Origin: Schmidtea polychroa
Lineage: Eukaryota
Assembly (NCBI GenBank): GCA_044892525.1
Contig: CM097885.1
Location: 21,392,001 to 21,456,000, forward strand
Direction: 5' to 3'
Length of the DNA stretch: 64,000 bases
Made by a program: the position numbers and the translations under genes. Below are positions 1-64,000 of the stretch, piece after piece (positions within the stretch are counted from its first letter, which is position 1; each line of letters starts with the position of its first letter). Below the pieces are notes generated by a model. The model was not told the origin of the DNA and made no database searches. It saw nothing but the letters and a program-made list of their open reading frames with translations.

Positions 1-1650
1 TGATTGTCGCCTTTCCAGGGGATACATATATCGATCATGTTGTACCTCAAAGTAGTAAAGCTGTGGATATTGGCAAAGAAATCATGTCAATCATCGTTAG
101 CACGCAGTCCTCACTGACCCTTCAAGCAATTGTGTGCGATGGAACCAATACAAACACCGGAAAAAATAATGGAATAATCAGAAGACTCGAAAAAAGCCTA
201 AGGCGACCTCTACAATGGCTGATATGCTTGTTGCATGCAAATGAATTGCCATTCAGGAAGTATTTTTCAGTCGTCGATGGTGGAGAAACAAAAGGTCCAA
301 AAACGTCATGTGGTGAAATAGGAAGCGTTCTTGATTTTGATCCAAAAGACAAGCCCGTAGTAGCCTTTATGTCCCTTCCTGGAAAGGTCGTAGATATTAG
401 TGAAAATGTCAAGAAAGAATTGAACACTGATCAATTGTATTTCCTCAGAGTATGCTTGGCAGTCCAGAAAGGGTACCACAACAACAAGGATGTCCCTTTT
501 CTACAAATGGCACAACCAGGAAATTTGAATCACAGTCGCTGGCTAACGAAAGCTAATAGAATTCTGCGACTATATATGTCCGAAACTGCTCCATCTGAAC
601 CTCTCATGCGAATAGTGAAATTTATTGTCAATTTCTATGGACCGTCATGGTTTTATATAAAGACTCACTCGTCATGCCAAGATGGTGCAAGAAATATTTT
701 TTATATGCTCCAACTTCTGCAGGATTTGGATCCATCAGACCAAGAAATCATCTTTCCTGTCATTCAGAACAACAATTACTTCTCACATCCAGATAATATA
801 CTCTTAGCTGCTGTTGGTGATGATGATGAAGAAATCAGAAAGTTTGCAACAGAAAAAATCATAACTGCAAGACAAAATTTTCTCCCTTCCGAAGTGATTC
901 GCACTATGGACAAGAATACTGTCTTTCTTCAGTCGTCTGCTACATCATATGTTGACATGATTGACTGGACAAAATGTAATTTGACGCCTCCCCCTCTTTT
1001 ATCTCATATATTGGATCATGAATTGAAGATGAATAAGAAAATTACATTAGAACAATTTCCCTGTCATTCTCAAGCCGTTGAAAGAGCCATCAAAGATGTT
1101 TCTTCTGCCAGTTGGTCACAAGTCCAGACATGGTATGGTACTACTGTGTAAAAAATCAAGGAAGGAATTGCCCAAGGTGCAAAGCAAAGCTGATTTCATG
1201 TGACTTCTTTTTATGCCCTCGCTAATACATTTCTAAACTTTTGGCTGGATGTTTTTAATAAAAAATAATTTCGAAAGTTGATTTTTGTCTTTGAAAAGGA
1301 TAATTCAAATTTGGCCCTTCCTAATCACTGACGTTGTCAGGATATATTTCAATGCGGGATGAGGACAGAGAATATACTATCTCAGCCCAAGAAAGTAAAT
1401 AATATACTTATAAGCTCTTAAGAAAGCTACATCTAAATATGGACAAAGGCGCAAAACACATTCCGACACTAGCCAAATTACATTGTTTTCACACTTATGT
1501 TGAACTGCATTTTCGGAGAAAAGTTGGGAGCAGTAAATGTCCATAAATCTAAGTAAAATGGTTTGATTCGATTTTTCTATACCAAAATACAACTTTTTAA
1601 CCATGTTTCCTTTCTTGAACTCAAAATTTATTAACATTCGACCCACCCTA
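1..1650 (+). mobile_element. 3' part of a hAT-superfamily (hATm-like) DNA transposon
   Basis: Transposase ORF followed by terminus ...CGACCCACCCTA at 1650 (TAGGGTG-type end), then a TA microsatellite; left end is outside the window. Confidence 0.65.
63..1203 (+). pseudogene. DDE transposase, C-terminal part, frameshifted near 1110
   Basis: Motifs CDGTNTNTG, WLICLLH (CxxH) and PCHSQAVER; an alternative frame continues VGHKSRHGMVLLCKKSRKELPK to TGA at 1203. Confidence 0.7.
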
Positions 1651-2167
1651 ATATATATATATATATATTTGTTTTAAATTACATGTTTTGATGAGATCAA
1701 TAAGCGTAGTATATTGAGATCACCAAATATTACAATTTTTGTTATAGAAAACTGAAAATGCTACATTGCGGACATCCAAGACCGGGAATTTGGTAAGTCA
1801 CACACGGACAAAAGTGGATAAGGGAAAGGAGGCGATGAAATAAGTCCTACATCTGTAAATCTATAAACGAATAAATCTATAAGCGAGTACCTAATCAAAA
1901 TGTGAAACCACTCTGGGGTAAAGAAAGATTTGTAGCGTATATCTTAAATTCGCTGTATAAAAGATGAAGAAACTAATGTTGGGCAAAGACTGTAAGATAA
2001 ATTTATTATTTATTTAACGCGATAAAATACCACAAAGAAATGGCAGGAAAGACAGGAAAAATGGACAAGAATAAGAAAAATGGAAAATAAGATCATGTAC
2101 AGAAGAAGCAAAACATTTTATTTAAAACGCTCCATTAAAACAAATTATTGTTACAGAAAAATAATTA

Positions 2168-3130
2168 CCGTATATACTTGAGTATAGGCCGAGTAATTTT
2201 GGTTTAATTTTTTCCCCCAAATTGATGGGTCGGCTTATACGCCAACCTACTTTATATTAAAACAATTATGGTTCAATAATTAATTTATATTAAATGTCAA
2301 TTAATATTTTTTTTAAATTAATATACAGAATAAATCAAATTAAAATATTATTACTTAAATTGAATCAGTTTAATATTTTTGCTTATCGAAGTCAGTACAA
2401 TGAATTTTGTTGCCATTAAACAGAAACGATCATCATATCATGCTGCCTTCAAACTTCAAGTTGTTGGTTTTACAACATCGAACAACAATTGTGCAGCAGC
2501 TCGGAAATTCGGTGTTGTTGAAAAGCAAGTAAGAGAATGGAAAAAAAGAAAAATTAATTTAGAAGAAATGCCTAGAGCAAAAAAAGCTTGTCGCACTGGA
2601 GTGGCCAAATTTTCTAAACTTGAAAAAGATATTAGTGAATTTGTTACTGAACGCCGTCAAAGTGGATTTATTGTGATAAGAAATGTTATTAGACTGCGTG
2701 CCCTGAAAATGTCAAAGGACGAAAAGTACAAAATGGAAGAATCAGAGAACTTTCTAGCATCTGCAGGTTGGTGTACAAGATTCATGGACAGACATGGTTT
2801 TTGTCTTCAGCAACGAACAAAGATTGCCTAGAAACTTCCCAAAGATCTTAAAGAAAAAATTGCATCCTTTCAGAAATTTAAAACAAAACTTCGAAAAGAA
2901 TACAGCTTTGATCTTTCACAGATTGGAAATATGAATGAAACACCAATGACATTTGATCTTCCAAGTAACCGAACTGTGAATGCTGCTGGTGAAAAATCTG
3001 TTCTTGTCAAAACAACTGGGCATGAGAAATCCCACTTCACAGTGATTTTATCTTGTTTGGCAGATGGATCCAAACTTCCACCTGTAATTGTTTTTTAAAG
3101 GGCATGAAATTTCCCAGTGGGGTTGTTATT
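2168..3130 (+). mobile_element. pogo/Tc2-type Tc1-mariner transposon, 5' part with decayed transposase
   Basis: TA|CCGTATATACTTGAGTATAGGCCGAG left TIR; ORF with Brinker-like HTH (YHAAFKLQVV), CENP-B HTH (ASAGWCTRFMDRH), then stop at 2829 and DDE start IGNMNETPMTFD...KTTGHEKSHFTV; truncated near 3130. Confidence 0.85.
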
Positions 3131-3744
3131 CGATACTCTGCCATATCTCACCAAGAACTCAATAAAACCATCTAAAATTGTTGTGGAATTTGCATCTAAT
3201 CTGTTTGGTAGACTTTTTGAATCTTCTTTATCGATATCACCTGCATCTTCACCACAAAATGTAGATTTGAAAACGGATGTACCAACTTCGTTGGAAGCAG
3301 AACTAGATGCTGCTATTAATTATGTACCCTGCGAAAATATTCAAAAATCCAACTTACACAACAAAGATGACTTTATAATACTTAAGATAGCAGGGAAAAG
3401 GCCAGAAAACTTGAAAAATTATTTGAAGCCTTAACAACCACATCAACCATCATCAACCGAAGCCGAAAGAACTTTCTCTATTTCCTTTGACTTTTGCGGC
3501 AAACGTCGAACTCGTTTATCAGATTATTCGTTAAATTGCTTAGTTTTTCTAAAATATTTGTATTTAAATGAAAAAAGTGAATAAATTTTCATTTTAAAAT
3601 TACAATTTTTCGAGTTTTTTTTATTCGTTCATTTTTAAATTAGCTATTTCCAAAATATCCGTATCCGAACGGTTAATTGCAGTTTTCGAATAATGAAAAC
3701 CGGTATTCGCAGATACTATAAAGCCTGATATTTTGCAAACTCTA
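3130..3744 (+). mobile_element. hAT transposon 3' fragment (dimerisation-domain remnant plus right end)
   Basis: PSSTEAERTFS...KRRTRLSDYSLNCLVFLK at about 3448-3580; ends in TTTTGCAAACTCTA (TAG-type hAT end). Confidence 0.65.
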
Positions 3745-6301
3745 TATAGCACCCTGGATCTTGTTAAGAATTGCATGTTCTTTATGACCTTCCTGGTATG
3801 TATGTTGATTGATTAGTGCCTCATGCATGCCTGGGAAAACGGGATCTCTCTAACTCGGGTTGATTTGCTACTCGTTTTAGTTTAAACTAATTGAGTGTGA
3901 GACCACCTCCGTTAATTGTGTGCTTCCTTGCTCTGGATTGATAATGCACTTGTGCACCTATAGCGTTGAACTGATTTCTCGACTTCAGTAGTTTGAAAGC
4001 CACTTGACTATTTTCTTGCTGATTTGCCAATTGGTCTGAATTCTCTTATAATCAATTCAATCGATTGAACATCTTGTTATTCTTGGCACTACTTCTGATG
4101 TGTAAGAATGAAACCAATGGATAGAATTGATAAATTTTCTTTTAATGTCTTCTGTTCTTTTTAACCGTGCGATGCAAATTTGGTTGGCATTCATACCACA
4201 ATGTCTTCCCCTAATATATTTTTGATTTTAATATCGCAACTCACCTTTTCCATTCTTCCGCTTTGAAAAACCGTAGTGGTAAATTTTCTCACTATATCAT
4301 ACTCACATTCTAAGTTGTGTTTGAAAGATTTTGTTAGTGACGACCTGGATTTTTGTCCCTCTAGCCTCTTATCTTAAACTTTTAGTTTATATTGGTATTT
4401 TTTTTAGAGATTTGGGTTTATTTTTCTCCCTTGAAAGTCTGGGTTGATTTGAATAATTTATAGGGATTAGCCCTCAGTTTTAAAGCACAATGATCTGCCC
4501 TATTTATCCTCTTCATTAATGCTGAGTCAACTCTAATCTTCTCTGATTTAATTTTTGTGATGACCTTGAGTCGATAATGAATAAATCCTCATTTCTCTCA
4601 GCTCATTGGACGTTTGAGAAACGAGCTTGTAGTGTCCTTTATAGTAGAGTCGTTGTGCACTATAAATCATTTACATTATGGAACTATAAAATGTTGTTCA
4701 TTCCATACGGTACACTGAAGTCTAGTGTGATGAACGCCTAATGTCATTTTTTCAGACTTCGGAACCACGAACAAACCAAAAGCTTGTCTTAATTCCCGAT
4801 CTGCTTATATTGATTTTAGTCCTACCGTAGCATTTCGCGATACTTGACTTACCCAATGTAGACAACGCCAATTTCTAGTCATCATCCACAGGTCACAGGA
4901 AGTATATCAATGAACGACGTAGTAAAACTACTCCAAATGAATGGCATAGTACAACTACCACTCCCTATTAATTGAATTAATTTAATTGCTTGCTGTTCTA
5001 GGTATCTGTTGGCCGGAAAAAATTATAATAACATAGGTTACTTGGTGTCGAAAATCAAAAAGCTCAAAATCCCTTCAACAATTTATTAACCATCATAAAA
5101 AGAAAAATTACATCGGGTGCTTAAAGACCAAGAACTTTTGTTTCACAAAAAATCCCCTCAAAGAACTATAAGACTGCTGAAAAAACTAGACATATTTGGT
5201 TTGTGCAAAGTGCAAGAGTGCGCATTTTCTAAACCAGTGTCAAGAGTTCCGGCACACGACAGTTAACGAACTTTGGAAGGGATAACTAGCTGTGTAATAA
5301 TTGCCTAAAACAGGTCATTGGGCAAGAAATTGTCCACAGGAGAAGTTCTTTAGCAACGCAAGGTGTGAAAAGAAGCAGTGACTAGTTGCAGGGATGAGCC
5401 TAGTGGGGAAAAATTGAGGCGACGGAAAAACGAACAAACGATCAGATATATTTGGGAATTTACATGTCAGGCATAAACAGAAACATTGGATAAGCTTGCG
5501 TACAGTTCCAGTGATTTTGATGAATGGTTAGGAAAAAGTGAAAGTACACGCATTTTCGGATGATGCGAGCACAGTGGGCAATGTTAGCAATTGGGTAGTG
5601 CGAATTTACTGTGGAAATAAGGAAAAGTAAATTGAATAGACAATAAACAAATGGCAGTGAGACGACTTGAAAGTCTAAGACAGAAGCTAGAAAAAGATAG
5701 AATTGAAGGATGAATATGAAAAGATCTTGAAAGATCACGAAATTAAGAAGTATATTAGAAGAGTGACCAGGCAAGAGGAAGCAGGAACGAAGTGGAGACT
5801 ACGGCATTTTCAAGTTATGAGACAAGATAAGGAAGTCGCTAACGATAGAAGAAATTTCAACAATTTCGACGATGACGATCTAGAAGCATTCCAATTATTT
5901 CTATTAAAAGATTTGGAACTTATAGAATATCATTTAAATGAATTAAAATCATATTTCAATATTAGATCAGATTCTGTTGAAAATATTGTCAAAATATTTT
6001 CAAAGTCTAATTAAAATAATAAAAAAACCAATCTCAGATGGAATAAATAAAAAATTAATTACTTATTTAGTATTATATCTTCAAAAAATTCAATTTTTTA
6101 AAAACAACTTTTTGGATTTTTGGCCTCCTTTTGAAAATAATGTCAGAAATATTTTAAAGACTTTATTTGTTGTTTTGTATTAATATGATAATAAAAAAAT
6201 TTAATTCAGATGAATTTACCGCATATAAAGTAGTCAAACTCAAAATAATAAACATTAATTAATATAATATTTATAAGATAACGCCAGTCAAACATTCTTT
6301 T

Positions 6302-6340
6302 CACAATATATTTCGACAGTTTTCCTGTCATAATCAGGTG
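6302..6340 (-). ncRNA. Minimal type I hammerhead ribozyme, core variant CTGATTA
   Basis: Minus strand reads CAC CTGATTA TGACAGGAAAACTGTC GAAA TATA TT GTG. Confidence 0.65.
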
Positions 6341-6399
6341 GGATATAATAACTATATAAATTAAGGATTTTAAGGATTTTTTACTTTATTAAAAAATTT

Positions 6400-8101
6400 A
6401 GCAAAAAAAGATATTGGTAATTCTCGACCACGATGTATATGTGAATATGCTTAATGATGTTTTGAATGCTCCCCAGTTTGTGAAAATAGAGATTTCTCGA
6501 AAAAATGGAATACAGCCTCCTCTTAAGGATGAGAATTTGTTAAAAGAGATACTGAATAAATTAATTAAAAATAAGCAAATTGATAGAGAGTTGTTTAAAT
6601 CTATTCGCCCAATGGGATCACAACCAGCAAAAATGTATGGGCTTCCAAAAATCCATAAAGATGGCGTGCCTATGAGACCTGTTTTGTCCATGATTGGCAC
6701 TGCCCAATATAAAATAGCTAAATTTTTGGATGGATTATTAAAACCATTAATACAATCAGAATTTGAATGTAATGAAAGTTTTGAATTTGTTTCCTGCATT
6801 GCACAATATGATAGATGAAATTATGGTTTCGTTTGATGTTTGTGGTCTGTTTACGAATGTACCATTGGTTGAAACAATTGAATTATGTTGCTCGATATGG
6901 AATAAAAACATTTCTGAACATCATATTTTGAATGGAAGAGCATTTCGTGAACTTCTTGTATTTGCAACTTCAAAAATCAATTTTCTTTTCAATAATGAAT
7001 GGTATCAACAAATAGATGGAGTTGCTATGGCAAGCTTAGAAAAAAAATTACATCTTTCCAATGTCTGAAACCCACTGTTTATAAACGGTATGTGGATGAT
7101 ATTTTTCTTATATTTGAAAATCAGAGGCATGTTGATCCGTTTTTGAATTATATGAAGTCTACATAAAAACATTGTATTCATATGTGAAACGGAGAAAAAA
7201 TCATCACTTGCTTTCTTGGATCTGTTAATACAACACAAAGAGAAACACTATGAGACAGAGATTTATAAAAAAACAAATTGATATTGGTCTCTATACTTCA
7301 TCCGAAAGTTTTTGTGAATTCAAGTATAAAAGAAATATGGTGAAGGGGTTGATTTATCGTTCACGGTCTTTCTCTTCTACTTTTGAAAATTCAGTAAAAA
7401 GTGTTGACAAATTAGTTGTATTGTTAATGAAGAACGGTTATTCAAAATCCTTTTTATTAATTATGGTAAAAAAGACTGTTGACAAATTTATTAAAAATCC
7501 TAAGGATCCATGTTTGAGAAAACCTGGATGTGATGTTGTTGAGATGTGTGAGTCTAATGAGTTAAAATCTGGGTGTGATTTTGTTGAGGTGTGTGAGTCT
7601 GACGAGTTAAATAAATTAAATAATGTGAGCAAAGATGATGAACCTAAATTTATGTTAGTATTGCCAAACTCAGAAGGTTTGAAAGATTATAAAGTGAAGA
7701 TAAGAAGTCAGTTAGGGAATTTAAACTATAGGATAATGTCAAATTCATGGAAAGTACGCCATATGTTCATTAATAAGTCTAAAAATCCGGTCAAATTGTG
7801 TTCCGATCTCGTTTATCAGTTTAAATGTAATGGGTGTAATGCCACATACATTGGAGAGACTTCCCGTCATCTCTGTATTCGAGCTCGAGAACACTGTAGG
7901 CCGAAGGCTTTGACCCATATTGGTGAGCACAATAAGGGCTGTAAGAGTAAAATAGGTATGTTTGATTTTAAAATTTTATTAAAAAATTTCGATAATTATT
8001 GGGAACGTGTAATTTGTAAGGCGTTATTGATAAAGTCATTGAATCCAAAAATTAATGTGCAGAATGAAGTGAATACTTGTGTTTTAAATGTTTTTAAATA
8101 A
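6400..8101 (+). pseudogene. Penelope RT + GIY-YIG endonuclease, frameshifted
   Basis: YGLPKIHK..PMRPV, SFDVCGLFTNVP, YQQIDGVAM, KRYVDDIF (about 7084), and VYQFKCNGCNATYIGETSRHL..RAREH, spread over several frames. Confidence 0.92.
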
Positions 8102-8286
8102 TTTTTTGTATATTGTATGTACTAGCTGTTTGTGAAATTAATTAATTAAGAAATTTTTTAAAAAATAATATATAATTTTAATTATGGATTTTTTAAAAAA
8201 TAAAATATTTTTAATAAATAATAAAAAAAAATTTTTTAAATAAATAAATTTGTTTAAAATTCTTAATTTATATAGTTATTATATCC

Positions 8287-8325
8287 CACCTGATGATGAC
8301 AGGAAAACTGTCGAAATAAATCGTG
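8287..8325 (+). ncRNA. Minimal type I hammerhead ribozyme in the Penelope pLTR
   Basis: CAC-CTGATGA-T-GACAG(GAAAA)CTGTC-GAAA-TAAA-TC-GTG: intact core, stem II, and CAC/GTG stem I. Confidence 0.8.
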
Positions 8326-9285
8326 AAAGGAATGTTTGATTGGCGCTATCTTATAATTAAATCATTGCCATGTATATTTAAATATAATGCTTATAAAATT
8401 CTTTATTGTTTTAGTCACATTTGATCCTTTTTGGTTTTGTTTTAATATTTCATATATAGTTGTAATTAAAATATAATATTAATTTATTATAATTTATTAA
8501 ATTAGTTAATTAAATGTTTAAATTTAACTTGATTTTTACACACTTAAAATTATTTTCAATAATATTCAAGTAAAACAACATTAATTATCATTAGCTAATA
8601 TCTTTAAAGTATAGAATATTCTCAATAAATATTACATAGGTAAATCAATTTTTAAACGCCCATAAAAATAAAAACCGGTATAAGAAAATATAATTATCGA
8701 ATTTTAATAAATCAATTTTTGATTAATTTATCCAGCAACATAAACATTATTTTTGATACTTATCGAGAATAAACTGTACAATATTATCATAAAATCAAAA
8801 TTAACCATTTTCATCATTTTTCTTATGTGGATTTGGTTCTTTGAATTCACTATGTGTTAATGGAGATTTAGTCTCGGAAATTATTTCCTCAATATCATCA
8901 CATTTTTGATTTTGCTGATTAACGGAATCTTCGTCGATTTGATTAGTTGTGACGTTTTCCTCAAGTTTATTGACTGTGTCACACATACCAGCTTTTATCT
9001 TAAAATATATTTTTAAAGTTCATAAATTGCTGATAAATTATTAATTTTAAACAATAAAATTTTTAAATATTCTAAAGAATTTCATTGATTCTAATAACAA
9101 AACTCTGAAACTACCGAAATATTTTAGAAATCTAACGTGAAGATAAAACTTACCATGCAGTTTCGAAAATTTAATAAATAATATAATATGCAAAAAGAAA
9201 CACGACAAAGTCTAAACGAAGAAACATCGAATTACAGGATTAGCCAGGCGATTTTGATTTTTTTATATTCAATTTTTGACAATTA

Positions 9286-10744
9286 CACCAATCCCTCGCT
9301 TTACGAAATATTGCTATAAAGTAATTTAGAAAAAAATTCGGTTTCTGTTTACGAAAAAAAAATCGATTTACGAATTTTTGTTTAAATTTACTAAGTTAAT
9401 TATATGTAGGCTGGCCATCTGCACGGAATTTGCCGAGACAGTCCCGGATTTTCAGCAATTGTCCCGGGTCCTGGCCAGGATGTTATTTGTCCCGGAATTA
9501 TTAATTTGATCGAAATTGTGAACCAAATTTTATGTTTTTCAGAGATAAGGTACCATAAAGTATTGCTACAATACAATTATGTTTAAATTAGTAAGTCAGA
9601 CCATCTTAAACCTTCATTAATTCAAATACAAAATTTTACAAACAATAAAATTCTAAAATTTTGCTTCTTTGAACAATATTTTGATTACATATGAAAATTT
9701 AAGAACCCTTTAATTGAATTAAAAATTTTTAACTTTAAATAAGTAAAAGCTTATAAGTCAAAGTTAACAAAAGCTTTGTGGAAAGACTTCCGAAGAGAAA
9801 ATTTTAATTATAAGTTATAATTTATAAGCTGCCTTATAATTGCACTATAATTGACTACATCGAACTTTGGGGAAAATCTTGCGACGGCGCTGATGTGTTC
9901 ACCTGTATGGTCATGAACAAATTTCCAAGCTGGGAAGACGTCGAGAAATCATTAGAATTCGCCACAAATCGATATGGAGAAGAAATTTGCTCGATAATTA
10001 ATAGAGATTTGCTACTCGATGAATTTATTTTGATGAGGACTTTTTACGAACAAAATGTGTCTGATTGGATGAGATCAGAAGTGTCTCCGGAAAAAATTTG
10101 GACAACAATTTTTACTCATTTTCGAAATGAGTCCACTCAGCTTCCCAACTTGGAAAAGTTAGTCGAATATGCTTTCGCTCTATCTGGAACATCGACAGAT
10201 GTTGAGCGTATATTCTCGAAAATGAATTGGATTTGGGATGATCTGAAAAGTCGATTGGAAATCGGGACACTTAACGCTCTTCTTACTATTTAGTTCAACT
10301 GTGATTTAGATTGTAACCAGTTCTACAGCTTTATCAAGAACGAAATTGGGTTCCTTGATAAAGTTCATTCTTCAGAAAAGTAATATTCTGAGTATAAAAA
10401 CTATTTTTGCTTTTGTCCCGGTTTTTTTTACAAATGTCCCGGATTTTCTAGGAAAACCTCTGGCCAGCCTAATTAAATGTTTTATGTTCCTTGAATTATT
10501 TATGTAATAGATATATTTTTTGTTATGAATAAATAAAATACATACATATTATTTTTGTTTTTGAATTACGAATGTTTTCTTCAATAATATGAATTAATTA
10601 GATTTTTTAATTTATAAATTACCGTTTTTAATCAGAATTCCTGGTTTATATTACCGATAATTAAAATAAAAATTCGCTTAACGAAATTTCGATTTATGTT
10701 CAATTTTTTGGGAACAAATTAATTCGTTAAGCGAGTCATTGGTG
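9286..10744. mobile_element. Tigger/pogo-type MITE
   Basis: TA|CACCAATCCCTCGCTTTACGAA ... TTCGTTAAGCGAGTCATTGGTG|TA. Confidence 0.75.
9407..10471 (+). mobile_element. Internally deleted hAT (Blackjack-like) element
   Basis: TIR TAGGCTGGCCA/TGGCCAGCCTA, 8-bp TSD ATTATATG/ATTAAATG, subterminal TGTCCCGG repeats, and hAT C-terminal remnant (LSGTSTDVERIFS) at 9895-10383. Confidence 0.9.
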
Positions 10745-10789
10745 TATTTTTATTTATAAAAATTAGTTATATGTTAAAAATAATCCTTC

Positions 10790-11480
10790 AAATGGAAATC
10801 AATAAAATTACCTTAAACGAAAATAGAGTATCTCAATGAATGTGGTTATAAAAAATATCAGACTAGTGGAATGATCGATGCTCAGAAACCCGTTACACCC
10901 AGAAATAAAAACTGGATTCGGCCAGTTACTAGAATCGATTGATGAAAATTACACTTTAACACTAAAAAGAATATGGGAAATATGTAGAGTGCTTTTGCAA
11001 TTCTATCAACCATTTTGAGATATTTTAAAAGCTTTCATCACAGCTTTAAACGCATGTAAACAGTGGCTGTGCCACGTAATGAAAAAGTTGAAAAAGTTGG
11101 ATTTAATGCTCCAATGAGATCACATAACGACATCTCTCATAATTATTGCTCCTGTCGTTACATTTTCAATCATCAAATCCAGAAACATTCCAATTTGTGT
11201 AATAAATATAAAAGAAATATTACACTATTCTGTCAACTAAATCATTTTAATAACAATGCATTTTACGAGTCGATGAATTTTATGTGTTGTTTGTTATCCG
11301 AAAGAGGCATAAGAATTGGTGAATATATTATTTCTAGTAGGGGTTTTGAAATATTATATCTCTCGCTATATTCATCATTTTTAAATCCTATTCAGAACAT
11401 GTTTTCAACATTGAAGAATATAATCAATACAACTAAGACGCTTGACGAAACATCCTTGACGGTGTCTACCCAAAAAAGGA
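10790..11480 (+). pseudogene. Highly decayed Tc1/IS630-type transposase
   Basis: GFEILYLSLYSSFLNPIQNMFS resembles the LPPYSPxLNPIE motif. Confidence 0.6.
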
Positions 11481-12536
11481 AGTACCCTGCTATCTTCTAA
11501 CAATTGCAAATTGACAAGGACTAACGTATAGTCGAAAATTTTTTCATATTAAATATTATTTGCAACAAAAGGCTTAAATTATCATTTAATTGTTTAAAAC
11601 ATATTGTAGGCATGTTTTTTTTTACATATGTGATTGCTTGTATGAATTCGGACGTTATTGAACATTAAATGGTTTTAAAATTTATTTAATTAAAAATTAA
11701 AATTATGTTATTATAAGAACTTTTTTCAATTTTGTATTTATTAAAATTATGTTATTAATAATATATGTAATCTTAATATTATTTTATTATCCAAAATATC
11801 CAAAATAGCACAAAAATATCCAAATCGAATAGCAAAAATCCAAAACGGCTTGGCTAACCCTGAAGTGTCGATTAAGGTCAAACAACTGAAAGAAATTTTA
11901 GTGGAAAACTGGAGTCTGATATCTATAGTTCAGAGTGAGATTGGAAATCTATCACAATTTATCAATGGTAATTTAGCCATATCAAGAAACAGGTAATTTT
12001 AATAGCTATGGCAATTATATTCAATATTGGAATAAGACATAAATAAAGCATTATGTTTCAAGGAAAAGGGAATAAAAATAAAAGCACTATATGAAATCGA
12101 TGTAGATATAAATTTCAAGAGTAAAACGTTGCCAGAGTTGATATTAGAAAGAAATCCTAAGGTTCACGTGCACAATCAAAATTAAGTGCTTTATTATTAG
12201 GTGGCAAAGGACCAGAGGAAGTTCATTTGGGGCTCATGCTAAGTATGGGACAACGAATTACGGCGTAAACATTTAAATGAAGAAGAACATCGAGAGCAAT
12301 GAATAAAAGGTATTATTTAGTAAAAGTAGAAACCATAAAAAGTGAACAATTAAAAAGTAAAATGTAAAAAGGAAACAATGACATCCAATAGCAGAATGCA
12401 ATCACCACTGCAAAATTACAGGCAAAATAATTTTAAAAAATACAGACAATTTCAACGCAGCTTTCCTATATTGAAAAATATTATTGATTTTTTTCATTTT
12501 ATAGCTTGCACAGATCACTGAAATATAGAATAATAT

Positions 12537-12786
12537 TGGTGGGTTACTGAGGATCAAATATTTTGCTCTTTAGTGCTGTTACCAGCGTAACCCAAGATAC
12601 AACATTGTTTACCGCTTGATACCCGTTGAGCGATCAACGTTGGTACTGTATCAAGAGGGTGAGTGCTCGCAAAAAGTGAGCGCACTACTTGCACTGTAAT
12701 TGTCGAACACTCCTTTGGGTTCACGGACTGCCGATAGAAGGCTTGTGTCCGATTTGGCCTGGTCCCTTCACCAGATTGTCTTCCCA
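12537..12786 (+). ncRNA. Conserved structured RNA-like motif, copy A
   Basis: Several stems with compensatory changes relative to copies B and C; GCGA tetraloop. Confidence 0.65.
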
Positions 12787-14739
12787 ATACCATACCCTAT
12801 TCATCCCCTTTATCTCCCCCATACATCATTTCTTCCAATTCATGCACACACGCACATGTTTCATGGCAACTCTCTAGTGAAAGTTAATAATTATTTATTA
12901 AAATACCACACATAATTCAGGTTTATGTTGGGTTAATTTCCCGTTCAATCAAAATACCAAAAATTAATACTTAATTTTAATTCAGGCAACCCAGATTAAA
13001 TTAAAGTTGAGTTTAATTATCCATATTTCTTTTCCTTTTAAAAATTAAATTTTCAATTAATAATAAGAATAAAAAATTAATCCAAGGTGTTTAAATCACC
13101 TATTTATAATTATTATCCAGTTATTTTGCACTATGGAATTACTAATTTTTATTGATAAATTTATTGAAGAAAGCAATATAGAATATGGCGGAATAGCAAT
13201 ATATAATTCTATTCAAGTGTGTTCAGATTTTATTTGGTTTATAATGAGCCCTGTCGTTATAAAAGATTGCAATGGTCGGATGTTCGAAGGTTTATTTCTA
13301 GCGTTTATTCATTTAAGTTCTACACAAGATCCAATTTATGCTATTCGGAATTTAATTAGTCGAAATGGACATCCGGATTTTATTAAATTATTTTTAATCA
13401 TTGTTTCGACTTTGTGTATTATATTTATTCTAAATGTGAAAATCGTTTTCCAGTTTTCAGATTATCTTGATTGTGATGAAAAACGTTTTCATGCTCAGTC
13501 GTATAGATTAATAACAACTGGATCCATTCCATTTCGTTTGTCTAATGCTATTTATTTATCGAGATCGGCAGTACCTTTTTGAGAGATCGAATTATCAATT
13601 CGTCTTCATCAACGGAAACGTGTATCGTTACACGACATGTGCCGAGCAATATCGATGAAATGTGCTATGGTTATTCATTAATCATTCAATCTCCAATGCC
13701 AAAACCGCTCGAATTTCAAGATTACTCTATTTCGTTTTTTATTTTGAAAATTATTTCTTGTATTATTTTGCATTTGAACTGGGTATTTTACGTTTCTCAT
13801 TCGCCTGGCTTTGTTCGTGAAGATAAGTTAAAGGTTTCTTGCCGCATTGTTGTGAAATCACAGGAAGAAATTGTCCGTTTGTTGAAATGTTCATCAGTTA
13901 TCAGTGGTACTATTATTGGTGTCCTTGCTGTTTGGGAGATTTCGTAAATTTCCCAATTGTCAGTTTGATTGGTTTTGTGAATTTTGCTACGCACTGTATC
14001 AATTTTTAATGTAATCAGATTATAATATTTTTTGAAAATTAAATCTAAATGAATATTTATTTTATTTGTATATATTCTTTTTATTCATTCATTCTTATTC
14101 TTTCTTATTCTATGTATAATAACAATAATAACATTGATAGCTTTAATAATAATAATAATCGTAGTAATAATAATAACACTAAGTGTAATAATGAGAATAA
14201 TAATACATGCAAAGTCATAAAAAAAATTTTTTGGATTATAGGACGACTAGAATTAACCTTAATTCCTGTTATTATACAACTTGGGGTCTTTATGGGGGAA
14301 GGTGGTCATATTTTTATAAGGTTGTTTTATAAATCGGTATGTACATACACACATCCACTTATATATACGTATACATATACACCCACACATATATACATAT
14401 ATGGATATAGTTTAAATTAATAATATTGATGTCGTTTTCAGGGGGGGGGGGTGTTACTAAAAATAGATTTTAGTGATTTTCCGTAATTTTATTGGAAGAT
14501 AGGGCCATTGAAACTAAATTTAGAGATAGGGGAATCCCAAAATCGATAATTTTGTTTAAAATTTTATTTTTAAGAAATAATAATTACTTTAATAATATAA
14601 TCAGTTTAGTGGGGTTACTGGGGAAAATAAAATCAATGATATCAATAAAATGTAATAGTAGTACTAATGATAGTAGCAGTAATGTTAAAATAACAATAAT
14701 GATAAACGGCGAATGTACCTTGATATCTTTATGAAATTA

Positions 14740-15530
14740 CCACGGGTATATAGCTTGGGGGTCATTTAGGAATTTTAAGAGTTATCATTTTAAAATCAAA
14801 TATAAGATGAATATATACATATATATACACATACACATATACACACACATATATACATATATATAAAAGTAGTCTATCTTAGTGTAAATTTAGATAAATA
14901 TATAATTTGAGGGGGGTCATTTAGGAAATTTTACCACTTATATTTTTTATTATAATGTAAGTTAAATATATATTAAAATAAGCCAATTTAGTATGTATAA
15001 GTTTGAGGGGGGGGGGTCATGTGTGAACATTTACAATTTACATTTTTAAATATAATATAAGTTAAATATATATTAAAAATAAGTCAATTTAGTATATTTA
15101 AGTAATGGACAATGAATGTATAATTTTGAGGGGGTCAGTTATGAACATTCCCAATTTAGAATTTTAAATATACTATAAGTTAAATATATATTAAAATAAG
15201 TTAATTTAGGATATTTATGCAATGGATAATGAATGTATAATTCGGAGGGGGGTCATTTATGAACATTTACAATTTATATTTTAAAATATACTGTAAGTTA
15301 AATATATATTAAGATAAGCTAATTTAGTATATTTAGGTGGTAGTTGATGACTATATGGTTTGTAGGGGGGTCATTCATAAAAATTTACAATTTAAATTTT
15401 TAAATATAATAAGTTAAATATGTATTAAAATAAGCTCATTTAGTATATTTAGGTGGTAGTTGATGACTATATGGTTTATGGGGGGTCTTTGATGAAAAAT
15501 TTTCAACTATGATGTTAAAGGCAATCTAAG
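14740..15530. repeat. Degenerate tandem array, mostly ~120 bp units with GGGGGTCA cores
   Basis: About 7 recurrences of G-run+TCA...AAGTTAAATATATATTAAAATAAG. Confidence 0.8.
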
Positions 15531-16560
15531 TTAAGTTAAATTTATAGTTTATATTTTAAAGCTAATATAATTTTATAATTTATATTTTTATGAAGTTAAA
15601 TTTATAGTTTATATTTTAGAACTGATATAATTTTATAATTTATACTTTTAAGTTTATAATTTATATTTGGTGAAGTTCAATTTATAGTTTATATTCCTAA
15701 AGCTAATATAATTTTATAATTTGTATTTTTAAGTTTATAATTTATATTTTTATGAAGTTAATTTTATGGTTTATATTTTAAAGCTAATATAATTTTATAA
15801 TTTATACTTTTAAGTTTATAATTTATATTTGGTGAAGTTCAATTTATAGTTTATATTTCTAAAGTTAATATAATTTTATAATTTATATTGTTAAGTTTAT
15901 AATTTATATTTTTATGAAGTTAATTTTATGGTTTATATTTTAAAGCTAATATAATTTTATAATTTATACTTTTAAGTTTATAATTTATATTTGGTGAAGT
16001 TCAATTTATAGTTTATATTTCTAAAATTAATATAATTTTATAATTTATATTGTTAAGTTTATAATTTATATTTTTATGAAGTTAAGTTAAATTTATAGTT
16101 TATGTTCTAAGACTAATCTAATTTTATGATTAATACTTTTAAGATCATGATTTATATTTTGAAGAAATTAAGATTATAATTTATACTTTTACAATCAACT
16201 TAGAGTTATAATTTATAATTTATAGTCAATGTAAATTTGTAATTTATATTTTTAGGAAATTAAATTTATAATTTATACTTCTATAACTAATTATAATTTA
16301 TATTTTTATGAAATTAGGATTATAATTTATACTTTTACAATCAACTTAGAGTTATAATTTATAATTTTTCAGTCAATATAAATTTGTAATTTATATTCTT
16401 AGGAAATTAAATTTATAATTTATACTTTTATAACTAATCATAATTTATATTTTGAAGAAATTAAATCTATAAGTATAATTCATATTTTTATGAAATTGAG
16501 AGGATAATTTATACTTTTATGGGTTTACGATTTGTATTTTTATAGTTAGTTTAGAGTCTA
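15530..16560. repeat. AT-rich hierarchical minisatellite (TTTATAATTTATA core)
   Basis: Directly visible; related tracts at about 52370-52620 and 58570-58810 in the other LTR copies. Confidence 0.85.
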
Positions 16561-19024
16561 TTCAATTTAGTGTAGAATAATGTGAAGATGTTGCCCGAAC
16601 TTATACGTTATAGATATAATATTAGTAGTTTATAGATAAAGAGACTTTATCAATATGTCTACGGGAATTTGCGCATACCAAGACCATTACGATAGAGAAA
16701 TTTAGTTTGCATCAAAATAGGTTATTTTGTGGGCATCTATAGATATTAGTTCGCTTACCAGTGCGATTGAGATTATATCTTAGGTCCTACTCATCGCATG
16801 AACTTTAGGTTGCAGTATTCTTACAGGGAATGGTTCAAAATTTTTAAGTCTTTAATTGCCTTAAAAAAAATTTTGCGCAGGGATCTCCTGTTATTTTGAG
16901 TTAATTAGTTTCTTAGGTTCACATTGAATTTATAGTTTAAGAGGGATTCGTTTAGAAATAACCAGCTACACTATCATGTTGTATTGTGTGAAATTTGAGT
17001 CAGGGGATATTCCCCGTTTATCAGTTCCTAATGTTGTGTGCAAAATAGTATAATTTAAGTATTAATTTAGGTATGTAAGTTAACGAAAAGGTCGATTTAA
17101 TTAAAATTTACCTACTTTCCCGACTACACTGAGTACGGTACGATAGGCCCTATTGTAATATGTATCCACAATTAGTTTCCCATAATTATTTCGTCCGCAT
17201 AGTCCCTGTGACTATGCCAACTACCAAGAAGGATTTATACGCCCTACTCATGGTTAAACACCAATAGTTCGTGGCGACCTCTGGTTAAGATTATGATTTT
17301 AGTGCATGTAGGGTCGATGACCCGAAATCATTATGAACTGTGCATTCATAAATGATAAAGTGCATAGGTGCAGGTTTGGCTGGGATCTCGCTCCAAAATC
17401 ATTGATAACCGACGATCTCATTCAAATCTACACCTCTATAATTAAATAGAAATAATGAAAACAAGGTTTCAATAATAATAATTTATAATTCACAATGAAA
17501 TCGTCCTTACTTACAATCTCAGAAAAATCAAAATCAAAAATTTGGCATAAGAGTAAAAATATTCATTTTCATTTTTTTTCTTGCTTGCTTAAAAAGTGAC
17601 GAAATGTGTTAGTTTATATAGCCTCTGTTTGACGTGTAAGTATACATGCGTGCATTGATGCAGTAAAACAAATTCAGATTATTTTAATTCTCGAACATTC
17701 GATTTTTAATTTTTATCGATTTTGATGGCGATTTTTCAGTAAGAATTTTTGTTTTTATTTTCGAAATTTTATTTTCGAATTATTTTTTATTAAATTTGCC
17801 TCCATGATGGATTTCAGCATTTCCAGAACAGTCCATGCTAAATTCAATCTATTTCTTATTTTTAAATTGTTTTTTATGATTTCTTTTCTAAAATATTTAT
17901 TTTTTAAACTAAAATATTTATTTTTTATAAATTTTATTGGGTCGTTTGGCCGTCATGATGGATTTCGCCATTTTTATGAATTGTTCTGGATTTTTATTCA
18001 AAATATCGATATAATTTTCTTTACGTAAGATTTTATGAAGATTTTCTTTAATTTTCTTTTTTAATTTTTACAATCGCCTTTATTCGAATTTGTTTTTTGT
18101 TGTTTTTTATGTCTTTCGGTTATATTTGAGTAAGTTTTCGTGTAATACTTCTTGCTCGTGTTTTATTTTATTTTTAATTCAGATGTTTTATTTTTGGGTA
18201 TATTATCTCTCTATTATCATTGTTTACTTGGTGTTTTATATATTTTTATTTAAGTAAACTTAATGCTGGGTATGCGTGTTGTGTACTGACCCATTTCGTC
18301 CCATTCCAAACTTTGGGTCTAGAAATCAGTTCTAGCCCAACAATATTAATAAATACTTATGTAAATTTGAATTACTGTAGTATAAAGTTATCATTAAATA
18401 TAATCAGAGATTGATTGTCATATGAAGAGCCTTACTTTTGGTCACTCTATATTATCTATATTAATTTTATATAAAAAGTTTCGTTAATTTTAGTATCCAT
18501 TTTCATGTTAGGTAGATCAGCTAAATTCTAAATAAAAATATTTTAAGATTTTTGGAGTCATGGAGTTTACAGTTTTTTTTACAAATAATGATCACAAAGA
18601 TATATAGTGAATTAAAAACATTACGATCTTAACCATAATAACGGCATTTTATGATTTCTTCACCTATGGTAAGAAATTAGGGGTACCAAAAATAATTAAA
18701 ATAAATTATAAATTTAAAAATATATCAACAAAAATAATATCAACCCATTATAAGTTAAACTTTGAACTAAATTAATTGATTTATTGGTAATTTCTGTAAT
18801 TATTATTGATGATTCACAAAATTTGGATTTTTTTTTTGAAAAAAAGTTTAAAACATGTTATCATAGAAACAGTCAACAAAGCCTTTCCATAATAATTGAC
18901 ACAAGGGAATTTTTTAAGACTTATTTTAAGTTGAAGAGTTTCTTTCAATTTTTATACATTTATTGTTTTATAGCATGTTTTTACATTGTTTTATAAAATA
19001 TTTAATTAAATAATTTTAGTTATT

Positions 19025-19135
19025 TATACTTATTATATCCTACCTTATGATGACAGGAAAACTGTCGAAATATATCGTGAAAAGAATGTTTGAGTGGCAT
19101 TTTCTTATAATTAAATCATTGCCGTGTATGTTTAA
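19025..19135 (+). mobile_element. Solo Penelope pLTR fragment with a hammerhead variant (19041-19079)
   Basis: Homologous to about 8270-8380; TAC CTTATGA TGACAGGAAAACTGTC GAAA TATA TC GTG. Confidence 0.75.
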
Positions 19136-20521
19136 CTATTTATTAAATAATTTTATATTTGTAATTAATTTTTTGGTAACTCCTAATTCTTTTTACCATA
19201 GCCAATTCTTCAATATTGACCATTAAAATAAAATAACTTTTTATTCCTCGTTTCATCAATGGCTGCCAATTTCGTGTGAACATTCTAGTTTCCGTATTTG
19301 ATGAAAAATCCGAAAAAGGCTGCAACTTTGTATTTTGGAAAACAATATTGTAATGTTAAACTATAATGTTAAAATTTATTAAGTTATGTTGTTTATAGTT
19401 AAGCGTGAAATTCCAATAAATTAATTATGAAAACAGGATGCTTTAATTTACATCTCAATTAAACATCAAGGAATATACTAAGTTTAACTTTACTTTAAAT
19501 TACACAGAATTCAGAAGTCATTTGCCAATTGGCATTCAAATACTAGTGGTAAAATTAAATAATAAAAGTATTAAAAAGAACTTACATCTACTTTTTTCTT
19601 TCGTTTTACACAGCATAATGTAGATTCTGAAACCATTATTTAATGAGTCAAAATTTGGTAAATCAGTACAGTAAATCAGTGTAAAACTGAGTTTAAATCA
19701 GTAGGACATATTTGATTTTCAATTGGTTGATAAAATGATGCGCACACACGCACAACTTGATTTGTTTGAATTTATGTTCAAACTTGAATTGAAAAAGTTT
19801 AACATTTTATTGTGTCAATTTTCGATTTAAAAATCATTTTGTAATATTGAAATTGATTTAATTTTACACGTAGGCATAACATTCTTTAAGTATCAGTTTG
19901 TCTCACTCTTAGCTCAATTCAGTTCAAAATTTTAGTTTTACATGGAACTAAGATTTATAAAAATGACCAGATTTTTTCAGTGTAATATATATGAAATAGT
20001 TAATACAGTTTAGAAAAATGTCACAAATGACAGGTTAAAATTCCACGGTGACATATATTAAGAATTATTCAAAGAATATATATAATAAAATAAATATGAA
20101 TAACGTATTGAGATATAGGTAGTGAACATAAAGCAGTGAGATATATATTGTTGAAATGTGTCACTACTTCCAGGATAATCATTATAGAAAAACATGAAAT
20201 CAAGTGTACCCATATGAGTACAGTGGGTGGTAATGGGTTAAAAAGACCAATGAAATTAAAATTTGTTTAAATCAAGTAGCATGTCAGAAACTTGCAACAC
20301 AAATAAATGATAAATTACAATAAAACACTTTAAAAATATCCAAAATTGCATTATATTATATTATATTATTCTTTTATTAATCGGCTAAAACACTTAGGGA
20401 ATCGTTTTTTGTCAATTGCAACATTTTTCAAAATAATTTTAAAAGTCTAAAATCAACAATTTATTATTAACAATTAAATATGCATACGTTTAAATTAAAT
20501 ATTTCCGCCACTTTTATACAT

Positions 20522-20857
20522 ATGAACGACAATTCAGGAATTAAACAAAAATATTAGCAATACTGGTAAGATATCGAATGAAAAACGCAGAAATCAAAGA
20601 TAAGATTGGAATATGAATGTGAAGAATCACTCAAATCAGCCGCTGATATTTTACAAATAAAATATAGTACTGCTATGACAAATATTTCCCGATACCAGAA
20701 GACCCGCAACATTGATCAATTGCCAAAGGGTAGGAGTCGAAGGACTGTTCTTACAAGTGAAATTGTAAATGAAATTGAATCAATTGTCTCATTACAGTCT
20801 GGATATACTTTGGTCAAAATAAAAAGACAGATTGAAGAATCTCATGGTATGGTGTGA
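20522..20857 (+). pseudogene. Tc1-like transposase N-terminal HTH fragment
   Basis: SLKSAADILQIKYSTA...RYQKT...LPKGRSRRTVLT...YTLVKIK pattern; truncated at about 20853. Confidence 0.6.
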
Positions 20858-22129
20858 GTCAATATTACCCCACTGGAAATTTTTCACAAATGGACTTGAA
20901 TTAAAAACGTGAACACACAATACCCAAGTTCATCCATATATCCAAACACTAATAAAATGACTGTTTGTTGGGGTTTGGCTCGTTCTGAGAGCAATTTAGA
21001 TAGCCATGTAGAGGCTAGGTACTGCACAACCCGACCGCGAGAAGCAGCAATTCGGACTGACTTACTCGTCGGATTTAAATTTACATAGAGAATCAATATT
21101 AGGTAACAGTAGATCGATCTTGATCTACACAATCGCACAAACTTCGGGAAATCCCTCCATCTTGATCCATTCTTTTATATAGCGCTGAGAGGCATTAGTT
21201 CCAGCGACTGTGCTTTATCTGAGAACGGTTCGAATAACCGATTTCTTTATTTGAGTGTTGAGCGGCATTTTTTGGAAACACATTATTATTATTTGTATAT
21301 TTTGTGCATAATCAATAAGTCTTTTAGAAATAAATGTCTTGATTAATTCATATCGATTTATTTATATATACCTACACACACATATATTTATATCTTTGGA
21401 GTCAGATATAGTCTGTGTTAGGAAGAATCTATCCATAAGATCGGAACCTAATATGTTCATCATGTGAGTTAGGAACAATTTGAGTGTCCAAGATTTGGGC
21501 TCCCTTGACAAAAAATTTATAATTGACTTTTGAAAATTTGGCAGGTATCTACCATAATTTTATTAATTTAAGCAAGTAGTAGGATTGGAGCTCCCCAGAT
21601 CAGGAGCTCCCCAGATCAGGAGCTCCCCGCATCACATAAAACCCCTCCCCCCCGGAAAAAAAAATTTTTAGCACGATGCCACATATTTTTAGAACTATTA
21701 CGTAATCAATGCCTAATATTTTTAGAACTATTACGTAATTTTATTTTAAATTAAGTGATCTGGCGGGCTCACACTTTTTTTCATCCCAAAAGTTAATGTT
21801 CCCACCATCAGATTTTATTGACCGATACCTCATCTTAAAGCTCAGTCCAAGACCTTTCGAATGAGCTATAGGTATCTTATATATCTTTAATAGTTTTAAT
21901 GTTATTAACATTTAATGACCACCATTTTTTCAAAGTTAAATTATTATTATTTGTCAAAATATTATTAATTGGCACAGCGGGCTCACACTTTTTTTCATCC
22001 CAAAGATTAATGTTCCCGCCAACATATTATATTGATCGATAGCTTATTTTAAAGCTCTGTGCAAGAACTTTCTAATGAGATATAGATTTTTATCATACGA
22101 TGACTCATCACATTTTTAGAACAAAGACA

Positions 22130-22470
22130 ATGAGTCATCATATTTTTAGAACGATGCCTAATATTTTTAGAACTATTACGCAATCGATGCCATATATTTT
22201 TAGAACGAAGCCACATATTTTTAGAACTATTACGTAATCGATGCCTAATATTTTTAGAACGATGCCTAATATTTTTAGAATGATGCATAATATTTTTAGA
22301 ATAGTGCCTCTTATTTTTAGAATGATTACGTCATAATTTTAGAACGATGCCTAATATTTTTAGAACGATGTCTAATATTTAAGAATGATGCCTAATATTT
22401 TTAGAATGATTACGTCATATTTTTAGAACGATGCCTCATTATTTTAGAACGATGCCTAATATTTTTAGAA
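22130..22470. repeat. Subterminal ~21-bp tandem array (ATTTTTAGAACGATGCCTAAT variants)
   Basis: Directly visible; mirrored at about 31318-31665 with a different unit order and number. Confidence 0.9.
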
Positions 22471-23043
22471 CTAATAATTTTTGTTTTAATTATCGATTAC
22501 ATAATAATTTAATTTGTTTAAATCGTTGATTATTATTATTTTTATTATTATTATTATTATTATTATATACTCCGAGTTTATCCGACAAGATATTCTGTCC
22601 CCCTATGGGTATTGCTAGCAAGGGTACTACTCACACTCAACAAGTCACATGGGTACTGTTCATATTATTATTATTATTATTATTATTATTTATTTTTTTT
22701 TCAAAGATATTTAGTTACATGCTCACTGCAAACTAAAGTAAATATGAACAGTATTATCAAATTAAATAAAAATAATAAAACTTTATAAAAATTTAAATTC
22801 TTTTAATGGCTCAAAACAAAGTCCTAATCCATAGTGACAACATTACTAGTTTTCAATAATAAAACAATTTTTAATATACTTTCTATGTTTAAACACTTAA
22901 GGAATGTTTAATAATATTACACAATATAATGATTTTTATCCATAGAAAGAAATACGAAAACTTTTCATTAATAAAAATCAACACAAATCAATGTTTTTAC
23001 AAAGTTATATTAATTTATCACAGGAAAAAGATATTAAAATCGC

Positions 23044-26000
23044 TTAATCACTCAATTGTACATCATCAATATCAATTTCGTCACTCAATTGTACATCATC
23101 AATATCGATTTCGTCACTCAATTGTACATCATCTATATCTATTTCATCATTAGGATCATCACCAGAATCGAAATCTAGACTTAAACCATTGAAAAGTGGA
23201 CCCACTTCCTCATCACCAGAAACAAAATCTGGACTTAATCCTCCGAATAGTGGCCCAACTTCTTCAAATATTTGATCATCATTTATATCATCTAGTGCTA
23301 AATAATGACCAAATGCGAGACTGGAATTTTTCCCCACCCAAAACCGCTTGTCGTCGTTGTTTGACAACGCGATTTTATTGTTTTTAAATGTGTACAATTG
23401 ATGGTTCCGCGTCCCTATCCTACTTTGTGGCACAGAAAATACTACGTTGTTATTGTAGCATTCTAAATATGAATCGTGCCTAATTTCTGTACCTATTAAC
23501 CTGACTCCTTTTGCTTTTAAATGATCTTTAGCCCCTAATAAACTATAGCACTTGGGTCTTAAGAAAACCCATTCCTTATACCCTAGACCTTTACTTTCAT
23601 CTTTAAATTTACCTATCACAGAATCAAGGTTTCTAGAGTATAAGGGATGTGCAGGGTCATAGTTGGAAGTATTTAAAAGATTGTCACGAATCATTGCCGG
23701 CAAAAGAGTGTCAAGCTTACAGTGCCTAACCTCAAGAAAAAAGGAGTCAGTATCGCCGGCAACGATATTTATCTCACATTTAAATTCATTTCTATATTTA
23801 GCCAATTCTATATACTGTGACTGGTACATCCTCAGTTTAGACAGGTCTAGCACCGTTTGGCCAATGTAACTAGGCCTGTCTAAACATATAGAATCCTTAT
23901 TGAGATGTGCAGCAATCAAGTCATCATCAATTTTGATAGATTTCTTGAAAGTCGGCTTTGAAGCATATACAATCATCTTTTCAGCTGAATTGCATAGCCT
24001 CAAATTCATCCGTTTTTTAAGGTTTTCTACGGATTTCCCATACAGACTATTATTAAATAATTTGTATAGATCTCTGTGCAGCTCACATGTAGAATTGGCT
24101 CTCAAATTAGTGTTTTTGTCTATGTAAGATTTAAAAATGGGTGCATGCTTAAATTTGATTGCTCTATGTACATTTTTAATAATAGCCCCCAATTCTATAT
24201 ACAACTTGAGAAGTCGCCAATGAAGAACATGGTTCTTCTTCGGCCAATGCGTGAGCATCAGCTTCTCAACTTTAGAATTTGGCGGGCACATCTTTTCCGG
24301 AGCAAGAGGAAAATCATTCAGAAAGTCATGCAAACAATCAGGTATATCGATATCTACCTCCATAGTATAACCATATGGAAGGTTATCGATATCAGCAATC
24401 ATACATTCATTCAAGACAGAATCAAGATCATCATACACCCAAACAAAGTCAGCATAAGGCAGATTTTGGCTTAAGGCCCAACCATACAAGTTATTAATAT
24501 CAATATACAAGAGTTCTGTGTCTTCAGAACTTGCAACATAATGTTTGTTAACAAATGTTAACCCACCCCGTATCCCTCCTTCATAGAAATTAAACATTTC
24601 CATGTCCTGCAAAAGTTCAATGGGTTCCGTTAATGTCATAAGCGCAGAGACCCATGACATACCGGGAATGCCATAGAAATTAAGAGGCTCAAGACCATTG
24701 TAAGCAATGGCCTTTTCACGGAATTGTTGAAAATAGTCTGCGAGGAGAAACACGTCTAATTTAAGGTAAGTTAACATGTAATCTAACATGTTGTTACAGT
24801 TTTGCTGAGTCCAAATTACTTGGGCTAATGCATATTCATCATTAGACACTGAATCCCAGATAGGAGGCAATTCAAGAGTCGATTCCAGAACCTCAAGAGA
24901 TGTGGCAAAGTCATAAGGAAAGATACCTTTGGATCGAACAATTGCGCCATCGAAAACAGAAGAAGTTAAAGGCAGATCGGAAAGAGTCTTAACCGCTTTT
25001 GCTAAAGAAGAATTAACAAACTGCATGATGTCAATAAAACGAACAGACAATTTGTTAATGTACGCGATAAGAGAGATGAATTTCTCGGTAGTGGTCGGAA
25101 TAATATTTAATTCCCAAGAAGGAAAATTATTGAGACCGTACTTCAAAATATGATGGAGATCATACCCCCTCAAATTGTGAAAAACCACAGGTAACTGTTT
25201 CTGAATTCGTCGAGAAACATTACATTTCCTACAGGCAGCACCAAGATACTTACCTGAAAAGTGACAATGATCCCTAACTCTATTTCTAATAAATTTTTTA
25301 CAAAGGTAGCAGGTTCTGGAATCACGAAAAGCCCGCTCTTCAGCGAAAGACAAGGTTTGCATGGGCTTTTTCCCATTAATTTCGTAATATGGCAGGACAA
25401 TTGTCATAGCAATTTCCTCCACCTTATTCAAGAAAGATAAGATGCAATCATCCCCAACAAACTCATAATAAAATTTAGAGTTATTATAATTATTTATTAA
25501 TAATAAACCTGCTGTTATTGGCAAATGCTTTTGATGGTGTATTATATCCCCAGGTAAAATTGATTCAAAGTCTGCATATATCACGAATGGCGGGGTTATG
25601 GTTTTCGCGAAATTACTAAATATAAGGTTTTTATCTTTAGGTAACGTGTATAGAGTTGTTCCTATCTGGTTTTTAATGCATAAGGCAACGTGAATATCAA
25701 ATGCATTTTTATGTCTAAATCCGTTAAGACAGTGGGGGCACCAGTTCACTTGAAGTATAATGCCGCATTCACTGCTAGAGCGACAATTCATTAGTCTTTA
25801 TAAGTTAAAAACTGCGGTATAATGAAAATTATCACCGTCTTCCAATAAAAGTAAGTATAAGGGTTCACCACCTATAACCTTAGATCGGTGAATTATATCT
25901 AATTGAGGATGATGTGGAATATAATTATCGTCAACTATATTTTCAAAAGGCTTAGCAGGGGTCGTTCTATAAGTTAAAACATTTATTGCTAAATTTAAAT

Positions 26001-26520
26001 CCTTATTTTTCATCTCGAATTTAGGAATATCACATAGTTTCATTGGACAGTCGGAAATGGGGTCAAAATTTAACTCGTCAAGATAATTTTCATAGGAACT
26101 AACTCTATTTCTATTTATATGTACTACATTACGTTTTAAAAGTGCTAAAATACTATATATAAAGCACATATCATCGGTGTTTTTAACATTTACTATTGCA
26201 TTTTTAGATTTTAAAGATGATGGGGTGGGGATATAACTATGTCCAGCTAGCCTATTCATATGTGTAAATTTTGTTAATATAAAATCTATTTCTTTGATTT
26301 TAACAACCCGCCATCCACTACCCAAATATGTGAATTTTTCTATTTTATTATTTAATTTGTGAACCCCCTCACTTAGAAAACTATCTGAAAAAGCCTCTGC
26401 CCTATTCGAGAAGAAATTATCTTTAATTTCACCATCTTTTTCAAATTGAATCAATACGGAGAATTGTATTTTCACCGACCCCATTCTGTTTATTTCATGA
26501 TTTAACTTATTAACGATTTT
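23044..26520 (-). pseudogene. Protein-primed family B DNA polymerase, 5'-truncated, one in-frame TAA at 25798-25800
   Basis: YADFES, endonuclease-VII-like CYLC..DHCH..CRKCN, FHNLRGYD, KGIFPY, DINNLYG, KLFNNSLYGK, GDTDS, DDKR; ORFs 25798-26484 and 23044-25791 share one frame. Confidence 0.93.
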
Positions 26521-26529
26521 ATCGGTTAT

Positions 26530-28463
26530 GGTTATTTGAATGATGTTATGACCGTCTCTCTGATTGTGTTTGCGTATTTTACTACCATATTTCTAATTGT
26601 CGCCGCCGATTTCGGAACAATAAACCCACGAGCTCCTAGCGATGTTCTCAGTTCAGCCGATGTGGCAAATACGCTAAAGGGCAGTCCGTCAAGGGCGGTC
26701 ATTCTAGAAAGAACTGCAGGCAACGACTTGTCATGTTGATTTTGGAAGAAATCGGTGATCAGAGGTTTGGGTTTTTTGGCCGATGACAACGGAGCCGATG
26801 AAAACGAAGCCGATGACGATGCTGCATCTTGGGTCGATTTTCTCTTTAGCAAGTCAATTTCATGGTTTGTTCTTAGATGTGTATGGAGTCCACTGGTACT
26901 GCCACCATGTGATTTTATCTCTTTGTCGCATTTCTTACACTTTGAAAGTTGATTTTCTTTATCACGCAGAAAATAAAACCACACAAAATTTTCGTCTACT
27001 CGTGCGCCGGTGCTGAACTCTTTGAATATTTTTTGGGACATTTTGGGGGTTTCTGGATATTAAATTAATATAAAACTTTTTTTGTCTATTTCTTGTTGTC
27101 TTCAAACAAAAACAAAAATCTGCAAATAAAATCGAACTAATTCATTTAAAGTACCCAAATCTATGTTTATAAATTAAATACTTACTATTTAAATGCAAAT
27201 TTACTAACGTAGACGTATTTATTTGAATAAATATCAATCGGATTTCAATTTAACTACTGAATTATTATATAACGTTATTGTTATTATTGAATTTAAAAGT
27301 AGGTTTCTGAAATTTCGGGTCAATAAAATAATTAAATCTAGCACATCGCATACTAGAAATATTTGGTTAATGGGATTTATGTTTAAATATCCAAAGCAAA
27401 ATTAAGTTTAAAATCATTCTTAAATAAAAATTTTACTTATTTTTAATCTTGATTATTTATATGTTTTTTAGACTTCCAATTATATGACGATCTAGATAAT
27501 AAATTATCAAATGTTACAAGAAACTGTTGTAATTTGTACAACATTAATTGAAAAAACATTTTTTTTACTAAAAAACAACGCATGAGTAAAAAAACCAGAA
27601 AATTTCACTACAAATAGCTATTGTAATAAAAAAGCGCTTATTTTGAAAATAAATGAACAATTTACTCAATTAAAATAATAAGTTAAATAATGAGCATATG
27701 TGGCAATGTTATATTCGTGGACAGATTAAAATCATTTTGCTTTGTCCAAAAATATTTGCGATGATTTCAAATTGAAAAGTAAATAAATAAATAAAAATAC
27801 ATTCATAACAAAAAACCTTCCTACATTATTATTGGATCAGTTCAAATTTCTGAAAAAAACCACGATAAGCAAGCCACCATATTTTTATCAGAGGTTAGGA
27901 AATCTAAGCTTATAGTTTGTCGAGTACTCGAAAGTGCTTTTTTTTGTAAGGGAAGGTTTATTTGCGCGGGTAAAATACAATTCAGAATGCATAAAGTTTT
28001 TTTTATTTAACGTTATCATAATTACTTATAAAACTTTATGCCTAATAATCTATTAGGCATAAAGTTTTTGCATGAGTACTGAAGATATAATAGAGACATT
28101 TGTCTTTTTAAATACTAGTTAAATAATAAATAGTCAGGAAACAATAAATTTAGTCAGGAAAAATTGTAATTGGTCATGAATTTTACAATTTTTAGTTCTG
28201 CATAAACAGTCATGCAAAACCATTAATAGTCCTGCATTCGTCAATTTAGTTATGAAAGTCTAATTTATTTTTGCTTAAAAAAGCAATGCCTTATTATTAT
28301 AATATTTTTTAAGTAAAATTGAGAAACAATTTTAAATATTTTTTATATATCCTATACCGGAAATACCGGCATTGATCCAACTCAATACCGGTATTTCGGT
28401 ACCAGAAAAAAGTCCGGTAATACCGGTAGTACCGATACCGGTATACCGGTATTGAATGCACTA
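26530..28463 (-). mobile_element. hAT transposon 5' half with BED-finger ORF (26532-27041)
   Basis: Minus-strand terminus TAGTGCATTCAATACCGG with ATACCG repeats; VWFYF..CKKC..STSGLHTHLRTNH BED finger and DGLPFS motif. Confidence 0.85.
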
Positions 28464-30732
28464 CTGCTACCTTTGTAAAAAATTTATTAGAAATAGAGTT
28501 AGGGATCATTGTCACTTTTCAGGTAAGTATCTTGGTGCTGCCTGTAGGAAATGTAATGTTTCTCGACGAATTCAGAAACAGTTACCTGTGGTTTTTCACA
28601 ATTTGAGGGGGTATGATCTCCATCATATTTTGAAGTACGGTCTCAATAATTTTCCTTCTTGGGAATTAAATATTATTCCGACCACTACCGAGAAATTCAT
28701 CTCTCTTATCGCGTACATTAACAAATTGTCTGTTCGTTTTATTGACATCATGCAGTTTGTTAATTCTTCTTTAGCAAAAGCGGTTAAGACTCTTTCCGAT
28801 CTGCCTTTAACTTCTTCTGTTTTCGATGGCGCAATTGTTCGATCCAAAGGTATCTTTCCTTATGACTTTGCCACATCTCTTGAGGTTCTGGAATCGACTC
28901 TTGAATTGCCTCCTATCTGGGATTCAGTGTCTAATGATGAATATGCATTAGCCCAAGTAATTTGGACTCAGCAAAACTGTAACAACATGTTAGATTACAT
29001 GTTAACTTACCTTAAATTAGACGTGTTTCTCCTCGCAGACTATTTTCAACAATTCCGTGAAAAGGCCATTGCTTACAATGGTCTTGAGCCTCTTAATTTC
29101 TATGGCATTCCCGGTATGTCATGGGTCTCTGCGCTTATGACATTAACGGAACCCATTGAACTTTTGCAGGACATGGAAATGTTTAATTTCTATGAAGGAG
29201 GGATACGGGGTGGGTTAACATTTGTTAACAAACATTATGTTGCAAGTTCTGAAGACACAGAACTCTTGTATATTGATATTAATAACTTGTATGGTTGGGC
29301 CTTAAGCCAAAATCTGCCTTATGCTGACTTTGTTTGGGTGTATGATGATCTTGATTCTGTCTTGAATGAATGTATGATTGCTGATATCGATAACCTTCCA
29401 TATGGTTATACTATGGAGGTAGATATCGATATACCTGATTGTTTGCATGACTTTCTGAATGATTTTCCTCTTGCTCCGGAAAAGATGTGCCCGCCAAATT
29501 CTAAAGTTGAGAAGCTGATGCTCACGCATTGGCCGAAGAAGAACCATGTTCTTCATTGGCGACTTCTCAAGTTGTATATAGAATTGGGGGCTATTATTAA
29601 AAATGTACATAGAGCAATCAAATTTAAGCATGCACCCATTTTTAAATCTTACATAGACAAAAACACTAATTTGAGAGCCAATTCTACATGTGAGCTGCAC
29701 AGAGATCTATACAAATTATTTAATAATAGTCTGTATGGGAAATCCGTAGAAAACCTTAAAAAACGGATGAATTTGAGGCTATGCAATTCAGCTGAAAAGA
29801 TGATTGTATATGCTTCAAAGCCGACTTTCAAGAAATCTATCAAAATTGATGATGACTTGATTGCTGCACATCTCAATAAGGATTCTATATGTTTAGACAG
29901 GCCTAGTTACATTGGCCAAACGGTGCTAGACCTGTCTAAACTGAGGATGTACCAGTCACAGTATATAGAATTGGCTAAATATAGAAATGAATTTAAATGT
30001 GAGATAAATATCGTTGCCGGCGATACTGACTCCTTTTTTCTTGAGGTTAGGCACTGTAAGCTTGACACTCTTTTGCCGGCAATGATTCGTGACAATCTTT
30101 TAAATACTTCCAACTATGACCCTGCACATCCCTTATACTCTAGAAACCTTGATTCTGTGATAGGTAAATTTAAAGATGAAAGTAAAGGTCTAGGGTATAA
30201 GGAATGGGTTTTCTTAAGACCCAAGTGCTATAGTTTATTAGGGGCTAAAGATCATTTAAAAGCAAAAGGAGTCAGGTTAATAGGTACAGAAATTAGGCAC
30301 GATTCATATTTAGAATGCTACAATAACAACGTAGTATTTTCTGTGCCACAAAGTAGGATAGGGACGCGGAACCATCAATTGTACACATTTAAAAACAATA
30401 AAATCGCGTTGTCAAACAACGACGACAAGCGGTTTTGGGTGGGGAAAAATTCCAGTCTCGCATTTGGTCATTATTTAGCACTAGATGATATAAATGATGA
30501 TCAAATATTTGAAGAAGTTGGGCCACTATTCGGAGGATTAAGTCCAGATTTTGTTTCTGGTGATGAGGAAGTGGGTCCACTTTTCAATGGTTTAAGTCTA
30601 GATTTCGATTCTGGTGATGATCCTAATGATGAAATAGATATAGATGATGTACAATTGAGTGACGAAATCGATATTGATGATGTACAATTGAGTGACGAAA
30701 TTGATATTGATGATGTACAATTGAGTGATTAA
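28464..30732 (+). pseudogene. Second (inverted) copy of the pPolB C-terminal ~755 codons
   Basis: Translation identical to the minus-strand copy from CYLCKK onward; the ORF-track ATG comes from the hAT TIR. Confidence 0.92.
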
Positions 30733-33377
30733 GCGATTTTAATATCTTTTTCCTGTGATAAATTAATATAACTTTGTAAAAACATTGATTTGTGTTGATT
30801 TTTATTAATGAAAAGTTTTCGTATTTCTTTCTATGGATAAAAATCATTATATTGTGTAATATTATTAAACATTCCTTAAGTGTTTAAACATAGAAAGTAT
30901 ATTAAAAATTGTTTTATTATTGAAAACTAGTAATGTTGTCACTATGGATTAGGACTTTGTTTTGAGCCATTAAAAGAATATAAATTTTTATAAAGTTTTA
31001 TTATTTTTATTTAATTTGATAATACTGTTCATATTTACTTTAGTTTGCAGTGAGCATGTAACTAAATATCTTTGAAAAAAAAATAAATAATAATAATAAT
31101 AATAATAATATGAACAGTACCCATGTGACTTGTTGAGTGTGAGTAGTACCCTTGCTAGCAATACCCATAGGGGACAGAATATCTTGTCGGATAAACTCGG
31201 AGTATATAATAATAATAATTATAATAATAATAATAATAATAATAAAAATAATAATAATAATCAACGATTTAAATAAATTAAATTATTATGTAATCGATAA
31301 TTAAAACAAAAATTATTAGTTCTAAAAATATTAGGCATCGTTCTAAAATAATGAGGCATCGTTCTAAAAATATGACGTAATCATTCTAAAAATATTAGGC
31401 ATCGTTCTAAAATTATGACGTAATCATTCTAAAAATAAGAGGCACTATTCTAAAAATATTATGCATCATTCTAAAAATATTAGGCATCGTTCTAAAAATA
31501 TTAGGCATCGATTACGTAATAGTTCTAAAAATATTAGGCATCGTTCTAAAAATATTAGGCATCGATTACGTAATAGTTCTAAAAATATGTGGCTTCGTTC
31601 TAAAAATATATGGCATCGATTGCGTAATAGTTCTAAAAATATTAGGCATCGTTCTAAAAATATGATGAGTCATCGTATGATAAAAATCTATATCTCATTA
31701 GAAAGTTCTTGCACAGAGCTTTAAAATAAGCTATCGATCAATATAATATGTTGGCGGGAACATTAATCTTTGGGATGAAAAAAAGTGTGAGCCCGCTGTG
31801 CCAATTAATAATATTTTGACAAATAATAATAATTTAACTTTGAAAAAATGGTGGTCATTAAATGTTAATAACATTAAAACTATTAAAGATATATAAGATA
31901 CCTATAGCTCATTCGAAAGGTCTTGGACTGAGCTTTAAGATGAGGTATCGGTCAATAAAATCTGATGGTGGGAACATTAACTTTTGGGATGAAAAAAAGT
32001 GTGAGCCCGCCAGATCACTTAATTTAAAATAAAATTACGTAATAGTTCTAAAAATATTAGGTATTGATTACGTAATAGTTCTAAAAATATGTGGCATCGT
32101 GCTAAAAATTTTTTTTTCCGGGGGGGGAGGGGGTATATGTGATGCGGGAAGCTCCTGATCTGGGGAGCTCCAATCCTACTACTTAAGCACGATGATCTAA
32201 CCTGTGACTTCGATTTCTAGTATCGGTACCACTCTGATGTTTCTTATGTGTTCTGTTAGAAATTTGAGTCTAGAATAGTTTAAATGATCGTTACCCATAT
32301 GCCACTGGACATTATGGGAACGAGCTCATAATGTCCTATACCATAAAAGAGTGAAGATTAGATGTAAAGTTATTTATGTTGTCTATATGCGGTATAGGTT
32401 TATTTCATTACAGAAAAATAGAAAATTGTTGATTCCACACGGGCCACTGGCGGATCAGGCGTTTGTTTATCATTCCAAAAACCCAAGAGCGACGAAAAGA
32501 ATATGAAAATAAATTTCAACTGTAATTTTGGAGTCTAACAAAAAATTATTGATATTTTTTCAGAATTCACTGAATATTTTTGCCCGTTTGTTAAATTGAA
32601 AAACTTGAATCAAAACCCACCCGACGAATTTATCTGACTTAAATTCTGCATTCCAGCCTGAGCGATGTTCGTCTGAGTTTGTATGAGTGTAATTGTCACA
32701 AATATACATCTCGATTTTAAAAATTTTTACATTAAAATCTCGTGACCCCAAGATTTTGCTAAGAAAAAAAAAGAAAAAAAATCAAATTTTATTTTATGTA
32801 AATCGAACTGGCACAAGGCCGAAGGGGAGAACGGTTCTCACCCTTAAATAAACTGAAATTTTTATGTGTATTCTCTTTGGATGCTGGAGTTAGAAACTCT
32901 GGCATCAAACGTGGTTTTTTCTAAGTATTTTATCACCAATCATCTTGGGCATACATTACATAGGAGATTAATAGTTTTTTTCACAATCAAGTATTTTATC
33001 AGCAAGCGGTGGCTTAGTTTTTTCTTTCACAGTATCAGTCTTCGAATTCTGGCATCAAACGCGGTTCTCCATAAAGTATTCTATCAGCAAGCATTCTGTG
33101 CCCACACATATCTAAATGAATTAAATAATTCGGAGTAAGAAGACTCCATTTGCGATTTTTGTAGCCGTCAGATATTATACAATATATTATAGTATGGATT
33201 GGAAGGAATGGTGTTTAAGGTAAGGTGGTTTAAAGGAATAGGTTTTATATTACAAATATTAACGACTAAAAAGGTATTATCAGTTAGGCGGAGCCCATAC
33301 AAGGACTCCTACATTGACCTATTGATAATATAAACTCTTAATGACGTTTTCCCTTCTTCTTTTTGTTATTAGCTTTT

Positions 33378-34368
33378 TTAGGGGTTTTTTTTATGAACAT
33401 TTGACAATATAGTATTTTTTGGAGTTTCTTTTAAGTTGGGTATTTTTTTAATCATTTTAAATTTATTGGCATCGGATTCTAAATGAGTGTCATATTCGTC
33501 ATCTTTATCATTTTCTGGTTTGGTTATACTATCGTCACTATCATTTTCATTTTCACTTGTGCTATCGTTGATTAAATTGATGTTTTTTACTTTCGATAAG
33601 TTATTTTTATCTAGGTCCGACCATCTAAAGCTTCCACTGTAGATATTCGTTTTAGGTAAGGCATATCCAATGTTAGATTGCCATATTTTTAGATAAGAGT
33701 CACTTTCAATAGGGCTATCGTCTAATAGGTAGATGTTTTTGTCACTATCATTTTCACTTTCAATTATGCTATCATTGCCATCGTCCATTAGAATAGTGTT
33801 TATTAATTTCGAAAAGTTATCTAGTTCTGAGGTTTGGGGAATTAGTTTGTTATTATCAGTATTAACTTGGTTTACATTGGTTACTTTGGATGTATTCTTT
33901 TTAGCTGTTAAATAAGCTGTTAAATAAGAGTCATTTTCATTTTCTATAGTGCTATCGTTTTTCTAACGAATCATTATTCATAAAAGAAAGGTAATTCTGA
34001 TTATAATTTACGTTAGATTGCCATATTTTTATGGCTGCTTCGAATGCATCCAGGAATTCTATATGCTGATCTCGGACCAAGTTTTTGATGATAAAGCATC
34101 CAGAGATAAGGTTGTCAGCATATTTATAAGTATTTTGGCTTATATCTCGAATATTGGAGCCAATACAATCCCAGCATGCAATTCGGAGTTCCTTCGACAT
34201 TTCAATGGTTCCTGAAAAATAGTTAAAAAGCTGAAAAGCAATAAAAAACTCATTGATTTCTGCCCCAGTGCTAGCGAATGTTATATGAAGTAATTCTACT
34301 AAGCTCTGGGGACTTATACCAAAACTTTTTAGCGTTGTCATCGGATACACATTGTCACAAATACACAT
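33378..34368 (-). other. Uncharacterised, probably disrupted coding region with internal peptide repeats
   Basis: Two ORFs share KIWQSN, and ENDSD-like repeats recur; a 13-bp tandem duplication lies at about 33903-33929 between them. Confidence 0.35.
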
Positions 34369-35295
34369 GTAGATTTTAAAAAATTAAAAAATAAGCGATT
34401 CAATTTAGGGTCACGACCCATAATTTAAGAAGCTCTGAGTTAAAGTTTAAAGTAAAATCTTCAGTGGGACCGAAGACATACAAGAAACTTTCCAATGGTG
34501 GTCCGCAAACCCGATTGAATATGCTTACTTTTCGCAGAAATTTACCCATTTGGCACATTACCAACTGGTGTCAAGTGGTAAAATCTTCTTGTATCCTCGG
34601 TTTCGTCAGTGACGACTCAAAAGGGTAAATATTTTGCTTACCTGCACCCCACCACAATTGAACAGGCGGCCTCTCACCTTTGCTCAAAAATCTCGTTTGA
34701 CGAATTCAAAACTAATCACCTTTATTGATTTTGGACTGACGCTTAATCGCATTATGTTTACCGCTCGGGTTTCCTTGAGGGCTAATAAATTATTTATATT
34801 TATTGAATAGGTTTTTCTTGGGATCCCCATTAATTTAATTATATTTGTGTTCGTCTCAACATTTACTATCTGTACATGTCCATTTCCTCCTGAACACGTC
34901 AATTTTTATTTTTTATAAGTTTTAGCATTTTATCAATTTGTAAATTTAAATTTATTGGGCGATTTTCAGACTAAAGTGCAGCTAAATTGTCGATTGAATC
35001 AAGGGCACCTGGAGTCGAGAAATTACCCCAAATATGAATTGCAATACCGTTTCTCAAATATATTCATTAACAAAGTTTGGTGATGTAATGCGACAGTTTT
35101 ATACTATCAAATCCCCCCGAAAAAACCACCCAGGTGCTTCAGAAATTCATTATAATAATAAACTCATTTGATTGGTGGAAAATCAAACGTAAGCAACAAC
35201 CAATAAAAATGTAAACCAATAATAAACATTTATTTATTTACAATAATAAAACAAATATAGCCTAAATAATTCTCTATTTTGTATTTGGAAATCAA

Positions 35296-35609
35296 TTATC
35301 GAAATATTCGTAGTAAAACGCCTTGGTTTATTAAATTTTCGCAATCAGAGAGCATCAAAAAATGAGTGCTCCCCTTAAACAAATGTATTATTCCATCAAT
35401 GGTTTCCAACTCTCCGTAATCTTCCAAGCATTTCACTTCGACTTTCAAATTTTTAGGTGGTTGACTTCTTTCTGACAAATCTAATCCGTAACACGAATTT
35501 AGCATTAATGAACCTAAACTTTTATTATAGTTCTTCAACCAATCTTTTTCACTTTCTGTCATACACGCTTGAATTTCTTGTGGAAGAATATGACCATAAA
35601 TCCAACGAT
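35296..35609 (-). pseudogene. GINS1: GINS complex subunit 1 (Psf1), C-terminal ~100 codons
   Basis: YRWIYGHILP...EKDWLKNYNKSL...GLDL...PPKNLKVEVKCLEDYGELET..HFLMLSDCENLINQGVL matches the Psf1 C-terminal pattern; the 5' part is replaced by TIR sequence. Confidence 0.85.
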
Positions 35610-36773
35610 ATTTTGTGCAGGGATGCGCCCTTATTTTTCTATTTATAAATGTTGCTAGGTATTTTCCTTGATATTTATGAATATTTAACCTATCTTCCAA
35701 AGGTTTTAAGCAGGGATCGGCCCTTATTTCCAAGTTAATCCACACTTCCCATAATATTTAAATTATTCTTCAAAGGATTTGAGCAGGGATCTGCTTGTAT
35801 TTCTAATTCTAACCTATATTCCAATGGAAATACTTACAGCGACAGCCCCCCCAACAAAACATACCTCCATTACGCTTAAACCATTAGAAAAACAACCTAA
35901 AACTTATACTTTTATAGTATTTTAACCCTATATTTTGAAAACAACCACCCTTAATGGCTCTAACTGTTTTAATCTTTAAAGCCTCAAACTCAAAAGCTTC
36001 AAACTAAAAACATAAAGAGAATAGAAAAGAAAATGGTATTATGAAAAAGTTAGAGGGCTATTTTGGTTAGGGATATAAACACACTACTTGAGGATGTCAA
36101 CTAGCAAGTTGCTATTTGACTAATTTATAATTTTATAAATCTTAATCTTGATGTCTTGAAGAATAAAAAATTTTATGAAATAGTAAAACTGCTCTGAGAG
36201 GACAGTGGTATTTTTTTTTTCATTGTCCTCTCAACAGTTTTTTTGATCCGGATCATTTTTTTATTCAACCTCTTTCGTTTATCGAATCTCTTCCAATATA
36301 CAAGCTGGCCAGACTCATACATCAGAATCAATTCGATAATAGCAGCACACCTTATTATTCGCTTCTCGCTCGAATACGATTTCATCGGCGTTTTAAGCGT
36401 GCTGCTCGAAAGTACAAATGAATTCGAAAGTGAATCCGAAAGAGGTCCGAAAACAACTGAGAAATAAATGTGCACATTATAGAATCGATCCGGGGTGTGT
36501 TCGAAAGACTGGTGGCGATAATTATCGGTTCACCATCACACCCGTTTCAATAATTTTTTTTCATATTTATGTTTAAAAAATAAAATAAAATATATAAAAT
36601 AAAATAAAAATAAATAAAATAAAATATAAATTTAAGATACCCACAATATTATTTTCAAATTTTTAATATTATTTTATGTTGAAAAAAAACTAACCTCAGA
36701 TGTGATTTGAACCGCTATCTATTTTAACCACTGTGCCAGTCTAGCCCACTGCGCTATCTGGGTTTGGATTTTT
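35610..36773. repeat. Left TIR
   Basis: Reverse complement of 50148-51316. Confidence 0.92.
36682..36763 (-). ncRNA. tRNA-sized Pol III-type unit in the left TIR
   Basis: A box TAGCGCAGTGG, B box GGTTCAAATC, terminal stem, T8 run. Confidence 0.55.
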
Positions 36774-36842
36774 ATTTATAAAATTCTAAAAATTAGACTG
36801 TCACATTATGAAAATGAATAATATATAAATTTAAAAAATAAA

Positions 36843-39800
36843 ATGAAAACAGAGTATCCAATAAAAAATTTTTTTCTAAAAATGAATTGTAATATTTGCA
36901 ATAAAGTTTTTAAAAATAAAACTGGATTAATTTCTCACTTAAAATCGAAAGCTCATTTATTAAAAGAAAATAATCTTAATGATACAAATTCAAAACTTTG
37001 TCCTAAATGTAAAGGAAGATTTCTACATTCTGGATATAATAAACATTTTGAAAATTGTATTGGGAAAAATAGAGAAATATTTACATGTCCTCATTGTAAC
37101 TTTTCAACAAAACTAAATTTCTATTATTTAGAACATATAAAAGAATGTAAAAATAAAAAACAAAATTCTGACGATGAGGAATGTCATTCAGAAGGAGAAC
37201 CTGATCATGTTGAAAGAGAAAAATATAACTGGGATAATTTTAATCATATAGATGAATTTCAATTAAAAATTAATGGACCTGCAACTCCTGTAGAATATAT
37301 AAATAAAAATAAAAAAAATATTAAAAATTCTTTCACTGAAGCTTTAAAAAATTATAAACCGACAAGGTATAATGTTATAAAATATAAAATTATAATCAAA
37401 GCAAAATACTGGCGAGGAGCAGAAGAAAAGACAACACCCTTAGATGTTGAAATTGGAATACCTTTTAAATATTTATTTTCAACTAAAGGATTTGATAAAA
37501 CCATCAAAGAAATAATTAAAGCAGCAGAAGCAAAACAAGAGGAAGTAGAAAATGAATTAGGAGATTCAAACTTAGTATTCAACTCTTTCCAAACTTTAGT
37601 GATTGATTATTGGAGAGGATTACCACCCAATCCTAAATCTTATATTCCTACACCCTTTAAATCTAAAAATGTTATAAACATACAGAATAATGATAACAAA
37701 TGTTTCATCTGGTCAATACTTGCACATTTACATCCTCAAGAATCAAACCCTCAAAGAGTTTCAAAATACAAACAATATGAAAATGAATTAATATTTCCCA
37801 AAGGATTCAAACATCCAATGAAACTAGAAGACATTCCAGAATTTGAAAGTTTAAATAATCTTAAAATTAATATTTATGAACGTGTTAAAGGGAAACATGT
37901 TAATAGTAGAGAAATTATTCCAATTTACATTTCTGATAGTGGAACCAATGGTAACGAAGTACAAGAAAACACTAGAGAAATATATCTTTTAATCTTGGAA
38001 CAACAAAATAATCAACATTATGTTTTAATAAAAAACTTTCAAGCTTTTACATCACCAGAGGATCCAACTAGTGGAGGAGGAACATGTAAAAGATGTCTTC
38101 ATTATTCAACAATTAAAAACTCTATGATTAAACATACAAGATTTTGTGAAAAAGATGAACCAGCTTTAATTAACATGCCTAAAGATCCCAAGATGCATTT
38201 TAAAAACTTTTCAAATTTACTACAAACAGTAGGAGTGCTTTATGGAGACTTTGAATCTATAAATCGTAAACAAGATTTGGTTAAACAATATTTAAAAATA
38301 ATAGAAAAAAATAAACTCATGGATTCATGGAACTCCTCAGGAGAGAAGATGAAACCAGAGAGGATGAAAGCCTTTCTAAGAAAAAGAAACAAACCTAATA
38401 GTGTTAAAAAAACTAAACAATTACCATCTGCTTATAAATTATTATTTAAAAGTAATTATCCTGAACTCATAGAATCTAGAGAATATACATTTCAAGGAAT
38501 TTCAGAAACAGAAGTCTTGAATCATTTTACTAAAAATATAAATGATCTAGAACATGAAATATTTAAAGTATTAAAAACAAAATATGAAATAAATTTTTCA
38601 ATTGAACAATTGGAAGAATATGAAAACTCTTCAAATTGTTGGATGTGTAAACCACCATTTGAGGATCAACTCCTTGAGGAACCTCCAAATAATGAAACTA
38701 TTGAAGAAGAAGAACAAAGAATGTTTCATGAAAGACAATCTTCAAATATAAAAGTCCCCGATCATGATCATTTAAAAAAGGAAAATAATTATCGAGGAGC
38801 AGCTCATAAAAATTACAATCTTAATTGTCATACTCCTAAATTTGTACCTGTTATATTTCATAATCTTTTTGGTTATGACATACATCTATTTATTAAACAT
38901 TTAGCAGAAAATGCTAAAAACTCTTTCAAAGTTATAGGACTTACAAAGGAAAAATATAAATCAGTAGAATATGGAAAATTAAAATTTATAGACTCGTTAA
39001 ACTTTTTCCAAATGTCTCTAGATGCAATAGCAAAAACATTGAAACCAGAAAAATTTAAAATCGCTCGAAAATTCTTGGAAATAAATAATATTCCTCCAGA
39101 AGAATATCCTACATGTTTAGCAAAAGGAATATATCCTTATGACTATGTTGAATCGTTTGAGAGATATAATGAAACAAGTCTTCCTAGCCAAGAAGATTTC
39201 TCTTCACAACTTCAAAAATATCATATTACAGATCAAGAATATTCTCGAGCAAATAAAATGTGGGAATTATTCAAGTGTAAAACTTTAGGAGAATATACAA
39301 GTATGTATTTATCTTTGGATGTTTATATTCTAGCCGATTGTTTTGAAGAATTTACAAAATCTTTTGTTCTTAAACCTTACAATTATATAACAGCACCCTC
39401 TTTAGCTTGGGATACTTTATTATATACCATTTGGACTTCAAATATAGAAGAATCTGATAAAATTATAGATCTTTTAACTAACCTCGATATGTTTAATCAA
39501 ATTAAAACAAACATTAGAGGAGGAGTCTCTTCAGTAATGTGGAATCGAGAAATAAAAGCTAGAAATGCAATAACTACTAGCAGAATGCTTTCAAAGACCT
39601 CTGATCCATATATAAAACTTAACAATGAGGGATTAAAAGAATTATTAGAAACAATGAAAAATCTTCTATTTATACTTTATATAGATGCAACAGCTCTATA
39701 TTCAGGAATTATGACTCAATATTTACCGATGAGTGACTTTCATGAAATATACTCTGAAGATTCCTCAGAAGAATCCTTAAAAGACCTTATGAAAGAAATA

Positions 39801-41318
39801 CTTTCAACACCTAAAGATTCTCCAATAGGTTACTTTGTAGAATGTGACTTATTATATCCAGATGATATAAAATCAGGAACAAGATATTTCCTTTTAGCTC
39901 CTGTAAGAAGAAAGATTAATGTTAACGAACGTTCTGAATGGCAAATCTCACAAGATAAACCTCCAACAATGAAACTTCTTTGTGATCAAACAGATCGAAC
40001 TTATTATCTTTGTCACTATAGACTCCTCCAATTTTATCTTTCACGAGGTATGATATTAAAAAAAGTTCATAGTGTCATAAGATTTAAACAAGCTCCATTC
40101 GTGAAAGTTTTTATAGAAGAAAACATTAGGTGTCGAAACATTGCAAAAAGAGAAGGTAACCTTTTTAAAGATAATAATTATAAACTTTTAAACAATTCAG
40201 TCTTTGGGAAAACAATGGAGAATGTTGATAAATATACTCATATAGAACTTTTAACTAATACTCATAAAGATATTAAGCGTTATAATCGTATGCTAGGAAA
40301 GCCTACATTTAAAAACGCACAAGTATTTTCTGAAAGTCTTACTGCAGTAGAACTAAAGAATTTTGAGAAAACATACAACAAACCAATATTTATAGGGTTT
40401 TCAATTTTAGAACTTTCAAAATTACAAATGTATGAAACATATTATAACATCTTACAACCTATATATGGTTCTAATATATCACTGCATGCAATGGATACAG
40501 ATTCAATGTTTTTAACAATAAGAACTCATGATTTACAAAGAGATATAGCTGAAAATCCTATACTTTCAAATTTAATAAATTCATCTGGAGAACTATTTTC
40601 ATTTAAAGATGAAAAACCTTTTACTCCTATAGAAAATGGGATATTTATTCGTGCTAAACAATATTCATACGAAACATTTACAAATCCTAAATTTGAAACC
40701 CGAGAAATTATATTTAAAACTCCAGAAAAAGAGGAAATTATTTCATTTAAATATCCTATATTCCCTAATGAAGAAAAACCTGTAAAGGATAACAGATGTA
40801 AAGGAATACAGAAATCAGTTGCAAAGAATCTTTCTCATCAAGATTATATAGATACATTAAACCCAGGTCATAAAGATAAAATTGATGAAATACATCAACT
40901 TAAAAGTGAAAACCATGATATTCACTTGATAGAATCTCAAAAAGTATCATTATCAAATTATGATGATAAAAGATTCATCCTAAGTGATTTAAAGACAACT
41001 CTACCTATAGGAAATAATTTAATCCCTATAATAAAAAATCTTGCTAGTTTGAATAAGTTATATGATACAAAGATTACTGATCTTGATATTTATAATGTTG
41101 AAATCATTTATCCCGAGAGAGAAATCGAGAAGCCTTTATATTCTCAAGTTTTTAATCCTATATGTTTAGAACTTAAATATTTTAATACTGAAGGATTATC
41201 AGATAAAGAATTTAAAGATCATAAAAAGGTTCTAAAAATTAAATTCGAAAAGTTTAAAGATCATAAAGAGGTTCTAAAAATTAAATTCGAAAAGTTAACA
41301 TCAGATTCTATCAAATGA
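36843..41318 (+). CDS. Protein-primed DNA polymerase B with N-terminal zinc fingers
   Basis: 1491 aa; C2H2 motifs, NNDNKCFIWSILA, YGDFES, FHNLFGYD, KGIYPY, RGG, DATALYS, KLLNNSVFGK, MDTDS, DDKR. Confidence 0.95.
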   Translation: MKTEYPIKNFFLKMNCNICNKVFKNKTGLISHLKSKAHLLKENNLNDTNSKLCPKCKGRFLHSGYNKHFENCIGKNREIFTCPHCNFSTKLNFYYLEHIKECKNKKQNSDDEECHSEGEPDHVEREKYNWDNFNHIDEFQLKINGPATPVEYINKNKKNIKNSFTEALKNYKPTRYNVIKYKIIIKAKYWRGAEEKTTPLDVEIGIPFKYLFSTKGFDKTIKEIIKAAEAKQEEVENELGDSNLVFNSFQTLVIDYWRGLPPNPKSYIPTPFKSKNVINIQNNDNKCFIWSILAHLHPQESNPQRVSKYKQYENELIFPKGFKHPMKLEDIPEFESLNNLKINIYERVKGKHVNSREIIPIYISDSGTNGNEVQENTREIYLLILEQQNNQHYVLIKNFQAFTSPEDPTSGGGTCKRCLHYSTIKNSMIKHTRFCEKDEPALINMPKDPKMHFKNFSNLLQTVGVLYGDFESINRKQDLVKQYLKIIEKNKLMDSWNSSGEKMKPERMKAFLRKRNKPNSVKKTKQLPSAYKLLFKSNYPELIESREYTFQGISETEVLNHFTKNINDLEHEIFKVLKTKYEINFSIEQLEEYENSSNCWMCKPPFEDQLLEEPPNNETIEEEEQRMFHERQSSNIKVPDHDHLKKENNYRGAAHKNYNLNCHTPKFVPVIFHNLFGYDIHLFIKHLAENAKNSFKVIGLTKEKYKSVEYGKLKFIDSLNFFQMSLDAIAKTLKPEKFKIARKFLEINNIPPEEYPTCLAKGIYPYDYVESFERYNETSLPSQEDFSSQLQKYHITDQEYSRANKMWELFKCKTLGEYTSMYLSLDVYILADCFEEFTKSFVLKPYNYITAPSLAWDTLLYTIWTSNIEESDKIIDLLTNLDMFNQIKTNIRGGVSSVMWNREIKARNAITTSRMLSKTSDPYIKLNNEGLKELLETMKNLLFILYIDATALYSGIMTQYLPMSDFHEIYSEDSSEESLKDLMKEILSTPKDSPIGYFVECDLLYPDDIKSGTRYFLLAPVRRKINVNERSEWQISQDKPPTMKLLCDQTDRTYYLCHYRLLQFYLSRGMILKKVHSVIRFKQAPFVKVFIEENIRCRNIAKREGNLFKDNNYKLLNNSVFGKTMENVDKYTHIELLTNTHKDIKRYNRMLGKPTFKNAQVFSESLTAVELKNFEKTYNKPIFIGFSILELSKLQMYETYYNILQPIYGSNISLHAMDTDSMFLTIRTHDLQRDIAENPILSNLINSSGELFSFKDEKPFTPIENGIFIRAKQYSYETFTNPKFETREIIFKTPEKEEIISFKYPIFPNEEKPVKDNRCKGIQKSVAKNLSHQDYIDTLNPGHKDKIDEIHQLKSENHDIHLIESQKVSLSNYDDKRFILSDLKTTLPIGNNLIPIIKNLASLNKLYDTKITDLDIYNVEIIYPEREIEKPLYSQVFNPICLELKYFNTEGLSDKEFKDHKKVLKIKFEKFKDHKEVLKIKFEKLTSDSIK

Positions 41319-41423
41319 TTTTTTTCTTTTAAAAATGTCAACAATTAATTTAAGAGTGACAACATCAACCTTTTGAAGGGCAATAAATTTTTTTAAATAA
41401 TCATCCATTTTAGTATGAAGTTT

Positions 41424-42023
41424 TTATGTATGATTCTTTAACCACTTCTCTCGTTTAATTTTTTTAGAATATTCATTAGTTATAACATTAGCACTTTTTA
41501 ATCTATTAATATTATTTTTAATATCTTGTATTATTTGATTTGATTTCATTATTTCTTCGTCTGTCAGGATTCCATCTTCTAAAGCTTTCAATTGAAATAA
41601 AAATAATTTTGATATTCCTAATTCTATTGATAAACAAACTTCTCTATATAAACTTTTCTTTTTAGAAGTATAAGATAAAGAAACTATTTCAGTTAAGAAA
41701 CCATCAGCTACTGAAATACTTCCAAGTATTACAGGTGCAATTGTTAAAACTGGTAAAGTTATAGGTAAAATAACTGTTAATATTGCAGATGCAAATCCTA
41801 AAGAATAACCTATAACTTTTAAAACTGTATTCCCTTTATTCCATCTATTTTTAATTTTTTTATAATGTTTTAATAAATCTTGTAAATGTAATGCTTCTGA
41901 TTTAAATTCTTTTACTCTCATAATTTCAAGTTCTGTGAGAGCTGAAGGCTTGGGACCTTTGGAAGAATAATATCCTGATGATCTCAATTCTGGATAAATT
42001 TTTTCTTCTCTTACTTCTTCCAT
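41424..42023 (-). CDS. Small membrane protein with central hydrophobic hairpin, of a type seen in Polintons/adintoviruses
   Basis: Hydrophobic stretch VIGYSLG...VILGSISV followed by KALEDGILTDEE. Confidence 0.6.
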   Translation of the reverse strand: MEEVREEKIYPELRSSGYYSSKGPKPSALTELEIMRVKEFKSEALHLQDLLKHYKKIKNRWNKGNTVLKVIGYSLGFASAILTVILPITLPVLTIAPVILGSISVADGFLTEIVSLSYTSKKKSLYREVCLSIELGISKLFLFQLKALEDGILTDEEIMKSNQIIQDIKNNINRLKSANVITNEYSKKIKREKWLKNHT

Positions 42024-42031
42024 TTTAATAA

Positions 42032-42840
42032 TTAAAAAAATAAGACTTTATTCTTTTGAGCACCATCTGGCACCAATACTCGGATATCAAAAGAAACTCT
42101 TGTTGAGAGAATATCTTTATACAATTCCATCAATGCTTTACGAATTTCATCAACATCAACCTTTTTTTCATAAAATATTAAATCTATATAATCCACAAGT
42201 GTGCTTTTAAAAATAATATTCTTACTTTTAACTTTATGTAGTCCATGTGAATGAGTATTAACATACCAATCTCCGTGTGGTAAATCATAACTAGTCATTA
42301 TAACATCACCCTTTTCAAGCTTACTATTATAATCACATTTCACAAACCATTTCATTCTTTCATTATCATCATCAAACAAAAAGAAATAAGGATCAATAAT
42401 CTTTACAACCATAAAAAAACCCCATTCTTTACTGTTTGTTGTTATTAAACTTGGTTCTATAAAATGTTTATATGTATGGGGTAATAATGTTTTATTCTGT
42501 TCTAATTCAGCAGCTCTTTTTCTAATACTATGTGTGGCGTTAATGTGTGTTCCATGAGACTCTAAATTTGAAATTCTTTTATTAAATGATGTAATCATCT
42601 CATTTATTATATTATATATTGTATTAAATTTAGTATTCATAATTTGTTTAACTTTAGAATTTAATATGCTAGTATTTAACTTTACAACTTGTTCAGTTAA
42701 CAGACTTTGTAACTTGTCAAATTTATCATTAAATCGTTGTTCGATATTATTAAGCTTTGATTCTATTGAATCAATTCTTGTTGTTGTTAAATCAGTATAT
42801 TTTTTATTAACTGCGTCAGAATCATCAGTTGGAACAGATA
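42032..42840 (-). pseudogene. 5'-truncated fibre-like coiled-coil protein
   Basis: The frame stays open upstream of ATG 42640: VPTDDSDAVNKKYTD followed by heptads. Confidence 0.5.
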
Positions 42841-43092
42841 AATCCCAAAAGAATCAAAGTATATAGATTTATTATATATACAAACCCAATGAGATCCTTT
42901 CTCATTTGAATTTTGATAATTGATTATTATATTCTGGGGACTCCGTCTAAGGGGAGTACCTCCAATTTTATATAATTCATCGTTCATTAATATTTTAATT
43001 TTTAAATTTAAATAATCTGCATAATCTTTTAAATCAAAATTTGTTTTTGCATTTATTCCAAATGTTTTTAAAAAATCTAATATTGAAGCCAT
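42840..43092 (-). pseudogene. Adenain-like cysteine protease, N-terminal half
   Basis: IINY..GSHWVCI..IYFDSFG (His and Asp present); the catalytic Gln/Cys segment is absent. Confidence 0.85.
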
Positions 43093-43100
43093 TTTGTATT

Positions 43101-43940
43101 TTATAACTTCGTATACTTATTAAATTTATCTTTTGAAATTATTCCTTGTTTTAACAAATCTTTAGAAATCTTTAAAATATCAGAATCTAAATTATAATGT
43201 CCTGCTTTTTTAGCTGCTAATAGTTTTCTTAATTCAATAAAAAGATTTATAGGGTTGAGGCCTTCTCCTTCAATGATTTGAATTTGAGGGCCTGTTTTAT
43301 CTCTATCTTTATATTTCTTTAAATCTTGAATATGTTTTGCTTTAGGGCTACCATTTATTAATTTTATTAAGTTTAAATATTTATCAATTTCTTCATTCTT
43401 GACACCATCTGGAATATATCCAGAAATTAATCCATGAAAATCATCTGAAAGTTCAATGTCAACACGCTCTCTATTCATAAAAGTATTTGTTGAAATAATC
43501 GATGGATTATTTTCTGAATTTAAATATATATAAAATTTTTGATTATTAATTGTTATTGTTTGAAAACCTCTAGGATCATAACCTATAGTAGGTATAATTG
43601 ATGGAGCTAGTGATGTATTAATTTTAAAATTAATTGGAGTCTTATGAGGTGTTAATCTTGAAAGAAATTCATCTTCTTCTAAATCAATATTATTTCTACG
43701 TTTTTTTCCTACTAATCTTAGTAATTCCTTTTTAGGGGCTTCTATAGCTTTATGTTCGGGGGTTAGAGGAGCTTCTATAGTTTTAAGTCCCTCTATAGCT
43801 TTAATTGTTGGTCCTTGTTGTTGTTGGATTACCTCATTTAATATTATAGATTCAGTTTGTTGAGTTGTATCTTTTTTATTATACTTGTTTTGTTCTGATT
43901 GTAATTTTTTTAAAAGTGCTAATCTTTCTTCATATACCAT
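43101..43940 (-). CDS. Polinton hypothetical protein
   Basis: 279 aa intact ORF, AAAATG start, GEGL...LLAAKKAGH C-terminal motif. Confidence 0.7.
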   Translation of the reverse strand: MVYEERLALLKKLQSEQNKYNKKDTTQQTESIILNEVIQQQQGPTIKAIEGLKTIEAPLTPEHKAIEAPKKELLRLVGKKRRNNIDLEEDEFLSRLTPHKTPINFKINTSLAPSIIPTIGYDPRGFQTITINNQKFYIYLNSENNPSIISTNTFMNRERVDIELSDDFHGLISGYIPDGVKNEEIDKYLNLIKLINGSPKAKHIQDLKKYKDRDKTGPQIQIIEGEGLNPINLFIELRKLLAAKKAGHYNLDSDILKISKDLLKQGIISKDKFNKYTKL

Positions 43941-43962
43941 TTTAATGGTATTAAAAATGGTA

Positions 43963-44520
43963 TCATTGTTCCTTCCAAGGTTTTAAATACAATCCTTTAC
44001 CACTATTCTGTGGAGTTCCTCCAATTTTACAAATACACCCATTCTTTAAAGATTTACATATTTTTTTAAAATCATCTTTATCTTTTGATGATAAAGATTC
44101 AGATGTTGAAATTTGATTTTTTAAAAAATCATTTAAACCTCTGCCTTTATATGGATCAAGATAGAGACCTTTGCCCTGATATGGATTAAGATAGAGACCT
44201 TTTCCTTTAGCTTGCCCTACCTTCATTTTCTCGATTTCAGTTTGTAATTTTTCTTTTTCTAGGTCTGTCTTTTGAGATTCTCTAGCTTTTTGAACTGTAG
44301 TTGCAATTCCTCCAGCTATTCCAGCAGCACCTGATAGTCCAGCAATGATTGCAGGTATTAAAACACCTAATGGAAGAATACCACCTTCTTTAGCCGAAGA
44401 CATACGTTCTTTAACTTGTTCTTTTACATGTTTTCCAATAAAATATTTCTTACCATCAATTACTACTGATTTATTTTTATTTGAATTTATTAATTATTGC
44501 AAAGATTCTTCAGTTGTCAT
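43963..44520 (-). pseudogene. Adenovirus pX-like virion precursor with GxGLYL repeats; TAA at codon 9
   Basis: EGGILPLGVLIPAIIAGL..AGIA; GKGLYL x3; the duplicate starting at 48841 has GAA at this codon. Confidence 0.65.
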
Positions 44521-44535
44521 TTTATAATAAACAAA

Positions 44536-45327
44536 ATGGATATTTGGAAACCAATTTTAAATAGACATAAGAGTAAATTTAATAATAAAGTATTTCCTGA
44601 TAATTTTAGATTATTAATTGTTGGTTCTTCTGGATGTGGAAAGAATGTACTTGTTTTGAGAATGTTACTTGAAGATGATTTTTTAGATTATAATAATTTA
44701 ATCTTTTACTCTACAACCATAAATCAACCAGAATTACAACTTTTGAAATGTGGATTTGAAAATAAATTAACTAAAAAAGCTATAATTGATATTTTTAAAA
44801 ATCAACATAGTAGTCCTGAAGAAGTTTTTCAACCTTGTGATATGGTTGATTGGTATAAGGAAAAGATTTTAGAATCAGATATTAGTAATAAAAATGATTA
44901 CATCTGTGAAGATGAGGGGGAGGGGATTCAGGTTTTATTCTCTAATAAACCTGAAGATGTTTTACATTGTGATTTACTTCCTAAAGATAAAAAGAATCTA
45001 GTTATATTTGATGATGTTGTCAACATGAAAAATCAAGAGATTCAAAAGAGTTACTTTACAAGAGGAAGACATAATAATTGTAATGTTATTTATATATCTC
45101 AAACATATTATGCTTTAGATAAAAACTCTATAAGAAATAATTCCAATTGTTTTATATTTTTTAAATTAGATCGCCGTGATAAGAATATGATTTATAATGA
45201 TTTATTTTCAAATGTTGAACCTGATAAGAATATGTTTGATATGTTTGTTGATAATCATTGGAGAGAAAAATATAATTATATTTATTTGGATAGAGAAGAA
45301 GCTGAAATATGGAAAAGTTTGTTTTAG
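44536..45327 (+). CDS. A32/FtsK-like DNA packaging ATPase
   Basis: Walker A GSSGCGKN, Walker B VIFDD, FTRGRHNN, YISQ, IRNN. Confidence 0.92.
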   Translation: MDIWKPILNRHKSKFNNKVFPDNFRLLIVGSSGCGKNVLVLRMLLEDDFLDYNNLIFYSTTINQPELQLLKCGFENKLTKKAIIDIFKNQHSSPEEVFQPCDMVDWYKEKILESDISNKNDYICEDEGEGIQVLFSNKPEDVLHCDLLPKDKKNLVIFDDVVNMKNQEIQKSYFTRGRHNNCNVIYISQTYYALDKNSIRNNSNCFIFFKLDRRDKNMIYNDLFSNVEPDKNMFDMFVDNHWREKYNYIYLDREEAEIWKSLF

Positions 45328-45338
45328 GGCTTGTCGAC

Positions 45339-46235
45339 TTAAAAATCTGTTTTCTGTAACTCATTATTATAAAATCTACCTAATATTTTTTCATTATTTA
45401 AATCAATGATGCTATATGTTATTGGAGTTGTATAATGTATTTTATTTATAATAAAAATTTCATTTGTCCATTTTGCTGTGAATCCTTTTTCAAATTTATT
45501 TTTGTATTTAAATATTCTTACTCGTTCACCAATTTTAAACTTTGGTTTTTCAATAACATCATTTTCAACAGGATTCATGAGTTCCAAAGGATTCAAGGAA
45601 GCATTTAAAGGTGTTGATTTTATAGAACTATGTACATCATTATTATATTCATTTACAATCTTTTGTAACAATTCATTGTTCCATTTTTGTTTTCCAATAG
45701 CAGTAAAATATTTCCACATTTTATTTTTTAATGTTCTATTTAATCTTTCAACCACAACTGCTTTTCCTTCGTTTTCTGTTGAATATAATTTAATATCATT
45801 TTCATTTAAAAACTTTGTAAAAACTTTGTTATAAAATTCTGTTCCTTTATCACACCATAAATATTTTGGAATTCTTTGATGTTGTTCAAATATATTTTCA
45901 AATGCTTCTGTAATAGAATATCCTGTTTTATTTTCTAAACATCTTGCAAAAGCAAATCTTGTATATAAATCTATTACTGTTAAAATTATTTTATATTTTT
46001 CAGGGTCTGATGATTTGGTTGGCATAAAGACTAAATCTGCAGACCATGTTTGATCTTTTTCATGTACTTGAACTTTTAAATATTTTTTATTTTTTCTAAA
46101 TTCATGGTGTAATTCGTTGGCATATTTTATTTCTGATTCTGTTGGGGTTTGTAAACTAGTCTTGGATATATTCTCGAGGGATCTTTCAATGTCTGCTTGT
46201 TCGAGGATCTTTTTATTAGCAACATCTTTTGCTAT
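45339..46235 (-). CDS. Retroviral-type (rve) integrase, in frame with the upstream PLA2-like ORF
   Basis: ELH, WSADL, VIDLYTR, CDKGTEF, VERLNRTLK, HSSIKSTP, FEKGFTAKWT; no chromodomain. Confidence 0.92.
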   Translation of the reverse strand: MAKDVANKKILEQADIERSLENISKTSLQTPTESEIKYANELHHEFRKNKKYLKVQVHEKDQTWSADLVFMPTKSSDPEKYKIILTVIDLYTRFAFARCLENKTGYSITEAFENIFEQHQRIPKYLWCDKGTEFYNKVFTKFLNENDIKLYSTENEGKAVVVERLNRTLKNKMWKYFTAIGKQKWNNELLQKIVNEYNNDVHSSIKSTPLNASLNPLELMNPVENDVIEKPKFKIGERVRIFKYKNKFEKGFTAKWTNEIFIINKIHYTTPITYSIIDLNNEKILGRFYNNELQKTDF

Positions 46236-46736
46236 TTAGGGAAGTCTTGCATCCATAGGAAGTCCTGCTCCTATGAAAATCTTACCTTTCATTGCTAATT
46301 TAACTAGAGCTCTTTGAATCTTTTCTTGGGTTGATGGATTTTGGATATTATTTAAATCATGTATTAAATTAACATCAGCAACATGTCTATCTCTAAGATC
46401 CTCTGAGTTGTAAGCAATATCATGTTTTAAAGCTGCTTGATCAATTCTATTTATTGGTTCTTCTCCTTGTTTAGGATTATTATTTTCATCTAATCTAATA
46501 TCTAATCTTGTTTCTGGTCCGGTATAGTTGTGTTTAAATAAATGTCTTTCACCTGGATATTTTTCTGTAGTAAAAGGTTTTAATATTGAAGATGTTGTTT
46601 TTGAAGATTGCATGTCACCTCCTGTTCGTGTAATATCGACTCCTATATGTTTTTTAGTTTTTAAATGACTTGCTTTATGATGTCTTGTAACTTGACAATT
46701 ACAACTTTCACATCTCCAATATTTATTTAAAGACAT
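46236..46736 (-). CDS. Zinc finger plus parvovirus-type phospholipase A2-like domain
   Basis: CESCNC..HLKTKKH; HNYTGP...PINRIDQAALKHDIAY...RHVAD. Confidence 0.85.
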   Translation of the reverse strand: MSLNKYWRCESCNCQVTRHHKASHLKTKKHIGVDITRTGGDMQSSKTTSSILKPFTTEKYPGERHLFKHNYTGPETRLDIRLDENNNPKQGEEPINRIDQAALKHDIAYNSEDLRDRHVADVNLIHDLNNIQNPSTQEKIQRALVKLAMKGKIFIGAGLPMDARLP

Positions 46737-46753
46737 TTTAAAATGTTAAAATA

Positions 46754-48046
46754 TTAAGAATCTCCCCTAACATTTTCAATAATTGAAATCTTTCCACCAT
46801 ATAATTTCATTTCTATTTTCTTTTCTTCTAATATTAATGTATATACTTTAGCTTTGAAATTAGAATCCTTTGTTACATGAAGTGTAACATCAACATTATT
46901 TATGGCTAGGCGATCATCTTGGTCTGAAACATTTATACAAAATATAGAATATAAATTTTTGAAATCTTCTAAACTTAATTGCGGTTCAACTTTGAAATCA
47001 TAACATGTTTCAATATAATTTAGATATGGGAATATGTTTTCATTATTTTCAATATTAAATTCCATTCTATTTATTGGATAATAAGAACTATTTAATTGAA
47101 TTTGGATTGTTTTTAAATTATCATCTCCAATCTTTTGAATAAACAAGTTGTTATTTTTTTGGAAAGATGAATCTACTTCTTTGAATCCAATCAAGATATA
47201 TCTTGGTCGGTATGCTAAATTTGCTACCTTTATAGAATATGTTGAACCCTCTGTCATACTAAATTCACTACAGATTCTATTTAAATAATTTACATTTATA
47301 GATTTGTTGGAATTTAATCTTTCAAGGAGTTTGATTTCGGAATGTGGGTTTAATGTCCATTCAGGTATATGTAATTCAAGTGTTGATAATTTTAATTTAG
47401 CTTTTGTATCTGCAGCTCCATAGAACAATCTTTTATCACCTTCTACTCTATTACAAACTAATTCTATAAAAACATTATGAAGTATACGATTATAGTTTTG
47501 AAGGAATCCAAACAAGTGTTTTAATTCAAAATAACCTTCAAATTTTTTAGATTTATAAAGTTCAGCTCTTTTATAATAACCATAATTTATATCTAAACCA
47601 TCTTTATCTAAATCCCCTTTATTAGTGTCAGGAATCCAACCTGTTAATTCCCCATATTCATTTTTATAGTCACAACCAGTTAAAATAAAATTTAACATTG
47701 TAGAATATACTCCTGGATGTAAAACAGTTTCAATTTCTGATGATCCTAGTTTTAATCTCATGTTGGAGAATAAATTTGGAAAGAAATTATTTTCTAGGGT
47801 TATATCTTTGTTTGCTTCAATTTCTAATTCAATTTTATAATATAATTTGGCATTACAAATATCTATTGGGTTTGATGTTTGAAGAGATTGAAAAACTATA
47901 TCACCCCTACGATTTAAGTTTGCAATAGATCCTGAAGTTGGTGAGATTTTAAGTACATCATTTTTCTTGATTTCATGAGTAAATTCTTTATTATAATCAA
48001 GATTTAATTTATTTTTTTCTTGAATTTTAAGATTTATATTATTCAT
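46754..48046 (-). CDS. Probable major capsid protein (double jelly-roll)
   Basis: 430 aa beta-rich ORF with NNFFPNLFS..L.LG, RPRYILIGF and YYP patterns; assigned from size, pattern and context. Confidence 0.7.
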   Translation of the reverse strand: MNNINLKIQEKNKLNLDYNKEFTHEIKKNDVLKISPTSGSIANLNRRGDIVFQSLQTSNPIDICNAKLYYKIELEIEANKDITLENNFFPNLFSNMRLKLGSSEIETVLHPGVYSTMLNFILTGCDYKNEYGELTGWIPDTNKGDLDKDGLDINYGYYKRAELYKSKKFEGYFELKHLFGFLQNYNRILHNVFIELVCNRVEGDKRLFYGAADTKAKLKLSTLELHIPEWTLNPHSEIKLLERLNSNKSINVNYLNRICSEFSMTEGSTYSIKVANLAYRPRYILIGFKEVDSSFQKNNNLFIQKIGDDNLKTIQIQLNSSYYPINRMEFNIENNENIFPYLNYIETCYDFKVEPQLSLEDFKNLYSIFCINVSDQDDRLAINNVDVTLHVTKDSNFKAKVYTLILEEKKIEMKLYGGKISIIENVRGDS

Positions 48047-48073
48047 TTTTATAATAAAAATTTTAAAAATGAC

Positions 48074-48601
48074 AAAAATCCAAACCCAGATAGCGCAGTG
48101 GGCTAGACTGGCACAGTGGTTCAAATAGATAGCGGTTCAAATCATATCTGAGGTTAGTTTTTTTTCAACATAAAATAATATTAAAAATTTGAAAATAATA
48201 TTGTGGGTATCTTAAATTTATATTTTATTTTATTTATTTTTATTTTATTTTATATATTTTATTTTATTTTTTAAACATAAATATGAAAAAAAATTATTGA
48301 AACGGGTGTGATGGTGAACCGGTAATTATCGCCATCAGTCTTTCGAACACACCCCGGATCGATTCTTTAATGTGCACATTTATTTCTCAGTTGTTTTCGG
48401 ACCTCTTTCGGATTCACTTTCGAATTCATTTGTACTTTCGAGCAGCACGCTTAAAACGCCGATGAAATCGTATTCGAGCGAGAAGCGAATAATAAGGTGT
48501 GCTGCTATTATCGAATTGATTCTGATGTATGAGTCTGGCCAGCTTGTATATTGGAAGAGATTCGATAAACGAAAGAGGTTGAATAAAAAATGATCCGGAT
48601 C
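48074..48601. repeat. Internal partial TIR copy (includes Pol III-type unit 48084-48165, + strand)
   Basis: Matches 50148-50676. Confidence 0.9.
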
Positions 48602-50147
48602 TCTAGCTTTTTGAACTGTAGTTGCAATTCCTCCAGCTATTCCAGCAGCACCTGATAGTCCAGCAATGATTGCAGGTATTAAAACACCTAATGGAAGAAT
48701 ACCACCTTCTTTAGCCGAAGACATACGTTCTTTAACTTGTTCTTTTACATGTTTTCCAATAAAATATTTCTTACCATCAATTACTACTGATTTATTTTTA
48801 TTTGAATTTATTAATTCTTGCAAAGATTCTTCAGTTGTCATTTTATAATAAACAAAATGGATATTTGGAAACCAATTTTAAATAGACATAAGAGTAAATT
48901 TAATAATAAAGTATTTCCTGATAATTTTAGATTATTAATTGTTGGTTCTTCTGGATGTGGAAAGAATGTACTTGTTTTGAGAATGTTACTTGAAGATGAT
49001 TTTTTAGATTATAATAATTTAATCTTTTACTCTACAATCATAAATCAACCAGAATTACAACTTTTGAAATGTGGATTTGAAAATAAATTAACTAAAAAAG
49101 CTATAATTGATATTTTTAAAAATCAACATAGTAGTCCTGAAGAAGTTTTTCAACCTTGTGATATGGTTGATTGGTATAAGGAAAAGAATTTAGAATCAGA
49201 TATTAGTAATAAAAATGATTACATCTGTGAAGATGAGGGGAGGGGATTCAGGTTTTATTCTCTAATAAACCTGAAGATGTTTTACATTGTGATTTACTTC
49301 CTAAAGATAAAAAGAATCTAGTTATATTTGATGATGTTGTCAACATGAAAAATCAAGAGATTCAAAAGAGTTACTTTACAAGAGGAAGACATAATAATTG
49401 TAATGTTATTTATATATCTCAAACATATTATGCTTTAGATAAAAACTCTATAAGAAATAATTCCAATTGTTTTATATTTTTTAAATTAGATCGCCGTGAT
49501 AAGAATATGATTTATAATGATTTATTTTCAAATGTTGAACCTGATAAGAATATGTTTGATATGTTTGTTGATAATCATTGGAGAGAAAAATATAATTATA
49601 TTTATTTGGATAGAGAAGAAGCTGAAATATGGAAAAGTTTGTTTTAGGGCTTGTCGACTTAAAAATCTGTTTTCTGTAACTCATTATTATAAAATCTACC
49701 TAATATTTTTTCATTATTTAAATCAATGATGCTATATGTTATTGGAGTTGTATAATGTATTTTATTTATAATAAAAATTTCATTTGTCCATTTTGCTGTG
49801 AATCCTTTTTCAAATTTATTTTTGTATTTAAATATTCTTACTCGTTTGGAAAGAAAGAAATTATTTTCTAGGGTTATATCTTTGTTTGCTTCAATTTCTA
49901 ATTCAATTTTATAATATAATTTGGCATTACAAATATCTATTGGGTTTGATGTTTGAAGAGATTGAAAAACTATATCACCCCTACGATTTAAGTTTGCAAT
50001 AGATCCTGAAGTTGGTGAGATTTTAAGTACATCATTTTTCTTGATTTCATGAGTAAATTCTTTATTATAATCAAGATTTAATTTATTTTTTTCTTGAATT
50101 TTAAGATTTATATTATTCATTTTTATAATAAAAATTTTAAAAATGAC
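48602..50147. repeat. Direct duplication of 44281-45526 joined to 47775-48073
   Basis: Contains a frameshifted ATPase copy (G-run shortened near 49240) and an in-frame capsid-N/integrase-C chimera. Confidence 0.9.
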
Positions 50148-51316
50148 AAAAATCCAAACCCAGATAGCGCAGTGGGCTAGACTGGCACAGTGGTTCAAAT
50201 AGATAGCGGTTCAAATCATATCTGAGGTTAGTTTTTTTTCAACATAAAATAATATTAAAAATTTGAAAATAATATTGTGGGTATCTTAAATTTATATTTT
50301 ATTTTATTTATTTTTATTTTATTTTATATATTTTATTTTATTTTTTAAACATAAATATGAAAAAAAATTATTGAAACGGGTGTGATGGTGAACCGGTAAT
50401 TATCGCCACCAGTCTTTCGAACACACCCCGGATCGATTCTTTAATGTGCACATTTATTTCTCAGTTGTTTTCGGACCTCTTTCGGATTCACTTTCGAATT
50501 CATTTGTACTTTCGAGCAGCACGCTTAAAACGCCGATGAAATCGTATTCGAGCGAGAAGCGAATAATAAGGTGTGCTGCTATTATCGAATTGATTCTGAT
50601 GTATGAGTCTGGCCAGCTTGTATATTGGAAGAGATTCGATAAACGAAAGAGGTTGAATAAAAAAATGATCCGGATCAAAAAAACTGTTGAGAGGACAATG
50701 AAAAAAAAAAAAAAAATACCACTGTCCTCTCAGAGCAGTTTTACTATTTCATAAAATTTTTATTCTTCAAGACATCAAGATTAAGATTTATAAAATTATA
50801 AATTAGTCAAATAGCAACTTGCTAGTTGACATCCTCAAGTAGTGTGTTTATATCCCTAACCAAAATAGCCCTCTAACTTTTTCATAATACCATTTTCTTT
50901 TCTATTCTCTTTATGTTTTTAGTTTGAAGCTTTTGAGTTTGAGGCTTTAAAGATTAAAACAGTTAGAGCCATTAAGGGTGGTTGTTTTCAAAATATAGGG
51001 TTAAAATACTATAAAAGTATAAGTTTTAGGTTGTTTTTCTAATGGTTTAAGCGTAATGGAGGTATGTTTTGTTGGGAGGGCTGTCGCTGTAAGTATTTCC
51101 ATTGGAATATAGGTTAGAATTAGAAATACAAGCAGATCCCTGCTCAAATCCTTTGAAGAATAATTTAAATATTATGGGAAGTGTGGATTAACTTGGAAAT
51201 AAGGGCCGATCCCTGCTTAAAACCTTTGGAAGATAGTTTAAATTTTCATAAATATCAAGGAAAATACCTAGCAACATTTATAAATAGAAAAATAAGGGCG
51301 CATCCCTGCACAAAAT
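50148..51316. repeat. Right TIR
   Basis: Reverse complement of 35610-36773. Confidence 0.92.
50158..50239 (+). ncRNA. tRNA-sized Pol III-type unit in the right TIR
   Basis: ACCCAGA TAGCGCAGTGG ... GGTTCAAATC ATATCTGAGGTT AG TTTTTTTT. Confidence 0.55.
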
Positions 51317-52319
51317 TTTGAAAAGAAACAATAGAAAACATCTAGAAATGAGGACTATTATGTTAAATGTTTACTCTTAGTTTGTGTCTAATTTGTATAG
51401 ATTATTTAGGAAATTTGATGAGCCCGAAAGAGTCTCCGTTAAAACTTGTGGCGGGACAATCGGGGTGCGTGTGTATCTGCGTGCTTATTACACCCCAAAT
51501 AAAACGTATAATAAAATTAACAACAACACTTATAAACGATAACAAATTTTATTAAAGAAATAATATATATAAAATAATCGACCTGAAACCTCGGCTCATA
51601 GAAATTGGACCAGTCTTTATAATTTTCTTTTTTATCTTTTTCGGGATTCTATTCTTGAATTGTTAATGCTTGATAATATTCCTTTTAATATTTTTCTGAA
51701 CTTTAATCTCGAGTATCTTAAGATTAATCTTCTATATAACTTTCTGTTTTCTTGGTTTTTACATTTGTAATTCGATTTTTTTTATTTTGTCGATTTTTTT
51801 ACTATAGGGATAATTTACTATAGTAATGAAATTTTCAATCCTTAATATAACATGGTAATGGAAGGAGATTCTCTCTATAGCTGAAGAATACCATTTTGAA
51901 CTGCTGTAGGTTAGTTAGCTTAACGGCAACGATCTGATTATGAAGATGATTTTGTTGACGGAAACCTTGGGGAACGGTCATGAGTGAATGATGTAGTTCT
52001 TATGAGTACTCAGGTCATCTATGCATTATCAAATCCTAAACGGCATGGTAATATTTAATTTTATAGCTGTTAGTTACTAATCGTCATAAATTGTTTTCTG
52101 TATTTTCGTTGTATAACTAATTTTAATGCAGTTTACAGATTATACTTATAGTAATCTAGTTTCTGGATTATGATTTTTAGAAATGAAACTTTGAACTTGT
52201 ATTTACGCTTTATGGCTAGCTATACTTTACCATTTTGTGACATCGAGTTTACAGTGTGAGATCCATATTTTTAGAAAAAAAACAATTATAGTTGGTGCTC
52301 ACTATTGGATAGCTACTTA

Positions 52320-52680
52320 TAATAAAATCGAGATTATAAATTGTAATGTATAGTTTCAGGAAACGAAATTTCTAGTTTATGATTATTATTTTATAATTGA
52401 TTATAATTTATATTTTATAAAATTGAATTTACAGTTTATAATTTATAGTTTTAAGAAATTATAGTTTTATAATTATTAATTTATAGTTTATAATTATTAA
52501 TTTACGACTAAATATAATTTATGTTTTGTAATATCGACTTTATGATTTATAGTTTTAAGAAATAGACTTTATAATTTATAATTATTATTTTACAACTATA
52601 TATATAATTTATATTTGATACCAGCACATTTTGTCACTTTTACGAGATTTTTAGTTCTAGAAATCAGTTGTAGCCCAACA
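52320..52680. mobile_element. Deleted fragment of the giant-LTR family
   Basis: Family AT-rich repeat followed by terminus CTAGAAATCAGTTGTAGCCCAACA; left boundary uncertain. Confidence 0.65.
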
Positions 52681-53249
52681 CTACTCACGATATTTTCCTC
52701 CTCAGCGATAGCGTCATTCAACCGAATTAAATGCTTTTCTTTATTTGATTTCTTCTAGCAATGATATAGGTGATTTCAATTGTTCTGTGTTAAATGATTG
52801 GATTAAAGTGATGGCGTAGGTTAATTGAGTAACAGTATAAGAAATTTTACATTCATATCGGGATTTCAAACGTCTAGGTTAACATTTTGAATTTACTGTT
52901 CTCCTAAACTGAAAATTTGGAATAAAATAACGATATATGAAATCTGCTGCTCATAATTTAATTTCTAATGATCAAACAAAAATTCTAAATTAAGGTTACT
53001 CCGCTAAATTTTGAATAGAGTTTTCTTCTGGGGTTAAATAATTTAAATTGTTTACCTTACCGTACGATATTTAACCATTGTTTGTCATCCTTCGGGCAAG
53101 TTTCCCTGCGATTTTCTACAACGATAAAATAATACAAGCACCACGAAATTTCCAAGGTTTTTCTAAAGTTTATGAACATTCATTGTGCGACCATTCGGTA
53201 GTCTTTGACTATAACTATCGTTTTTTAGGTTTTTTTGGAATTACGCCTG

Positions 53250-53540
53250 TCCCAGTTGCACCCAACACTACTTTAAAACCATGTTTCTCGTGTGCGGACA
53301 AGAACGCCGCCAACAAAGTTCTTCATGCCGAAATTGGTCGTCTCGAGAAGCAGATAGATTGCCTGGCAGGGACCTGGTTCAACCCTGGCCAGATGAAAGA
53401 ATCTACAAAGAAAACACTTCAATTGGAAAACTGCAGGGATAGCCTGTTAGAGGAAAACGTGGCACAACGCGTGCTCATTCGTGAACAGTCCCAAGCTTTA
53501 CGCCTAATCTATTCCTATTCAGAATTGGCAAAACGTATTG
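53250..53540 (+). pseudogene. Diverged paralogue of the LTR coiled-coil ORF
   Basis: LAGTWFNPGQMK vs LEGTWFSPAEMK and LESTWFSPEDMK. Confidence 0.6.
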
Positions 53541-53562
53541 TGGAGTTGCCCATTGTAGACAA

Positions 53563-53672
53563 GGCCCTTTTGTTATAGGCCCTTTTGTTGGGGGCCTTTA
53601 TGCCGGGGGCCTTTATGTCAGGGGCCTTTATGTCAGGGGCCGTTTTGTCACGGGCCCTTTTGACGGTGTACC
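53563..53672. repeat. ~16-bp tandem array (GGGGCCTTTATGTCA) ending TGTACC; probable DNA-transposon terminus
   Basis: About 7 units directly visible. Confidence 0.6.
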
Positions 53673-53772
53673 ATATTCATATCAATATAACCATATTCAT
53701 ACTAACAAAAATTTAGTAGTGGTTTAAGCTGGCTAATTTAGCTACTTTATTAGGTGATTTTTTTTTATCACG

Positions 53773-54012
53773 TGATGGGTTACTGGTGGTCGAATGTTTA
53801 AGTGCTGTTACCAGCGTAACCCAACACACAACATTGTTTTCCTCTTGGTACCCGTTGAGCAATCAACGTTGGTACTGTACCAAGGGGTTGAGTACTCGCA
53901 AAAAGTGAGCGCGTCAAGCACTGTAATTGTCAAGCACTCTATGGGTTCACGGACGCCGATAGAAGGCACGTGTCCGATTTCTTTCGGTCCCTCATCGAGA
54001 TTGTTTTTCCAA
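53773..54012 (+). ncRNA. Conserved structured RNA-like motif, copy B
   Basis: Same stems as copies A and C; GCAA tetraloop. Confidence 0.65.
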
Positions 54013-54140
54013 ACGCCTTTCTACCAGTCATCTTGTTTTAAACAACCGCAAAGTTCAATCTCATACTCATTAGACAACAAGAATCATTTATTTGATCAAT
54101 ACTATATTACAAAGATTGTTTACGCACTCTCGAACGTCTC

Positions 54141-54580
54141 TCAGGATCGTGGATTGGCTTCGGTCTCTTTCAATTTCTCCTGTTCGGCTAGCCAGGCCCT
54201 TTTCAATTTGTCGCGGGTATTCCGCCCTAGCCGTTTGCGTTTCGGCTTGCTTGCCTGGGCTGGTGGGTATATCTGGGCCAACTCTACGGAAAGTGGACGA
54301 ATCTGCTCGCAAAGGGTGTCCTGGACGAATCTTTCGTTCAATTTACTCTCGAGCGAGCGCACTTGTAGCTTCAGCGCTCGGATCTCGAGTTGATCTTGTC
54401 CCGCCTGGGTCTGGAGTTGTGAGATGCGCGTGGTTTGTTTCTTCATCTCAGCCGGACTGAACCAAGTACCTTCGAGTTCTCGGCACTTGATCTTGAGCTT
54501 CTCAACCCGACTTCGAAGGTCTTCGGCTTGCTGCTGGGCCCGTTCGCGGTCCTTACGTAGGTTTTCGAGTAACTGGTACA
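54141..54580 (-). CDS. LTR-encoded coiled-coil protein with a basic patch (exon after acceptor 54582-54581)
   Basis: Clear paralogue of 56650-57119; KPKRKRLGRN. Confidence 0.75.
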
Positions 54581-54985
54581 CTGAATGGAAACAATAATAA
54601 AACTCCATCGCTTGCTGTCATGTGCGTAAAGGTGATTCGCTTGGTGGTGTAAAATTTATAGCTGAAGGCTGAGGAAGGACCCCCCGATCCTGAGGACACC
54701 TCATAAACTATAAGGCCCAAATGCAAATACAGGGAAAAGTAATTTATGATATGAGGAATACACATGATTAAATATAATATTACTAATTTTAATAAAATAC
54801 AAATTCTACAAAATTGTCATGTCGGCTACGAAAGAAGTCAAACACAATCATATAATATTACTAATTTTAATAAAATACGAATTCTACAAAATTGTCACGT
54901 CAGCTACGAAAGAAGTCAAACACAGTCACCATAACATTATGTCCGATGGATCAATTAGTTTGTTCAATCCACCACTGCCGTCGGA

Positions 54986-55338
54986 TTAAGCAGGGTTCTT
55001 CCGGGGCCTCCCTCGTTTCCTCGGAGGTGCCTCGGCCTCTTCCAATTCTTCCAGGGACGCTCCTTCCCTCTCGGCTCTGATTTGTAGATCGATCTTCTTG
55101 AGCCGGGTTTGAGCGGTTTCCACATCCCAGGCCGCCTGATCTCGGGCCTCCTGCAACCGGTTATTCTCCGGTTCCACCTTCACCCATGCCTGGGCATCGG
55201 GCTCTGGGCCGGTCCGGATAATCCGATTGGAACAGTCCAGGTCCCGCCCCTGACACCATCGATGAATATGGTGCCAGATGTACCGCGTGTCCATTGCTTG
55301 TCCTCTTCGCTGCTGGGGTTATCGTTTGGTGGTGCCAT
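54986..55338 (-). pseudogene. LTR-encoded AT-hook protein, 5' frameshift
   Basis: TRYIWH..GPEPDA.AWVK.EP...RKRGRPRK; paralogue of 57330-57695. Confidence 0.7.
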
Positions 55339-56251
55339 GCCTGGAATGTATACGTTAATACCCGTTTAACTCACGTCACTTATCAATGGTCGTCATAATA
55401 AAATACATCGAATTAACTCACACATCAATGACTAAGTTTATTACGATTGTTATAACTACTTTTATCAAAGAAAATAAGTTTTGTTTATAGGTTTTACCAA
55501 TTTAATTTTTAACTACTTAAAATTAAATAACTTTTATAAAAAAAAAAAGTTTTGTTTATAAGTTTTACCAATTTAATTTTACCATTATTATCATCACCCT
55601 GATTTAAGGCCTTTTGTTTGATCACGGTAATCGTTGTTAAGGTTACGTAACAACTCCCACATTTCTTATGTTTAGTCAGCACGGATATACTAAAGGGAAG
55701 AAATTCAGGTATCCAATATTCATATCTTAAGATTTTTCATCGCAACTTAGTGATATCAGTAGCCGACCCCAAATCTCGATCAGTTACTATTACCTGATAA
55801 TATGCTATGGTCCCTCGCATGGACGAAGAGAGCTTGGCGATGCCAAGGAGAAAAGTTGGCGATTGCCTCGATAATTGAGTCGATATTAACTTATAAAGAA
55901 CTCAGTGATCCCGATTAGTAACCTTTGTTTGGAATTTTTTGTTTTGCTTGGATGCTAATATAACGTGAATCTTCGATTTTGGACAAAGTAAAACTTCCTA
56001 GTAAGGAAAAAACTTATTTTAACGAAGATGCTTCGATTTCTTTTACTTTTTGAAATTTCGGGAACTTCCCAGATCGGGATCGGATTGATGAATAAGGTTA
56101 GTATGGATAATGATGATGATAACAATAGTAATTATAGTAAGAGTAATAGCAATGTCAATTATGATAATAGTAATAAATAATAATAATGTTTATCCTGACA
56201 ATACCAATGGTAATAGTAATCACACTAGAATAACGGTAATCATGATAATAT

Positions 56252-56493
56252 TGGTGGGTTACTGGTGGTTGAATGATTGAGTGCTGTTACCAGCGTAACC
56301 CAAAATACAACATTGTTTTTCCGCTTGGTACCCGTTGAGTGATCAACGTTGGTACTGTACCAAGGGTTGAGTACTCGCAAAAAGTGAGCGCATCAAAGCA
56401 CTATAGTTGTCGAGTACTCCGTGGGTTCACGGACTACCGATAGAAGGTGTGTGTCCGATTTCTCAGGTCCCTTTATCAAAATTGTTTTCCCAA
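56252..56493 (+). ncRNA. Conserved structured RNA-like motif, copy C
   Basis: Same stems as copies A and B; GTGA tetraloop. Confidence 0.65.
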
Positions 56494-56649
56494 CCTTATG
56501 CACAAACTCTCATTTCCCAGGCAATCATAAACTGTACTAGTCATTATTTTATCACTACAAAACGTGCAGTATTTTAACAAGGAACATATTATTTGAAGAC
56601 TACCACAATACATAAAAATACTACAAAACACCTAAAACCGAATATAAGT

Positions 56650-57119
56650 TCAAACAGGCCTATTGGTAGGACTGGCCAATTCCGTCGCAGCTGCTAGTGA
56701 CGAATTTGCTTGTCGCTCGTATTCGGCCAGTCTAGCTTTCTTCAATTTTTCCCGAATATTTCGGCCTAACCGCTTTCTTTTGGGTTTCTCTTTCGCGGCC
56801 GGGGGGTATATTGCTGCTAGTTCCACGGTCAACGGCCGGATTTGGTTTATGGCGGCTCCGTGAACTACTTGTTCATTTCGCTCGGTTTCTAGCGCGCGGA
56901 GCTGGAGCTTCAGTGCCCGGATCTCCATCTGATCCTGCGCGGCTTGAGTCTGCAGTTGAAGGACCCGCGCCACCTTCCTTTTCATATCCTCGGGACTAAA
57001 CCAGGTGCTTTCTAGTTCCCGGCACCGTCCCTTGAGCTTGTCTACTCGTATGCGGAGCTCCTCGGACTGTTTTTGAGCTTCTGCCCTATCTCTTCGCAGA
57101 TTTTCCAATAGTTTGAACA
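56650..57119 (-). CDS. LTR-encoded coiled-coil protein (exon after acceptor 57121-57120)
   Basis: Open frame conserved with copy B despite nucleotide divergence. Confidence 0.75.
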
Positions 57120-57329
57120 CTAGATAAATTCAACGATTATATTCTTGCAGCATACTATTCATTCAATTATAAAATAAAATCAATATTATAAATAAACATA
57201 GTTTCGGAGGTTAAGCACGCAATACACAAGATGATTTATTAAAAGGACTGAAATAATTATCACTAAAATCAAAGTTTAATAAAGTCACAACTGAATGATA
57301 ATTTGCAAAAACAAAATTTCGACGATAAG

Positions 57330-57695
57330 TCAGTTCAGTCGCTTGCGAGGCCTTCCCCTCTTCCGCGGGGTTGCCTCGGCCTCTTCTAGGTCCTCCACGG
57401 TTTTTCCCTCCTTTTCTGCTTGGATTTGTAGCTCGATCTTCTTGAGCCGCATCTGAGCTGCTTCTACCTCGATGGCCGCTCGGTCGCGGGCCTCTTGCAA
57501 AAAATCGTTTGTGGGCTCTGTTTTTACCCACGCCGGAGCGTCCGGCTCCGGCCCACTCCTGATTACTGGGCCAAAGTTGTCGAGGTCCAAACCCCGATTC
57601 CAATCATGGATACGGTGCCATATGTACCGTGTACGGAGTCTGGTAAGCATCTGTCGGTCGGCTTCTTCGTGGCTATCGCTGTCAGAGTAGGACAT
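57330..57695 (-). CDS. LTR-encoded small AT-hook protein
   Basis: 121 aa; C-terminal PRKRGRPRK; conserved with copy B. Confidence 0.78.
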   Translation of the reverse strand: MSYSDSDSHEEADRQMLTRLRTRYIWHRIHDWNRGLDLDNFGPVIRSGPEPDAPAWVKTEPTNDFLQEARDRAAIEVEAAQMRLKKIELQIQAEKEGKTVEDLEEAEATPRKRGRPRKRLN

Positions 57696-58214
57696 TTCTA
57701 CAAAATAATAATCAAGCCCCTCTATACTGATTGAGATACGACGTCAACCACAAGATTTTGTTGACCCTTTTTCCCTTTTAAAAAAAAAATATTTTATTTT
57801 TAAGACTAACATCTATAAGCTTAGGAGTAGTGGAATAAGGTTTCCTACTTTATCAAAACAAACACACAAAAAAAAATTTTCGTCAAAATTCGTTTGTTTA
57901 AATTAATCATTTCCATTCAAAATTTTGTTTACCACTGAGTAGTAATTTTAATTACTATTTATAAATTTTAATTTACATGTTAATAAAATGTGAATTTTTT
58001 CCTTTTTGATCGTCATTTTTAGGCCACTAAATTCGGGCACGCTGGGGCGACAGGTACTAGCAACGAACTAAGCTCTTCGTCTGCTTACCTTTCCTTCGGT
58101 TGTGCTCGTTATGAGTGGTTTGCTCTGCATACAAGTAATTTATTTAATTTGCTAATTTCTAAATTTCCAGGTGATCGATATCGGATTGGGATATCGATTT
58201 TTTTGTAGTTAACT

Positions 58215-58560
58215 GTAATAATACCAATAATAATAACAATGAAATAACGATACTAATAATAATAATAATAATGACAATAATAATACTAATAATAGCAATG
58301 ATAGTAATAATAATAAGAATAATAATAGATTTTAATAATGGTAATAATAATAATACTAATAATAGTAATAACAAGAATAATAATAAATTTTTATAATGGT
58401 ACTGATAATGATGATAATAATAATAATGCTAATTATGATATTCATAATAATGATAATAATGATATAATAATAATAAGAATAATAATACTAATAGTAATGA
58501 TAATGTTGATACTGCTAATAGTAATAACAAGGGAAATGATCAGGATTATGATGACTATAA
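58215..58560. repeat. Degenerate (AAT)n microsatellite
   Basis: Directly visible. Confidence 0.9.
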
Positions 58561-59844
58561 TTTTATAATCCCATGTTTTAGAATTACAAATTCATGTTTT
58601 ATAATTTACACTTTGATAATTTTCGATTTATAATTTAAAATTTTTCCATTTAGGGATTTACAACCTTGTAATTTATAATTATAATTTCATATTTTGAAAT
58701 TTATACATTCATATTTTATAAGTTGTAATTGCTTAACTTATAATTTATAAGTTTATAATCTAAAATTTATACTTTTGTAATTCGTATTTTCATACTTTAT
58801 ATTTGAAATTTTTAGTCGACGGAATATACTTCTTACAACTTCCTTTCTATGATCAACATTGTTTTCCGCAGTACTTACAAATTTCCTGGTCCTATTTGTG
58901 GATTAAACTTCAGGGTTCTAGCGCGTCTATCGCCTATCTGTAACCAATCCTAAGTTGATTTTTATACGAAAAATTGTTTACTACTATCTCTGATCAGACT
59001 TTCTCCATTAACAATTTACATTTTCAGGATCGACGTGATTTGTACCTAGCTATCGTAATTATTTATAACTTATAGTTTTATAGTTAACAACAAGAGTATT
59101 ACAACTAAGAGCCTACACATTTACAAACCTTTTAAAGTGGGAACTAGATTTAAAATGTCTATCTTTACTCGGAATCAGTATCCCTAGATCAAGTTATACC
59201 TGTACGTATGCCGAATATCTCTCTTATTTCTATTACTTTATCAAAGATCCTTACTACAAAATCTAGTTCGGCATATGTCTAAGTATAATTGAAATTACCA
59301 TTATGAATCAACGAGCTACATTAATGTGAGTGTAGAATTGTGTAATTTTAGGTACGAGCTCTACTCAAATTAGAACCTTAGTGTAGAGTTATTGTTCAGG
59401 ATTTTAAGTGTTGAGTTTAATTGTATATTACGCAATGAGTCGGGAAGAATATTGCTTCCATGGCCCCACTGTGACCACGTCCACAAACCTTAGTGTTGTG
59501 TGCTAAGTCAACCATTTACGGCTGACCTTAAATAAATACGAAGAGTCAGGCGGAGGGTTTCCTCGACCTAACTCCATGGCAGGACCATGAAGTAGTTCGA
59601 CCTCCGGCTGACCCGAACAAAAAGAAATCATATAATAAATATCACTATAATAATGATAATGCGTGTCTGCATGTCCTGTTAATAACGATTTTAATAAATT
59701 GGATGCAGGACTGAACAACGACGCAGGAATACCAGTACGCCGTTGATCACTCATACATCGCAAAAAAAAAATTTTAAGCAAAAATAAATTTAAAATACCA
59801 TCTATATAATTAAACAATTAATATACAAATAAAGATCAATGCTT

Positions 59845-59922
59845 ACTATCGATTTTGGAAATTTCGTCACAAAAATTTGGCATAAAAGTGATTATTGTGA
59901 CTGAAACGTGTCAGTATATATA
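59845..59922 (-). promoter_or_regulatory. Putative LTR TATA box, short leader exon and splice donor
   Basis: Minus strand TATATATA...TCAGTC...GATA|GTAAGC; the homologous site in the solo LTR (about 17505-17620) has TATATAAA and GTAAGTAAG. Confidence 0.5.
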
Positions 59923-60931
59923 CCTATTTAGTACACGTGTATGTATTGATGCATTAAAACAAACTCGAATTCTTTTTATTCCAGAATTTTCTATTTTACG
60001 ATTTTGCTATTTTTAATGGCAATTTTTGTGCCATAATTTTTGTTTTTATTTTTATATTTTTATTTTTTAATTATTTTTCATTAATTTTACGTCCATGATG
60101 GATTTGGAACGGTTCCAGAACATTCTATTTTACTTTTAATTTAATTTTTATTTTAACTGATGTTTTTATGAATTCTTTTTGAGATTTTTTATTTTTAATA
60201 CTAATTTATTTATTTTCCTTAACTTTTGTTGTTCTAGATAACTCTTGTGATGGTCATCGCCATTTTTATAGAATGTTCTGGGTTTTTCTGGAATGTTTTA
60301 CTGTTTTTATCGTCTTTTAAGTTATTCGAGTCTGTTTTTTGTAACTCTGTGTTTATTTGGTTATTTTTGAGTTAGATTTTTGCATCACTTCTTGCTTTTG
60401 TATAATTTTGTTTAATTTCTTTGTTTATGTTTTTGTTGCTTTCTCCTTTAGTTAATATTGTTTATTTGGTGTAGGTTTTAATATTTAACTATACTTGGTG
60501 CTTTTTTACTTGCTGTGTACCTACGCGTTTCAGTCACAATTAGTATTTTGGGTCTAGAAATCAGTTCTAGCCCAACATAAACCACTCGGGGGCCCATAAA
60601 ATTGCGACCCGCAATTTAAATCATAAGATGAAGAAAATTATTTTCAGAATACTTGCACTATATTACAAGTGCCTACATGCAAATTGGGTCCACGAGCTAC
60701 AGGGTCGTGACCTCAATACCCACATACATAAAAAGGCTACTATTATACTACATTCTACGGATGGGTTGAAAGATGAAGAAAAAGAACGACCGAGGTCGGT
60801 CCACACAAAAATAAAATTATCATGCTCAAGAATCAATGTTATTAGTCACAATCAGTCTCAGTCTTTGAAATCATGATTGTTTGATAATGTTTTATAATGT
60901 CATGAAATGTTTATACTGTCGTGATGTCACA

Positions 60932-61918
60932 TTAATAAAATTCGGTTGTTCGGGATCTCGTCTCGATGACGGCTCTGGTTTCAATGTTTGGGGAAGATTT
61001 GAAGTAGCTTGGTTGGTTCGTTGTTTGGACTAGCTGTTCTTCCATTGGGATACGAATACTTCTTGATTGTTCCTTTAGTTTGAGGGTTTTGTTTCTTTTT
61101 TTACTGGAATTGGGTTTGAGTGCAATCAGGCTCAGTACGGTGATGTTTATCATTAGGCTCGCCGCTAATAGGATCAATATTGTGAGGGATTCAGACTCTC
61201 TCGGTTCTATTACTTTGGGTTTGTTTATAATTTCTTTTAATTGGGTTGTATCCGCCGTTTCTGATTTTTCGGGCTTATTGAATTTGTTTTCTTCTGAGGT
61301 GACAACTTTCTTTATTGCCTCAAGGGTTTTAATCATCTTCTCGGAGTTCGTTGGGTTTTTGTTTATGGTAGTTAGGATTTCCCTTGTCATTTCTTTCAGG
61401 GTTTTCGTTACCTCATTTTTAGTGCTGGGTTCCTCTTTGATGATGGAAGTTATTTTTCCTTTCATTTCCTCCAAAGATTTTACTACTGTTTCGCAATTGC
61501 TTGATCGTCCATAGGCGGTTGCTGTTACCTGTTGTTTTATTTCCTCTAATATTATTACCATCATTCTCATTGCGGCTGGATCTGTTTGGGATTCTCTCTT
61601 TGATTTCTGACTTTGACATTGTTTGGCTAATGTTGCTATCTGGGTTCTGATGACTTTCATTTCTTGTTCTAACATTGTTTTTATTGTCTGAGCCATTTGC
61701 ACTTCCGTCGAACTTTCAGTTGTTTGTGGACATTGCGAACATTGTAACTTGATTTGTTCGCATTCCTCATTGGGTTTTTCGCAGATCGATTTAAAGCTAC
61801 TACATGTACTATCTTCTCTGCGATATGGGTATTCTTTCTGGCATCTGATCATTGATTCTTCTGCTTGCAGGATTTTTGGCATTGTCATTATAATCATCAT
61901 CACGATTAGGCTTCTCAT
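60932..61918 (-). CDS. Type I membrane protein (signal peptide, Cys-rich N-terminus, helical repeats, TM) in env-like position
   Basis: MRSLIVMMIIM..., clustered Cys, repeated (VV/VT/MI)K(S/T)LxE/A helices, TM LTILILLAASLMINITVLSLIAL, basic cytoplasmic start. Confidence 0.75.
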   Translation of the reverse strand: MRSLIVMMIIMTMPKILQAEESMIRCQKEYPYRREDSTCSSFKSICEKPNEECEQIKLQCSQCPQTTESSTEVQMAQTIKTMLEQEMKVIRTQIATLAKQCQSQKSKRESQTDPAAMRMMVIILEEIKQQVTATAYGRSSNCETVVKSLEEMKGKITSIIKEEPSTKNEVTKTLKEMTREILTTINKNPTNSEKMIKTLEAIKKVVTSEENKFNKPEKSETADTTQLKEIINKPKVIEPRESESLTILILLAASLMINITVLSLIALKPNSSKKRNKTLKLKEQSRSIRIPMEEQLVQTTNQPSYFKSSPNIETRAVIETRSRTTEFY

Positions 61919-61994
61919 CTTTACATATACATATACGTTAATAATAATTACTTGGCTTTATTTACAATTTATTTACACGGTTATTTTGTCTCAT

Positions 61995-62762
61995 TTATTG
62001 GGAGCCACCGACCTCATCCCTTAATTTTACGGGAGGTTCAGGTGCTCGTCTTTTGCTCAACTCGTTCATTCTTATTACTTCGAGTTGCGTTGCTATCAAC
62101 TGACTCTTTAATTCTGGTATTTCTTGTAATTGCTTCTCTTTACTTTTCCATTTTCTCTGCTTGATGGTTATTGCCGTCTGCAATGCTTGCATGCTTCGTC
62201 GTTTTTGATTTAAGATTCTCCGGTAATTTTCTTTCAACTTCCATTGTTTTTCTGTTTCCTCTCTTTGTTCCTTGATCTCTTCCTTGAGTTTTACATTTCT
62301 CTTCTCGGCTTTTTTACTTTCTCGCACTCTTGTTTTTGCATAAGCATATTGTGCTTCTAACTGCTCGATATAGACTTGGTCGATATTCACAATCTTTTTC
62401 AACTTCCTTGTTTCTGATTTCCAATAATCTTCGATTACTGCCTGAGCTCTCAACTCTACTATCTCTTGTCTCAGGTTTTTATTTTCTGTCTCTTTTCGTT
62501 TCGATTCCTTTATTTCCCTCAAAATTTCTTGCTTGACAGTGTTTATTAATCGTCTTGATTGAACAATATGCTGCCTCAATCTCGTAATCTCTACATTTTG
62601 ATTTGCAATCTTTAATTTGAACAACTTCTTGCTGACTCTCCATTTATTGTTATAATATTTCATCGGTTCTTGTTTGATTGGTATCATATCCTGGTTTTGT
62701 TCAGGTTGGTCGTTTGACTTTCCTTCGTTACTCGTTGATTCTCTTTCTTTTAAATAATTCAT
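61995..62762 (-). CDS. Basic coiled-coil protein, retroelement internal region
   Basis: Long K/R/E/Q-rich ORF; TTTTGTAG|ATATG precedes the start. Confidence 0.65.
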   Translation of the reverse strand: MNYLKERESTSNEGKSNDQPEQNQDMIPIKQEPMKYYNNKWRVSKKLFKLKIANQNVEITRLRQHIVQSRRLINTVKQEILREIKESKRKETENKNLRQEIVELRAQAVIEDYWKSETRKLKKIVNIDQVYIEQLEAQYAYAKTRVRESKKAEKRNVKLKEEIKEQREETEKQWKLKENYRRILNQKRRSMQALQTAITIKQRKWKSKEKQLQEIPELKSQLIATQLEVIRMNELSKRRAPEPPVKLRDEVGGSQ

Positions 62763-62854
62763 ATCTACAAAAATATACATATCATATTTCCTTTTGTCTT
62801 CTTTTTTATTCTGAATTTTTTGGTTTTGTAATTTTTATTTGGTTTTGGTTCTAT

Positions 62855-62893
<39 letters not shown>

Positions 62894-62903
62894 CTCCCTT
62901 CGA

Positions 62904-64000
62904 CTAAATCCATGTTGCGTTATTTTGTTCGTTATTTTCATCGAAGCCTTCATCTGTGGTGACTTCGGCAGGCTGTGGCACTTGCAACGGGAACGGGTAG
63001 AGTGGCATTAATAATATTGGTGGTTGTCTCCTTAACCGATCTATTTCCTCTCGTAGTTCCGTTGAGATGTTTATTTCCTCATCCAATAAAAACGTTAATC
63101 TACCTTCGTTTTCTCTCATTTCGTTTAATTCCTCTTCCAATCGTTGGGTTCTTTCGAGCGTTTTTAGTTTCTCAATTTCCGCTCTCAAATTTGCTTCATT
63201 TTCTTCGAAGCATCGTTTTATTATCTCGGTTTCCTGTTTGGTTTGTTGAATTGTCTTGTCGCACTCCTCTCTATATTTCGCATTAAGCTCAATCTGGTGC
63301 TTCCAATTCACATCCCTTTGGGTGTACATACCTTTATATCCGTTCATCTCTTGATTGGCTTCTTCCACTTCGGTTTGTAATTGTCGGATCTGTCGATCTT
63401 GGTCTGTCAATTGTTGTTCCCATCTCTTTTCCTGGGATTCATACCTTCTTATTTCTCGAGTCTGTTTCTTTATGATTCTCTGTCTACCGTCGCTGATCCG
63501 CGTCTTGATTCTATGTTCTCTACTCAATCGGCTGATCTCATCTTTTTGGTTTTCTATCGTTTCCCATATTTTAAATTCGTCTCTTTCCATCAGTTTTATT
63601 GGTAACTGTCTTAACTCCTCTTTGGTCTCTTTCCAATTCTTTTTCCATTTTCGGGCTTGATGCTTGAGACACTTTTCGGTTTCCTCAGTTTTCTGCTGTC
63701 GTTTTCTCCACTCTACTTCCTCTTCTTCTCGCTGTGCGGCTCTTGTTTCGTAAAATTCTTGGTCTGCTTTTCGTAATCGCAGTTGTTCCTTGCTACTGAT
63801 TTTCCAATAGAGCACTTGAGTTTGACTTCCTAGGTATTTATACTTCCATTTCTGGGCTTGTATCTTTATTTGTGTGTTAATTCGCTCTAATACGTTATCT
63901 CTAACAATTGGTTCTCTATGCGGTGTTCTCCTCCCTTGCCCTCTGACTTCGTTTAGGGTCTTTTTGCATCTTTCCCATTTTTCTTTCATCATTGCGCATT
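62904..64000 (-). CDS. Coiled-coil protein, retroelement internal region (5' end may lie outside the window)
   Basis: At least 362 aa heptad-rich ORF followed by a long A-run on the coding strand. Confidence 0.65.
   Translation of the reverse strand, partial: CAMMKEKWERCKKTLNEVRGQGRRTPHREPIVRDNVLERINTQIKIQAQKWKYKYLGSQTQVLYWKISSKEQLRLRKADQEFYETRAAQREEEEVEWRKRQQKTEETEKCLKHQARKWKKNWKETKEELRQLPIKLMERDEFKIWETIENQKDEISRLSREHRIKTRISDGRQRIIKKQTREIRRYESQEKRWEQQLTDQDRQIRQLQTEVEEANQEMNGYKGMYTQRDVNWKHQIELNAKYREECDKTIQQTKQETEIIKRCFEENEANLRAEIEKLKTLERTQRLEEELNEMRENEGRLTFLLDEEINISTELREEIDRLRRQPPILLMPLYPFPLQVPQPAEVTTDEGFDENNEQNNATWI

Follow-up and report, generated by a model that had tools for sequence, protein, structure and literature searches.

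A covarying RNA fold at the U5 end of giant LTR retroelements in Schmidtea polychroa, probably part of a leader domain around a tRNA-Pro primer binding site

A 64,000-nt stretch of Schmidtea polychroa DNA (contig CM097885.1, positions 21,392,001 to 21,456,000; hereafter the window) carries, in three copies, a block of ~250 nt that is kept while the sequence after it diverges, which raises the question of what this block is, on which strand it folds and why it has been retained. The initial annotation had described it as a covarying, probably pseudoknotted RNA structure at the terminus of a giant LTR family, had assigned the fold to the plus strand, antisense to the visible ORFs of the element, and had proposed a ribozyme, a packaging or replication signal or a nuclease-resistant element, with a loose echo of group I introns. 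Here, we followed the block through the genome, located it within its host elements and evaluated its fold on both strands.

The position of the block had been read correctly, as a three-copy alignment and a repeat scan (families D13 and D17) agree on plus-strand coordinates 12537-12786, 53773-54012 and 56252-56493, and the ~250-nt block is the only closely matching sequence common to the three window loci. With the boundaries used here, copy A spans 12537..12787, copy B 53773..54017 and copy C 56252..56497, all on the minus strand; copy B belongs to a different LTR subfamily and its flank carries no primer binding site, and copies B and C are ~82% identical across the block to the LTR of a 19-kb reference element described below. 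The block occurs in more than 1000 copies in the 781-Mb genome, with 1070 matches to a strict two-anchor block pattern compared with 0 for the reversed control, and a DNA search of the genome with copy A gave 3063 first-look candidates, the 40 scored ones being 98-100% identical. Outside this genome, an invariant 22-nt pattern was matched by neither metagenome nor viral contigs (0 each). No open frame spans the block (a stop-free frame of at least 80 aa is present in 1 of 83 distinct copies on the plus strand and in 5 of 83 on the minus strand), so coding does not account for its conservation.

The proposed location at the terminus of a giant LTR is borne out, the block being the first ~250 nt, in window plus orientation, of an LTR of 3.5-5.8 kb. 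In all 29 fetched loci besides the window's own, homology to the window begins at 12521-12537 and extends rightward for kilobases, which places the block at the very left end of a long repeat beginning TG. In the reference element, the two block copies lie 15.5 kb apart within terminal repeats of 3.5 and 4.9 kb that are 99.5-99.9% identical, have the ends TGGTGG...CCAACA and are bounded by a 4-bp target-site duplication, GTAC; the longer LTR of 4.9 kb contains an extra tandem-repeat stretch, in which the two LTRs differ by 1.4 kb. In the window, copy A is borne by a solo LTR (12537..18342, minus strand) with a 4-bp duplication, ATAT, at 12533-12536 and 18343-18346, and the four final sense-strand bases of this LTR, ACCA (12537..12540, minus strand), include the CA of its TG...CA ends. 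The LTR bearing copy C (56252..60577, minus strand) is a 3′ LTR in sense orientation, because the sequence from 60578 onward is internal and corresponds by homology to the reference element's 3′ internal end, and the element to which it belongs extends beyond the window.

Several further features of these loci were recorded. Tandem-repeat arrays with periods of 81, 92 and 118 bp lie within the LTR (window 14757-16561), and their length differs between copies. The window also contains two Maverick/Polinton-like DNA transposons (21600-32170 and 35610-51316) with a family B DNA polymerase (PF03175), an integrase core (PF00665), a double jelly-roll capsid domain (PF21738) and long terminal inverted repeats, one of the two having internal arms of 2647 nt that are 100% complementary. 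Elsewhere in the genome, at G000:C3:95218201-95248200 (loci L031-L033), two block copies stand 10.3 kb apart, each within its own copy of a 2619-nt repeat that is 99.96% identical between them and starts 333 nt before the block, which looks like a segmental duplication and not an LTR pair. TATA-like motifs upstream of the block were compared by eye across three subfamilies and were not taken as a promoter; since their distance is inconsistent, no transcription start is proposed. Among the sequencing runs listed as containing the stretch, none is recorded as RNA, and contigs from four runs, broken up by the repeat, give no indication of strand or of transcript ends.

The host elements measure 10-33 kb between LTR copies. 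The 19-kb reference element (L034 7539 to L035 2214, minus strand) contains two long ORFs whose sense is the minus strand, opposite to the block as it had initially been written. The first ORF is gag-like, with two CCHC zinc knuckles (E 5.4e-11); it is encoded by the strand that bears the primer binding site and follows that site after an interval of ~3.8 kb that holds no long ORF. The second ORF, of 879 aa, overlaps the first; it matched no Pfam family, and its 820-aa part gave no usable Atlas match. No reverse transcriptase or integrase is recognisable in the ORFs of the 19-kb element, and in a genome search for RVT_1, none of the candidates listed (150 of 12744) lies between known block-bearing LTR pairs. 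Some pairs of block copies stand 30-33 kb apart on the same strand, indicating larger relatives of the 19-kb element. A polypurine tract is absent before the 3′ LTR, where the sense sequence (...GGGCCCCCGAGTGTTTTA) is not purine-rich. The sequence just inside the 3′ LTR (window 60578-60620; L034 5374-5420) is 84% conserved between two subfamilies, and a small GC-rich hairpin, TTGCGGGTCGCAA in sense orientation, lies within this conserved stretch.

The inner flank of the block identifies the sense strand. In intact elements, the left flank of the block consists of an 8-nt spacer followed by 16-23 nt identical to the 3′ end of tRNA-Pro(UGG); in the right-hand LTR of the reference element, the primer site, CCCGGCTGAGCCCCCA, starts 8 nt beyond the block, and the match is longer in several subfamilies (TTCAAATCCCGGCTGAGCCCCCA), reaching 23 nt. 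The sequence CCCGGCTGAGCCCCCA is what the 3′ end of a genomic tRNA-Pro(UGG) gene yields on addition of CCA, the gene being recognised by ARAGORN and by the Rfam tRNA model (58 bits) and the identity of its end by sequence comparison. The spacer and CCCGGCTGAGCCCCCA, with at most three substitutions, flank 18 of the 83 distinct copies and are exact over 16 nt in 15 of these 18, which the primer-site flank identifies as 5′ LTRs; the remaining distinct copies adjoin unrelated DNA. Judged by this identity, the minus strand carries a tRNA-Pro(UGG) primer binding site 8 nt past the LTR end, and, given both this site and the gag-like ORF on the minus strand, the minus strand is the sense strand. Read in this sense, the block makes up the final ~250 nt of the LTR and corresponds to U5, possibly with some of R.

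This tRNA-Pro(UGG) gene, reached by a pattern search with the primer-site sequence, is repeated in a tandem array of at least 80 units with a 475-bp period (G000:C1:130901010-130944748, of which locus L077 covers the first 2 kb), and the tRNA 3′ pattern has 2275 matches genome-wide, the primer sites of the elements included. In the most divergent subfamily (loci L042-L063), the primer-site flank was found in 0 of 11 sampled copies, and the TTGGGAAAACAAT edge is missing as well, which suggests that these copies are solo or 3′ LTRs from an older lineage.

To evaluate the fold, we aligned 105 copies from the fetched loci and the window on the sense strand, two more hits without the start anchor having been dropped, and collapsed 22 exact duplicates, leaving 83 distinct copies that form 24 clusters at 10% divergence and 12 at 15%. 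The structure contains 52 pairs in four domains, S1-S4, all on the minus strand. S1 (12724..12751) is a hairpin of 5+3 bp, CGGAC/GUCCG and GCC/GGC, whose inner three pairs covary, and it is followed by a near-invariant single-stranded linker, UGAACCC (12717..12723). S2 (12661..12712), the most strongly covarying part of the block, consists of a 9+3-bp outer helix and a 6-bp inner hairpin (12679-12695). S3 (12615..12655) comprises 6+3+6 bp, with an A-U/G-C swap in the outer helix and an inner hairpin at 12624-12639, and S4 (12541..12593) has an invariant 7-bp stem around a 4-bp GCUG-GNRA-CAGC hairpin (12575-12586) and a variable loop. Copy A, folded singly as sense RNA to its minimum free energy, arrives at these four domains (z = -2.51; 2 of 200 shuffles are as good). 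Two candidates for a second contact with tRNA-Pro were rejected: duplex energies between tRNA nucleotides 1-53 and the block or leader are matched by 27-70% of shuffles, and the complementarity of the linker UGAACCC and a leader motif, GAACCYG, to the tRNA-Pro T arm stands at chance level, about one 7-mer match being expected by chance.

Across the 52 pairs and 83 copies, 97.2% of cells hold standard pairs compared with 94.1 ± 0.1% after shuffling, a value that 0 of 500 shuffles reach; 14 pairs are changed on both sides, against 9.5 when shuffled, and 182 cells are changed on both sides, against 47.9, each again reached by 0 of 500. The number of further standard pair types, 47 against 45.2, is not distinguished from shuffles (75 of 500 reach it). 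As a control, sliding the partner columns by 1-3 positions left only 31-38% of cells paired. Most of the signal is carried by nine pairs with robust compensatory change: two in S1b (GC 60/AU 21; CG 67/UA 8), three in S2a (AU 68/GC 8/GU 6; GC 32/GU 26/AU 23; CG 55/AU 13/GC 7), three in S2i (GC 58/AU 22; CG 54/UA 23; AU 31/GC 25) and one in S3a (AU 55/GC 22/GU 4). S4a and S3c hardly vary, and covariation therefore neither backs nor opposes them. The copies are related, so that the shuffle significance is overstated and the covariation rests on ~10-24 lineages of one genome; at the level of the 24 clusters, several pairs still hold two or three Watson-Crick types (CG 9/GC 6/AU 3; GC 12/AU 11; CG 13/UA 11).

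These nine pairs bear out the original reading of the LTR terminus as a covarying structured element, and several of the stems first drawn by eye persist in the 83 copies. The pairing GGAC..GCC/GGC..GTCC is retained with the S1b compensation, TTGATAC/GTATCAA with its A-T to G-C swap is the S3a helix, CGTTGA/TCAACG is kept, and so is TGGGTTAC/GTAACCCA, which is never informatively variable. Other proposals fell away. The hairpin CTCGC-AAAAA-GTGAG has one pair broken in 25 of 83 copies, those of divergent subfamilies, and another that reads A.C in sense orientation throughout (83 of 83); the nucleotides concerned are part of S2a, and the hairpin competes with a far better backed long-range helix described below. 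The AGTGC/GCACT pseudoknot can pair in the A, B and C types, but only 308 of 404 cells are Watson-Crick, there is no covariation, and the loop does not follow the changes of its S2i partner from G to A and C to U (AC 17, UG 20; AG 30). CTGGT/ACCAG lies in a poorly alignable stretch and found no support, a small hairpin being possible there in copy A only.

The block also pairs beyond the LTR. When sense RNA spanning the block, the primer site and adjoining internal sequence was folded, the 5′ edge of the block paired in each subfamily with a stretch of leader located 115-122 nt past the LTR end. The 5′ strand of this long-range helix, LR5 (12773..12787, minus strand; TTGGGAAGACAATCT in copy A), is without a partner at copy A because copy A is a solo LTR. 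The helix measures 13-15 bp, has its leader partner ~90 nt beyond the primer site and thereby encloses that site within a domain of ~385 nt. Both strands were found in 13 of the 15 5′-LTR copies with enough leader, three further 5′-LTR copies having leader sequence too short for this count; in the other two the 5′ strand was missed by the motif, and one of them (L051) still pairs by eye through several G.U. The 13-15-bp core is canonical in nearly all cells of the 15 copies, with 19 G.U against 4 A.C. An extension of the helix, GGCGC/GCGCC in one subfamily and AGTAT/ACACT in another, shows three compensatory changes and one A.C; A-type copies form the helix without this extension. For the whole structure in the 15-copy alignment, 95.4% of cells are paired compared with 93.6 ± 0.3% when shuffled (0 of 500 reach), and the observed value for doubly changed pairs is reached by 13 of 500 shuffles. 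The long-range helix needs U5, primer site and leader in one molecule, and hence a transcript through the 5′ LTR, and it explains why the conservation of the block starts where it does.

The block might instead be conserved at the DNA level, as the integrase end or as promoter-proximal or other protein-binding DNA, or might have spread by recombination between co-packaged RNAs, with no fold under selection and the covariation reflecting shared descent. Mosaic-looking copies (for example L066 and L105), in which the left part resembles one subfamily and the rest another, fit such a history, and the relatedness of the copies does inflate the shuffle tests. However, nine pairs in four helices are doubly changed, with three Watson-Crick types at one of them, the intermediates are G.U on one strand only, and the long-range helix covaries with sequence outside the LTR. 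In addition, integrase ends require terminal bases only, and 250 nt exceeds this need. We therefore consider it unlikely that the block lacks a selected fold.

A sense leader RNA could also serve mainly in translation control, in nuclear export or in protecting a very long leader, and the ~3.8-kb interval between primer site and gag in the 19-kb element is indeed unusually long. The domain nevertheless encloses the primer site and ends at the LTR terminus, as retroviral priming domains do, making another main role for the leader improbable.

The plus-strand assignment is opposed by the tRNA-Pro site, the gag-like ORF and the long-range helix, and likewise by the wobble pairs, which had been cited in its favour: the asymmetry is reversed, G.U cells numbering 198 when the pairs are read in sense (minus) orientation and 45 in plus orientation, the latter being A.C cells of the sense strand. 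Over the 52 pairs, the plus strand is 93.6% paired compared with 97.2% for the sense fold, and with one copy per cluster at 15% divergence (12 clusters), 41 G.U stand against 11 A.C. In 81 of 83 copies, one S2i pair joins U to G in the sense RNA and is hence C.A on the plus strand. At unpaired columns, sense C>T is not above G>A (7.4 versus 10.0 per column), and mutation bias is thus not the cause of the wobble asymmetry. The GNRA loops, likewise cited for the plus strand, are present there in S3c (72 of 81 copies) but also on the sense strand in S4b (81 of 82), and with one on each strand they do not settle the question. A candidate helix, GGGUUC/GGUCCC, could form on the plus strand only with a T.G pair; it never varies and is uninformative on strand. 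The plus strand folds too (z = -2.17), the helices being nearly symmetric.

The plus polarity is also that of minus-strand strong-stop DNA, which is copied from U5 and R, and a function of this DNA, for example in the first strand transfer, is a mechanistic possibility in reverse transcription generally. Such a DNA would cover exactly the block region, and on its polarity the S3c loop reads G-N-R-A; however, on this polarity A.C mismatches outnumber G.T four to one, and the molecule is without the leader beyond the primer site that the long-range helix needs, so that a functional form in DNA and not RNA appears very improbable. Least credible of all is a structured plus-strand RNA antisense to the element, whether a ribozyme, a group I-like fold or a nuclease-resistant element with a pseudoknot, because despite its good fold, its S3c GNRA loop and the presence of most helices, being symmetric, on both strands, the wobble count and the C.A pair oppose it, the sense strand has a GNRA loop of its own, its specific helices (CTCGC/GTGAG and the pseudoknot) are not kept, and Rfam gave 0 matches at gathering score in the whole window and four at E up to 10 within 12400-12900, at 12.6-18.3 bits against cut-offs of 54-100, none of them an intron or ribozyme. 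The echo of group I introns found no counterpart either, no group I or ribozyme Rfam model matching on either strand; of the functions first proposed, the packaging or replication signal comes close to the reading that we favour, and the ribozyme is not supported.

Taking these observations together, we consider, at a probability of roughly three in four, that the block constitutes the final ~250 nt, at the 3′ end, of the sense-strand LTR and forms a structured U5-primer-site leader domain of a superfamily of giant LTR retroelements, acting in cis for tRNA-primed reverse transcription and probably for packaging. The leader domain is defined here by its position, strand, primer site, helices and covariation, and its biochemical role is suggested by analogy with retroviral and Ty leaders. 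Genomic RNA started in the 5′ LTR would carry the block directly before the 8-nt spacer and the tRNA-Pro(UGG) primer site and would fold into S1-S4, while the 5′ edge of the block would pair with the leader ~90 nt past the primer site to close the domain of ~385 nt. The closed domain may present the primer site so that the tRNA can be placed and minus-strand DNA begun, and it probably carries signals for Gag recognition or dimerisation, and the last bases of the block would serve as the integrase end. The block may be kept while the rest of the LTR diverges because the same trans-acting proteins read all subfamilies, among them presumably the 19-kb gag-only form without a recognisable reverse transcriptase; the sharing of the block would fit a dependence of the 19-kb element on such common proteins.

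We further speculate, tentatively and as a possibility that we rate well below even, that the block, the primer site and the first ~120 nt of the leader make up a portable priming-and-packaging cassette, which the autonomous 30-kb and the gag-only 19-kb elements share and occasionally exchange by recombination. Within such a cassette, the invariant 7-bp stem followed by A-CCA at the LTR end would copy the layout of a tRNA acceptor arm and might be read by proteins that hold tRNA-Pro. If so, the cassette would be what gives non-autonomous giants access to the machinery of autonomous elements.

Giant LTR elements account for much of this genome, and the U5-primer-site-leader model offers a concrete target for probing how RNAs of 20-30 kb are primed and packaged. 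The block is a marker that finds all subfamilies at once, including those whose LTRs are otherwise unlike, and its sharing hints that gag-only giants need the same machinery. A search of openly accessible papers returned no account of this fold or of cis-acting RNA signals of giant LTR elements.

The closest parallels are the retroviral U5-PBS leaders, such as the U5-IR and U5-leader stems of avian sarcoma/leukosis virus and the HIV-1 PBS domain with its U5:AUG pairing. As in these leaders, a structured U5 end immediately precedes the tRNA primer site, U5 and leader are joined by a long-range helix that encloses this site, and the region is conserved while U3 diverges. The primer of murine leukaemia virus is tRNA-Pro, as in the elements that carry the block. 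Unlike the retroviral leaders, the block has no similarity to them in sequence or by Rfam model, and its domain is larger, with four domains and ~385 nt closed by the long-range helix; its hosts, unlike retroviruses, are giants with 10-33 kb between LTR copies in an invertebrate genome, and a corresponding role is suggested by analogy. In mouse mammary tumour virus, the PBS and a purine loop are reported to take part in packaging by Gag (PMC8096270).

The 5′ leader RNAs of Ty1 and Ty3 also form structures, which are reportedly tied to priming, dimerisation and packaging (PMC11381356, PMC6844567, PMC4974528). Like them, the block belongs to a cis-acting structure of the genomic RNA that surrounds an LTR-retrotransposon primer site. 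In Ty1 and Ty3, the signals overlap coding sequence and the primer is initiator tRNA-Met, whereas the block domain is non-coding, lies within the LTR and is paired with a tRNA-Pro primer.

The Burro/GYPSM1 elements of Schmidtea mediterranea are described as giant gypsy-like LTR retrotransposons of more than 30 kb, present in thousands of copies, with a Gag containing CCHC knuckles and a giant polyprotein with PR-RT-RH-IN and extra domains; that description contains nothing on a conserved U5 fold or on the primer tRNA (PMC6431247). The elements studied here may resemble Burro in size, copy number and gag (copy pairs 30-33 kb apart, 1070 pattern matches and a CCHC gag), and the 19-kb form differs from it in having two knuckles and no recognisable pol. 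Non-autonomous LTR elements of the TRIM, LARD and TR-GAG kinds are reported to keep only cis signals or gag (PMC4350172, PMC4558846). The 19-kb subfamily is far larger than the described TR-GAG elements (under 4 kb) and would only presumably depend on a partner, but it resembles the TR-GAG kind in having LTRs, a primer site and a gag-like ORF with no recognisable reverse transcriptase, and it shares the block with larger subfamilies. The leader domain, although without a described family, is therefore not a new RNA class; it carries the theme of retroviral leaders into an unusual host element.

What the first reader, a model, noticed from the sequence alone, without database searches (positions are those of the whole stretch)
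21575..32183. A Polinton integrated as a giant palindrome of two polymerase ends (copy-back-like defective genome)
Seen: arms 21575-25312 and 28464-32183 (~3.7 kb each, including ~2.3 kb of polB) are inverted copies, and there is no integrase, ATPase or capsid. The whole unit is bounded by a direct TSD TAAGCA rather than by inverted flank. Inference: the palindrome existed before insertion and was integrated in trans, like a snap-back defective interfering genome, possibly helped by elements such as the one at 35610.
Basis: partly seen in the sequence, partly recalled or inferred. Interest (0 to 1): 0.75.

Follow-up and report, generated by a model that had tools for sequence, protein, structure and literature searches.

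The report
Palindromic Polinton remnant with transposon scar
A 10.6-kb mirror-image piece of a virus-like Polinton transposon, with a broken DNA-polymerase gene in each arm, sits between a 6-base target duplication; it likely entered the chromosome already mirror-shaped and likely lost its original middle later, when an unrelated cut-and-paste transposon jumped in and a deletion followed.

Summary
In detail: arms 21575-25312 and 28464-32183 are inverted copies (1 substitution in the inner 2,647 nt), with (AGT)2 ends and a direct TAAGCA duplication; no integrase, ATPase or capsid. Public-run contigs show both outer junctions (27 letters on the element side, under the tool's 31-letter rule) and an empty site with one TAAGCA, so a fold-back artefact is unlikely. 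Best reading: a palindromic, polB-only non-autonomous Polinton derivative integrated in trans, later hit by a hAT and centre-deleted. Main rival: the hAT end itself made the second arm in place. The element at 35610 is an unlikely helper (polB 26% identical, unrelated ends). The scan noted palindromic polB-only families in this genome before, on other DNA; I could not check that. No paper on them was found. This copy cannot show how the palindrome arose.

The parts
21569..21574 (+). Left copy of 6-bp target-site duplication TAAGCA
   Evidence: empty site with one copy in run X1
21575..22520 (+). Left terminal repeat proper (AGTAGT end, 16-bp repeats, C/A tract, 109-bp internal duplication, 21-bp array); inner limit approximate
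   Evidence: depth drops more than tenfold near 22540 and many contigs leave the stretch near 22477
22521..23043 (-). Non-coding stretch 3' of polB, present in both arms
23044..25797 (-). Left polB, 917-codon open stretch (exonuclease, palm motifs, acidic C-terminal repeats), reading outward to the terminus
   Evidence: (PF03175 E 2e-25)
25798..26549 (-). 5' part of left polB (region with the Cys/His motifs that PMC11161782 assigns to vOTU; assignment by eye), separated by an in-frame stop at 25798-25800 and cut off at 26549; start codon and about 100-170 N-terminal residues absent
   Evidence: family contigs run on into other letters behind 26549
26547..26549 (.). Joint J1 between polB and hAT, 3-nt microhomology
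   Evidence: polB contigs end at 26549, hAT contigs start at 26547 (table 8); sequence
26547..28463 (-). 5' 1.9 kb of a young hAT transposon: terminus TAGTG (fits YARNG), ATACCGGT-type subterminal repeats, 1.4-kb leader, first ~165 of ~660 transposase codons with BED finger
   Evidence: (160/168 identical to P0121); contigs with 0-2 differences
28463..28464 (.). Joint J2: hAT terminus joined without microhomology to polB at the point equal to 25312/25313
28464..30732 (+). Right polB, 3' 2.27 kb only, identical to the left copy, no start of its own
30733..31240 (+). Non-coding stretch 3' of right polB (mirror of 22521-23043; limit approximate)
31241..32183 (-). Right terminal repeat ending ACTACT
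   Evidence: junction contigs in X19 and X20
32184..32189 (+). Right copy of target-site duplication TAAGCA

Best explanation
This is a real 10.6-kb insertion with Polinton ends, a 6-bp target duplication and a broken polymerase gene in each mirror-image arm; it is likely a copy of a palindromic, polymerase-only Polinton derivative that was likely integrated by another Polinton's integrase, and its middle was likely lost afterwards. Order of events (inferred): (1) a linear end-polB...polB-end palindrome of perhaps 11-14 kb was integrated as one piece; (2) a hAT transposon inserted, antisense, into the right-arm polB, which made joint J2; (3) one deletion between 3-nt microhomologies ran from the 5' part of the left polB into the hAT transposase gene and removed the old symmetry centre, the 5' parts of both polB copies and the 3' half of the hAT (joint J1). 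The copy is now dead for polymerase in cis but keeps two intact ends.
For: Shown: TSD and end motifs match vertebrate Maverick (AGT)2 ends and 6-bp TSD (PMC8097293 passages). Junction contigs with 0 differences: left in X19 (1 of 4 runs listed), right in X19 and X20 (2 of 4 runs). Empty site: in X1 a contig joins letters matching the left flank (26 of 30, one gap, compared by eye) to one TAAGCA and the right flank; in X20 a second path of depth 7 enters at the same place and merges with the filled path of depth 20. Arms nearly the same age along their length: outside arrays 3 substitutions in 569 outer nt vs 1 in 2,409 inner nt, p 0.02, or 0.10 if two neighbours count as one event. Both arms share letters that family contigs lack (23177, 23673, 24398). 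The end-plus-3'-polB arrangement is multi-copy: depth 7-54, 97-174 and 668-1131 times flank depth in X20, X1, X19 (the tool warns that depth is no copy number). hAT is young and multi-copy (about 14-16 times flank depth in X1) and its contigs run unbroken past J1 in X1 and X20, so the hAT-bearing form is not a major path. This order needs only ordinary steps once a palindromic parent exists; earlier scan notes report such families of 9.6-15.9 kb in this genome (unchecked).
Against: The palindromic parent was not seen by me: no genome is held and sequence look-ups in earlier findings returned nothing. J2 sits exactly at a transposase end, which is also the mark of alternative transposition. The outer zone is somewhat more diverged than the inner zone, and one shared letter (23673) has about one-haplotype depth in X19 and none in X1 or X20; both fit a second arm copied in place. 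J1 and J2 were not seen as bridging contigs (88,501 pieces not shown). In 5 of 54 related loci a putative capsid gene faces polB from downstream, so a plain fold-back of that layout would give inward-facing polB, whereas here polB faces outward.
Confidence: 0.62

Rival explanations
1. hAT-driven rearrangement in place: a non-palindromic Polinton inserted first, a hAT landed inside it, and aberrant (alternative) transposition joined the hAT 5' end to polB on the sister chromatid; aborted re-replication and recombination in the terminal repeats restored the right flank. The palindrome would then be a local accident.
For: J2 lies exactly at a YARNG terminus with no microhomology; the left arm is uninterrupted at the matching point; inner arms are almost identical while outer repeats differ more; maize Ac makes inverted duplications and fused broken ends this way (bioRxiv 2020.01.07.897926 passages).
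Against: No second end of this hAT in the window (1 match); the inverted copy stops exactly at the Polinton end instead of running into the flank, so an extra recombination is needed; no trace of integrase, ATPase or capsid genes is left; the divergence gradient is weak (p 0.02-0.10).
Confidence: 0.17
2. Arm replacement by break repair: a break inside a Polinton (integrated, or as a free linear replicon) was repaired by copying one arm onto the other end, lengthening the terminal repeat to include polB; the hAT insertion and deletion are separate.
For: Shared near-private letters in both arms; break-induced copying of one arm extends terminal repeats of protein-capped linear Streptomyces replicons (PMC7205883 passages).
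Against: If done in place after the hAT insertion it needs a hAT-free template that shares rare letters with the right arm; if done on a free replicon it merges with the best explanation.
Confidence: 0.11
3. The hAT-bearing, centre-deleted form arose elsewhere and was itself copied to this site in trans.
For: Both ends are intact; nothing dates J1 and J2 after the insertion.
Against: hAT contigs pass J1 unbroken in X1 and X20 and hAT depth does not step there in X1 (733 vs 706), so the form is rare or absent in those runs; contigs drop rare paths, so this is weak.
Confidence: 0.05
4. Assembly artefact (fold-back read or arms swapped between copies).
For: No record spans the whole unit; junction contigs have 27 letters on the element side; study P10 may be the source of the assembly.
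Against: Direct TSD with different flanks, empty site in another study (X1), arms that differ in array copy number, and inner joints that fall on a transposon end and on family boundaries.
Confidence: 0.05

Closest known systems
Polinton/Maverick elements of animals (PMC8097293, PMC10748475, PMC11161782, PMC6431247; passages read)
   Same: (AGT)2 ends, 6-bp TSD, protein-primed family B polymerase; closest polB relatives (48-55%) lie in metagenome loci L004 and L005 with rve integrase, A32-type ATPase and a TBP-like gene.
   Different: Inverted arms of 3.7 kb that include coding sequence (published TIRs 46-1,447 bp in vertebrates; 100-1,500 bp generally); two polB copies facing outward; no integrase, ATPase, protease or capsid; 10.6 kb.
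Copy-back and snap-back defective viral genomes (PMC13506859, passages read)
   Same: Both ends derive from one end of the parent; depends on helper functions.
   Different: Described there mainly for RNA viruses; here chromosomally integrated DNA with a TSD, and the centre is a hAT scar, not a polymerase turn-round point. Symmetric adenovirus-12 recombinants, poxvirus terminal transpositions and hairpin derivatives of yeast linear plasmids are closer DNA analogues (recalled, no call).
Ac/Ds alternative transposition, composite insertions, Ac killer / Mu killer (bioRxiv 2020.01.07.897926, passages read)
   Same: Inverted duplication whose inner border is a hAT terminus, with a fractured hAT.
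   Different: There the duplication runs into host flank and carries an 8-bp TSD; here it ends at Polinton termini with a 6-bp TSD and the hAT itself is not duplicated.
hAT superfamily transposon related to P0121 (660 aa; zf-BED, PF05699)
   Same: 95% identical N-terminal transposase, YARNG terminus.
   Different: Only the 5' 1.9 kb remains; 3' end and second TSD are gone.
Terminal-repeat extension in Streptomyces linear replicons (PMC7205883, passages read)
   Same: Protein-capped linear replicon whose inverted ends grow by copying one arm.
   Different: Bacterial chromosomes with an internal origin; no integration.

Membership tests
Polinton/Maverick (intact) | (AG)3 or (AGT)2 terminal motif | tested here: met
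   AGTAGT...ACTACT; motif from PMC8097293
Polinton/Maverick (intact) | 6-bp target-site duplication | tested here: met
   empty site
Polinton/Maverick (intact) | Protein-primed family B polymerase | tested here: met
   PF03175 E 2e-25; 63% to P0001; both copies broken
Polinton/Maverick (intact) | Terminal inverted repeats of 0.05-1.5 kb | tested here: inconclusive
   Arms are 3.7 kb; a ~0.95-kb outer zone is shared by many more copies (depth step) and may be the family TIR
Polinton/Maverick (intact) | Retroviral-like integrase | tested here: not met
Polinton/Maverick (intact) | Packaging ATPase, protease, capsid genes | tested here: not met
   spacer fully accounted for by polB and hAT
Snap-back / copy-back defective genome | Both ends complementary copies of one parental end | tested here: met
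Snap-back / copy-back defective genome | Polymerase turn-round junction at the centre | tested here: not met
   Centre is J1 (microhomology) + hAT + J2 (hAT end)
Snap-back / copy-back defective genome | Made and amplified as a free replicon with helper proteins; interferes with helper | not testable with these tools
   Only contigs, no raw or long reads
hAT superfamily (the insert) | YARNG terminus | tested here: met
   TAGTG at 28463-28459; motif from PMC3014272
hAT superfamily (the insert) | BED-finger DDE transposase with hAT dimerisation domain | tested here: met
   zf-BED; 160/168 identical to P0121, which carries PF05699; the domain itself is deleted here
hAT superfamily (the insert) | 8-bp TSD | not testable with these tools
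   Second end deleted
Alternative-transposition product (Ac/Ds type) | Rearrangement border at a transposon terminus | tested here: met
   J2
Alternative-transposition product (Ac/Ds type) | Second nearby terminus, 8-bp TSD, duplication extending into host flank | tested here: not met
   One terminus in the window; flanks not duplicated

The most novel reading that the evidence does not exclude
Palindromic, polymerase-only Polinton derivatives are a self-renewing class of integrating satellites: a fold-back replicon needs only one end, regenerates its second arm at each round of protein-primed copying, supplies polymerase and borrows integrase and perhaps capsid from a full Polinton. This young, polymorphic copy, with rare letters mirrored in both arms, would be a record of that arm-from-arm copying, and long hairpin transcripts from such copies could silence the helper family.
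Probability: 0.4. Interest if true: 0.75.

Novelty: new variant of a known kind. Interest (0 to 1): 0.5.

Why it matters
Polinton replication has been inferred mostly from gene content. Integrated palindromes made of one end would be natural products of that replication and would show that integrase accepts such ends in trans. This locus adds an empty-site check and rare letters shared by both arms. It also warns that the centre of such palindromes is often secondary: here it is a hAT scar and says nothing direct about the fold-back step. If instead the hAT made the second arm, it is a clean animal case of alternative transposition inside another element.

Tried and rejected
No whole genome is held, so no census of copies. 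Sequence and relative look-ups in earlier findings were empty (words). Viral contigs gave no relative of polB or of the hAT. 54 metagenome loci: 0 of 54 start or end with a Polinton end motif and none matches the terminal repeat by blastn; 17 of 54 were self-compared and none has long inverted arms; short-read contigs would collapse such arms, so this is no evidence. The 403-aa L004 gene called putative capsid has no Pfam or PDB match; the label rests on size and position. A strong age gradient between outer and inner arms, suggested by a first alignment, shrank when arrays were aligned and masked. The terminal 86 nt do not fold better than shuffles (z -1.6). A hAT-polB fusion protein was rejected: the frames differ (coordinates). 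The element at 35610 was rejected as likely helper. The 16 runs with a word share under half were not used as evidence, except X3, laid. PMC5797480 is not held. Supplements were not read; Repbase could not be searched and may hold such elements.

Full report
Observation. The unit spans 21575-32183 (10,609 nt). Its arms, 21575-25312 and 28464-32183, are inverted copies. The inner 2,647 nt differ by one substitution; the outer ~1.09 kb by 17 substitutions and 12 gaps, mostly in tandem arrays or homopolymer runs. The ends read AGTAGT and ACTACT, and TAAGCA flanks the unit as a direct repeat (chance 0.0007 for a random pair). These are the end motif and TSD length used to define vertebrate Mavericks (PMC8097293, passages). 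Each arm holds 2,269 nt of polB reading outward. No integrase, ATPase or capsid gene is present. The host is an animal-like eukaryote; 'planarian' comes only from an earlier scan note.

Is it real? No genome is held. 22 public runs were listed, 6 with at least half of the words; 5 of the 22 were laid, all as short-read contigs. The left junction is in one X19 contig with no difference (21445-21601, depth 142 against 237 in the flank; 1 of 4 runs listed; 88,501 pieces not shown). The right junction is in X19 and X20 contigs with no difference (2 of 4 runs listed; 1,129 pieces not shown). Each has 27 letters on the element side, below the tool's 31-letter rule, and their study may be the source of the assembly. 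In X1, from another study, a contig joins letters matching the left flank (26 of 30, one gap, by eye) to a single TAAGCA and the right flank; in X20 a path of depth 7 enters at the same point and merges with the filled path of depth 20 into one of depth 25. The target lies in a low-copy repeat, so the empty form may be an allele or a paralogue; either way the two flanks belong together. No record spans the unit, and the inner joints were not seen in contigs. An artefact is unlikely (0.05) but is not excluded by long reads.

The spacer is fully accounted for. 25313-26549 continues the left polB towards its 5' end, with an in-frame stop at 25798-25800; against six relatives it lacks its start and about 100-170 residues. 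26547-28463 is the 5' part of a hAT transposon on the minus strand: BED finger, 160 of 168 residues identical to the start of a 660-aa hAT transposase, subterminal repeats and a TAGTG end that fits the YARNG motif (PMC3014272, passage). polB contigs stop matching at 26549 and hAT contigs start at 26547: joint J1 has 3 nt of microhomology. At joint J2 the hAT terminus meets the right arm with no overlap, at a point where the left arm is uninterrupted. The hAT is young (0-2 differences in long contigs) and multi-copy (14-16 times flank depth in X1). So neither polB can work in cis, and no copy-back junction is visible.

Order of events. Both arms share letters that the family contigs almost wholly lack (23177, 23673, 24398), so they come from one molecule or a narrow sublineage. 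Outside arrays the outer zone has 3 substitutions in 569 nt and the inner 1 in 2,409 nt (p 0.02; 0.10 if two neighbours are one event): a weak hint that the inner arms are younger. The end-plus-3'-polB arrangement is multi-copy in three runs (7-54, 97-174, 668-1131 times flank depth; depth is no copy number). The simplest path is: palindromic parent integrated in trans, hAT insertion in the right polB, one microhomology deletion removing the centre (central deletion of long palindromes is recalled knowledge). All three steps are inferred. The path needs a palindromic parent, which I could not see. Earlier scan notes describe high-copy palindromic polB-only and gene-less Polinton families of 9.6-17.4 kb in this genome and one case of secondary centre deletion. 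They are unchecked AI notes, and look-ups by sequence did not link this copy to them; they moved my odds from about 55:30 for in-place change to 0.62 for a ready-made palindrome. The main rival is alternative transposition by the hAT end, as for maize Ac (bioRxiv 2020.01.07.897926, passages); against it, there is no second hAT end in the window, and the duplication ends exactly at the Polinton terminus. Arm replacement by break repair, as in Streptomyces linear replicons (PMC7205883, passages), is a third route.

Helper. The element at 35610-51316 has integrase, A32 ATPase, double-jelly-roll capsid and PLA2-like genes, but its polB is 26% identical, it shares no nucleotide match with this unit, and its ends lack AGTAGT and a TSD. 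Closer relatives are in metagenomes: of 54 loci, L004 and L005 (54% and 48% polB identity) carry rve integrase, A32-type ATPase and a TBP-like gene. A helper of that clade is more likely (inference; earlier notes report TBP-encoding Polintons in this genome, unchecked). In 5 of 54 loci a putative capsid gene faces polB from downstream, so polB there points inward; the outward polB here would need a parent with another layout.

Known or new. It works like a non-autonomous Polinton derivative but fails the intact-Polinton test (no integrase or virion genes) and the copy-back test at the centre. Published TIRs are 46-1,447 bp (PMC8097293) or 100-1,500 bp (PMC10748475, passages). Copy-back and snap-back genomes are defined in PMC13506859 (passages); pPolB domains in PMC11161782 (passages). 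Searches found no paper on palindromic polB-only Polintons (listings read; passages of PMC6431247, PMC8532177 and bioRxiv 2025.12.11.693146; the last reports a Maverick expansion in Dugesia, and PMC8532177 reports piRNA silencing of planarian Polintons). sought DNA-virus and linear-plasmid analogues and gave little. Supplements and Repbase were not seen and may hold such elements.

Verdict. Real, young, polymorphic insertion; new variant of a known kind; interest 0.5. The palindromic derivative is worth a specialist's attention, but this copy is decayed, its centre is secondary, and an in-place origin keeps about 0.28.

Noticed in passing
window 35296-35612 and 35610-51316: The second Polinton abuts a coding stretch of the host replication gene PSF1/GINS1 (human residues 89-194, E 4e-23), with no TSD and no AG/AGT end motif; the far flank reads like the preceding PSF1 residues with a few codons missing (recalled motif, not tested). 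Possibly an insertion into an essential gene without integrase marks, or a mis-assembly.
   Followed up: partly
window 44279-50676: The second Polinton has a rearranged right end: 44279-45526 repeats at 48600-49846 (3 substitutions), 47779-48601 repeats at 49853-50676 (1 substitution), with an internal piece of its terminal repeat at 48008-48601.
   Followed up: partly
window 27377-28043: A common internally deleted form of the hAT skips 665 nt here (depth 6000 in X19, 165 in X20). A perfect 18-bp hairpin lies at 28030-28068.
   Followed up: no
window 21763-21871 and 21977-22085 (mirrored in the right arm): A 109-bp, 86%-identical internal duplication in the terminal repeat, outside the 21-bp arrays.
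   Followed up: no
L004 11333-11779, L005 10321-10764: Full Polintons closest to this polB encode a ~150-aa TBP-like protein (PF00352, E 5e-18 and 2e-17) in metagenome contigs.
   Followed up: partly
window 23048-23266: polB ends in acidic 33-nt and 54-nt tandem repeats, identical in both arms.
   Followed up: no
window 14887-16550: Satellite-like array of 81-nt and 118-nt units, with a related patch at 52320-52620.
   Followed up: no
window 2364-2831, 9814-10293, 11060-11500: Other DNA-transposon remnants: Tc5/pogo-type DNA-binding domain, hAT dimerisation domain, DDE_3.
   Followed up: no

Follow-up and report, generated by a model that had tools for sequence, protein, structure and literature searches.

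Pol III-type units at the inner edges of the Polinton TIRs

Does a Polinton carry at its ends a gene for a small RNA of the kind known from adenoviruses, or does it mainly keep a place where the Pol III machinery can bind? The question is raised by a 64,000-nucleotide stretch of Schmidtea polychroa contig CM097885.1 (hereafter the window), in which a first-pass annotation had described three tRNA-sized Pol III-type units in the TIRs of a Polinton and suggested either an analogue of adenovirus VA RNA or a TFIIIC-based promoter or insulator. A domain search of the window identified ORFs for a protein-primed DNA polymerase B (pPolB), an A32 ATPase, an integrase, a PLA2-like protein and a double jelly roll capsid protein, and by its pPolB, integrase, ATPase and capsid genes the element is a Polinton/Maverick. 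The three units, here called U1, are all present where they had been placed, and their parts could be read directly: the A box (TAGCGCAGTGG) begins at +8, the B box (GGTTCAAATC) at +51 and a T8 run at +75, leaving 74 nt from +1 to the T-run (Table 1).

Table 1. Features of the Polinton and its Pol III-type units (window coordinates)
Feature	Position	Strand	Remarks
Left inverted arm	35610-36773	+	
U2, left TIR	36180-36544	-	ends approximate
U1, left TIR	36682-36763	-	A box 36756-36746, B box 36713-36704, T8 36689-36682; outward
Protein-primed DNA polymerase B ORF (PF03175)	36843-41318	+	
Packaging ATPase (PF04665), integrase (PF00665) and PLA2-like (PF08398) ORFs	44536-46736	.	Polinton markers
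Major capsid protein ORF (PF21738)	46754-48046	-	
U1, internal copy (duplicated inner TIR)	48084-48165	+	A box 48091-48101, B box 48134-48143, T8 48158-48165
U2, internal	48303-48601	+	shortened by duplication junction
Right inverted arm	50148-51316	-	
U1, right TIR	50158-50239	+	A box 50165-50175, B box 50208-50217, T8 50232-50239
U2, right TIR	50377-50745	+	tRNA-Asp-like head, then strongly folded region; ends approximate

A strict scan of the 64 kb for an A box, a B box 30-70 nt downstream and T4, with box rules following the general consensus, found the three U1 units and no others. U1 is not a chance product; when the 959-nt TIR was dinucleotide-shuffled 20,000 times a unit of this form arose in 14 shuffles, the figures being 6 of 20,000 for its inner 550 nt and 1 of 20,000 for the unit itself. 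Neither is it a tRNA gene, as had already been noted: a cloverleaf with anticodon and T arms is absent, ARAGORN found no tRNA in the window or in 57 loci, and Rfam gave no match at U1, including to RF00005. The 5' stem strand ACCCAGA that had been described fared less well. The window copies can be drawn with a 7-bp stem that has one bulge, but the exact ACCCAGA is a rare variant.

The reported head-to-head arrangement with the polymerase and capsid genes stands for the polymerase, where 80 bp separate +1 of the left-TIR U1 from the polB ORF. On the other side it needs correction, since the right-TIR copy faces a cut duplicate of the capsid gene and it is the internal copy that lies back to back with the whole gene. 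Moreover, in most members of the family two more units and a short ORF separate U1 from the capsid gene.

Distribution of U1 in the genome

The genome has 1,111 exact matches to a U1 20-mer and 3,216 matches (about 3,200 copies) to a degenerate U1 A-box pattern; the reversed control of each had none. Polinton sequence flanks U1 at all 92 loci inspected, 89 of them outside the window. This sample is non-random. Of 40 DNA matches that were scored it takes the best 30 (three being the window's own), which are biased to close copies; the other two groups, 40 loci from unpaired matches within the first 100 of the list and 22 loci with a variant type of unit, come from the start of one chromosome.

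Heads of tRNA-derived SINEs keep their boxes and have lost the cloverleaf, and U1, with tRNA-type A and B boxes but no cloverleaf, looks like such a head, which could have been inserted into the Polinton as well as elsewhere. U1 differs from these heads in being tail-less and non-dispersed. The SINE candidate was rejected: U1 has no body, no tail and no target duplication of its own, T8 follows it directly, and since all 92 loci lie in Polinton context it is not a SINE head dispersed outside Polintons, an outcome that the first-pass annotation had allowed for. We consider a SINE origin of this kind hardly credible. U1 is confined to the element and moves only with the Polinton.

The host tRNA genes lie in long tandem arrays (Asp/Gly, Cys, Met and Lys) at C1:157.9 Mb, C1:269.3 Mb, C2:87.8 Mb and C4:76.7 Mb. 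One host tRNA pattern alone had 5,778 genome matches, so that U1, with approximately 3,200 copies, would account for the smaller part of the TFIIIC sites.

A cassette of four tRNA-type units

U1 is one of four tRNA-type units, designated Ua, Ub, U1 and U2, that form a modular cassette at the ends of the element; the initial description of the unit had missed the other three. Among 80 capsid-side ends, chosen by their capsid gene, U1 was present at 72, U2 at 73, Ua at 57 and Ub at 56. The order Ua-Ub-U1-U2 was found at 49 of these ends and the window type, U1-U2, at 10, while U1 was doubled at 8. Seven of the 80 ends had no unit, of which five are short, one is partly masked and one was left unexamined. 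At polymerase-side ends, chosen by the polymerase gene, both U1 and U2 were present in 30 of 30, with U1 in two or three tandem copies at 10 of them and the first U1 lying 59-92 bp from the start of the polymerase ORF. All units of the cassette are oriented outward.

The head of U2 is nearest to host tRNA-Asp (z 3.4-4.3). In the right TIR its A-like box is at 50386 with a B-like box 45 nt further; the U2 A box deviates from the strict rule, and the changed A-like box of the left-TIR copy fails a loose scan. The region that follows folds strongly on the outward strand (z -3.5 to -5.7, versus -1.1 to -2.3 on the other strand; 8 of 57 distinct copies folded). Changes in the U2 stems of 27 copies were mostly one-sided, being both-sided in 1 of 83 pairs, and the T-run in the stretch examined was T4 without T5 in 68 of 73 copies. 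U2 is a candidate for a longer Pol III RNA of about 370 nt.

With 32.4 and 29.0 bits, Ub scores above the tRNA cut-off of Rfam. It is identical to host tRNA-Cys at all 15 box positions and at 30 of the 57 others. The likeness to tRNA-Cys has z scores of 2.1-3.7, although tRNA-Lys scores equally for two of the three Ub variants. Its T stem keeps 5 of 5 pairs, three of them changed on both sides, while the anticodon stem is broken. These comparisons indicate a tRNA ancestry for Ub. The tRNA-Cys-like Ub, with its compensated T stem, and the strongly folded U2 are better RNA-gene candidates than U1. U1, Ua and Ub are paralogous beyond their boxes (z 2.7-5.5; U1-Ub 3.7, U1-Ua 2.7), and when U1 was compared with six host tRNA types the best z scores were 2.2-2.9, without any single parent being singled out. 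A likeness of U1 to selenocysteine tRNA was dismissed for want of Rfam support. Copies of Ua and Ub vary too little among themselves for a conservation test.

Conservation of the boxes and the terminator

The U1 copy set consisted of 80 copies from the 80 capsid-side ends. Changes that break the box rule and are common to at least three copies affected 0 of 15 box positions versus 23 of 59 body positions (Fisher p=0.002), and when the changes were merged into seven blocks random placement missed the boxes in 1.2% of trials. The sole shared box change, at +9, still obeys the rule. Both boxes are intact in 75 of the 80 copies, and T6 or longer follows U1 in 79. Within the unit, three positions of a second A-like word are broken in 14-17 of the 80 copies, and 70 copies are missing the final C of the first B-like word. 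The same pattern was seen among the paralogs: all 15 box positions of U1, Ua and Ub obey the rule and 13 are identical, compared with 16 of 57 positions elsewhere and 2 of 26 in the middle (p=6e-5). The prediction that the boxes would prove conserved is therefore borne out both among copies and among paralogs, which shows that U1 keeps its boxes, spacing and T-run while its body turns over.

The contrast has its limits. Downstream of U1 the AT-rich flank varies as little as the boxes do (2 of 41 columns), which indicates that the difference between boxes and body is partly that of a hypervariable body. Divided by base class the contrast is weaker (p=0.025 for G/C and 0.076 for A/T), and the copies look recombined and non-independent, with four gametes at 50 of 105 site pairs. 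One copy (L103) has no A box. Another (L242, 1237-1314) lacks one of two 16-nt B-like repeats and is left with one whole B box.

A charged ORF of 89 amino acids lies between Ub and U1 (L043, 1249-1518). It has no Pfam match over the cut-off, and its stop is inside U1 in 34 of the 46 capsid ends where the ORF was found. Coding constraint as the source of the box conservation was considered and set aside: the change at +9 alters a codon of this ORF yet obeys the box rule, the B box lies beyond the stop, and the U1 of the polymerase side is directly against polB.

A sister lineage and the wider range of the cassette

A sister lineage, with other terminal repeats and polymerases about 57-63% identical, accounts for the ends whose capsid identity is 91-95%. 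Five sister-lineage ends consist of the end of approximately 250 bp alone, without a unit, and three elements have the cassette at the capsid end in the order U1-U2-(Ua)-Ub. On the polymerase side no unit was found in eight stretches, four of which include the terminus. Matching 6-bp target duplications were found for L137/L213, which is unit-less, and for L131/L216, which has the cassette at one end, so the unit is not needed for insertion; the unit-less elements may be mobilized with help in trans. Since the sister lineage has the cassette reordered, at one end or not at all, the cassette is accessory. It is nevertheless common to lineages with differing polymerases, in reordered form. The capsid proteins of elements L121-L140 and L209-L216 are 91-98% identical while their polymerases are about 58% identical, an exchange of modules between Polinton lineages.

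The unit is not general to Polintons, being absent at ends of sister-lineage elements and, by the strict scan, from a second Polinton in the window (21575-32183). In 38 metagenome contigs with related capsids (20-52% identity), none of which clearly includes an element end, we found no convincing unit; a loose scan gave four matches, two inside capsid coding sequence and none with a convincing A box, and ARAGORN found no tRNA. Viral contigs had no capsid or polymerase relatives and no match to the U1 pattern. A genome search with a distant capsid recovered the same family and the sister lineage, with no third family.

These distributions bear on two ways of explaining U1. The first places it in the promoter from which Pol II transcribes the polymerase and capsid genes, with TFIIIC bringing TFIIIB/TBP to the shared gap of 40-90 bp. 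The back-to-back geometry at 30 of 30 polymerase ends fits this, as does the fact that, in the examples listed, Ua or U1 lies about 45-65 bp away from where the capsid gene starts, but the polymerase ends of the sister lineage and five capsid ends have no unit, and a T-run would be superfluous. We regard this role as improbable. The second takes U1 for a passenger: a tRNA copy in decay that is carried along with a useful U2 and is homogenized by conversion between the ends while itself having no function. Its accessory status in the sister lineage, the flank conserved like the boxes and the copy lacking an A box all suit a passenger. Random decay, however, should strike boxes as often as stems, and three paralogs have kept all 15 box positions, along with their spacing and T-run, around an unrelated middle; tandem duplicates of U1 also occur at 10 of the 30 polymerase ends and at 8 of the 80 on the capsid side. 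On balance a functionless U1 appears unlikely.

RNA shape and the function of U1

The three window copies of U1 do not fold better than their shuffles (z -0.55, +0.11 and +0.11), and the median over 25 of 46 distinct copies is +0.34. Among the 80 copies the 7-bp stem has all seven pairs in 1, six in 53 and five in 16. In 47 distinct sequences 75.4% of the cells of this stem pair, versus 76.0% in shuffles, with slid registers giving 20-57%, and its covariation is 0.088 versus a shuffled mean of 0.111, a value as high being reached by 481 of 500 shuffles. The T stem has two of five pairs in 77 of the 80 copies. An alternative 3' hairpin was discarded as it is whole in 32 of the 80 copies and missing in the others. 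We found no RNA-level constraint on U1. With the boxes and the T-run retained and the fold, the stem and covariation not, it is the promoter and the terminator that are kept and not the shape of the RNA.

The proposal that U1 is an analogue of VA RNA is not supported at the level of the RNA: the unit has half the length of a VA RNA and no conserved fold, and its closing stem is not maintained. A trans-acting role is conceivable in which U1 makes an abundant small RNA directed against the RNA defences of the host, a decoy like VA RNAs or the TMERs discussed below and aimed at Dicer, PIWI or La, its fast-changing body being the mark of conflict with the host. The strong terminator has been kept, the weak terminal helix pairs at 75% of cells versus 20-57% in slid registers, the copies number about 3,216, and the body varies more than the downstream flank and the paralogs; U1 also stands in a row with Ub and U2, which show RNA-level constraint, in a cassette common to lineages whose polymerases are about 58% identical. 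Such a decoy would nonetheless be 74-78 nt long versus about 160 for VA RNA, with a median folding z of +0.34, a 7-bp stem that is whole in 1 of 80 copies, covariation below that of the shuffles (0.088 versus 0.111) and a T stem of two of five pairs in 77 of 80. We rate it as fairly unlikely.

Because the start and stop signals for Pol III are kept and the RNA shape is not fixed, U1 is likely to be a landing site for the polymerase and not a decoy RNA in the style of adenoviruses. The unit is real and element-specific, and it is probably functional at the promoter level. Of the two functions put forward at the outset, the TFIIIC-based promoter or insulator fits best, and our leading explanation, to which we give somewhat less than an even chance, is that U1 is a retained tRNA-type Pol III promoter and terminator kept for its occupancy and acting mainly in cis. 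The kept T8 and the partial terminal helix (five or six of seven pairs in 69 of 80 copies) would also suit an RNA role and in that respect count against occupancy as the reason.

U1 is one of several worn tRNA-type paralogs at the Polinton ends. Under occupancy in cis, TFIIIC would bind it and Pol III would copy a short, loosely folded RNA, and the Pol III complex left in place would stand 60-90 bp from the start of the polymerase gene, beside the structured U2. Such a complex might hold the element's end open or protect it against the spread of heterochromatin, in the way that tRNA genes act at chromatin barriers. Two published observations are relevant: the barrier action of tDNAs requires TFIIIC and Pol III (PMC2040200), and planarian Polintons are targets of piRNAs and of chromatin silencing (PMC8532177).

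Comparison with known Pol III units

VA RNAs are about 160 nt long, consist of an apical stem and a central domain together with a terminal stem, and block PKR (PMC7589676). Like adenovirus VA RNAI and VA RNAII, U1 has an internal box A and box B and a terminator of T4 or more, and the likeness extends to a proposed tRNA ancestry, to more than one copy side by side and to an element with a protein-primed polymerase (PMC7589676). Unlike a VA RNA, U1 is about 75 nt long with no long duplex, and it does not have the conserved three-domain fold, the stable apical stem or the GGGU-ACCC central stem of those RNAs (PMC7589676); U2 is the folded candidate. The analogy with VA RNA is accordingly loose for the cassette and poor for U1.

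The TMERs of murine gammaherpesvirus 68 provide a second comparison. They form, in a DNA virus, a row of tRNA-like type-2 Pol III units that is dispensable for replication and has extra A-box-like words, and in this the cassette is like them (PMC8223928). TMERs have a tRNA-like fold followed by miRNA hairpins (PMC8223928), whereas U1 has lost the cloverleaf and ends at T8, and within the cassette only Ub, with D and T arms, and U2, with a head and a folded tail, have a TMER-like design. The cis-acting reading finds its counterpart in tDNA barriers such as the cen1 tDNA-Ala of fission yeast, which are A/B-box units whose value lies in their occupancy by TFIIIC and Pol III, as predicted for U1; these barriers are host tRNA genes at fixed loci, while U1 is a non-tRNA paralog on a mobile element and a putative barrier (PMC2040200).

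Predicted tRNA genes occur in midsize eukaryotic linear dsDNA viruses that are relatives of Polintons and have other replicases than Polintons do (PMC8502044). The accessible main text of that paper makes no mention of Pol III, VA RNA or noncoding units, and we found no mention of Pol III or VA RNA in the accessible text of PMC8097293. In the openly available literature that was searched, we found no description of Pol III units or noncoding genes in Polintons.

A broader proposal can be framed, which we put forward as doubtful. Polintons might carry a swappable cassette of Pol III small-RNA units bred from host tRNAs, a counterpart of VA RNAs and TMERs, in which promoter-only units of the U1 type would hold the ends open against piRNA-guided silencing, Ub and U2 would act as RNAs, and the lineages would trade the cassette. 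This would generalize from one element family in one genome. If it were true, Polintons, as integrating relatives of adenoviruses, would have arrived at the solution that VA RNAs and TMERs also represent. The cassette would also be a living model of the tRNA origin proposed for VA RNA, its members having decayed to several degrees, and would point to a mechanism, open to testing, through which an element of 3,000 copies resists chromatin silencing.

Structure of the window elements

The element in the window contains a local duplication, 47779-48601 being equal to 49853-50676. The whole of 47779-50676 is rearranged, with the 5' part of the capsid gene and the inner TIR doubled and a copy of 44279-45355 between them.

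The second Polinton at 21575-32183 represents another lineage. It is a fold-back element with AGTAGT ends, a 6-bp target duplication, perfect inverted arms of 2.6 kb, two copies of pPolB (with an EndoVII-like domain), a BED-finger ORF and tandem 21/33-nt repeats in its ends, and it had no capsid match.

Polinton TIRs are described as having (AGT)2 ends and a 6-bp target duplication (PMC8097293), and other copies of the family studied here end in AGTAGT. The window element is without these ends. Its outer ends, 35610-35841 and 51085-51316, are a different inverted repeat of 232 bp, found among the fetched loci in the window element only, save for one match of 70%, and no target duplication is evident at them. 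A second, inverted copy of the terminal word lies approximately 200-250 bp inside each end (36050-36090 and 50839-50865 in the window, and likewise at the ends of L122, L130 and L137), so that the element's tip forms a self-inverted segment in its own right. Several differing tip sequences are found on the same Polinton body.

Follow-up and report, generated by a model that had tools for sequence, protein, structure and literature searches.

Long terminal repeats (LTRs) are usually taken to control expression without coding for protein, and a solo LTR counts as a dead remnant. In MMTV sag and HIV nef, coding sequence lies in or overlaps the LTR and is expressed from spliced RNA; both are located in U3, ahead of the main TATA box. 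The Tat/Rev-type regulators of complex retroviruses are small basic proteins translated from short spliced transcripts, while the element must also produce unspliced RNA. The closest described relatives of the locus studied here are the planarian giant Ty3/gypsy elements Burro and GYPSM1, which exceed 30 kb and have an internal region of about 25 kb with one huge ORF that encodes Gag, MATH, an in-frame env, protease, RT, RNase H, integrase and ankyrin, in addition to accessory BIR, RING and TRAF ORFs (PMC6431247). Section 7 of that paper describes no LTR genes or introns, and the original description by Grohme et al. (2018) may mention them.

A start codon made by splicing is already known. 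According to the available part of PMC2585583, the gypsy env start codon is completed as AT/G, and in the portion available of a study of insect endogenous retroviruses (bioRxiv 2023.08.03.551782) env is spliced either to a short peptide or to AU. As far as these portions go, Drosophila gypsy and the springer-subclade env thus make the start codon by splicing, as here, while sister clades use a short coding exon; the gypsy case is split as AT/G and lies in the internal region, whereas here the split is A/TG, and the LTR itself contains the donor, the intron, two acceptors and both genes. Apart from the original description, the Burro papers searched contain in their available text no spliced genes wholly inside an LTR. 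Neither were LTR-encoded spliced genes found in the available main texts of the planarian or Ty3/gypsy literature, supplements being outside this scope, and the accessible parts of PMC8532177, PMC11410931 and PMC13524379 hold nothing on the subject; the first of these papers reports a rise of BURRO1 RNA upon piwi knock-down.

In the present work, we examine a stretch of 64,000 nucleotides of Schmidtea polychroa DNA (contig CM097885.1, positions 21,392,001 to 21,456,000), called the window below, in which two LTRs lie next to each other (Table 1). Our preferred reading, which we consider probable, is that such an LTR carries a TATA box, a short exon 1 and two exons under selection, one for a coiled-coil/basic protein, whose splicing has left a trace in the genome, and one for an AT-hook protein, whose splicing from the same donor we infer; the two proteins would likely be nuclear regulators of the element.

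Table 1. Features of the two LTRs, in window coordinates.
Feature	Position	Strand	Remarks
LTR A, 3' LTR of a Burro-type element of ~34 kb	56252..60577	(-)	4326 bp
TATA-like box TATATATA	59915..59922	(-)	conserved in families A, B and C; putative promoter
Exon 1	59847..59889	(-)	3' end set by the intron-less element; 5' end predicted
5' splice donor GTAAGC	59841..59846	(-)	of 66 loci parsed, 50 have a corresponding donor
Conserved intron block with predicted hairpins	59380..59640	(-)	present in A and B; undetected in family C
AT-hook exon, LTR A	57330..57697	(-)	acceptor 57698, ATG 57695; 121 aa, C-terminal RKRGRPRK; putative junction
Coiled-coil/basic exon, LTR A	56650..57119	(-)	acceptor 57120 is followed by TG; split ATG, then 155 codons
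Terminal block of LTR A, U5-like, conserved, stably folding	56252..56493	(-)	87% to copy B; fold z -3.76
LTR B, 3' part of a solo LTR	53773..56247	(-)	target-site duplication CGTG at both outer ends
AT-hook exon, LTR B	54986..55340	(-)	acceptor 55341; ATG 55338 out of frame with the conserved core
Coiled-coil/basic exon, LTR B	54141..54580	(-)	starts with TG after acceptor 54581
AATAAA, candidate poly(A) signal, LTR B	54087..54092	(-)	~50 nt past the coiled-coil stop

LTR A has TG..CA ends, a target-site duplication (ATAT) and a partner of the same length 29.85 kb away with 99.95% identity; it is preceded by a polypurine-type tract, and a primer site, which we take to be of the tRNA-Pro type, follows the partner. 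The stretch marked in a preliminary description of the locus ended at 59922; the repeat begins at 60577. The element itself, which runs past the window edge, has a single polyprotein frame of 4193 codons, and its internal Pfam domains comprise Gag-zinc knuckle, MATH, fusion glycoprotein, protease, RT, RNase H and integrase, and further ankyrin, TRAF and BIR/RING. Size, ORF content and accessory ORFs are the same as in Burro/GYPSM1, and on these sequence features element A is a Burro-type giant Ty3/gypsy element. It was inserted into solo LTR B and split it, and the 5' part of LTR B, with TATA box, an exon 1 ending in A and a donor, lies beyond element A and outside the window (locus L024).

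Exon 1, both ORFs and the terminal block can be aligned between LTRs A and B, while most of the intron cannot. The hairpins of the conserved intron block show weak covariation, with two-sided change in 3 of 47 pairs, and the intron of LTR A has more donor-like sites at 58088, 58836, 58878 and 59254. Profiles of both ORFs found no copy of either in the internal region. An AATAAA follows the last ORF in 4/4 B and 3/4 C copies examined; the canonical hexamer is absent from LTR A and from family A (0/2 copies examined).

Both ORFs are under purifying selection. Between the window copies, pN/pS is 0.24/0.88 for one ORF and 0.20/0.75 for the other, and the first, second and third codon positions agree in 97, 112 and 47 of 140 cases in the coiled-coil ORF and in 77, 77 and 46 of 100 in the AT-hook ORF; synonymous sites are saturated at this distance, with a protein likeness of 61-64%. 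Within family C, dN/dS is 0.14-0.30 for four coiled-coil pairs (locus L053, which holds a second neighbouring copy, was left out) and 0.18-0.24 for three AT-hook pairs. This conservation exceeds chance, and the preliminary description is borne out in that two diverged repeats, both of them LTRs, each keep an AT-hook ORF and a coiled-coil/basic ORF.

The coiled-coil exon opens, as had been described, directly at AG/TG (acceptors 57120 and 54581) with no ATG there, and the first in-frame ATG comes about 45 codons in for both copies. The same boundary is found in 65 of 66 loci. The remaining locus is a full-length element without the intron (G000:C1, 78.92-78.95 Mb; target-site duplication GTCA; LTRs of 1561 bp with 1 mismatch), in both LTRs of which exon 1 is fused exactly to the coiled-coil exon, giving ATG. 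In the five nearest relatives checked, 58-59 of 60 nt agree with it on the exon 1 flank and 50-59 of 60 on the exon 2 flank, and a GT...AG intron of 2.1-4.6 kb sits precisely where it has the junction. An origin by simple deletion through a shared TAGT was considered and rejected, as it would retain a G that the junction lacks. The fused form accounts for 2 of 578 pattern matches, both of them LTRs of one insertion event in family B, not the window's family A; a pattern search of the genome gave no intron-less copies of the coiled-coil junction of family A or C.

The coordinates given earlier for the donor past the TATA-like box, with the exon ending in A at 59847 and the intron running GTAAGC from 59846, are correct. 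The last exon base is A in 37 of 37 haplotypes, whereas the one before it varies (T in 18, A in 12, C in 6 and G in 1); these haplotypes share descent and represent about three deep lineages. The 16 of 66 loci that gave no exon 1 row had it outside the fetched stretch, lacked the motif or the ATG, or were the intron-less copy. Family D, a homolog (E 7e-9 to 3e-8), provides a contrast: its exon 2 acceptor is YAG/ATG, and there the donors are CAG/GTAA in 6 of 6 copies parsed, with no ATG in exon 1. The intron-less element, the invariant A and the family D contrast together support cis-splicing from the TATA-proximal donor to the coiled-coil acceptor, in which A and TG are joined into an ATG.

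The AT-hook exon is less uniform at its start. Its ATG had been said to follow the acceptor by 2 nt, and this holds at 57698, where the spacer is AA, and at 55341, where it is GC; however, the spacer is 1 nt in 16 of 33 B loci scored, and in window copy B the ATG enters another frame that stops ahead of the AT-hook, while relatives within the family have it in frame. The spacer phase is the same in 5/5 loci of family A and 16/16 of family C. Pfam PF02178 is matched with weak scores and a single hook in 6 of 19 members (E up to 0.1), and the RGRP core, flanked by basic residues, is nearly invariant, as in AT-hook proteins. No intron-less copy of this junction was found: a loose pattern gave 62 matches, and the 20 that were checked included no homolog, while further patterns gave no match apart from a single one, rejected because it is a decayed copy whose acceptor carries a point change. 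Of the earlier proposal that alternative splicing expresses both proteins, the coiled-coil half has a genomic junction behind it, and the AT-hook junction is putative.

In the preferred reading, transcription would start some 690 nt into the LTR, at an initiator-like site predicted 33 nt past the TATA box, and the intron and both ORFs would lie within an unusually long R region (3-4.5 kb) that ends at a poly(A) signal past the coiled-coil stop; both the start and the poly(A) site are predictions. A single donor would serve two acceptors, and 5', 3' and solo LTRs alike could produce such RNAs. The genomic RNA has to keep its intron and run past the 5' poly(A) signal, so the element would need to switch between a short spliced RNA and a full-length one. 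Of the two proteins, the coiled-coil/basic one would be the best candidate for a part in this switch, and the AT-hook one for binding the AT-rich promoter region. A bolder version, which we regard as unlikely in its entirety, makes the LTR a self-contained regulatory gene whose intron-bearing R region of several kilobases encodes a feedback switch of two proteins, an AT-hook protein akin to Tat and a coiled-coil protein akin to Rev, the latter available only after splicing. Hundreds of solo LTRs would provide both in trans, and a Ty3/gypsy lineage would have arrived on its own at regulation of the complex-retrovirus kind.

Like Tat and Rev, the LTR proteins are small and basic and would come from short spliced RNA, but they lack homology to them, and the host is a Ty3/gypsy element and not a retrovirus. 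The analogy with nef and sag put forward in the preliminary description holds for the coding sequence in the LTR and is otherwise loose, because here the TATA box of the LTR precedes the ORFs. Neither homology nor fold revealed any likeness to sag or nef, or to any known regulator of the Tat/Rev/Sag/Nef type. Homologs were absent among 5.8 billion proteins at near lengths, Atlas matches were weak, Foldseek against viral models gave no match at E 0.001, and nothing matched in Rfam. A profile search, which left out the coiled-coil profile, gave four matches, of which the two inspected are repeat or multi-hook proteins. These homolog and fold searches contain nothing that points to function.

It is possible, though doubtful, that the proteins are structural or host-directed, acting in particle assembly, AT-rich integration targeting or anti-silencing, and not RNA regulators of the element. 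The predicted structures of both are purely helical, with no fold match, and the element has many host-directed domains; on the other hand, both proteins have basic, NLS-like tails, and their ORFs are placed on what would be the shortest and earliest possible transcript.

Exon 1 has a conserved, cap-proximal ATG at 59883, which in family A is in frame with both downstream exons. Translation could start there, with a peptide of 12-14 residues spliced in phase 1 onto either exon and A+TG as a start only in family B, and we consider this somewhat unlikely. The ATG is open and in frame in 2/2 A and 10/13 C haplotypes, with lengths of 37, 40 and 43 nt, and the AT-hook spacer, fixed in phase in A and C, drifts in B, where this ATG is mostly out of frame; a short coding exon is also described for ZAM/Beagle env in the available part of bioRxiv 2023.08.03.551782. 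Against it, the ATG is in frame in only 3 of 22 B haplotypes, the peptide sequence varies freely, and the ATG lies only about 6-12 nt from the predicted cap. Moreover, the junction Met never varies, a constancy not required of an internal residue, and in the internal region of element A the ORFs come after acceptor-like AGs at distances of 0, 1 and 3, i.e. in other phases. No start other than the splice-made ATG is possible in 19 of 22 B haplotypes, while A and most C haplotypes have the in-frame upstream one. In a recent B element (LTR pair 99.8%) a stop closes the exon 1 frame, so only A+TG can open it. Of the earlier claim that A+TG creates the start codon, the formation of the ATG is backed by the junction of the intron-less B-family copy; in family A, where the exon 1 ATG is in frame and may start the protein, A+TG may be an internal Met or a second start. 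In our reading, the splice-made ATG would be the start common to all three families, and the exon 1 ATG would add an optional extension of 12-14 residues in A and C.

Quite unlikely, in our view, is that the genomic RNA begins near the LTR 3' end, with the cassette in U3 and the TATA box as an internal promoter for accessory mRNA. MMTV sag and the foamy virus internal promoter are precedents; this arrangement would avoid a 3.6-kb strong-stop DNA, and the intron-less element is explained equally well if the genomic RNA was spliced at its 3' end. However, none of ten 3' regions examined has a conserved TATA box after the coiled-coil ORF, and AATAAA precedes the conserved terminal block, which is the order expected for R then U5. 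Spliced-leader trans-splicing at the acceptors, or a near-cognate GTG start on unspliced RNA, with the donor incidental, is very improbable: flatworm leaders do end in ATG according to the available part of PMC12582326, and GTG is in frame in all copies, but a leader ATG would be in the wrong frame at the coiled-coil acceptor (stop after 25 codons in A and 45 in B), and the invariant A, the family D contrast and the intron-less copy would be left unexplained.

The exon boundary of a selected gene is retained here in at least 576 LTR copies, and the LTR comes through reverse transcription with its intron of 2-5 kb, which points to regulated intron retention in a retrotransposon. The two proteins form new families with no relatives found outside this genome. 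The exact junctions can be tested in existing planarian RNA data. When contigs of four runs, three of them presumed RNA, were compared with LTR A, the predicted junctions were not among the 15 of 27 joints listed, and contigs of this kind cannot prove absence. The alignment of one X1 contig ends at 57121 and the contig runs on for 484 nt; this overhang is too long for exon 1, and the contig more likely comes from an unspliced relative.

Used as a query against the genome, the ORF region had 40 matches at 99-100% identity, most of them paired with about 30 kb between partners. The copy A LTR belongs to such a pair. It has TG...CA termini and an ATAT target-site duplication, and a primer-site-like sequence follows its 5′ partner. 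The two partners enclose a frame of 4193 codons together with several accessory ORFs, and the domains of the polyprotein frame and the accessory ORFs comprise a Gag zinc knuckle, MATH, a viral fusion glycoprotein, protease, RT, RNase H, integrase, ankyrin, TRAF, BIR and RING. This architecture of element A agrees with that of the planarian Burro/GYPSM1 elements (PMC6431247), which makes a planarian host probable. Element A was inserted into a solo LTR, copy B, whose 5′ part is located beyond element A, outside the window, and carries a TATA box and a donor with an exon-final A; a CGTG duplication flanks the outer ends. LTRs with both the AT-hook and the coiled-coil/basic ORF were grouped into families A (that of copy A), B and C. 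The elements of the sister family D are ca 26 kb long and contain a distant coiled-coil homolog, and a profile search did not detect the AT-hook ORF in them.

Locations of the LTR copies and of neighboring reading frames (window positions unless a locus is named)
Feature	Location	Strand	Remarks
Copy A LTR	56252-60577	minus	99.95% identity to partner, 29.85 kb off
Copy B	53773-56247	minus	3′ part of solo LTR; insertion target of element A
Protein-primed polymerase ORFs in inverted repeat	23044-25797; 28456-30732		
586-codon intron-less frame	8222-9979 of L024 (locus of the copy B 5′ part)	minus	presumably Hsp70-like, by motif

The preliminary description proposed that the coiled-coil ORF begins at AG|TG and receives its start codon by splicing, the final A of exon 1 being joined to TG (59847 to 57119). 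Across families A, B and C, the homology indeed starts at AG|TG in 65 of 66 loci, and in the remaining one, L172, the end of exon 1 is fused straight to TG. The join is present in both LTRs of the L172 element. Each of these LTRs is 1561 bp long, there is a single mismatch between them, and a GTCA duplication flanks the pair; the template of the element was thus an RNA from which the intron had been removed. In five unspliced relatives, the sequence agrees on both sides of the join, and a GT...AG intron with a length of 2133-4633 nt is located precisely at the join point. In genome-wide pattern searches, the base before the coiled-coil exon was G at 201, 124 and 251 places for families A, B and C, compared to 0, 2 and 0 places with another base, so intron loss at this junction is precise and rare. 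All 37 haplotypes of exon 1, from 50 loci, have A as the donor −1 base, where G is usual, and a variable −2 base. In family D, which serves as a control, the ATG lies entirely downstream of the acceptor and the donor is CAG|GTAA (6/6 parsed copies). There is thus good support for the splice-formed ATG from the combination of the AG|TG starts, L172 and its relatives, the invariant A and the contrast with family D. Trans-splicing of a spliced leader onto this exon was also considered; flatworm leaders provide a terminal ATG, according to PMC12582326, but an ATG supplied in this way would give the wrong reading frame.

Exon 1 also has a conserved ATG of its own, some 6-12 nt past the predicted cap, which is in frame and open in 2/2 A, 10/13 C and only 3/22 B haplotypes. 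In family A, translation may thus begin with a leader of 12 residues, which would make the junction ATG the second start. The env genes of insect endogenous retroviruses provide examples of both arrangements (PMC2585583; bioRxiv 2023.08.03.551782).

For the AT-hook ORF, an ATG 2 nt after the acceptor had been suggested. This spacing was found in all family A (5/5) and C (16/16) loci and in 17 of 33 B loci, but the other 16 B loci have 1 nt (54 of the 66 loci were scored). Copy B does have an ATG at the acceptor, as claimed, but this ATG does not share the reading frame of the conserved core. We infer that exon 1 is joined to this exon as well (59847 to 57697); genome pattern searches yielded no intron-less copy for this junction. 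Neither predicted junction is among the 15 joints listed, of 27, for contigs of four runs, three of them presumably RNA, aligned to LTR A (contigs only).

The proposed dN/dS check between the copies indicates selection. Synonymous sites are saturated in both ORFs, and the non-synonymous differences are 0.24 for the coiled-coil (140 codons) and 0.20 for the AT-hook ORF (100 codons). Third positions are identical at 47/140 and 46/100, respectively, and the other positions at 97-112/140 and 77/100. Comparisons within family C give dN/dS values of 0.14-0.30, and for both family A proteins, the best 150 matches are free of internal stops. Exon 1, both ORFs, the terminal block and a single block within the intron can be aligned between families A and B, most of the intron being unalignable. 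Judged from the sequences, both LTR ORFs are genuine genes, and they are very probably expressed by alternative splicing.

The LTR contains, in order, a TATA box, exon 1, an intron, two acceptors, the two ORFs, AATAAA (7/8 printed B and C copies, 0/2 A) and a conserved terminal folding block (fold z −3.76), an order that suggests a layout of U3, a long R and U5. Each LTR could produce two short mRNAs. The genomic RNA would have to retain the intron, which is present in nearly all copies, and to read past the 5′ poly(A) signal, so that splicing or 3′ end formation would need some control. Both proteins are predicted to be helical (AlphaFold, pLDDT 83 and 69, low pTM) with basic tails, and one has a single AT-hook; protein and fold searches found no match able to constrain their function. 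A regulatory role on the element is about an even prospect, and a Rev/Tat-like switch specifically is rather unlikely.

The LTR intron has a block rich in predicted hairpins (59380-59640), conserved in families A and B but not in C. It could act as a signal for packaging or retention that is missing from the spliced RNA. At 60185-60343, contigs of run X6 pile up with T-tails at 60185, next to a genomic A-run and AATAAA, which may be explained by internal priming or by an early poly(A) site within U3. In the internal region of element A (L021, L023), four of eight accessory ORFs (RING, TRAF, BIR and a 533-codon ORF) start 0-3 nt past a TAG, compared to 18 of all 239 ATGs on that L021 strand, and LTR exon 1 may thus be a common leader for the entire element.

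Burro-type elements, LTR-borne retroviral ORFs and splice-made start codons are each already known. The genomic proof of the coiled-coil junction and the family D contrast are new. No conserved, intron-containing two-gene unit wholly within a Ty3/gypsy LTR was found in the literature searched, which included passages on Burro, the original description (Grohme et al. 2018) being outside this scope.

Several rearranged copies were observed. In solo LTR B, a tandem duplication of 399 bp extends across the TATA region (L024 4403-5215), one locus (L061) has an LTR start nested within an LTR, and another (L189) repeats the stretch from TATA to exon 1. In family D (L162, L163), the first exon, just after the TATA box, is repeated a short distance past the donor. 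A decayed family D type coiled-coil ORF adjoins solo LTR B (53075-53578, plus strand), and an isolated terminal block from a related LTR is located at 12530-12787. The window also contains a large inverted repeat (21574-32184) with two back-to-back polymerase ORFs, and a Polinton/Maverick-type element (35610-51316) with inverted ends of ca 1.25 kb, internal duplications and ORFs for a protein-primed polymerase, integrase, A32 ATPase, jelly-roll capsid and a phospholipase A2-like protein.
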